32,000 nucleotides of DNA, from NCBI GenBank assembly GCA_001766815.1, contig LYOS01000004.1, positions 133,610-165,609 on the forward strand, in the 5' to 3' direction. Below, piece by piece: positions 1 to 32,000 of the stretch. Source of the stretch: Candidatus Syntropharchaeum caldarium. GTDB taxonomy: Archaea; Halobacteriota; Syntropharchaeia; Syntropharchaeales; Syntropharchaeaceae. The translations under genes and the position numbers were made by a program. Each line of letters begins with the position of its first letter. Position 1 is the stretch's first letter. The notes beneath the pieces were generated by a model that was not told where the DNA came from, did not search any database, and saw nothing but the letters and a program-made list of their open reading frames with translations.

Positions 1-2
1 GT

Positions 3-176
3 GAAGAAATGGTTGTACAAAAATTGGTTGAGAAAATATCTATTCTTATAGAAGATGCAAAATTAAGAGAAAGAATGGGTAAATACGGAAAAAAAGAAAT
101 TCAAGAAGGCAAGTTTTCAATTAATAATAGAAATAAAAAATTACGAGATATATATGAAATATCTAAAAGAAGGTGA
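3..176 (+). CDS. glycosyltransferase (GT-B/GT4-like), C-terminal fragment; 5' end lies beyond the window
   Basis: Frame 3 is open from the window edge and reads EEMVVQKLVEKISILIEDAKLRERMGKYGKKEIQEGKFSINNRNKKLRDIYEISKRR*. This resembles the usual C-terminal helical tail of GT4 enzymes (L..D..LR..MG..G). The AGGTGA at 171-176 contains the stop codon and also serves as a Shine-Dalgarno (SD) site for the ATG at 183. Confidence 0.5.
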   Translation, partial: EEMVVQKLVEKISILIEDAKLRERMGKYGKKEIQEGKFSINNRNKKLRDIYEISKRR

Positions 177-182
177 TAGCTA

Positions 183-1244
183 ATGAAAGTATGTTACTTC
201 GGAAATTATGAGCAAACGTATACACGTAACCGGATTATAATAAAAGGTCTCAAGAAAAATGGCGTAGATGTGGTCGAATGTAATGATAGGTCACAAATTT
301 TCTTTAGATATTTGAAACTTATTAAGAAGCATTTATCAATTGCAGATTATGATGTAATGATTGTGGGAGAGTCTGGACAGCCCATAATGCCGCTGGGAAA
401 GATATTATCAAAAATGAGAAAAAAACATTTGATCTTTGACCCTTTTATATCTTTATACGATACATCAGTATTTGATAAAAAATCAGTAAAAGAGGGCTCT
501 ATTAAAGCTTCTATACTATATTATTTAGATAGGTATTCTTGTTATCTCGCAGATATAGTTCTCACGGATACAGATCAACATGCAAAATATTTTAATGAAG
601 AATTTGGCGTGCCTATCACTAAAATGAGGACAGTATATATAGGGGCAGACTCGGATATATTTTACCCACGAGATTCTGAAAAAGAAGATGACACTTTCAA
701 AGTCGTCTTTCACGGATCTTTTCTCCCACTCCATGGAATCTCATACATTATTAAGGCAGCAAAGCTTTTAGAAAATGAACATAGTATTCAATTTGAAATA
801 ATCGGAAAAGGACAGACATACGATGTTGATTTAGCTTTATCTAAAAAATTGGATGTTAAAAATATTATATTTAAGAATTGGATGCCCTTCAAAGTATTAC
901 CAAAACATATAGCCAAAGCAGATGTTTATTTAGGCATTTTTGGAGATACAAATAAGGCTAAAAGAGTGATACCAAACAAAGCATACGAAGTAATCGCAAT
1001 GAAAAAACCACTAATCACTGGAGATTCACCAGCAATTAGAGAGGCGTTTACAAACCGAGAAAATGTGTTATTATGTGAAATGGCAAACCCAGAATCATTA
1101 GCCAACGCAATACTTGAATTGAAAGATAATGAGAAATTAAGAGAAAATATAGCCAAAAACGGTTATAAATTATATAAAGAACGATTTAGCCCAGAGAAAA
1201 TTGGAAAAGAAATGATAAAGATTATTGAATATGTTATTTGCTAA
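183..1244 (+). CDS. glycosyltransferase, GT-B fold (GT4-like)
   Basis: 353-aa ORF with the C-terminal Rossmann-half pattern of retaining GT-B transferases (FHGSF..HG, then NKAYEVIAMKKPLITGDSPAIREAF). It has an SD immediately upstream. The sequence is very AT-rich. Confidence 0.75.
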   Translation: MKVCYFGNYEQTYTRNRIIIKGLKKNGVDVVECNDRSQIFFRYLKLIKKHLSIADYDVMIVGESGQPIMPLGKILSKMRKKHLIFDPFISLYDTSVFDKKSVKEGSIKASILYYLDRYSCYLADIVLTDTDQHAKYFNEEFGVPITKMRTVYIGADSDIFYPRDSEKEDDTFKVVFHGSFLPLHGISYIIKAAKLLENEHSIQFEIIGKGQTYDVDLALSKKLDVKNIIFKNWMPFKVLPKHIAKADVYLGIFGDTNKAKRVIPNKAYEVIAMKKPLITGDSPAIREAFTNRENVLLCEMANPESLANAILELKDNEKLRENIAKNGYKLYKERFSPEKIGKEMIKIIEYVIC

Positions 1245-1309
1245 GCTATATAGTGTTTTGATTTCGGTTAATCCATAAATGGTCGTTTGCTCAGTGTGTG
1301 GAAATAGAT

Positions 1310-2608
1310 TTAATTTGCATTGCCACTCCCCACTTTTTTATAAATTTGGATATTCTTTACCTCGATTGGGTTGAAAAAGTTTACACAGTCAATTAAAACT
1401 ATTTTTTCGGTTAAATAGGTAAGAATTTTTTCTTTATTATAATAGCTGTGAGCGGTTCCGATTATCACACAATCACTATCATGGACACTTTCAATTGGTT
1501 CGGATTTCAAAACTTTATCCTTGATGGCAACTGTGTTAACATATTGATCGTTATATCTCACAACAGCACCAAGTTCAATAAGTGACTTGGCAACTTCAAC
1601 CATCGGCGAATTTCGTGTATCATCCACATCCTTCTTATACGCCATCCCCAATATGAATATTTTAGAGCCCTTAACGCTCTTCCCCACATCGTTAAGACCT
1701 CTAATGACCAGATTGATAACATGATTCGGCATGCTCTGGTTGATTTCACCCGCTAATTCAATGAATTTCGTGGTTAACCCCACTTCTTTTGCCTTCCACG
1801 ATAGATAAAATGGGTCTATGGGAATGCAATGCCCGCCAACACCAGCACCGGGATAAAAAGGCATAAATCCGAAGGGTTTAGTGGATGCCGCCTCGATCAC
1901 CTCCCAGGTATCAATCCCCATTCTCCCGAATATAAGCCCAAGTTCGTTCACCAGTGCTATATTGACAGCGCGAAAAACATTTTCCACTATCTTCGTCGCC
2001 TCTGCTACTTTCAGCGATGATACCTTCACCGGTTTGGTTATCTGTGCATATAGCTGTGCTGAAATATCAGTACACTCCCCTGTTACACCACTGACGATCT
2101 TTGGTGTATTCTTAATGGTGTATTTCTTATTTCCTGGGTCAATGCGTTCGGGTGAATATGCAACACCGAAATCAAAACCAGCCTTCAGACCACTTCGCTC
2201 TAATATTGGAATCAAAACCTCCTCTGTCGTTCCTGGATATGTCGTGCTTTCTAAAATAACGAACATACCTTTCCGTAAGTGTCTTGAAATGCCCTCAGCC
2301 GCGGAAATAATATATTTGAGGTCTGGTTCTTTTGTTTTCGTTATTGGTGTTGGAACACAGATAATTATAAAATTCACATTCTTGTATGCAATGTCAGGAT
2401 CGGCGGTTACTTTAAAATTCTCACTTAATGCACCTGCCCTTATTTCGTTCTTCAGCACCTCCACTTTCTCTCTGGATGTATCGAATCCTATGACATTAAA
2501 ACCTCTTTTTGCAAACTCTGTTGCTAATGGAAGCCCTACGTAGCCGAGACCCACGATGCATATCTTAGCGGTTTTATCCTCTATTTTCGATCTCAATGAT
2601 TTCATCAT
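1310..2608 (-). CDS. nucleotide-sugar dehydrogenase (UDP-glucose/GDP-mannose dehydrogenase family, UDP-N-acetylhexosamine dehydrogenase-like)
   Basis: N-terminal NAD Rossmann motif KICIVGLGYVGLPLA, catalytic-cysteine motif GGHCIPIDP, and a C-terminal UDP-binding domain (ILGMAYKKDVDDTRNSP). Confidence 0.9.
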   Translation of the reverse strand: MMKSLRSKIEDKTAKICIVGLGYVGLPLATEFAKRGFNVIGFDTSREKVEVLKNEIRAGALSENFKVTADPDIAYKNVNFIIICVPTPITKTKEPDLKYIISAAEGISRHLRKGMFVILESTTYPGTTEEVLIPILERSGLKAGFDFGVAYSPERIDPGNKKYTIKNTPKIVSGVTGECTDISAQLYAQITKPVKVSSLKVAEATKIVENVFRAVNIALVNELGLIFGRMGIDTWEVIEAASTKPFGFMPFYPGAGVGGHCIPIDPFYLSWKAKEVGLTTKFIELAGEINQSMPNHVINLVIRGLNDVGKSVKGSKIFILGMAYKKDVDDTRNSPMVEVAKSLIELGAVVRYNDQYVNTVAIKDKVLKSEPIESVHDSDCVIIGTAHSYYNKEKILTYLTEKIVLIDCVNFFNPIEVKNIQIYKKVGSGNAN

Positions 2609-3852
2609 GACAATGATAACCTCTCATATACTTCAAGATGTTTCTTTGCTATGATAGATGGCGAGTATCTCTTCTTAACCAATTCTTTGCCTCTTTTCCC
2701 CATTTCTCTCGCAACATCAGGATTCCCCAAAAGATATTTCACAGCATCAGCTATTTGTTTTGGATTTTTGGGTTCTACTAATATCCCCGTTTCCTCATGC
2801 TCGACAATTTCAGGAATTCCACCCACGTTTGATGCTATCACTGGCTTTCCCGCAGCCATCGCTTCAGCAGCCACCCTCCCAAATGTCTCAGGCACGACAG
2901 AAGGAAAAACAACTATATCAGTTGAGTTGTAGTAATCAAGCATTTTTTCTGCCTGTATAAACCCCTCAAAAATTATGTTTTGGTTAACTTCCAAATTCTT
3001 TGAAAGTTCTGCAAATTCTTTGTATCTTTCGCCATCGCCAATGATCCTTAGTATGCAGTCTGGAAATTCTTTTAAAATTCCCGGCATAGCTTTAATTACG
3101 TATTCACATCCCTTGAACTTTCCGAGAGCGCCAACAAACAAGATATTACTGTGTAATTTTTCAACCACTTTTTTATTTTCATATTTATCTACCTCAACAA
3201 TATTTGGAATGACGTATAAGATTTTGTTGTTAATGTTAAATATCTTCTCTACATAACTTTTGACGTTTTGAGATATGCACACAACTGCCCCTACACTTCG
3301 CACGGCTATTCTCCTTTCACGCATTTGTATTGGGGCATACAATGGTCCAAGTATTTTTTCATAAATATTTGGTGTTGGTGAATGCATGTAGCAATTTACG
3401 GTGTTTAAAAAGCTACACTCACCATTGCACACTTCATTATATGATTTTAACATGTATCCAGTTGGGCATGTTAGCCACTGGCTACTTATGGTTATTACTG
3501 AGGGTATTCTATATCTTTTTGCTGAGAGCACCGCACCTGGAATAGAATCCATGTTCATAGCATGCACCGCATTTATATCTTCATCTGCCAGAAACTTAGA
3601 CACTGCTTTATACGAATTCCAATAAAAAATCTCATTTCTGCTGAGATAATTCAATATGCCTGTCAGATCAACGTTTTTGATAATTGGATGCAGAGTAAAC
3701 TTGGAATCCTCTAATTGGTATATATTAGTGGATGTTATTACATGTACGTCCACTCCAATTTCTGTAAGTGCTTGTGCGAGATTATATGCACTTATCTCTC
3801 CACCGCCCCGTATATTAGGTGGGAAGTATCTGGATACGATAGCTATTTTCAT
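2605..3852 (-). CDS. glycosyltransferase family 4
   Basis: N-terminus MKIAIVSRYFPPNIRGGGEISAYNLAQAL and C-terminal EX7E region FPSVVPETFGRVAAEAMAAGKPVIASNVGGIPEIV. Overlaps the downstream dehydrogenase start by 4 nt (ATGA). Confidence 0.85.
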   Translation of the reverse strand: MKIAIVSRYFPPNIRGGGEISAYNLAQALTEIGVDVHVITSTNIYQLEDSKFTLHPIIKNVDLTGILNYLSRNEIFYWNSYKAVSKFLADEDINAVHAMNMDSIPGAVLSAKRYRIPSVITISSQWLTCPTGYMLKSYNEVCNGECSFLNTVNCYMHSPTPNIYEKILGPLYAPIQMRERRIAVRSVGAVVCISQNVKSYVEKIFNINNKILYVIPNIVEVDKYENKKVVEKLHSNILFVGALGKFKGCEYVIKAMPGILKEFPDCILRIIGDGERYKEFAELSKNLEVNQNIIFEGFIQAEKMLDYYNSTDIVVFPSVVPETFGRVAAEAMAAGKPVIASNVGGIPEIVEHEETGILVEPKNPKQIADAVKYLLGNPDVAREMGKRGKELVKKRYSPSIIAKKHLEVYERLSLS

Positions 3853-3862
3853 TTATGCTCCA

Positions 3863-4711
3863 TCAGGAATCTGTTACTTTTCTTGCACATGAGAGATCTG
3901 TCTCTGAAACCTGGGTGCCGCACGCCATCGCCTCAAGTATCGGAAGCCCGAAGCCCTCATACTCAGATGTATGCAGATAAACATCTGCTGCGTTATACAG
4001 CATAGGCATCTCCTCTTCTGGAACCCAACCCATGCTTACAACACCCTCACCCTCAAGTGACTCACCATATCCCGCCTTTATCATTTCCACACCCCCCCTT
4101 ACCGTTCTAACAGTATTAAATACTTTCCCTACAAGATCCATCCGTTTGTGCTCCAGACTGGATGATACAACAAGTATGTGTTTCTTACGAGGATCTAAAC
4201 CAAAGTACTCTTTACATCTAACTCTATCCATTGGCTTATATTTATCGTGATCAACACCCTGATGAACAACACTGATCTTCTCTTCTTCGAATCCCAGAAG
4301 CCTCATGAGCTCATTCTTCGTGAACTCAGAGATTGCTATTATTCTATCTGCTTTTTTGAGTGCTCCTGATGTTAGCATGAACTGGATTCTCAACGAAGTA
4401 TCGCTTATCTCGGAAGGGTAAACAAGAGGTGCTAAGTCGTGCACGGTTACGATGAATCTTCGTGGTTTATGAAAATAAACAGCAGGCGCTACGGTCTGTG
4501 ATGTTGCATGGACAAGATCGGCATCTTTAGAGTTGTAGAAGAGCCAGGAGAAGACGGTGCTTCCGAGAATCTTTCCTTCTTTTCGCCTTATTCTTTCTAT
4601 ATCCCACTCATGCTTCAGCCCTTTCATATGGCGAAAAAGCTCATCCTCATACTTTCGCAGTGCATACATTGGATGGCTTTTCTTGGAGATGTTCCAGTGG
4701 ATGATTTTCAT
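3863..4711 (-). CDS. glycosyltransferase family 4, apparently truncated at the C-terminus (possible pseudogene or remnant)
   Basis: The GT4 core is present up to HTSEYEGFGLPILEAMACGT. It is then followed by only 16 unrelated residues (QVSETDLSCARKVTDS) and a stop. The usual ~70-90 aa that follow EAMA.G.PV in GT4 enzymes are missing. The break coincides with a base-composition step near 3900. Confidence 0.6.
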   Translation of the reverse strand: MKIIHWNISKKSHPMYALRKYEDELFRHMKGLKHEWDIERIRRKEGKILGSTVFSWLFYNSKDADLVHATSQTVAPAVYFHKPRRFIVTVHDLAPLVYPSEISDTSLRIQFMLTSGALKKADRIIAISEFTKNELMRLLGFEEEKISVVHQGVDHDKYKPMDRVRCKEYFGLDPRKKHILVVSSSLEHKRMDLVGKVFNTVRTVRGGVEMIKAGYGESLEGEGVVSMGWVPEEEMPMLYNAADVYLHTSEYEGFGLPILEAMACGTQVSETDLSCARKVTDS

Positions 4712-4713
4712 AT

Positions 4714-5793
4714 TTAAGCTTCAACCTCCCTGTACAGGCTTAAAGTTTCCCTAACTATGTTATCCCATGAATATTTTTCAGCCCTTCTTCTCATTTCTGC
4801 TCCGATCGTTCTGTAATCTGAATTTAGAATCTCGATGATCCTCGAAGCCAGTTCATCTTTATCCCCTGCTTTCACCAGAAACTCCTCTGGCAGGTGTCCG
4901 ACTCCTGAAAAGATGTCTGTTGCAATACAGGGTTTCGATGACGCCATTGCCTCTAAAATCGTGATCCCGAAACCCTCGTCCGCGATACTTGGCTGGCAGT
5001 AGATGTCACATGTAGCAAAGAGCTGGATTTTTCTCTCTTCTGAAGGGTTCTGCAGGATCTGGACGTTTTTCATCCCTCCAGTTCTGTCCACAAGTTCAGT
5101 TATATATGATTTATCCTCTGCATAACCTGCAATCACAAGGTGTGCATCCTCAATACGCTCGTTCACAATCTTAAAAGCATCAATCAGGTACTCATATCCC
5201 TTATTCCTTGCAAACCTTCCAAACGATAGAATCACTTTACCATCACCAGGCGGCGCTGAGGTGATATATTTTTCAGGATCGATTCCAGCTGGTATAACCC
5301 TGATCTTCTCTTCATCTATCTTAAAACCCCTGAGTATCTCTTTTTTTGACCTCTCGCTGACTGTTATAACCTTCCTGGAACTTCTCATCGCCTTATCGAG
5401 GAGGAAAAATCTGATCTTATTTAGAAGACCCTTCCTTCCCAGAAACCCCACATCATGCACCGTCACGATCGCAGTTTTCACAAATAAACCCGAGAACTCG
5501 CCCCAGTATCCATTTATGTGAACCACATCATAATCCCCAAGTCTTGCCTTAAGCCCGGCGATGATACTGAAGAGAAAGGATCTGATGGCAAAGTGGATTC
5601 CTGGTAGATGAATGACCTCTGCCTCCTCATAATCCACATCATCATAGGTCAGGATCGTGACTTTATTTTCCTCCCTGATTCGTTTGAAGATCTCATACAT
5701 GTATAGCTCTGCTCCACCGATTGTTGCAGGATAAAATTGTTTTGAGATCAGACAGATCTTCGTTTTACCCTCTCCTCTGGTCAATGTAACCAT
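4714..5793 (-). CDS. glycosyltransferase family 4
   Basis: N-terminus ICLISKQFYPATIGGAELYMYEI and EX7E region CQPSIADEGFGITILEAMASSKPCIATD. The stop lies 2 nt from the next start. Confidence 0.85.
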   Translation of the reverse strand: MVTLTRGEGKTKICLISKQFYPATIGGAELYMYEIFKRIREENKVTILTYDDVDYEEAEVIHLPGIHFAIRSFLFSIIAGLKARLGDYDVVHINGYWGEFSGLFVKTAIVTVHDVGFLGRKGLLNKIRFFLLDKAMRSSRKVITVSERSKKEILRGFKIDEEKIRVIPAGIDPEKYITSAPPGDGKVILSFGRFARNKGYEYLIDAFKIVNERIEDAHLVIAGYAEDKSYITELVDRTGGMKNVQILQNPSEERKIQLFATCDIYCQPSIADEGFGITILEAMASSKPCIATDIFSGVGHLPEEFLVKAGDKDELASRIIEILNSDYRTIGAEMRRRAEKYSWDNIVRETLSLYREVEA

Positions 5794-6661
5794 ACAGATA
5801 CCCGAGACCCACGCTCGCCGTACATACCAGTATGAAACCCAATTCTCCCACCTTACCTCTTTTCAGCTTAGAAGGCACGCTCTTGAATAGAAGTTGCTTT
5901 AAATAACCCCTTTCTTCTTCAATTAAATATCCCATTCCCCTCATCATCTGTTTTGAGTAGCCCTGCCAGAAAGCTCTTCTCAATAAAAATCGCATCCTCA
6001 ATCGCTCAGGGAAGATCTTGTGATAGACGATCGCATCCGGGTTGTAGATAACGCCTTTCCCGAACTTATCCTGCATCCGTTCACAAAATTCAGTCTCCTC
6101 GCCCTGGAGTTGCCCACCTCCTCGCAGTCCCATCTCGCTCCTAAACCCACCCATACTCTTTATTACATCAGATCTGAAGCTGATATTCGATCCAAATGTG
6201 TTTCTAACCTCGCACACCTCTTCAGGAAAGCCCCTGTGTGTTGCCCCGATGAGCCAGTAGTACTCCTCTGGTAGAAAGATTGGTTTCTTTTTCAGCCATA
6301 AAGGAAGTAGTTTTCCACCTGCTGCGATCGCATCATGCTCTTCATACATTTTAACAAGTTCCCCAAGCCACTCAGGATCTGCGATCGCATCATCATCGAA
6401 GAAGGCAATAATCTCTCCTTCCGCCACCTTTATTCCACGATTTCTACTCTCAGAAAGCCCTAAATTTACCTCATTCAATATGATTTTATCGATCTCGACC
6501 CCACTATTTAGAACCCGATCATAAAGCTCCCTGTTACCATCAACAACGACTATCACCTCGAAATTACTGTACGTCTGGCGGCGCAAACTCTCTATCGCCT
6601 CGATGAGATCCTTGTAACGCTGGTGTACACATATTATAATCGTAACAGGCGTATCCTGCAT
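5765..6661 (-). CDS. glycosyltransferase family 2 with C-terminal membrane segment
   Basis: GT-A signature VTIIICVHQRYKDLIEAIESLRRQTYSNFEVIVVVDGN and DxD motif AFFDDDAIADPEW. Hydrophobic C-terminus (ELGFILVCTASVGLGYLYGYI). Confidence 0.85.
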   Translation of the reverse strand: MQDTPVTIIICVHQRYKDLIEAIESLRRQTYSNFEVIVVVDGNRELYDRVLNSGVEIDKIILNEVNLGLSESRNRGIKVAEGEIIAFFDDDAIADPEWLGELVKMYEEHDAIAAGGKLLPLWLKKKPIFLPEEYYWLIGATHRGFPEEVCEVRNTFGSNISFRSDVIKSMGGFRSEMGLRGGGQLQGEETEFCERMQDKFGKGVIYNPDAIVYHKIFPERLRMRFLLRRAFWQGYSKQMMRGMGYLIEEERGYLKQLLFKSVPSKLKRGKVGELGFILVCTASVGLGYLYGYIDQRRG

Positions 6662-6664
6662 AAT

Positions 6665-7897
6665 TTACTCAACAAACGCAGATACAATCAGCGCACCTCC
6701 GACCGCTCCCGCAAACTGTGGATATGGCGGTATAATAATATCAAACCCGAGTATATCCTCGAATGCAACTTTAAGCCCCTCGATGAGTGCCGTGCCCCCC
6801 ACTTCAATGATCGGTTCTCTGAGATCGACCTCCTGGAGCTGCTGTTCATGAACCTGCTCTGCCACGCTCCTGCATGCAGCTGCTGCAACATCCTCCTTCG
6901 ACGCACCCTCACCAAGCGCAGATACAAGCGACTGGATGCCAAATATCGAGCAATAGCTATCCATCACGATCTTACTTGCATCACCTTTGAGTGCGAGATC
7001 ACCAAGCTCTGAGATATCGACACCGAGACGTCTTGCTGTTATCTCAAGGAATCGCCCTGATGCACCGGCACAGACACCACCCATCGTGAAGTCATCAGGA
7101 ATTGCATTGTTCAGTGTGAGAGCCTTGTTGTCCATCCCCCCAATATCAAGCACCGTTGCCTCGCCCCGCTGTCTGTCTGCGAGAAATGCGGCGCCTTTGG
7201 AGTTCACGGTAAGTTCTTCCTGCACAAGATCCGCACCAATCTCATCCCCCACAACATGTCTGCCATAGCCTGTTACAGCCACGGCCCCAATCTCAGACAT
7301 CTTCATCCCAGCATCTTCCAGTGCGAGGTCTATAGCTTTTTTTGCACTCCCCACCACTTCGGTCGTTGGAAGCCAGCCCGTGCCTATAACCTCATTTTCT
7401 TTCATTATCACGCACTTTGTCGTTGAAGAACCGCTGTCAACGCCCATCGTTATCCCTTCCTGTTTTGTTCGCATTAGGAGGGTCTTTCGCGTAACCAGCG
7501 TCTTTAACGCCTCAAGTCTGATCATAAGCCCGCCTTCTTTCACATGATCAACGGTAGAGTAGGTGATGACAGGCAGATCTGTCTCACGCTGGAGAAATTT
7601 CCGTATTTCGTTCTTTACGATCGAGCCTTCTGCACACTTGAAGCACGTCAGAAGTAGCACTCCATCCACCACACTGATATCATCAAGAACTGAGAGAGCA
7701 CGCGCGATCATGAGGTTCAATCCTGGACTTTTTGCCCTGTATCCAAACTCTCGCACGGCTTCTGCCACATTATCGAGTTCAACCTCGGGATAGACAAGCT
7801 TGATGCCTGATCGTTCGGCGACCTCATTGAGCTTACCCTGAACCCCGCTGTACTCCGTACCACACGAAATCTGGGCTATCCTTGTTTCATTTGCCAT
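6665..7897 (-). CDS. methanogenesis marker protein 15-like (N-terminal archaeal domain plus BadF/BadG/BcrA/BcrD-type ATPase domain)
   Basis: The C-terminal half has acetate/sugar-kinase-fold ATPase motifs (GVDSGSSTTKCVIM, LDIGGMDNKA, GGTAL). The N-terminus IAQISCGTEYSGVQ and the ~410-aa length match my recollection of the marker-15 family. The family name was assigned from memory, not by a search. Confidence 0.65.
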   Translation of the reverse strand: MANETRIAQISCGTEYSGVQGKLNEVAERSGIKLVYPEVELDNVAEAVREFGYRAKSPGLNLMIARALSVLDDISVVDGVLLLTCFKCAEGSIVKNEIRKFLQRETDLPVITYSTVDHVKEGGLMIRLEALKTLVTRKTLLMRTKQEGITMGVDSGSSTTKCVIMKENEVIGTGWLPTTEVVGSAKKAIDLALEDAGMKMSEIGAVAVTGYGRHVVGDEIGADLVQEELTVNSKGAAFLADRQRGEATVLDIGGMDNKALTLNNAIPDDFTMGGVCAGASGRFLEITARRLGVDISELGDLALKGDASKIVMDSYCSIFGIQSLVSALGEGASKEDVAAAACRSVAEQVHEQQLQEVDLREPIIEVGGTALIEGLKVAFEDILGFDIIIPPYPQFAGAVGGALIVSAFVE

Positions 7898-7909
7898 CTT
7901 ATACCACCT

Positions 7910-8350
7910 CTATGATTCCAGCGATCTCAGAAAATCAGTGACATTCTGAACCAGTATCTTTGCCGCATCCTCATCATAAGGATACGGAACAATGAGCGTT
8001 GGAACGCCTTTTGATCGTATCATATACTCGATGTAGTCGTTTGCAGCCGCGCAGGCCATACAACCAAAGCTTGGATCGGCATCTTCCACGATGATCGCAG
8101 CTTCTGCCTCGTCAACGAGCGGTATCATCAGCCCAACGCGCCCACGGACACCGGAGGGTTCCTCCACCGAGAGGTACTTCAGTGCACGTTTGAGGTCCTC
8201 TTCGACAATGTTAATCGGTGGAGAGTCAAGTTCTGGATCTCTAACCTTCTTTGCAATCTGTTTCATCAGTACAACCGCTTCATGCCCCATTCGTTCAACA
8301 AGATCTGCGAGAATTAAGCTATTTGGAGGATAGATTAGCACTTTCATCAT
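7910..8350 (-). CDS. methanogenesis marker protein 5-like small protein
   Basis: 146 aa. MKVLIYPPNSLILADLVER...DSPPINI...PSGVRGRVGLMIPLVDEAEAAIIVEDA..FGCMACA resembles my recollection of the marker-5 family. It sits directly upstream of the marker-15-like gene. The assignment is tentative. Confidence 0.5.
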   Translation of the reverse strand: MMKVLIYPPNSLILADLVERMGHEAVVLMKQIAKKVRDPELDSPPINIVEEDLKRALKYLSVEEPSGVRGRVGLMIPLVDEAEAAIIVEDADPSFGCMACAAANDYIEYMIRSKGVPTLIVPYPYDEDAAKILVQNVTDFLRSLES

Positions 8351-8371
8351 CTGATGAGTTGACTTCAGGGA

Positions 8372-8387
8372 TATATAAATTTATACA
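8372..8387. promoter_or_regulatory. back-to-back TATA boxes serving the divergent marker-5-like gene and hisA
   Basis: TATATAAATTTATACA reads TTTATATA on the minus strand (8372-8379) and TTTATACA on the plus strand (8380-8387). Each box is centred about 26-28 nt from its start codon (8350 and 8408). This predicts two leaderless or near-leaderless mRNAs. Confidence 0.45.
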
Positions 8388-8407
8388 TCCTGATCCTCAT
8401 ATCTCTG

Positions 8408-9163
8408 ATGCAATTTGAGGTGATACCTGCGATCGATCTTAAAGCTGGAAAGTGCGTACAGCTTGTTCAGGGGGTTAAAGAGCATGAACTCATCTCAATT
8501 AATAACCCGCTGGATGTTGCAACAAGATGGATTGATGAGGGGGCAGATACGCTTCATATAATTGATCTTGATGGTGCGTTTGGAGAGGAGAATACAAACA
8601 CCAGGATTATTTTTGAGATACTCGATCTATCAGAAAGGCGGGGTGTCACCACGCAGGTTGGTGGGGGGATAAGGACGGTAGAGTATGCTGCCAGGCTCCT
8701 TGAAGCAGGAGCGGCCCGAATCATACTTGGCACCGCTGCTCTCGAAAACCCGGATTTTGTGGAGACGCTTGTCCATACCTATGCCGCCGAGCGTGTGATG
8801 GTTGCACTTGATGCACGATCTGGCGAGGTTCAGGTTGAAGGCTGGCAGAAAGGCGCGGGCGAATCTCCTGCAAAACTCGCTCAGTTTTTTGAGAAGATCG
8901 GTGCAGGATGGGTACTTTTTACAAATATCGATGTTGAGGGGCTCATGCGTGGAATTCTGATCGATCCGATCGTTGATCTCATTTCTGCTGTCAACATCCC
9001 CGTTATTGTTGCTGGTGGAGTTACAACAATCGATGACATAAAGTTAATACAAAAAAGCGGTGCGCGTGGTGCAATACTCGGGAGTGCACTTTACAAAGGT
9101 AAAATAACACTTACTGATGCTTTGAATGCAGTGAAAGAAGGCAGAGTGCAGGAAGATCTTTGA
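8408..9163 (+). CDS. hisA: ProFAR isomerase (1-(5-phosphoribosyl)-5-[(5-phosphoribosylamino)methylideneamino]imidazole-4-carboxamide isomerase)
   Basis: VIPAIDLKAGKCVQLVQG, HIIDLDGA, QVGGGIR and VIVAGGV are HisA (beta/alpha)8-barrel hallmarks. Length is 251 aa. Confidence 0.9.
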   Translation: MQFEVIPAIDLKAGKCVQLVQGVKEHELISINNPLDVATRWIDEGADTLHIIDLDGAFGEENTNTRIIFEILDLSERRGVTTQVGGGIRTVEYAARLLEAGAARIILGTAALENPDFVETLVHTYAAERVMVALDARSGEVQVEGWQKGAGESPAKLAQFFEKIGAGWVLFTNIDVEGLMRGILIDPIVDLISAVNIPVIVAGGVTTIDDIKLIQKSGARGAILGSALYKGKITLTDALNAVKEGRVQEDL

Positions 9164-9241
9164 CATTTACAATTATCTGAAACTAAAGATATTTAAACTC
9201 CTGTAGAATTAAAATGTTTGATACCATATAGGTGGAGAAGG

Positions 9242-9523
9242 ATGGCTAAGAAGTACACGAAGAAAGGCCGCAAATCCAGATCAGCGGGTAGATTTGGGGC
9301 GAGATACGGTAGAAAGATACGGAAACTTGTTGCTGACGTTGAAGAACAGATGCGAGCACCATACAACTGCCCCTCTTGCAATAAACAATTCGTTTCAAGA
9401 GTGGGGACCGGGATCTGGAAGTGTTCAAAGTGCGGGTTGATATTTACAGGTGGTGCATACGTCCCAACCACTCCAGTAGGGGAGTCCGTATTTAAAGCGA
9501 TTAAAAGGTCGCAGGATGAATGA
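9242..9523 (+). CDS. rpl37ae: 50S ribosomal protein L37Ae (eL43)
   Basis: [28 protein letters not shown] followed by the zinc ribbon CPSC...CSKCG. I start it at ATG 9242, which is preceded by GGTGGAGAAGG, rather than at the ORF-track start of 9218. Confidence 0.9.
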
Positions 9524-9968
9524 GCTACAAAAAAATCTTTTGAACGAGCTTCAAACAGGAATCCCAGTCGTTGAAAGACCTTTTCTCGAGTTATCAAAAC
9601 GGCTTGGGCTTGAGGAGAGTACGCTCATCGAAGAGATACGGTCACTACTTGAGAAAGGTTACATCAGACGGATTGGCCCAATATTCGATGCTTCTGCACT
9701 TGGTATGGTAGGTACGCTTGCTGCGATCGCAGTCCCTGAAGAAGAGCTTGATCGTGTGGCAAATTTCATAAACAGATTTGAAGAAGTATCACACAATTAT
9801 CTGAGGGTTGCTGAGGGTGTACCTTACAATCTCTGGTTTACAGTATCAGCGAAGGATAACGATGAACTCGATCGTATAATAAGCAGGATCAGGGAAGAGA
9901 TCGAATACCCGCTTATAGTACTCCCAACAAAGAGGCTTTTTAAGATAGGCGTTGAATTCAGGCTGTGA
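9516..9968 (+). CDS. ahbA: siroheme decarboxylase subunit (AhbA/AhbB, NirD/L/G/H-like Lrp/AsnC-fold protein)
   Basis: [50 protein letters not shown] is the N-terminal winged-helix pattern of the NirDL/Ahb family. It is paired with a paralogue and lies next to hemA. Which paralogue is A and which is B cannot be decided by eye. Its start overlaps the rpl37ae stop (ATGAATGA). Confidence 0.7.
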
Positions 9969-9978
9969 GGTTTGGCAG

Positions 9979-10437
9979 ATGGATCAGGTGGATCGTGAGA
10001 TCTTGGAAAAAATTCAGGATGGCATTCCCATAGTTGAAAAGCCGTTTTCTGAGATTGGAGAATCGCTCGGACTTGATGAGAGTGAAGTGATCGACCGATT
10101 GAACAGATTGATCGATGAAGGGAAAGTACGGCGTTTTGCAGCCTCGATTGCACACATCAAGGTCGGGATAAACGCGAACGCGATGTGTGTATGGGATGTT
10201 CCTGATGAGCGTGTGGAGGAGGTTGGCTCGATCTGTGCGAGTTTTCCCGAGGTTACACACTGTTATGAGCGGCCAAGGTTGGATGACTGGCATTATAATC
10301 TATTTACAATGGTTCATGGAAAGAGTCGAAAAGAATGTGAAGAAGTTATCCAGCGAATCTCAGAGCGGATAAATATAGATACTTTTATTATTCTCTTCAG
10401 TGATAAGGAATATAAAAAGACTGGTGTCAGGCTTTAG
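9979..10437 (+). CDS. ahbB: siroheme decarboxylase subunit (AhbA/AhbB paralogue)
   Basis: ILEKIQDGIPIVEKPFSEIGESLGLDESEVIDRLNRLIDEGKVRRFAASI is paralogous to the preceding gene. I start it at ATG 9979, which has GTGAGGT 9-14 nt upstream, rather than at 9952. Confidence 0.7.
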   Translation: MDQVDREILEKIQDGIPIVEKPFSEIGESLGLDESEVIDRLNRLIDEGKVRRFAASIAHIKVGINANAMCVWDVPDERVEEVGSICASFPEVTHCYERPRLDDWHYNLFTMVHGKSRKECEEVIQRISERINIDTFIILFSDKEYKKTGVRL

Positions 10438-10454
10438 ACGGAGGGAAGCTCGCG

Positions 10455-11702
10455 ATGGATGAGATCTGGAGCATACTAATCACCCACAAGACCGCTGACA
10501 TAGCTGATATTGAGCGGGCGTGGCATGGAGATGTGAAAAGCCTGAATCGTATGATTGCATCGGATGAACATGTAGAAGAGTGTGTCTCGCTCAAGACCTG
10601 CAACCGTGTCGAGGTCTATATCGTATCGTCTGAACCCACCAAGGTCTTTGATAGGATCCTTGCGAGGGCAAAGAAGGGCGGGTTATTCGATCTCATCGAG
10701 ATACACGATCCAAAACGATCGATCTTTCACCTATTGAGGCTTTCTTCTGGGCTTGAATCGATGATGGTTGGTGAAGATCAGATACTCGGACAGATCAAAG
10801 ATCTATTTGAGTTAGCCAAAGAAAGTGGAACAGTTGGACCTAAGCTAAATCATGTATTTAACAAGGCGATACAGGTTGGAAAACGAGTAAGATCAGAGAC
10901 CAATATCAACAAAGGCTATATATCGATTGGATCTGCGGCTGTGGATCTTGCAGAGAAGATAATTGGTGAGCTTGTTGACAAGAAGATTCTCATCATCGGT
11001 GCGGGTGAGATGGCAAATCTTGTCGGCAAGGCGCTCGCGGCAAAGGGACTTGAGGCGATCTATATCGCAAACCGTACATTTGAGCGCGCGCGTGTGATGG
11101 CAGAAAAACTTGGTGGGGTTGCGGTCAGGTTTGATGAGATAGAATCATACCTTGGGATTGCAGATATTGTGATAAGTGCGACCTCTGCACCGCATTTTGT
11201 TATAACTACTGATATGGTAAAAGCAGCGATGGCTGAGCGTAATAAAAAACTCCTTCTCATCGATATTGCAAATCCACGCGATATAGAGGCGGAAGTCGGC
11301 GAGATCCCGGGCGTGAGCCTGCAGAATATTGATAACCTCCGTATATTAAGCGAGAGGAATATTGAACGCCGCAAGATGGAGGTTGAGAAGGTTGAACAGA
11401 TCATAGCCGAAGAGTATGATCGGCTCGTAGATGAATTTAAGGTGAAAGCGGCTGACGGAATCCTGAACCAACTTTATACGATGGCGGAGGATATACGTAG
11501 AAGAGAGACCGAACGGGCACTGCGGATGATAGATCTATATAATTATGACCCTGAAAAGACGGTAAAGATCGTTAATGACCTGACCAGTGCGATCGTGTCG
11601 AAGATTCTGGCAGACCCCACGACTGCAATAAAGAACGCAACAAGATGCGATAATAAGGATCTCGTCCTTGCAGCATCCTGTCTATTCGACCTGAGTGATT
11701 GA
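10455..11702 (+). CDS. hemA: glutamyl-tRNA reductase
   Basis: Catalytic-cysteine motif SLKTCNRVEVY, then GLESMMVGEDQILGQIK and the NADPH site IIGAGEMA. SD GGAGGG lies 8 nt upstream. Confidence 0.92.
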   Translation: MDEIWSILITHKTADIADIERAWHGDVKSLNRMIASDEHVEECVSLKTCNRVEVYIVSSEPTKVFDRILARAKKGGLFDLIEIHDPKRSIFHLLRLSSGLESMMVGEDQILGQIKDLFELAKESGTVGPKLNHVFNKAIQVGKRVRSETNINKGYISIGSAAVDLAEKIIGELVDKKILIIGAGEMANLVGKALAAKGLEAIYIANRTFERARVMAEKLGGVAVRFDEIESYLGIADIVISATSAPHFVITTDMVKAAMAERNKKLLLIDIANPRDIEAEVGEIPGVSLQNIDNLRILSERNIERRKMEVEKVEQIIAEEYDRLVDEFKVKAADGILNQLYTMAEDIRRRETERALRMIDLYNYDPEKTVKIVNDLTSAIVSKILADPTTAIKNATRCDNKDLVLAASCLFDLSD

Positions 11703-12333
11703 TTATATGCGCGCATCCTGTCTGATCACGTTCATACTTATTCTGATGATCCTCCCACCACTCTTCATGCAGGGCGTGGGAGCAAAGGATGTTTATCCGC
11801 CGGGGATTACCCGTCTACTTGGGGGTGGCCATCCAACCCAGGCATGTGATTACTGCCATTCTGTTCTAATTCCCGATCGATCTGAGCGAAATGGTATTCT
11901 TGGCTCATGTATCTGCCATAAAGATCAGTACTCACCCTCTGGAAAGGTGGATATGGATCTTGTGAGCAAAGGACATGACGGAAAACCCTGTGTACGGTGT
12001 CATACCGGTCTCAAGCTTGCAGAACTTGATGCAAACCAGTATCACCTCCTCCATGCGAATGTTGAGTGCACATGGTGCCATAAGAAGAGCACAACAGGGT
12101 TCATGGTTCCCGAGATGACGTGCGATGATTGCCATACAGGAGGGCCGCATGTTGTGCATGAGGGTAAAACCGAAATGCTCTGCACGGCATGTCACGGTCA
12201 GTATGGCGAGCAGTATCAGAGTGCAGGAGCACCGATCTCAAAAGTTGTGAACGGGACAGAAGAGGCTTCAAGAGAGTATATCACGATTCTTGGAATTTTT
12301 AAAAGTCTACTGGGCAGGTATCTCGGTGCGTAA
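11695..12333 (+). CDS. secreted or membrane-anchored multiheme c-type cytochrome (five CxxCH sites)
   Basis: Five canonical heme-binding motifs: CDYCH, CVRCH, CTWCH, CDDCH and CTACH. There is also one CICH (CxCH). N-terminal signal/TM segment CLITFILILMILPPLFMQGVGA. The start is either GTG 11695, which overlaps the hemA stop, or ATG 11707. Confidence 0.8.
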   Translation: MIDYMRASCLITFILILMILPPLFMQGVGAKDVYPPGITRLLGGGHPTQACDYCHSVLIPDRSERNGILGSCICHKDQYSPSGKVDMDLVSKGHDGKPCVRCHTGLKLAELDANQYHLLHANVECTWCHKKSTTGFMVPEMTCDDCHTGGPHVVHEGKTEMLCTACHGQYGEQYQSAGAPISKVVNGTEEASREYITILGIFKSLLGRYLGA

Positions 12334-12748
12334 TCCAGTTCTCTTTCTCATCCTTTCACTCCTTCTCGCAGCATCAGGCTGCATTCAAACAACTGTCCCT
12401 GTTGTGAAGGCAGATATTAAAATCGAGCTTATAGATGGCACACCTGTGATAACTGCCATCAACCTGACCCCCTCTGAGGTTAACATACTCCGTGCACCAG
12501 CTGGTACAGATGTTGGGTTTCCGAGCGTGAATGGTCAGATGATCATAAACTTCGAGAACGTTGGATACTGGGCAGCGACTCCTTACAGAGGTGCGGGTAA
12601 TTACCTGCTTACACTGGGGTTCAGAAGGGACAGACTACCAGAAGATTTGGATCACATCAAAGTAGTTATCACGGTCAATGATGCAAATGGCAACACCATC
12701 GCCAGAGGGCAGCAGATGCTGATCTGGGGTTATAATGAGGATGAATAG
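12326..12748 (+). CDS. small secreted lipoprotein, function unknown
   Basis: From in-frame GTG 12326 the product begins (M)RNPVLFLILSLLLAASGC, a signal peptide with a lipobox-like LAASGC. GTGCGTAA overlaps the cytochrome stop, suggesting translational coupling. The ORF-track start at 12290 would place 12 extra residues before the signal peptide. Confidence 0.5.
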   Translation: MRNPVLFLILSLLLAASGCIQTTVPVVKADIKIELIDGTPVITAINLTPSEVNILRAPAGTDVGFPSVNGQMIINFENVGYWAATPYRGAGNYLLTLGFRRDRLPEDLDHIKVVITVNDANGNTIARGQQMLIWGYNEDE

Positions 12749-12764
12749 TAACTGGTTCAGGTGC

Positions 12765-12772
12765 TTTTATAA
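12765..12772 (+). promoter_or_regulatory. candidate TATA box for the rsbRSTX-like operon
   Basis: TTTTATAA lies in the 70-nt gap upstream of the operon. The predicted TSS is near 12795, leaving a leader that contains GTGAGG before ATG 12820. Confidence 0.35.
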
Positions 12773-12819
12773 TGTTTGCACGTGAAATATAGATAGATCT
12801 GTGCGTGAGGTATGTGAGA

Positions 12820-13662
12820 ATGGTCAGCGATAAAAATGTTACAGCGAAACTGGTCGCCCTCTTCGAAGAGAGCGAAGAGGAATTGATAGATCGCTGGATT
12901 GAGAGGGTGGAGAAGCTAAAGCTTGTTAGTGGGCTTTCGGAGGAAGAGAGAGCCAAACAATTTAAGTATGTCTATCATGCAAGTCTCATGGCCCTTAAGA
13001 GCGAGGATTACAGTGAGGTCAAGGCGCTTGCAAGCAGGATCGCAAAACAAGGCTCGCTTGAAGGCATACCGGTCAATGAGATCCTTTTGAGCTTCATGCA
13101 GTTGCGGGATGTTCGCATAAGAAAACTCTTCATGACATACCGTGATAATCTCGACGAGCTCCTTGATTTGCTGGAACACTTCGAGCAGATCTCGAACAAA
13201 ATGTTCTCAATCGTCGTATCGGCACTACTGAAAGAACAGGAGAAAGTGATATACGAGCAGCAGCGTGCCATGCTTGAACTCTCAACACCTGTCCTTCAGC
13301 TTCGAGATGAAGCGCTTGTCATGCCGTTGATTGGAGTAATCGATTCAGATCGGGCATCGAGGATTGTGGAAGAGTTGCTTCGAAAGATCGTCGAGACACG
13401 GGCTTCGGTCGTTGTTATGGATATGACCGGTGTACCGGTCATCGATACAGCTGTTGCAAATCACATATTAAAAACCGTCATGGCTGCAAAACTGCTCGGA
13501 GCTGAGACAATAATCACGGGAATAAGCCCTGCAAATGCCCAGACGATTGTAACACTCGGTATTGACCTTTCGATGATCAAAACAAAGAGCACACTCCAGG
13601 AAGGAATCAAATTGATGGATGAAATACTTGGATTAGAAGTTAGAAAGGGGCATAAGCAATGA
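12820..13662 (+). CDS. rsbR: RsbR-like stressosome sensor (N-terminal RsbR-type helical/globin-like domain plus C-terminal STAS domain)
   Basis: The C-terminal STAS reads VLQLRDEALVMPLIGVIDSDRA...VVVMDMTGVPVIDTAVANHILK...TGISPANAQTIVTLGI. Both Thr contexts phosphorylated in Bacillus RsbRA are kept (V.DT and AQT). An N-terminal ~150-aa helical domain precedes it. Start placed at ATG 12820. Confidence 0.8.
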   Translation: MVSDKNVTAKLVALFEESEEELIDRWIERVEKLKLVSGLSEEERAKQFKYVYHASLMALKSEDYSEVKALASRIAKQGSLEGIPVNEILLSFMQLRDVRIRKLFMTYRDNLDELLDLLEHFEQISNKMFSIVVSALLKEQEKVIYEQQRAMLELSTPVLQLRDEALVMPLIGVIDSDRASRIVEELLRKIVETRASVVVMDMTGVPVIDTAVANHILKTVMAAKLLGAETIITGISPANAQTIVTLGIDLSMIKTKSTLQEGIKLMDEILGLEVRKGHKQ

Positions 13663-14024
13663 TCATTCCAATACTCAAGATCGGTGATGTTCTGATCGTA
13701 ACCATCCAGACCGAGCTTACAGATCGTGAGATTGAGGAATTGAGCCATGATATCCTGGATCAGATAAAGAAGGTCGGTGCAAGAGGGGTTGTCATCGATA
13801 TTTCTGCCCTCAAGACAGTTGACAGTTACATGGCAAGGTCACTCAACTCGATTGCAAGTGCATCGATGTTGCTCGGTTCCGAGACGGTTGTGGTTGGTAT
13901 CCAGCCTGCGGTCGCATTGACACTGGTGGAACTCGGGCTTCGTGTGAGCTGGGGCGTGAAAACTGCGCTGAACCTTGAGAAAGGACTTGAAATGCTGAAA
14001 GTCAATGTGAAAAAGTCCGGGTGA
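13659..14024 (+). CDS. rsbS: RsbS-like single-STAS stressosome scaffold/antagonist
   Basis: 121 aa. IPILKIGDVLIVTIQ...GVVIDISALKTVDSYMA...VVVGIQPAVALTLVELGL, with the conserved phospho-acceptor Ser in the VDS context. ATGA overlap with rsbR. Confidence 0.85.
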   Translation: MIIPILKIGDVLIVTIQTELTDREIEELSHDILDQIKKVGARGVVIDISALKTVDSYMARSLNSIASASMLLGSETVVVGIQPAVALTLVELGLRVSWGVKTALNLEKGLEMLKVNVKKSG

Positions 14025-14434
14025 AATATTCAATGGACGATGAACGAGTTCTCAAGGTGGAGAGAGACGTTGATGTAATTTATATACGCGAAGTGGGCAG
14101 GGAGATGGCAGCTGAAGCGGGTTTTGGGGTGCTCGATCAAACACGAATTACAACCGCGATCTCAGAGCTTGCCCGCAACATAATCGTTCATGCAAATTGT
14201 GGACTGGTTGTGATCAGAAAGGTCCAAAGAGGCGATAAAATAGGAATTGAGATTGTATGCAAAGATGAGGGGCCAGGGATTGAAGACATCGATAAGGCAC
14301 TCAAGGAAGGTTATACAACATCAGGGGGGCTTGGGATCGGGATGGCGGGGGCAAAACGGCTGATGGATGAGTTCCATGTCGAGTCTGTCCAGGATAAAGG
14401 TACCACAGTAGTTGTGAGGAAATGGCTGAAGTGA
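14021..14434 (+). CDS. rsbT: RsbT-like serine/threonine kinase (GHKL/HATPase, anti-sigma-factor-type)
   Basis: N box ELARNIIVHA, G1 box DEGPGI, G2 box TSGGLGIGMAGAKRL. 137 aa. GTGA overlap with rsbS. Confidence 0.85.
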   Translation: MKYSMDDERVLKVERDVDVIYIREVGREMAAEAGFGVLDQTRITTAISELARNIIVHANCGLVVIRKVQRGDKIGIEIVCKDEGPGIEDIDKALKEGYTTSGGLGIGMAGAKRLMDEFHVESVQDKGTTVVVRKWLK

Positions 14435-15006
14435 AGATCGGGATTGCAACACGTCCCAGAAACGGATACTTCGAGAATGGTGATGGATATTTCACCAAAC
14501 AGTGGGACGATATGCTCTTTCTTGCCATCTTTGACGGGCTTGGACATGGGAAGGTTGCAGCAGCGGCATCAGAAAGGTGTCTCTCAATCCTCAAAGAATA
14601 CTATCAAGCTCCGTTATCTGTGATCTTCGCGACTGCACACGATGCACTTCGCCGTACACGTGGCGTTGTGATGGGAATCGCCCTGGTCAATCTCTCCACG
14701 CTTCTGTTGAGGTATGCGGGAGTGGGCAACATTGCAACAATGGTTATCAGCGATGAGCAAAGCACACACCTCATCTCGATGGATGGAATTGTGGGTTACA
14801 CTCTACCTACCATAAAAGAGTTCACACACCAGCTTATACATGGGGATGTCATCATGATGTATACGGATGGGATCTCATCATCCAACCTTTCTCTCTGTCC
14901 ACGTGAACAATTGAAGGGCGCAGATCCACAATTTGTCTCAGAAGAGATCCTGAAGAAACATGCCAAGAGCGAGGATGATGCAACCATTCTGATCGCTCAT
15001 ATCTGA
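14422..15006 (+). CDS. rsbX: RsbX-like PP2C/SpoIIE-family phosphatase
   Basis: GDGYF, FDGLGHG, MYTDGI and EDDATILIA are PPM metal-binding motifs. 194 aa. 13-nt overlap with rsbT. Confidence 0.8.
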   Translation: MAEVKIGIATRPRNGYFENGDGYFTKQWDDMLFLAIFDGLGHGKVAAAASERCLSILKEYYQAPLSVIFATAHDALRRTRGVVMGIALVNLSTLLLRYAGVGNIATMVISDEQSTHLISMDGIVGYTLPTIKEFTHQLIHGDVIMMYTDGISSSNLSLCPREQLKGADPQFVSEEILKKHAKSEDDATILIAHI

Positions 15007-15102
15007 AGCAGAAATGGGCACTGACTCCGCTCATCGTGGTGAACAAAGTTATATATATGAACAGGGGAATGTATCTCTATTGTAAAGATAGGAGGTTCAA
15101 AA

Positions 15103-15429
15103 ATGAGTAAATGGTTATGGCCACAGCCAAACAAAAAAAACTGGCTTGTCGTGACAGATGAGAAAGCAGGAACAATAAAAGTATACAGCGAGAAAGGTGA
15201 ACTTCTAACCGATAAAACAAACTTAAGTGAAGTCGTAGTAAAACTGATCGAGAAGAATTTCTTTGATACGGTTGGCATCAAACTCTCTGAGCTTGGTGAG
15301 CCGTTAAACCCTGCAATGGAAAAAGCAGTGAAGGAGTGTCACGGCTGTTCATTATCAACACAGGCCACAGAGAGTAAGGAAACCACAAAGAAGCAGAGTT
15401 TTAAAGAACCTGATCCGATGTTCGCCTGA
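15103..15429 (+). CDS. hypothetical protein (108 aa)
   Basis: Strong SD (GGAGGT 7 nt upstream) and a TATA-like TTATATATAT at 15049-15058. No recognisable family. AT-richer than its neighbours. Contains a CHGC motif and a charged, disordered-looking tail. Confidence 0.45.
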   Translation: MSKWLWPQPNKKNWLVVTDEKAGTIKVYSEKGELLTDKTNLSEVVVKLIEKNFFDTVGIKLSELGEPLNPAMEKAVKECHGCSLSTQATESKETTKKQSFKEPDPMFA

Positions 15430-15439
15430 ATAATAAGCG

Positions 15440-16747
15440 TTAAAGTGCCTCAAGGAGCTTTATTATCTTTGAGGTAACTTCAGTCCCGCTTTTCCCGGTC
15501 ACTCTTATCATAGCCTCTTTTCCGATCCCGCCTTTATCATAGATCAGATCGGGAATGCACCCATACTCTTTTATGACAGACGTAACACCCCAGTCCATCG
15601 TATTCACTCCTTCTGGCTCATCTTCACGACTGAATGATCCTGACAGGAATTCGATACTGGAAGCTACATCTATTATCTCATCGCTGTATCGTATGTTGCA
15701 GCATGCCCTCATATCTGGATCAAAACGCATCATGCTAAGTACGATACGTGCGATATGGTCACTCGCTCCAAACTCAACAGGTCCAACCTGAACTGCAGCG
15801 TTACCACATTTCACGATCCTGCCACGAACTGCTGCAACATCTTCCTTTCCCTTCGCATTCGGGATCGCAACTGCAAGGTTTGATCCAACTTCTGGCAGGA
15901 GTCTGGTGATCCTGTGATCCAGCAACCTGCAAACGGCATTTTTTACATCCTCGATCACAAGGTAACGATTCGATGTTCTGATTAAACGTGCCGACTGGTT
16001 GACAGGTATAAGCCCATATCCAACAGGATAAGCATCAATTATGCCCTCCATCACAAACCGCTTTGCACTTTCTGCGGCATCGAGAAGGTTCATTCCACGG
16101 ACGATATTTACCGCTATGGATGAGGTATATGTGCAACCAGTTCCATGAAAATTGCCCTCAACAACCTCCAGACCTTCACCAATGAGACTTAAGTTACCCT
16201 CTTCATCAAGGAGTAAGTCGGTGCCTTCGGTATCCCCGCCTGTGATTATCACATTTGCTGCACCAAGCCGGGATAGTTCCCGTGCTGCATCTGCTCCGCT
16301 TCTGCCAGTCAGTATCTCTGCCTCCTTTGCGTTTGGTATTACAAGGTAAGCAATGGATACAAGCTCCTCCTTCAGGAGATCTATTGAGTCCCTATCAAGA
16401 AGTTGACCGCCTGTTGTTGAGAGAATGACTGGATCGAGAAAGACCGGTGCCTCGATAGTAGAGAGCTCCCCGGCAATTGTCCTTATCGCTGCTCCACTTC
16501 CCACCATCCCAATCTTAACTGCAGCTATCGTCATATCTTCAACGATTGCCTGAATCTGGGATTGTATTATCGCAGGGGGAAGATCATAACGGCCAGAAAA
16601 GCCTGAAGTATTCTGTGAGGTGATCGAAGTTACAACTGAGGCACCATACTCACCCATCACCTGAAATGTCTTCAGATCTGCCTGAATACCTGCACCTGCA
16701 GAGGGGTCAGAACCTCCGATTGTGAGAAAAATATCTCGCCGATTCAT
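15440..16747 (-). CDS. thiDN: bifunctional ThiD-ThiN: hydroxymethylpyrimidine/phosphomethylpyrimidine kinase fused to an archaeal thiamine-phosphate synthase domain
   Basis: N-terminal ThiD motifs FLTIGGSDPSAGAGIQADLKTF and GTGCTYTS. The ~170-aa C-terminal extension is typical of archaeal ThiN. Confidence 0.85.
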   Translation of the reverse strand: MNRRDIFLTIGGSDPSAGAGIQADLKTFQVMGEYGASVVTSITSQNTSGFSGRYDLPPAIIQSQIQAIVEDMTIAAVKIGMVGSGAAIRTIAGELSTIEAPVFLDPVILSTTGGQLLDRDSIDLLKEELVSIAYLVIPNAKEAEILTGRSGADAARELSRLGAANVIITGGDTEGTDLLLDEEGNLSLIGEGLEVVEGNFHGTGCTYTSSIAVNIVRGMNLLDAAESAKRFVMEGIIDAYPVGYGLIPVNQSARLIRTSNRYLVIEDVKNAVCRLLDHRITRLLPEVGSNLAVAIPNAKGKEDVAAVRGRIVKCGNAAVQVGPVEFGASDHIARIVLSMMRFDPDMRACCNIRYSDEIIDVASSIEFLSGSFSREDEPEGVNTMDWGVTSVIKEYGCIPDLIYDKGGIGKEAMIRVTGKSGTEVTSKIIKLLEAL

Positions 16748-17601
16748 CAGTAATTGAGCTTGCCGTCATAGATGATGTTGGCTTTGCCGGTCAGGTATGC
16801 ACCATCCTCCTCCAGCGATACCTTTAATACTCCTCCAAGTGCGCGAACCGTGACCTCTTTTGCAGGATCGATCATCTTCAGTTTACTCAGCGCAAATACT
16901 GCAGCTGTTGCACCTGTACCACACGATAGCGTCTCGCCCACTCCCCGCTCGTACGTCCTGATCTCAACGTCATTCACACCATTCATCTCTACAAACTGTA
17001 CATTTGTCCGATTTGGGAATGCCTCGTGGTTCTCGATGAGGTTACCGATCTTATCAACGTCTATCCCGTAGAGGTTATCCACAACAAGCACAGCATGTGG
17101 ATTTCCAATGCTCAGTGCCGTGATCTTGATCGATCCAATCTCATCATTTATGTGTAGATCGGTATCAATGGCAAAATCGTCGCTACCCTCCATCGGGATT
17201 AACGCCCGCTCAAACTCCGCAGTTCCCATCATGACTCTGACCTCTTCAACTTTTCCATCATTCACGATAACCTCGGGCGTGATCACTCCACCAAGCGTCT
17301 CAACTGTCATCTTTTCATCCTGCACAATTCCCCGCTCATATACGTACTTTGCAAAGCATCGCATACCGTTGCCACACATCTCTGCTTCCGAGCCGTCAGA
17401 GTTGAATATTCGCATCTGCACATCACAGATACCTGAAGGAGATATGAATATCACACCATCCGCACCAACAGAAAACTTCCGTTCACAAACACGCCGTGCA
17501 AATGTGGGCTTATCCACCTCCGGAATGACTTCACCCTCGATCTCATTTATAATGATAAAATCGTTACCAGTGCCTTCTACCTTCGTAAATTCCACTTCCA
17601 T
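16747..17601 (-). CDS. dapF: diaminopimelate epimerase
   Basis: FTKVEGTGNDFIIIN plus the two catalytic cysteine motifs CGNGMRC and SCGTGATA. The stop overlaps the thiDN start by 1 nt. Confidence 0.92.
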   Translation of the reverse strand: MEVEFTKVEGTGNDFIIINEIEGEVIPEVDKPTFARRVCERKFSVGADGVIFISPSGICDVQMRIFNSDGSEAEMCGNGMRCFAKYVYERGIVQDEKMTVETLGGVITPEVIVNDGKVEEVRVMMGTAEFERALIPMEGSDDFAIDTDLHINDEIGSIKITALSIGNPHAVLVVDNLYGIDVDKIGNLIENHEAFPNRTNVQFVEMNGVNDVEIRTYERGVGETLSCGTGATAAVFALSKLKMIDPAKEVTVRALGGVLKVSLEEDGAYLTGKANIIYDGKLNY

Positions 17602-17632
17602 CCTCTCTTCCCTCCCCTGTTAGAATATCCAT

Positions 17633-18262
17633 TCAGACTGCAAGTTCGGTAAATACAAGCGTTCCAGAGATTTTCTTTACTCTGACCTTAACAACCTCGC
17701 CTTTCTTATTGTATGGGATGTAGAAGATGTACTTATCCATCCTTGCAATCCCATCCCCTTTGCGTCCAACATCTTCGATCCTGAGCTCATATACCCCTCC
17801 AACCTCTATGAGAGGTGCTTTGTCATCTTTCTTTGGTTTGCTGCGCTTGAGGATCGATCGATGAGCACCACATGCATCGCATTTGAGCATCATTATCCGT
17901 CCGTTTTTTATGAGGTGTGTATCAGGCCCACCACACTCAGAACAGATGACGTACTCTTCAAGATATGCGTCAAGAATATTTTTGATGTTTATCTTGCTGA
18001 ATTTTCCCTGAAAAATCGCTCTGCTACCTTCTATTTTTCCTGCAGTGCCGAGTTCTCTCAAGAGGAATTTCATGATGTGATCCGGATCACGGTTGAGGTA
18101 GTCAACGATCGTTCCAAAGTTATCAAATACCGTGGTCTTGCCTTCTATGAATATGCTCGGCTCTGGCATTGTGAATCTCGCTGTTGTATCCACAACCCGG
18201 GGGGTCTGTTCCAGGGCCCTATCGAGCAAAACCACATACGCTTCATGATTTGCTGTTTCCAT
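17633..18262 (-). CDS. eif2b: translation initiation factor aIF2 beta subunit with C-terminal TRAM domain
   Basis: aIF2-beta core with zinc knuckle CSECG...CDACG, followed by a TRAM-like domain GGVYELRIEDVGRKGDGIARMDKYIFYIPYNKKGEVVKVRVKK. I start it at ATG 18262 (METANHEAY), which has AGGAGA 8 nt upstream. The ORF-track start at 18322 would run into the tRNA-Trp 3' exon. Confidence 0.85.
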   Translation of the reverse strand: METANHEAYVVLLDRALEQTPRVVDTTARFTMPEPSIFIEGKTTVFDNFGTIVDYLNRDPDHIMKFLLRELGTAGKIEGSRAIFQGKFSKINIKNILDAYLEEYVICSECGGPDTHLIKNGRIMMLKCDACGAHRSILKRSKPKKDDKAPLIEVGGVYELRIEDVGRKGDGIARMDKYIFYIPYNKKGEVVKVRVKKISGTLVFTELAV

Positions 18263-18299
18263 CTTGAGATCTCCTTTCATGCCTCTATTTGGATTAAAA

Positions 18300-18467
18300 T
18301 GGGGCTGGTGCGATTCGAACACACGATCGACGGGTCTCTCCGATTATCAGTGCTCCAACGGATCATCATAATCCAGAGATCGCGTCCGACCCCCATTGAC
18401 TCAGCAGACCCGTTGTTCATCATATACCGCTGGAGCCCGTCGCCATTCCTGACTAGGCCACAGCCCC
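18300..18467 (-). tRNA. tRNA-Trp (anticodon CCA) with a 94-nt intron at the canonical 37/38 position
   Basis: Minus-strand read: acceptor GGGGCTG/CAGCCCC, D arm GCC..GGC, anticodon stem ACGGG/CCCGT with loop CTCCAGA, T arm GTGTG-TTCGAAT-CGCAC, discriminator A, no encoded CCA. Exons are 18430-18467 and 18300-18335. The junctions fold into a bulge-helix-bulge: 4-bp helix CTCC/GGAG flanked by the 3-nt bulges AG|C and AG|A. Confidence 0.9.
18336..18429 (-). ncRNA. box C/D guide RNA embedded in the tRNA-Trp intron
   Basis: Box C ATGATGA (18417-18423), 12-nt guide ACAACGGGTCTG, box D' CTGA (18401-18404). Box C' ATGATGA (18363-18369), 12-nt guide TCCGTTGGAGCA, box D CTGA (18347-18350). Both guides are complementary to the pre-tRNA itself across the exon-intron junctions. 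Confidence 0.8.
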
Positions 18468-18486
18468 TTCATCCAACTATACCATT

Positions 18487-18500
18487 GCATCTTTAAATTT
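18487..18500 (-). promoter_or_regulatory. candidate BRE/TATA promoter of tRNA-Trp
   Basis: The minus strand reads CGAAAG-ATATAAAT, a purine-rich BRE plus TATA. The TATA is centred about 23-25 nt upstream of the tRNA 5' end at 18467. Confidence 0.4.
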
Positions 18501-18584
18501 ATATCTTTCGTAGAAGAATACGAGGAGAACCTGTGTAAGATCCTTCGATGATCTTAATACTATGTCATCCATATATTCTACTGG

Positions 18585-19820
18585 ATGCGATGCATAACTT
18601 GCAAGGGCAAGGGCTTATGCGGAAGGCCAAATTGTCCAATTCTCGAGCGCTTACGAGCTTTTGAAGCAATGCCATCGATAAAAGACTCGCTCTTTGGTGA
18701 ATCACCGCCATCGGTCTTTGTCGGAAGAATGGGGTATCCTGTGGTGAGAATGGGTCCGCTTGTGCCTGCGATCGCCGATCCCTCTCCTGTAAACTTCGAC
18801 AATCCTGCAAGCTGGGCAGACCTTACGATCGAGGATGTGATCGGGATGCGAGCTTCACTTGTACGATCTTCATCTGGCTTCAATGTGAAGGATGCGTATG
18901 CCATAGATGCCAGAAACTCTCGCATTCTCTCAATGACCCAGGAGATTGCCCGTGCTAAAAAACCAGTTGAGACCGAGGTCTGGTTTTTGAAGCCTCCCCG
19001 CGCGGATCTCAAATTTGATGGTATCCTGACTCCAATGGGGCCATCGGGTACCATAGATAAGCTTGCTATAACCTCAAACCCTTCGGTTGAACGAAAAGTC
19101 GAGTACATAACATCAGATACTGACATTACCGCAAGTATCGCGGTTAATGAGCTTTATCGTGCAAATATTCCGGTCTATCAGATCATGCGACTATTCTCGG
19201 TTGGATTGCTTGGTGAGAAGCGAAAGCTCGTTCCAACGCGCTGGTCAATCACGGCAACTGACGATATTCTGGGAAAGCACCTCATCGAGAGAATAAGGGA
19301 TTATCCGGAGATCAACGAGATTGAAGTGTACTCGCACACTCATTTTGAGAACCACTTTGAGATTATCCTGCTTCCTGCAATCTTTGCATTTGAGGTCGTG
19401 GAGATCTGGATGCCACGCTCATTCTGGGCAGAAAAGGGTGCGATCGAGGCAGATCGGGAAGGATATAAAGGCAGAAGAGGTTATTCCAGACTGGGTGGTG
19501 GATACTATGCAGCCCGTCTTGGTCTCCTGGAGCAACTTGAATCCCGCAGACGACAGGCAACAGCTATCATCATTCGGGAGATTAATCCGTCATACTGGGC
19601 ACCGCTTGGAGTGTGGGTGGTACGTGAGGGTGTAAGGGAGACGTTAAGGAAAAAGCCAGGACTCTTCACAGATCCACTTGATGCACTCAATCACGCCGCA
19701 TCACGGATAAAGACGCCAGTCGCAGAGTGGCGAAATGAGTTGAAACTCTTTGATACAGCCAGGCATCAGCGAACCCTCGCATCCTTCTTTCTCCTCTTTT
19801 CCAGATCGCCGATTGTGTAA
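18585..19820 (+). CDS. nreA: Nre-family DNA repair protein (NreA-like) with C-terminal PCNA-interacting (PIP) box
   Basis: N-terminal Cys cluster MRCITCKGKGLCGRPNCP, length of ~400 aa, and a canonical PIP motif QRTLASFF (19767-19790) near the C-terminus. This matches my recollection of the haloarchaeal NreA description. Confidence 0.65.
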   Translation: MRCITCKGKGLCGRPNCPILERLRAFEAMPSIKDSLFGESPPSVFVGRMGYPVVRMGPLVPAIADPSPVNFDNPASWADLTIEDVIGMRASLVRSSSGFNVKDAYAIDARNSRILSMTQEIARAKKPVETEVWFLKPPRADLKFDGILTPMGPSGTIDKLAITSNPSVERKVEYITSDTDITASIAVNELYRANIPVYQIMRLFSVGLLGEKRKLVPTRWSITATDDILGKHLIERIRDYPEINEIEVYSHTHFENHFEIILLPAIFAFEVVEIWMPRSFWAEKGAIEADREGYKGRRGYSRLGGGYYAARLGLLEQLESRRRQATAIIIREINPSYWAPLGVWVVREGVRETLRKKPGLFTDPLDALNHAASRIKTPVAEWRNELKLFDTARHQRTLASFFLLFSRSPIV

Positions 19821-19990
19821 ACTGCATTTTTGAGCAGTTCCCGCTCGTCTTTTTCTCCCTCAAATATCTGCGTGAGCTTATCCTTCACAGGGATTATATC
19901 CTTCAGCGCTTCCTTTCTCAGCTTCATTGGATCTGGTATCAAAACATCACCTTCTACCACATCTATGGTATTTATATGCACTTCAACCAT
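19766..19990 (-). CDS. hypothetical small protein (74 aa), uncertain
   Basis: The ORF has a protein-like charged/helical composition (KLRKEALKDIIPVKDKLTQIFEGEKDERELLKNAVYTIGDLEKRRKK). However, it has no room for its own promoter or SD, and its 3' end overlaps nreA by 55 nt. Confidence 0.3.
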   Translation of the reverse strand: MVEVHINTIDVVEGDVLIPDPMKLRKEALKDIIPVKDKLTQIFEGEKDERELLKNAVYTIGDLEKRRKKDARVR

Positions 19991-20023
19991 ATATATATGA
20001 TGGATGATGAGGGAGGCGATTTG

Positions 20024-20842
20024 ATGGAGCTTGACCTGAATGTGATCCCGAGTGGTGTAGAGTCACTGGACAGGATGATTGGGGGAGGTTTTCCATCGGG
20101 TTCATTCATCCTGCTTCACGGCGAGGTTGGAGCAGGCAGTGCGGAATTTCTCCACACCTCACTCATAAACTCCGTGCGTTTACTCGATGAGATATCACTG
20201 AAGAAAGTCTGCTACATAACATTTACCAGGCTTGTAGCGGATGTTAAACGGGAGATCGCGCTCTCGTTCGATGATAAAGTGCAGAATATCATAAATGATC
20301 AGCGAATAATCTTCAAGGACTTCTCAAAAGAGTGTTTCCAGAATTCAGCCCTGCCCTTCACATGGAATCCTGAGTTTGACTCAAGCTTTGAAGCTTTGAA
20401 GGGGTGCGGGGATCGGCATGCTTTTCTTGAACTTCTTGTATCATTCCTGAATGATAATGCAAACGAGAGTGTTATCATATTTGATTCGCTCACTGACCTT
20501 GTGCGGCTTTATTATGATTCTATGGGCTGGCAGGATCTTATAGCTTTTCTTAAAGGGCTTCAAAGAGAGTCTAAAAGATGGGGTGGGCTTGTTTACGGTA
20601 CGCTGACATCAGACATCTTCAACAGAGGTATTGAAGAGGAGATTGCAGACTGTGCAGACGGTGTGATCGTGTTCAGGTGGGATGAAACCGAGACAAGGAT
20701 CAGACGCAGGTCCCTTTACATCAGGAAGTTTCGTGGACTTCTCCCGGTACTGGAAGAAACCAAGCTGCTCCGTCTTGAAACTAAATTCACGCCAGGAAAT
20801 GGTTTTGAGGTCATGAATATCAAGATGGTAAGGGGGGAGTGA
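20024..20842 (+). CDS. KaiC/RecA-superfamily ATPase-like protein with degenerate Walker A (probable pseudo-ATPase)
   Basis: N-terminus MELDLNVIPSGVESLDRMIGGGFPSGSFILLHGEVGAGSAEF. The P-loop lysine and Ser/Thr are replaced (GAGSA instead of GxGKT/S). A Walker-B-like VIIFDSLTDL is retained. Start chosen at ATG 20024, which has GGGAGG 8 nt upstream. A TATA-like TTTATATG lies at 19972-19979. Confidence 0.7.
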   Translation: MELDLNVIPSGVESLDRMIGGGFPSGSFILLHGEVGAGSAEFLHTSLINSVRLLDEISLKKVCYITFTRLVADVKREIALSFDDKVQNIINDQRIIFKDFSKECFQNSALPFTWNPEFDSSFEALKGCGDRHAFLELLVSFLNDNANESVIIFDSLTDLVRLYYDSMGWQDLIAFLKGLQRESKRWGGLVYGTLTSDIFNRGIEEEIADCADGVIVFRWDETETRIRRRSLYIRKFRGLLPVLEETKLLRLETKFTPGNGFEVMNIKMVRGE

Positions 20843-20888
20843 ACTGGACTTCCCAAGGATAAGCACGGGTGTTGCAGGGCTTGATGAT

Positions 20889-21545
20889 ATGCTCGGTGGC
20901 GGAATCCCCGAAAAAAACATTATCGCGGTACTTGGAGGATATGGGAGCGGTAAGACGATACTTGGGATGCAGTTCATTAACAGGGGGCTTGAAGAGGATG
21001 AGAGGGGCGTTTTTATCAGTTTTGATGAGGATGAGGATAAGCTTATCAGGATTGCATCAAATATAGGCTGGGATTTTGGATCCGCAATCAAAGATCGTAT
21101 GCTGGTTCTCATCAGGCTGGATGCTGCAGATATCGGCAGATCACTCACCAGGGCGCAGAGTGAACTCCCCACTCTCATAGAAACATTTGATGCAAAACGG
21201 ATTGTCATCGATCCGATAACACTCTTTGAGATGCACTTCAGGGATGATGAAAGTAGAAGACGGGAGATCTCAAAATTATGCACGATCATTCAGGCATCTG
21301 GTGCAACAACCATGCTGACGTCCGAGATCTCGACCGATAACCCATTTGCATCAAAGTATGGAGAGATCGAGTACATCGCAGATGGTGTTATAATCTTTCA
21401 GCACATTCGACCTGCACCGCTGAAGCGATCGATCCTTGCAGTTGAGATCGCAAAGATGCGTGGCGTGAAACACGCAAGGGATGTCAAGCCCTATGATATT
21501 ACCGATAAAGGAATCGTTGTGGACTTTGATGCTGATCTCTTCTAA
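20889..21545 (+). CDS. KaiC/RecA-superfamily ATPase (intact Walker A/B); true 5' end unresolved
   Basis: Walker A VLGGYGSGKTILGMQF, Walker B AKRIVIDPITLF, and IAKMRGVKHARD. The first ATG is at 20889, but the in-frame codons 20841-20888 encode ELDFPRISTGVAGLDD. This is the conserved N-terminal motif of this family, and it has no ATG/GTG/TTG ahead of it. Confidence 0.75.
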   Translation: MLGGGIPEKNIIAVLGGYGSGKTILGMQFINRGLEEDERGVFISFDEDEDKLIRIASNIGWDFGSAIKDRMLVLIRLDAADIGRSLTRAQSELPTLIETFDAKRIVIDPITLFEMHFRDDESRRREISKLCTIIQASGATTMLTSEISTDNPFASKYGEIEYIADGVIIFQHIRPAPLKRSILAVEIAKMRGVKHARDVKPYDITDKGIVVDFDADLF

Positions 21546-22654
21546 TCTACAAAATTTTGCGGGTGATTGGAGACCATCCCAAGCACATAACCCGCGGTGA
21601 ATACATCCCCCCTCCCCACAGCCTGTTTTAGCGATTTTACAGGATAGACCCCACAGGTCACAGCAATAAGATTGCCCCCCCCTTCAACCACCGCTTTCTG
21701 TGATGGTGCAATCCCATGAAGAACTTTTAAAACCTCATCCAGATCTGGAAATTCACCCTTTGTGATATACGCTGCAGCAACTGCCGCACCAAAATCAAGC
21801 GATCTGATAAATGCCGCTAAAATACCTTCCTGCTCAAGACCCACGATGAACTTTTCTGTGTGAATTACGATCCGTTTGAGGCTGTATCGATCCATAACCG
21901 CTCCTGCCCTATCGATCATCACACCTGGGGTTATTTCAAGCCCACTCGATTCTGCAAGGGCAAGAAACTCTTCACCGTTCATACCAAGACTATCAAGCAA
22001 TCCACCGATCTTTGTGAGAAGCTCATGCGCTACAATAAGGCTTCTGAAAGCACCAAGCTCGCAATGAATGAAAAGACGGGGGTTTTTATCTTTCCACCGC
22101 TTAATAAGATCTAAAACCGCATCAATCTTCTCGCTGTAGCCATGATCTGGCAGAAGATGAAATCCAGAGATGATCGCGCCCCTCATGTGATCTACTTCCT
22201 GGATTGAATCCTCAACAAAAGCTGGATCGATTACAAACTCCTCTTCGAGCCCGCCATTTACGATGAATCGCTCTTTACCACCAGATGGGAGATCGAACTC
22301 AAATACGAAGTGAACGAGCTCTCCTCCAGATGGTGCTGGACGGTTCAGGATGATCGGTGATACGCCAAGTTTAGAAAGCACCTCTGCCATTATCGCAGCA
22401 TTTCCACCGATTCTACGGGTTGCATGATATGTATCAAAGATCTCTTTGAGCTTTTTGATCGTCTCTTTATCGACTGAGACCTCATTCCCAACCCCCTCTC
22501 TCATCGACTGGACGAGATCTGGGTAGATACTGGTATCTCTTATAGACTCAAGCAGTTCGTCGCTCACCCTGAGTATTGCATCGATATTTGAGTTGAAGGC
22601 GAGAATAAAGCCTCCATCAGATAGTCCACTCATTATTTCTGCTTCTTCTCCCAT
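21542..22654 (-). CDS. ADP-dependent sugar kinase family protein (PfkC/GlkA-like, ribokinase superfamily)
   Basis: N-terminal [15 protein letters not shown] (NxNxD), FIHCELGAF (H.E.A motif) and C-terminal [13 protein letters not shown] (GxGD anion hole). At 370 aa it is shorter than the characterised ADP-PFK/GK enzymes as I recall them (roughly 450 aa). An alternative start at ATG 22633 forms a TAATG junction with the upstream gene. Confidence 0.55.
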
Positions 22655-23922
22655 TTGTAAAGCTCAATAACCTGTGAAAGTGTTTTACCCCGTCTGATCT
22701 CCTCGCGCACACGATCCTCGTTCTTCTTGACCTCCATAGCCCGTCTTGCAATCTCATATCCACGCTCTTTAGGGATCACCATCACACCGTTGTCATCACC
22801 CACGATGTAATCACCTGGTCGAACCTTTACCCCGCCGCAGGTGATCTCTGCATTTATCTCACCAAATCCTTTGGGGTCGCCTGCATTTGAGACGATGCCA
22901 CTTGCAAAGATTGGAAAACGCATCTCTCTGATGTCATCGATGTCTCTTACAGGCCCATCGATTACAAGTGCAGCTATACCTCGATTCTGGGCACTGTGAG
23001 ATGCAAGTTCACCCCACGGCGTTATATAATCACTTCCATTGAAGATTACGAGTATATCGCCCTCGCCTGCAACATCGATCGCCTCAACGGTCTTTGCCCA
23101 GTCGCCACCAAACGTCTGAACCGTCACCGCTCTGCCCGCAACCTTGATCCCCTCAAATATTGGTCGAATTCCTCGCATACATGGCTCTCTGTGCATTGCA
23201 TCAGAGATATTCGGGGTTGAAACCTCCATAAAGAGTCTTATAGTTTCTTCTTCAATGGTCTCACGCTTTTTATCGGTTATTTCTGCATTATCTATCGCTT
23301 CACGGATCAATCTCGTTGAACCTGTTACATCAGCAGATCGTATGATATTCCCACCAACGATCACAACTTCTGCACCCGCTGCAATAGCATGTGCCGAGCT
23401 TTCGGCATCAAGACCACCTCCAACAGCAAGCGGTGTCTCAACCTCTTTCACGATCGCCTCAAGAAGCTCAATCGTATCCACGCCAACCATCTGTTGATCT
23501 ATCCCCACGTGGACGCAGATGTAGTCAACGCCAATCTCTTCGAGTTCTTTTGCCTTCTTGACAGGGTCAGGTACATTTATTAAATCAACCATCAGCTGGA
23601 CGCCATACTCCCGTGCAGACCTGAGTGCATCCTCGATCGTTGAGTTGTCAGCAGCAGCAAGTATCGAGACAATATCAGCACCCGCCTTTGCCGCCATCTC
23701 AACCTCGATCGCACCTGTATCCATCGTCTTCATATCTGCAACAATCGTCTTATCAGGAAACTTCTCGCGCAGAATACGGATTATATCCATGCCCACGCTC
23801 TTGATAAGTGGTGTTCCAGCCTCAATCCAATCAGCACCTCCCTCTACTGCCTCCTTTGCAATCTGGATGGCACGATCAAACTCCAGAAGATCGAGCGCAA
23901 CCTGAAGTTTGGGCTTCATCAA
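22633..23922 (-). CDS. hps: bifunctional 3-hexulose-6-phosphate synthase (OMP-decarboxylase fold) / RraA-family domain protein
   Basis: N-terminal HPS pattern [37 protein letters not shown]...[11 protein letters not shown]-terminal RraA/DlpA-like pattern [44 protein letters not shown]. Confidence 0.8.
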
Positions 23923-24018
23923 TCCATATTCATTTACATTACATTTAGAGTTTTTGATTATCCAATAGGTATTTATGTTCTAAAAGTGAAAAATGAGATG
24001 TGTTAATGGAGGAAATCT

Positions 24019-24429
24019 ATGGCTATGCGACTTGGATTTGTTGTCTCAGAGTTCAACAGAGATATTACCTACCAGATGGAACTTTTGGGCCATGAACATG
24101 CAAAGTTTCTCGGTGCCGAGGTTACAGAGACGATCTATGTTCCCGGTGTCTATGACATGCCGCTTGCAGTCAAAAAACTGGCCAGTAATGATGCGATTGA
24201 TGGTGTTGTTACGATTGGATGTGTGATCGAGGGTGCAACAGGACATGATGAGATTGTTGTGCAGCATGCTGCCCGCAAGATCATGGATATCTCGCTTGAG
24301 ATGGGAAAGCCCGTGGCACTTGGGATATCAGGGCCCGGAATGACGCGAATGGAAGCACACCAGCGGGTTGACTATGCAAAGCGTGCGGTTGAGTCCGTGG
24401 TTAAGATGGTGCAGCGCCTTGAGGGGTAG
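24019..24429 (+). CDS. ribH: 6,7-dimethyl-8-ribityllumazine synthase
   Basis: RLGFVVSEFNRDIT...VPGVYDMPLAVKKL...DGVVTIGCVIEGATGHDEIV is the archaeal RibH pattern. GGAGG lies 7 nt upstream. Confidence 0.9.
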   Translation: MAMRLGFVVSEFNRDITYQMELLGHEHAKFLGAEVTETIYVPGVYDMPLAVKKLASNDAIDGVVTIGCVIEGATGHDEIVVQHAARKIMDISLEMGKPVALGISGPGMTRMEAHQRVDYAKRAVESVVKMVQRLEG

Positions 24430-24438
24430 TGGTTGTCA

Positions 24439-24570
24439 ATGGCAGGAGATGAGATAAACCAGAATATGGTCTACTTCAAATGCGTCAAATGTGAGTATGT
24501 ATTTCAGGCGGATCCGATGGTGCTTGTTAAATGTCCGATGTGTGGGAGCGAGGATGTAGTACGAACGTAA
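24439..24570 (+). CDS. small zinc-ribbon protein (43 aa), below the ORF-track size cutoff
   Basis: ATG 24439 to TAA 24570 encodes MAGDEINQNMVYFKCVKCEYVFQADPMVLVKCPMCGSEDVVRT, a CxxC-x14-CxxC zinc ribbon. It fills the gap between ribH and tRNA-Gln. Confidence 0.45.
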   Translation: MAGDEINQNMVYFKCVKCEYVFQADPMVLVKCPMCGSEDVVRT

Positions 24571-24595
24571 TGGGTGTATCTGATTTGAGGTAAGA

Positions 24596-24603
24596 CTTAT
24601 ATG
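24596..24603 (+). promoter_or_regulatory. candidate TATA box of tRNA-Gln
   Basis: CTTATATG is centred about 28 nt upstream of the tRNA 5' end at 24629. Confidence 0.4.
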
Positions 24604-24628
24604 CATGGATCGTGAAGTTGATTGAGAT

Positions 24629-24701
24629 AGCCCGGTAGTGTAGTGGTCAATCATGTGAGGCTCTGGACCTCACGACTGCGGTTCGAATCCGTACCGGGCT
24701 A
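24629..24701 (+). tRNA. tRNA-Gln (anticodon CTG)
   Basis: Acceptor AGCCCGG/CCGGGCT, D arm GTG..CAT, anticodon stem TGAGG/CCTCA with loop CTCTGGA, T arm TGCGG-TTCGAAT-CCGTA, discriminator A. 73 nt, no intron, no encoded CCA. Confidence 0.9.
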
Positions 24702-24734
24702 TAGGGATACAATCATAGTGATGAGGAGATGTTG

Positions 24735-25127
24735 ATGGTAAATTTCAGGGTTGTGGTTTCAGATCCAAAGGATGGGAAGGCATATCAGCTTGAGCTTGAT
24801 GAAACAGGCTCAAAAATGTTCCTTGGACGTGCAATAGGTGATACAATCGATGGAGCGGTAATAGGACTTGATGGGTACAATCTGCTTATCACAGGTGGAA
24901 CTGATGTTAATGGATTCCCGATGAGACCCGATATTCCCGGTTCGTTTAAGAAAAAGGTCCTTCTTACAAGGGGTGTTGGATACAGAGAAAAAGAACGTGG
25001 AAAGCGATATCGAAAGATGGTCTGTGGAAACACTATTTCTGAGTCGATAAGTCAGATCAATACAAAGGTTACATCATACGGATCAAAACCACTGGCTGAG
25101 TATTTTGGTGAGCAGGAAAAAGAATAA
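24735..25127 (+). CDS. rps6e: 30S ribosomal protein S6e (eS6)
   Basis: FRVVVSDPKDGKAYQLELDE...ITGGTDVNGFPMRPDIPG...VLLTRGVGYR. Start placed at ATG 24735, 7 nt after GAGGAG. ATG 24729 is also possible. Confidence 0.9.
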   Translation: MVNFRVVVSDPKDGKAYQLELDETGSKMFLGRAIGDTIDGAVIGLDGYNLLITGGTDVNGFPMRPDIPGSFKKKVLLTRGVGYREKERGKRYRKMVCGNTISESISQINTKVTSYGSKPLAEYFGEQEKE

Positions 25128-25197
25128 AAGATAACTACAAGCTGTTTCGTAGCTTAAGATAGCTTTAAATTTTATCATCACCGAGAATATTCTGGTG

Positions 25198-27333
25198 ATG
25201 TCTGTGAAATTTAAGATCCTTGCTGTTATTCTTCTCGTGGTTGCGATATTGACCTCTGGCTGTCTATCAGAGTATGAACGGAACGATGGTATTGATGATG
25301 TACTGAGCGGTACAGAACCTGAAACCGGTCTGGATTTAAAGAAGTTCAACAACAGTGGTGAGGTTATCGATTTTCTTGAAGCAGCAGGAGAGTATAGAAA
25401 TATCTATTCATACGGGTATGGTGGCAGAGGTTCTGCTGATATGACGAAGGTTATGGAAGAGATCGCTCCTGTGCCTGTTCCTGCAGAAGCCAGTGTTGCC
25501 GAAGACTACTCCACAACAAATATCCAGGTGGCTGGTGTGGATGAGGCCGATTTTGTGAAGAACGATGACCGCTACATCTATCTGATATGCGGTGATAAAC
25601 TCGTGATCATCGATGCATACCCTGCAGAAGATGCCAGAATCGTCTCTGAAACCGAGATTGACGGCACGGCGCGGGATATGTATCTTAATGGAGATCGGCT
25701 TGTGGTGTTTACACAGGATTATGAAGAGGTCTATACGATCGCAGAATATGATTATATCCCAAGACCCAGGAGTATCGAGAACACACATCTCCATATCTAT
25801 GATATCTCAGATAGAAGCGATCCAGTAGAGGTGAAGGATTATGCTGTGAGCGGTAGCTACTATCAATCGCGGATGATCGGTGATTACGTATATCTCATAA
25901 CAACCAAATATCCATACTACTATGGCGGTGTGATAGACTTACCTGTAGTGAGAGAGTCCTCAAGAACCGTTCTTAAGCCTGATATCTACTACTTCGATAA
26001 CCCGGAGGATAGCTATAACTTCAATACAATAGCATCGATTGATATTATGTCAGATGAGGATGACGTTAATGCGAAGACCTTCCTGATGGGTTACTCAAAC
26101 AACCTCTACGTCTCTAAAAACAACATCTACATCACCTACCAGAAGAACCCGCCATACAGATATTACGATGCACTTCAGGAAGAGCGGTTCTATGATGTTG
26201 TGGTACCGCTTCTACCCCCTGATGTCAGATCTGAAATCGAGAAGATTCAGGAGGATGATGCACTCAACTCCTATGAGAAGTGGGATGAGATCAGTGGTAT
26301 CCTCGAAGATATGTACAACTCAATGGATGAAGGCGATAAGGATGATCTTCTCAAAAAAATCGAGGATGCAGTTGCAGCATGGGATGCAGAACTTGAGGCC
26401 GCGATGAGAAAGACCGTGATCCAGAAGTTTGCGATCAAAGACGGCAGGATCGAATATAAAGCAAGAGGTGAGGTTGAAGGCTATCCCCTAAATCAGTTCT
26501 CGATGGATGAGTACAATGGTTACTTCAGGATTGCTACAACAACAAGCTTCTGGATGAGGAACAGGGGTTCTGTGGAGTACAACAATCTCTTTGTGCTTGA
26601 TGAAGATCTGGAGGTTGTGGGTAGTCTTGAAAAGCTTGCAGAGAATGAACGAATCTATTCAACCCGTTTTATGGGTGACAGGCTCTACATGGTAACATTC
26701 AAGCGGATAGATCCGTTGTTCGTGATAGATCTCTCAAATCCCACCGATCCAGCAGTTCTGGGAAAGCTTAAGATTCCTGGATTCTCTGATTATCTCCATC
26801 CCTATGATGAGGATCACATAATCGGGATAGGAAAAGAGACCGATTCAAACGAGTGGGGTGGAGTCTCAGTCAAAGGTGTTAAGCTTGCGTTATTCGATGT
26901 AAGTGATGTTACAGATCCCAAACAGCTCGATAAATACGAGATAGGAACTTCGGGGACCGATTCAGAAGCACTGAGAGATCACAAGGCTTTCCTCTTTGAT
27001 AAGAAGAAGAACTTGCTTGTGATACCGATTCGAGAGGTTGAAGATGGGTATAGTCGTCAAAGAGTGTGGCAGGGCGCCTATGTCTTTTCCCTGAGTGTGG
27101 ATGAGGGATTTGACCTAAAAGGGAGAATCAGCCACTTTGAGGGAGATGAGGATGAGTACGGATACTGGGGCTCACCATCAGCGGTTCGAAGATCGCTCTA
27201 CATGGACGATGTGCTCTACACAATCTCGGCAAAGCTTCTCAAGATGAATGATATTGAGACGCTGGAAGAGATCAACGAGGTGAAGTTGCCATACGAAGAA
27301 AATACTTATTATCCCCATCCCTACTGGCGGTAA
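25198..27333 (+). CDS. secreted lipoprotein of the beta-propeller-domain family (archaeal/bacterial secreted C-terminal propeller proteins)
   Basis: Signal peptide with lipobox KILAVILLVVAILTSGC. The block YSTTNIQVAGVDEADFVKNDDRYIYLI and the C-terminal PGFSDYLHPYDEDHIIGIGK...GVKLALFDVSD match my recollection of that family. ~710 aa. A TATA-like TTTAAATTTTATC at 25164-25176 predicts a leaderless mRNA. Confidence 0.7.
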   Translation: MSVKFKILAVILLVVAILTSGCLSEYERNDGIDDVLSGTEPETGLDLKKFNNSGEVIDFLEAAGEYRNIYSYGYGGRGSADMTKVMEEIAPVPVPAEASVAEDYSTTNIQVAGVDEADFVKNDDRYIYLICGDKLVIIDAYPAEDARIVSETEIDGTARDMYLNGDRLVVFTQDYEEVYTIAEYDYIPRPRSIENTHLHIYDISDRSDPVEVKDYAVSGSYYQSRMIGDYVYLITTKYPYYYGGVIDLPVVRESSRTVLKPDIYYFDNPEDSYNFNTIASIDIMSDEDDVNAKTFLMGYSNNLYVSKNNIYITYQKNPPYRYYDALQEERFYDVVVPLLPPDVRSEIEKIQEDDALNSYEKWDEISGILEDMYNSMDEGDKDDLLKKIEDAVAAWDAELEAAMRKTVIQKFAIKDGRIEYKARGEVEGYPLNQFSMDEYNGYFRIATTTSFWMRNRGSVEYNNLFVLDEDLEVVGSLEKLAENERIYSTRFMGDRLYMVTFKRIDPLFVIDLSNPTDPAVLGKLKIPGFSDYLHPYDEDHIIGIGKETDSNEWGGVSVKGVKLALFDVSDVTDPKQLDKYEIGTSGTDSEALRDHKAFLFDKKKNLLVIPIREVEDGYSRQRVWQGAYVFSLSVDEGFDLKGRISHFEGDEDEYGYWGSPSAVRRSLYMDDVLYTISAKLLKMNDIETLEEINEVKLPYEENTYYPHPYWR

Positions 27334-27427
27334 GAAAATTTTATTATACACCTTTGGATAAATTTTAACCAGCGAGATGTGAGGGGTTAAGATTTATCAC
27401 AGATACCTGGGAGCATGCTTAGCATTT

Positions 27428-29245
27428 TTGATCCTCTTCCAGATAACGCTCTCTCCCGCGCTTGCAGCCCATGATACCGATGGCGACGGTATACCAGATT
27501 CATGGGAGCTTACCTATGGGTTTGATCCTGATAATCCGCTTGATGCAGGTATTGATATCAATGGTGACGGGCTCTCAAACCTCGAAGAGTACAAAAACGG
27601 CTACGACCCATTATCAAGCGATACCGATTCTGATGGAATCATAAATACGGCAGAGGTTGAAGGGTTCTTCGGGTTCTTCACAGATCCGATCAGGGAGGAT
27701 ACAGATGATGATGGGTTGAGTGATCTCATCGAGATAGCATATTACATCGATTTTACAGATGAGCGAGACATAGAAAGGCTTACGAGTGATAATATAACCT
27801 ACCTAAAGATGCTTCGTACAAATTATTCATACCCCCTCGATCCACTAAATAACGATACCGATAGCGATGGTCTGGATGACGGCGATGAGATCGAGGAGGG
27901 TACATTCCCTGTCCGGTTTGATACCGATGGAGATGGTTTAAGTGACGGGGATGAGGTCAATAGATACGCAACAGATCCTCTGAAACGTGATACCGATGGA
28001 GACTGGCTCTCTGATTTTGAGGAACTTCAGGAAGGTGAGGATGGCTATGTGACAGATCCGCTCGATAGCGATACTGACGATGATGGCATGATCGATGGCG
28101 AGGAGTCGATGCCGCTCGGGTCGGTCCCCATCCCGCCAAGCAATCACTCGTTGAGCTTTAAGGAGTTTGTATCAGGAGATCTCTATGCAGGTGAGTACGT
28201 AACAACGCTGGGTCGGGTTGTAAAGCCACCCACGATAGATTCAGACGCAGACGATCTTGACCAGTACACACTTGAACTCGACGATCCACTGGAGAAAACC
28301 ACGGGTGTTCACATCGAACTTACCATAGGTAATGCATCATTCCATTACACCTATGATAATATGGGCAAGATGCAGATCTTTGATGATGATTTTGGTTTTG
28401 CGCCCATGATCGGGGACAAACTCCTCATTGTTGCTCGTGCGGGTAGCACAACCTATCCAAAACGACCGCTCACGATAAGAACATCCGCCAATGATACTGA
28501 TGGATTTATTTACCTCATAACAACCGCCAATGATCTCGTTGGACGAAATGTCTCATCTACAGATTATATCAAGATAAGACATGATCTGTTGAGTACATCT
28601 TCACCCATCTTACCTTCAGAAGGCGCATCTTCAGATGAAACAGGCGGAACAGATGAAACAAACAGTGAATCAGCAGCATCTAACACTTTGGATCCTTCGA
28701 GGATAGTTCTTGAAGCAGATTTGCCCGTTACGAAAGAAGATGGAAATATGAGTGCCAGAGTCACTGCATACCTCGTGGATATCGCTGGAGTGCCGATCGA
28801 TCCTGCACCCGATGTAACATTTGAGATAACTGCGGGTGATGCCATGATCAACGAGTCAAGTAAAACCACAAGTGGTGCGTTCACATCAGTAAACGTCACA
28901 GCATCAGAGGCAGGCATCGTTAAAGTCGCAGCCAGCTCTTCAGGTATTGTATCAGATGAAGTCACGATCACATTTGAGAAGGGTGGGTTGACCTGGCTGA
29001 TCCCATACCTTCTCGCAGTGATTGTAATAGGTGGAGCTGCTTTTCTCATCATCAAGAAACGAAAGAATGCTGGAAAAAAGGTATGGGTGGCTGGCAAGGT
29101 TAAGAAGGGTAAAAACGGCGTATACATAGTTAAAATAAAGAAAGGAGAAGAATCGAAGTCTGTTAAGCTTGAAAAATCTGAGTATGCAGAATTAAAGAAG
29201 AATAAGCAGCTAAAGAAGGATGAATATCTCATTGTTATGAACTGA
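27428..29245 (+). CDS. surface protein: thrombospondin-type-3 Ca-binding repeats, central unknown domain, Ser/Thr-rich linker, Ig-like (Big-type) domain, TM anchor and Lys-rich tail
   Basis: Seven DxDxDG-type motifs (DTDGDGIPD, DTDSDGI, DTDDDGLSD, DTDSDGLDDGDE, DTDGDGLSDGDE, DTDGDWLSD, DTDDDGMIDGEE). Ig-like segment ARVTAYLVD...VTFEITAGDA...VTASEAGIVKVAASS. TM segment LIPYLLAVIVIGGAAFLII followed by KKRKNAGKK. The only canonical start is TTG 27428, and the signal-peptide-like sequence continues upstream of it. Confidence 0.75.
   Translation: MILFQITLSPALAAHDTDGDGIPDSWELTYGFDPDNPLDAGIDINGDGLSNLEEYKNGYDPLSSDTDSDGIINTAEVEGFFGFFTDPIREDTDDDGLSDLIEIAYYIDFTDERDIERLTSDNITYLKMLRTNYSYPLDPLNNDTDSDGLDDGDEIEEGTFPVRFDTDGDGLSDGDEVNRYATDPLKRDTDGDWLSDFEELQEGEDGYVTDPLDSDTDDDGMIDGEESMPLGSVPIPPSNHSLSFKEFVSGDLYAGEYVTTLGRVVKPPTIDSDADDLDQYTLELDDPLEKTTGVHIELTIGNASFHYTYDNMGKMQIFDDDFGFAPMIGDKLLIVARAGSTTYPKRPLTIRTSANDTDGFIYLITTANDLVGRNVSSTDYIKIRHDLLSTSSPILPSEGASSDETGGTDETNSESAASNTLDPSRIVLEADLPVTKEDGNMSARVTAYLVDIAGVPIDPAPDVTFEITAGDAMINESSKTTSGAFTSVNVTASEAGIVKVAASSSGIVSDEVTITFEKGGLTWLIPYLLAVIVIGGAAFLIIKKRKNAGKKVWVAGKVKKGKNGVYIVKIKKGEESKSVKLEKSEYAELKKNKQLKKDEYLIVMN
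27473..28105 (+). repeat. in-frame coding repeats (GAT-ACC/ACT-GAT-(GGN/AGC/GAT)-GAT-GG...) encoding TSP3-like calcium-binding loops
   Basis: Recurrent gataccgat/gatactgac cores are seen near 27473, 27620, 27702, 27854, 27920, 27990 and 28070. The spacing is irregular (60-150 nt), and all copies are in the reading frame of the surface-protein gene. Confidence 0.7.
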
Positions 29246-29308
29246 TGCAAAAGTATTTATCGAAGAACTATCATAGTTTATAATAACAAATATGGGAGGT
29301 GATAATAT

Positions 29309-29746
29309 ATGCTTGAGTTATATGGTTCGGGTCTGCTATTGAAGACCATAATGGACGAAATCGCGGATGAGCACGGACCCAAGGAAGCGAATAAGATCGC
29401 GTACAAGGCTGGGGAGGAGATTGGTGCAAAGCTCACAGATAAGCTTCTACCAGTGCCCGATCCAGAGGAGGCGCTAAGGGTGCTTGCAGAGTATGTGAGG
29501 CCTTATATCTACATCCAGATAAAGCGGAAGAAGGAGAGCAATGGTTCCACCGAGTTTGAGGTTTCGTACCCAAGATGTATGATACGGAAAATCACAAGAG
29601 GTGCTGTACCATCCTCGCTATGTCGTGCAAAGGCAGGCTGGATCGAATCCGCCCTCATGGGGATGACAGGCCTTAAGGTCAAGATGGAGACAACACGAAT
29701 TCAGCCAGAGAAGAACATCTGTTATGGAACGATCACATTTGGGTGA
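29309..29746 (+). CDS. V4R-domain-like small protein (predicted small-molecule/hydrocarbon-binding fold)
   Basis: 145 aa. The C-terminal pattern LCRAKAGWIESALMGMTGLKVKMETTRIQPEKNICYGTITF resembles the V4R signature (C....G...G.L....G......E..C...G...C.F). Strong SD GGAGGTGA upstream. The family call was made from memory. Confidence 0.45.
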   Translation: MLELYGSGLLLKTIMDEIADEHGPKEANKIAYKAGEEIGAKLTDKLLPVPDPEEALRVLAEYVRPYIYIQIKRKKESNGSTEFEVSYPRCMIRKITRGAVPSSLCRAKAGWIESALMGMTGLKVKMETTRIQPEKNICYGTITFG

Positions 29747-29782
29747 ATTATCCGAGTGAACTTCCCTGATAATGATTACCAC

Positions 29783-29832
29783 GAGATCACAGGATTTAAA
29801 TTCTCTTTGATCCTGTGGTATCTCATATTTTT
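29783..29832 (+). terminator. hairpin plus oligo-T, candidate terminator in a convergent gap
   Basis: GAGATCACAGGAT (29783-29795) pairs with ATCCTGTGGTATCTC (29810-29824), leaving a 2-nt bulge and a 14-nt loop. A T5 run follows at 29828-29832. Confidence 0.4.
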
Positions 29833-29888
29833 GTTAAGACTTCGACTCAAGCTGTAGCTTATCATCCCGTTTGTGATGATAGGACTTG

Positions 29889-30977
29889 TTATTGCAGTAA
29901 TTGTGAAGCTGATAAGAAAAAGTTGATCTTTTCCACAACCCCTCTTCTCGAATTAGACGATCCCGAAACACTCACAACAGGCTTGCCCTTCTCGATCCTC
30001 CTGCCAGTCTCTGGCACATCAGAAAAACCCCATCTTCTCAGATCCTCTCTGATCACAAGATCCTCTCCTGCATAGAAGATTGCTCTCATGCCATACCTTC
30101 TCGGCTTTTTGATCTCAAAGTCTTCACCCCTGCATGCCTTTACATGTGCGTGAAAGATGTTATCGCCTGTTGCAATCTCAAGCGCCTCAATCGTCCCCTG
30201 AAATCTTGGATTAACCTCAATCACGAGAATATCATCTCCACTTATCACAAAATCAATGCCGTTTGACCCAATAAGCCCGAGTTCTACAACGATCTCCTCT
30301 GCAATCTTACAGATCTGATCTTCAAGCGCTGTCTCGAGCGGGATAATATTTCCGCAATATGCAAATCTTGATGGTGCATTGAGCCATTCTATCCCGATCA
30401 ACTGCTCGTTAACACAGTAGCTTGATACCTCGCCATCAGGGTTTGAGATGACCGATACACTTGCTGGAATCCCGTTGATATACTGCTGTATCAGATATTC
30501 AGATGAGTCGATATCCAGTGCCTCAAGCTCTGATCTCTCACGGATAAAGATATTTTTTAGCCCCCCTCCTCCTCTGCGGGGTTTTAAGACTGCTGGAAAC
30601 CTGATAGTATCTCTGTCATAGATCTCAGGATGTAAAAAACCCATTTCAATGACTTTTTTACCAAAATACTTTTTATCAGATACTTTCTGCATGAGTGCAG
30701 GGCTATTTCCAATCACACGTCTGCTGAGCCTCTCATCGAGCCTGATTCCTTCACACCCTGACCCAATTATAATCCCATCGATCTCACGGTCGAGTCTGTC
30801 AAGAAACGCTCCAACACCAAAGTCTTTTGCATCCTCATCAAGCAATGCGCTCGCTTCTACAATCTCCAGAAGATCGAGATCAAGGAAGTGATCCAGACAA
30901 AAAACCCTGAACCCAGCATTCACCGCCGATTGTGCGATCTGCCTCGTGGTATATCCTACAATGAGGACTTCTTCCAT
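29889..30977 (-). CDS. ATP-grasp family ligase (archaeal carboligase type; possible coenzyme-biosynthesis ligase)
   Basis: 362 aa with ATP-grasp features: AVLKPRRGGGGLKNIF (Gly-rich loop), YLIQQYINGIPASV and DDILVIEVNPRFQGT. Overlaps the pyrF stop by 22 nt. The specific substrate cannot be inferred by eye. Confidence 0.65.
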   Translation of the reverse strand: MEEVLIVGYTTRQIAQSAVNAGFRVFCLDHFLDLDLLEIVEASALLDEDAKDFGVGAFLDRLDREIDGIIIGSGCEGIRLDERLSRRVIGNSPALMQKVSDKKYFGKKVIEMGFLHPEIYDRDTIRFPAVLKPRRGGGGLKNIFIRERSELEALDIDSSEYLIQQYINGIPASVSVISNPDGEVSSYCVNEQLIGIEWLNAPSRFAYCGNIIPLETALEDQICKIAEEIVVELGLIGSNGIDFVISGDDILVIEVNPRFQGTIEALEIATGDNIFHAHVKACRGEDFEIKKPRRYGMRAIFYAGEDLVIREDLRRWGFSDVPETGRRIEKGKPVVSVSGSSNSRRGVVEKINFFLSASQLLQ

Positions 30978-31639
30978 CGCTCAATCATCTCATCATAGAT
31001 TTCAGTGGCTCTGTGTGCCGGGTCATCTGCTTCTGTGATCGCTCGCCCGACGACCTCATAGTCAGCACCCGCAAGAATTGCATCTCCGATTACGCCACCC
31101 TGTGCCCCAATACCTGGCGAGATCACATAGACATCGCTGGGCAGGATCTCTTTTAACTTTTTGATTCGATCTGGTTTTGTTGCAGGAAGCACCACTCCAT
31201 CCACGCCTATGTAGTTAAGATCCTTCGCAATCCGCTCTGCGGCATAATCCAGATAATCTGATGAGCCGGGGTGTGTCATCTCAACAACGACGATCAGATC
31301 GCCCATCTCAAGCTTTCTGATTGCGCTAATTACATCTCTGCCCACAAATCCCTGCACAATTACACAATCAGCACCTGAACGATATGCGATCGCTGCAATC
31401 CTTTCACTGATATGGGGTATGTCTGCGATCTTACCATCATAGATCAGGGGTAGACTTGTCGCAAGTTTTATCCGTTCGATCGCATGCCATCCAAGCTGCA
31501 TCTCACATGTCCTCCCGATCTTGATCGCAAAGTTACCTTTTGCATACTCAAGTTCTTCTGCAAGTTCAATTGCGACCGGCATATCTTCCATATCAAATGC
31601 GACAATAATACCGGGTTCATCACGTTTCAGGATTGACAT
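30956..31639 (-). CDS. pyrF: orotidine 5'-phosphate decarboxylase
   Basis: IVAFDM, YDGKIADIPHISERIAAIAYRSGADCVIVQGFVG, VVVEMTHPGS and ISPGIGAQGG align motif-for-motif with my recollection of archaeal ODCase (DxKxxD catalytic array). Confidence 0.85.
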   Translation of the reverse strand: MSILKRDEPGIIVAFDMEDMPVAIELAEELEYAKGNFAIKIGRTCEMQLGWHAIERIKLATSLPLIYDGKIADIPHISERIAAIAYRSGADCVIVQGFVGRDVISAIRKLEMGDLIVVVEMTHPGSSDYLDYAAERIAKDLNYIGVDGVVLPATKPDRIKKLKEILPSDVYVISPGIGAQGGVIGDAILAGADYEVVGRAITEADDPAHRATEIYDEMIERWKKSSL

Positions 31640-32000
31640 TATACACCACCAGATTTAATCCCAGCCTTCGCAAGAATTCCTCTCCCTGCAAGTACGCCTG
31701 TTGCCGATGCGTTGACGATATCCCGCGATAATCCTGAGCCATCACCTGCTGCAAACAGTCCTTCAATATTAGTCTCCATCTCTGGAGTGAGATCGAATTC
31801 CATTGCATAGAACTTGACCTCAGGCGCATAGAGAAGCGTGGAATCGGAAGCAACGCCAGGGATTATCTCGTTCAGCTTCTCAAGCCCTTCGATGATGTCC
31901 ATCGTGATCCTGTGTGGGAGTGCCATCGATATATCGCCTGGTGTCACGTCGTCGAGCGTATTCTGAACATTGTTTCCTCTTATTGACTTCCATGTGGAAC
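31639..32000 (-). CDS. FAD-dependent dehydrogenase-like protein, C-terminal part (5' end beyond window)
   Basis: The frame stays open from 31947 to the window edge (..STWKSIRGNNVQNTLDDVTPGDIS..). The C-terminal GLFAAGDGSGLSRDIVNASATGVLAG is the terminal FAD-binding motif of GR2-type flavoproteins. TAATG junction with pyrF. Confidence 0.6.
   Translation of the reverse strand, partial: STWKSIRGNNVQNTLDDVTPGDISMALPHRITMDIIEGLEKLNEIIPGVASDSTLLYAPEVKFYAMEFDLTPEMETNIEGLFAAGDGSGLSRDIVNASATGVLAGRGILAKAGIKSGGV

Follow-up and report, generated by a model that had tools for sequence, protein, structure and literature searches.

A minimal stressosome module (rsbRSTX) in the archaeon Candidatus Syntrophoarchaeum caldarius, and the output neighbour it lacks

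What can a stressosome control in a cell that has no sigma factors? The question is raised by a locus of Ca. Syntrophoarchaeum caldarius, a butane-oxidising archaeon, in which a preliminary description of the DNA had recognised a complete RsbR-RsbS-RsbT-RsbX module. We analysed the whole stretch of 32,000 nucleotides in which the module lies (the window). The four same-strand genes and their archaeal context are borne out by the open reading frames (Table 1), by the Pfam domains in gene order (STAS, STAS, HATPase_c_2, and SpoIIE), and by the surroundings, which include S6e, Nre, an IF2B/IF5-type translation factor, ThiN, DUF2112, and conserved TATA boxes. The products of the four genes are identical to the public records OFV67508–OFV67511. 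A scan for sigma-70 promoters and intrinsic terminators, which does not apply to archaea, returned nothing.

The genes are closely packed. Translational coupling had been proposed through ATGA, GTGA, and 13-nt overlaps; the ATGA overlap between rsbR and rsbS and the 13-nt overlap between rsbT and rsbX stand, while GTGA is uncertain, as the rsbS/rsbT junction is either an overlap (start at GTG 14021) or an 8-nt gap (start at ATG 14033). The three compared Syntrophoarchaeum rsbT orthologues (L001, L002, and L013) begin at the position of the ATG, for which GGTGA could be the ribosome-binding site, and the public record, which names the protein RsbT, holds the 133-aa form. The operon had also been said to begin at 12765, a position that falls in the promoter TATA box; the rsbR start is most likely ATG 12820, judging from a conserved GAGGT in front of it and from the agreement of orthologue lengths. 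The putative promoter box lies about 50 nt 5' of the rsbR start codon in four Syntrophoarchaeum loci.

Table 1. Features of the rsbRSTX locus (positions in the window).
Feature	Position	Strand	Remarks
Putative archaeal TATA box (TTTATA) of the rsbRSTX operon	12766..12771	+	Invariant in four Syntrophoarchaeum loci; predicted function
rsbRSTX ORFs	12805/12820–13662, 13659–14024, 14021/14033–14434, 14422–15006	all +	ORF list
rsbR, 280 aa (285 aa from GTG 12805)	12820..13662	+	Pfam STAS 5e-16
RsbR Ser176 (Ser181 in GTG numbering), IDSDRA	13345..13347	+	Aligned to Listeria T175 (7b0u_A)
RsbR Thr210 (Thr215 in GTG numbering), VIDT	13447..13449	+	Aligned to Listeria T209
rsbS, 121 aa, one STAS domain	13659..14024	+	Solved-structure match; ATGA overlap with rsbR
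RsbS phospho-acceptor Ser56 (VDS)	13824–13826	+	Aligned to Listeria RsbS serine
rsbT, 133 aa (137 aa from GTG 14021), GHKL serine kinase	14033..14434	+	Pfam HATPase_c_2
RsbT N box (ELARN)	14165–14179		
RsbT G1 box (DEGPG)	14264–14278		
RsbT G2 box (GGLGIG)	14324–14341		
rsbX, 194 aa, single-domain PP2C/SpoIIE-type phosphatase	14422..15006	+	13-nt overlap with rsbT
Conserved TATA box (TTATATA) of the small gene	15049..15055	+	Invariant block in four Syntrophoarchaeum loci; predicted function
Conserved small protein, 108 aa (SCAL_001430), no known function	15103..15429	+	Follows rsbX in each of the five Syntrophoarchaeum-type loci

Profile, solved-structure, and homologue searches agree that the four predicted proteins are orthologues of RsbR, RsbS, RsbT, and RsbX. 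RsbR consists of an N-terminal globin-like sensor domain (about 12820–13254), a linker helix, and a C-terminal STAS domain with two acceptor positions, the make-up of an RsbR-type co-antagonist. Its best solved-structure matches are the stressosome RsbR proteins of Listeria and Vibrio (E 6e-34). Foldseek placed 7b0u RsbR and the N-domain of Moorella MtR at the top for a single-sequence structure model of low confidence (pLDDT 51), so that these fold matches are supportive only. Two threonine acceptor contexts had been put forward for RsbR. The threonine of VIDT holds; AQT (13537–13545) matches no known acceptor site, and the other site is the serine of IDSDRA. The first acceptor is consequently Ser rather than Thr, as it also is in Vibrio RsbR, and both Ser176 and Thr210 are invariant in seven archaeal orthologues. 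RsbS is a single-STAS antagonist that best matches stressosome RsbS 6qcm_A (3e-29, residues 2–115) and retains the conserved VDS serine attributed to it earlier. RsbT has the size (~133 aa) of an RsbT-type GHKL kinase, and its N, G1, and G2 boxes, previously reported as intact, could all be mapped; the positions conserved in the family at ≥85% are all kept, save two conservative changes. The module also encodes an RsbX-type PP2C feedback phosphatase which, among solved structures, matches Moorella MtX best (3zt9, 1.5e-20) and then B. subtilis RsbX (1e-10). The metal-binding Asp motifs expected of it are present (FDGLGHG, TDGI, and EDD), and the public record misnames it as a kinase. The predicted catalytic and phospho-acceptor residues of the module are intact.

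A generic partner-switching set of the SpoIIAA/SpoIIAB type would share some of these domains. The kinase has NCBIfam and solved-structure matches to SpoIIAB, in a PDB search without any matching RsbT sequence, and 'anti-sigma' names appear in the public record. RsbR and RsbS, however, reach SpoIIAA-type proteins only at E-values ≥1e-3, far from their matches to stressosome components, and Bacillaceae proteins named RsbT by their sources show 50–55% identity to the kinase. The genes are moreover contiguous and co-oriented in the order R-S-T-X, which is the gene order described for the minimal module (PMC9237108). The profile searches against the STAS, HATPase_c, and SpoIIE families, suggested as a check in the preliminary description, returned the domains expected of a stressosome module, and a generic set is hardly credible.

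The closest bacterial counterparts are the modules of Moorella thermoacetica (MtR/MtS/MtT/MtX) and Vibrio (VvRsbRSTX). Both share with Syntrophoarchaeum the R-S-T-X order, an RsbR with a globin-like N-domain and a STAS domain, an RsbS with a single STAS domain and a DS serine, an RsbT of ~133 aa, and a single-domain PP2C RsbX, which in Syntrophoarchaeum has MtX as its best solved-structure match. They differ in their bacterial hosts and in what follows the module. Moorella has a diguanylate cyclase there and Vibrio has the D1/D2 two-component proteins, whereas the next genes in Syntrophoarchaeum are a small one, unrelated to these, and housekeeping genes in convergent orientation; evidence of haem, as found in Vibrio, is also wanting in Syntrophoarchaeum. 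Relative to the rsbRSTUVW-sigB-rsbX operons of B. subtilis and Listeria, the core proteins and acceptor residues correspond (Listeria RsbR T175/T209 and RsbS S56), the N-domain would likewise be of the non-haem globin type, and the partner-switching logic is presumably alike. The Syntrophoarchaeum locus lacks RsbU, RsbV, RsbW, and SigB genes, however, has RsbX directly after RsbT, and has Ser in place of Thr at the first RsbR acceptor.

By homology with the systems of Bacillus, Listeria, Moorella, and Vibrio, we infer complex assembly, phosphorylation, and output as follows. RsbR and RsbS would form a large scaffold through their STAS domains, in a stressosome a pseudo-icosahedral complex of about 1.5–1.8 MDa, and sequester RsbT. 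A signal at the non-haem globin-like N-domain of RsbR would lead RsbT to phosphorylate RsbS Ser56 and RsbR Ser176/Thr210; phosphorylation would release RsbT to activate a downstream partner, and RsbX would reset the system by dephosphorylating the scaffold.

The nature of the signal had been tied to haem, oxygen, or redox. In this reading the module senses its input through a haem-binding RsbR globin domain linked to the genes upstream, which comprise hemA, ahbA/B-like genes for siroheme decarboxylase, and a cytochrome gene whose product has five CxxCH motifs. Vibrio RsbR does bind haem (PMC4976288, PMC9237108), and the N-domain model resembles haem sensor globins, among them AfGcHK and HemAT (TM-scores normalised to the target, 0.55–0.62). 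The same low-confidence model resembles the N-domains of non-haem RsbR proteins at least as well. The neighbourhood itself is specific to Ca. S. caldarius: the other four Syntrophoarchaeum-type loci lack the hemA-cytochrome genes and have ribosomal protein S8e and an HtrA-like protease upstream instead. The putative conserved promoter in front of rsbR further separates the module from these genes. A haem sensor globin of the Vibrio type has a conserved proximal histidine, whereas the proximal ligand is absent here, because no His or Cys of the N-domain is conserved among the seven archaeal orthologues. In a phmmer search, Vibrio haem-RsbR aligned over residues 116–279 only, while the alignment to the non-haem RsbR of Listeria began at residue 24; the N-domain has weak RsbRD_N matches, and its profile found no significant match among solved-structure sequences. 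The globin-like fold rests on the low-confidence model, and a haem-linked input is very doubtful.

The next question is whether the module is maintained at all. It could be what is left of a bacterial operon gained by horizontal transfer, decaying or without function, as the system is typical of bacteria and no output gene adjoins it. The intact catalytic and acceptor residues speak against decay, and so does conservation: the order R-S-T-X-small ORF-thiDN-dapF is kept in five loci of Syntrophoarchaeum or close relatives, and dN/dS values of 0.04–0.24, like those of the housekeeping neighbours, among species 61–86% identical in the four proteins point to purifying selection on rsbRSTX across Syntrophoarchaeum. 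The GC content of the module also equals that of the flanking DNA. In a neighbour-joining tree of RsbT, Syntrophoarchaeum is sister to a clade that holds Methanoperedens, Methanosarcinales, and Euryarchaeota sequences. The modules of that clade (L004–L009 and L020–L023) have orthologous R, S, T, and X genes in the same order and with the same tight coupling; their RsbT is about 60% identical to that of Syntrophoarchaeum and their RsbR 45–48%, N-domain included. A relic is highly improbable. The operon is likely to encode a functional minimal stressosome and to stem from the same archaeal rsbRSTX lineage as the modules of Methanoperedens and Methanosarcinales.

What this operon acts upon is less plain at the locus. 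The earlier statement that no RsbU/V/W-like, GGDEF, or histidine-kinase gene follows is correct and extends to the window plus 10 kb on each side (about 52 kb). A six-frame search for RsbU_N (E ≤ 10) found none in the window, in the ±10-kb extensions, or in the four other Syntrophoarchaeum-type loci, whereas every other archaeal rsb locus retrieved by way of RsbT gave a hit to the same profile, at 1e-35 to 1e-49. An RsbU_N partner encoded beside the module, a typical though not strictly defining feature, is thus missing in Syntrophoarchaeum. Many bacterial modules likewise lack a recognisable RsbU_N partner, and most of the downstream partners in Vibrio have no RsbU_N domain (PMC9237108).

The preliminary description had concluded, from the want of sigma factors in archaea, that the module has no known output partner. 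This was too strong. Minimal rsbRSTX modules with many non-sigma outputs have been published, 'even in some archaeal species' (PMC9237108; also PMC8942246), and RsbU_N genes adjoin archaeal modules. In each of the other archaeal lineages examined (Methanoperedens, Methanosarcinales, a Syntropharchaeia MAG, and a "Thermoplasmata" contig), an RsbU_N protein is encoded next to the module; therefore a canonical archaeal output route without sigma factors exists. The gene stands directly after rsbX in Methanoperedens, Methanosarcinales, Euryarchaeota, and 'Thermoplasmata' contigs, and the Syntropharchaeia MAG has an RsbU_N-HisKA-HATPase gene between rsbT and rsbX. The archaeal RsbU_N domains are fused to GAF repeats, HisKA-HATPase, or GGDEF. 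In all sister-clade members whose contexts were read, RsbU_N-GAF(-HisKA-HATPase) follows rsbX directly, either as RsbU_N-(GAF)3-4 or as RsbU_N-GAF-HisKA-HATPase, in contrast to the Syntrophoarchaeum locus, and the RsbU_N gene is followed in turn by Cache-GAF and MEDS-histidine kinase genes or by a response regulator. In these sister lineages the RsbU_N protein would feed a two-component pathway and not a sigma factor. A canonical output gene is accordingly adjacent in relatives at the level of order or class but not within the genus Syntrophoarchaeum. Archaeal modules being already known, the missing output neighbour is all that is unusual in Syntrophoarchaeum.

Two accounts of this gap can be weighed. 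By analogy with the sister archaeal lineages, the output may be a protein with an RsbU_N domain, of the GAF or histidine-kinase type, whose gene lies elsewhere in the genome; we give this an even chance. The archaeal RsbU_N profile found four short proteins only in a collection of 5.8 billion proteins, none of them from Syntrophoarchaeum, and two loci in a metagenome scan, neither attributable to Syntrophoarchaeum; neither outcome is informative here. Alternatively, Syntrophoarchaeum may have lost the RsbU_N output and may signal in a non-canonical way, with RsbT phosphorylating or binding some other target, possibly the small protein encoded downstream. The absence of RsbU_N from about 52 kb around the module and from the four other loci of the genus, and the precedent of the Vibrio partners, are consistent with such a loss.

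The small gene had been described as an orphan ahead of convergent housekeeping genes. The housekeeping genes are there, and the small gene is conserved after rsbX in five loci. Its constant position within the genus and its strong purifying selection (dN/dS 0.04–0.07) would suit a partner of RsbT. Against this role, the TTATATA box indicates a separate promoter, and, since the conserved block also takes in thiDN and dapF, synteny alone may account for a linkage seen in a single genus. The small ORF has no similarity to RsbU_N, and the idea of an RsbU_N remnant or relative was rejected at an hhalign probability of 0.06%. Distant relatives of the protein occur in a virus-like block and in a FlaD/E neighbourhood, both contexts without rsb genes, and RsbT has undergone no change particular to the lineage at its conserved positions. 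The predicted structure (pLDDT 52) gave no significant Foldseek matches, and a search against PHROGs and Pfam found no family. The proteins belong to an uncharacterised small-protein family of archaea and viruses that is marked by W-x-W-x-QP at the N-terminus and by PMF/YA in the C-terminal tail, and the small protein is probably outside the rsbRSTX module. Loss of the RsbU_N output with a change of target appears unlikely, and the fuller proposal, that an intact stressosome was kept after the loss while RsbT came to act on a new kind of target with the small protein as candidate, seems quite unlikely.

The main yield of the window is a well-founded annotation with corrected details, among them the name of RsbX and the serine at the first RsbR acceptor. 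In the literature searched we found no paper on archaeal stressosome outputs and no experimental study of any archaeal stressosome. The module in alkane- and methane-oxidising archaea represents a single archaeal lineage, and its wiring, where visible, leads to RsbU_N-GAF or histidine-kinase proteins, which answers what a stressosome may control in cells that have no sigma factors. Only the Syntrophoarchaeum loci are without an adjacent output gene, and they may serve, in a modest way, as a natural test of how RsbT reaches its target.

The four tightly packed open reading frames on the + strand between 12.8 and 15.0 kb encode proteins identifiable by sequence as RsbR, RsbS, RsbT, and RsbX, and the locus is a minimal stressosome operon of a type already known, including in archaea. 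Pfam assigns STAS, STAS, HATPase_c_2/HATPase_c, and SpoIIE domains to the four proteins in that order. Among solved structures, RsbR is closest to RsbR from the Listeria and Vibrio stressosomes (6e-34; the Listeria alignment spans residues 24 to 270), RsbS to stressosome RsbS (3e-29, end to end), and RsbX to Moorella thermoacetica MtX (3zt9, 1.5e-20) and B. subtilis RsbX (1e-10). RsbT matches only SpoIIAB among solved structures; in a large protein collection it has more than 1,500 homologues below 1e-10 and shares 50–55% identity, along its whole length, with 133-aa Bacillaceae proteins named RsbT at source. Across 121 aligned RsbT sequences, the Syntrophoarchaeum proteins keep all positions that are at least 85% conserved, except for conservative I→V and L→M substitutions at two of them. 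The complete module named in the preliminary description is thus borne out. All four match exactly the proteins OFV67508–OFV67511, encoded on a 221-kb contig of Candidatus Syntrophoarchaeum caldarius, where the kinase is already named RsbT; the RsbX-type PP2C phosphatase, OFV67511.1, is called 'serine/threonine protein kinase', which is a mis-annotation.

Coordinates of the rsbRSTX operon, its flanking genes, and a related output locus
Feature	Position	Strand	Remarks
Haem-synthesis/extracellular electron transfer operon	9516-12748		Upstream of rsbR; absent there in other Syntrophoarchaeum-type loci
Two NirDL/AhbAB-like siroheme decarboxylase genes	9516–9968, 9952–10437		
hemA	10455–11702		
c-type cytochrome, 212 aa	11695–12333		Five CxxCH motifs, N-terminal hydrophobic segment
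152-aa protein	12290–12748		No family
rsbR	12820 (ATG, likelier) or 12805 (GTG) to 13662	+	ORF; STAS in C-terminal half
RsbR IDSDRA Ser	13345–13347	+	Aligned with Listeria T175 (IDTERA)
RsbR VIDT Thr	13447–13449	+	Aligned with Listeria T209
rsbS	13659 to 14024	+	ORF; STAS
RsbS VDS Ser56	13824–13826	+	Aligned with Listeria RsbS acceptor serine
rsbT	14033 (ATG) or 14021 (GTG) to 14434	+	ORF; HATPase_c_2/HATPase_c
rsbX (OFV67511.1)	14422 to 15006	+	ORF; SpoIIE (PP2C)
Small ORF, 108 aa	15103-15429	+	Own TATA box (15049–15055) and ribosome-binding site
RsbU_N-GGDEF gene and second RsbU_N gene after rsbRSTX, 'Thermoplasmata' contig	L011 2253-3431 and 3442-4197 (also L012)		

Of the overlaps first described, the ATGA at rsbR/rsbS and the 13 nt at rsbT/rsbX are present, but the GTGA at rsbS/rsbT is uncertain: the GTG start of rsbT gives a GTGA overlap, the ATG start a gap of 8 nt, and the shorter rsbT is used by all three Syntrophoarchaeum orthologues compared and by the public record. 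With the gap, GGTGA would be the ribosome-binding site of the ATG at 14033. A conserved TATA box and a conserved GAGGT precede rsbR, which argues that the operon is a transcription unit of its own. At 47–48%, its GC content is the same as in the flanking DNA, and its neighbours are typically archaeal (ribosomal protein S6e, Nre, an IF2B/IF5-type translation factor, ThiD-ThiN, and DUF2112).

The catalytic residues are in place. The N, G1, and G2 boxes of RsbT (ELARN, DEGPG, and GGLGIG) are intact, the PP2C motifs of RsbX read FDGLGHG, TDGI, and EDD, and RsbS has its VDS serine, all as initially reported. Two acceptor threonines had been proposed for RsbR. The V.DT residue holds, but the AQT at 13543 does not correspond to any known acceptor site and is rejected; the other canonical site is the IDSDRA serine, at which Listeria RsbR has threonine, whereas Vibrio RsbR (IIDSKRA) has serine like the archaeal protein. 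This serine and the VIDT threonine are invariant in seven of seven archaeal orthologues.

Five loci of Syntrophoarchaeum or close relatives share the order R-S-T-X, small ORF, convergent thiDN, and dapF (the window, L001, L002 (S. butanivorans), and L013 and L014 (GoM)), with the four Rsb proteins 61–86% identical to those of the window. Pairwise dN/dS values, approximate as dS is close to saturation, are 0.04–0.15 for rsbR, 0.08 for rsbS, 0.18–0.24 for rsbT, and 0.12–0.15 for rsbX, indicating that the genes are kept by selection. The neighbours fall in a similar range (thiDN 0.18–0.20; dapF 0.08–0.15), and a decaying module is rejected. The operon is well conserved and apparently functional.

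A haem-, redox-, or O2-linked input had been suggested from the upstream operon. The N-terminal ~145 residues of RsbR give sub-threshold matches to Pfam RsbRD_N in three of six orthologues (E 5e-4 to 2e-3), and a profile of this domain has no significant match among solved-structure sequences. A single-sequence AlphaFold model is all-helical and of low confidence (mean pLDDT 51; N-domain 60–75); by Foldseek it is most similar to Listeria RsbR (5e-7) and the Moorella MtR N-domain (3zta), with sensor globins next. No His or Cys is conserved in the N-domain across the archaeal orthologues compared, which makes a Vibrio-type haem-binding globin unlikely. The hemA/multihaem-cytochrome neighbourhood is also specific to S. 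caldarius, the other Syntrophoarchaeum-type loci having ribosomal protein S8e and an HtrA-like protease upstream, and rsbR has a separate promoter. The haem idea is therefore unsupported.

The conservation of the small ORF after rsbX marks it as a real gene: it shares 72–99% identity with the homologues compared, its dN/dS is 0.04–0.07, and its TATA box is invariant. Pfam and PHROG searches assign it to no family, its structure model is of poor quality, and it shows no similarity to RsbU_N (PF08673), the classical RsbT-binding output domain. An exhaustive profile search found 53 relatives (P0129-P0180; loci L015/L016 6001-6264 and L017 6001-6288), nearly all of 52–127 aa, although two matches fall within much larger proteins. 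The relatives that were read have the first ~65 residues in common (W-x-W-x-QP … GTI-V … E-x-NFF), and most carry a conserved C-terminal PMF/YA tail set off by a variable linker. Neither of the two contexts read contains rsb genes: one, where the relative is the closest outside Syntrophoarchaeum, is a tailed-virus-like block that also encodes RuvC, an exonuclease, and a tape-measure-like protein; in the other, the relative adjoins FlaD/E genes. The family is uncharacterised. A role as RsbT target is possible; given its own TATA box, the lack of RsbU_N similarity, and relatives without rsb genes, the small ORF is probably an unrelated neighbour.

Elsewhere in the window, two adjacent KaiC-family ATPase genes (19976-20842 and 20889-21545) lie 5 kb downstream of the module, and a related archaeal locus (L022/L023; L022 2113-3600) has a KaiC-like ATPase gene close upstream of rsbRSTX, which may be coincidence. 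A large glycosyltransferase and polysaccharide-synthesis cluster (1-6661), where GC falls to 31% in the first kilobase, extends 10 kb further upstream in a Logan contig (L024). A BadF/BadG/BcrA/BcrD-type ATPase (410 aa) adjoins DUF2112 (146 aa) at 6665-8350, a pair conserved in archaea. An ADP-dependent sugar kinase homologue (21542–22654) adjoins a 429-aa fusion of OMPdecase/HUMPS-family and RraA-like aldolase domains (22633-23922). Two probable large surface proteins occupy 25195-29245. One, of 712 aa, has a beta-propeller domain (PF09826, 1.6e-169); the other, of 605 aa, contains a bacterial TSP3 repeat and matches the Ig-like Big_1 family weakly, below threshold.

Four-gene rsbRSTX operons without sigB and rsbUVW are widespread, 'and even [in] some archaeal species', and their downstream architectures are many, RsbU_N occurring in only some (PMC9237108; also PMC8942246). 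Our literature search found no paper analysing archaeal stressosome outputs. No RsbU-, RsbV-, RsbW-, GGDEF-, or histidine-kinase-like gene occurs in the window or 10 kb beyond each side, so the reported lack of an output gene stands locally, but 'no known output' is overstated. Outside Syntrophoarchaeum, we compared the gene neighbourhoods of the closest RsbT homologues. In Methanoperedens, a Methanosarcinales MAG, and Euryarchaeota, with RsbT about 60% identical, rsbRSTX is directly followed by a gene for an RsbU_N protein (1e-10 to 1e-13), its N-terminal RsbU_N fused to three or four GAF domains, and then by Cache-GAF and MEDS-HisKA-HATPase genes; alternatively, an RsbU_N-GAF-HisKA-HATPase fusion precedes a response regulator. 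A Syntropharchaeia MAG has the order response regulator, PAS-STAS, RsbS, RsbT, RsbU_N-HisKA-HATPase, RsbX. The 'Thermoplasmata' contig encodes RsbU_N-GGDEF and a second RsbU_N protein; as a diguanylate cyclase would be unusual for an archaeon, this contig may be mis-binned. A profile built from the archaeal RsbU_N domains recovers all of them from six-frame translations (1e-35 to 1e-49), but neither the window with its extensions nor the other Syntrophoarchaeum-type loci yield a hit even at E ≤ 10; in the protein collection it hits four short proteins only.

In essence the preliminary description holds, with three details corrected. The sole unusual feature is the genus-specific absence of an adjacent RsbU_N gene. 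In a neighbour-joining tree of RsbT, a short protein, built without bootstrap, the sister group of the eight Syntrophoarchaeum-type sequences is a clade of 28 that includes those from Methanoperedens, Methanosarcinales, and Euryarchaeota. The most economical explanation is that an RsbU_N output gene stood next to the ancestral archaeal module and was lost from the locus in Syntrophoarchaeum.
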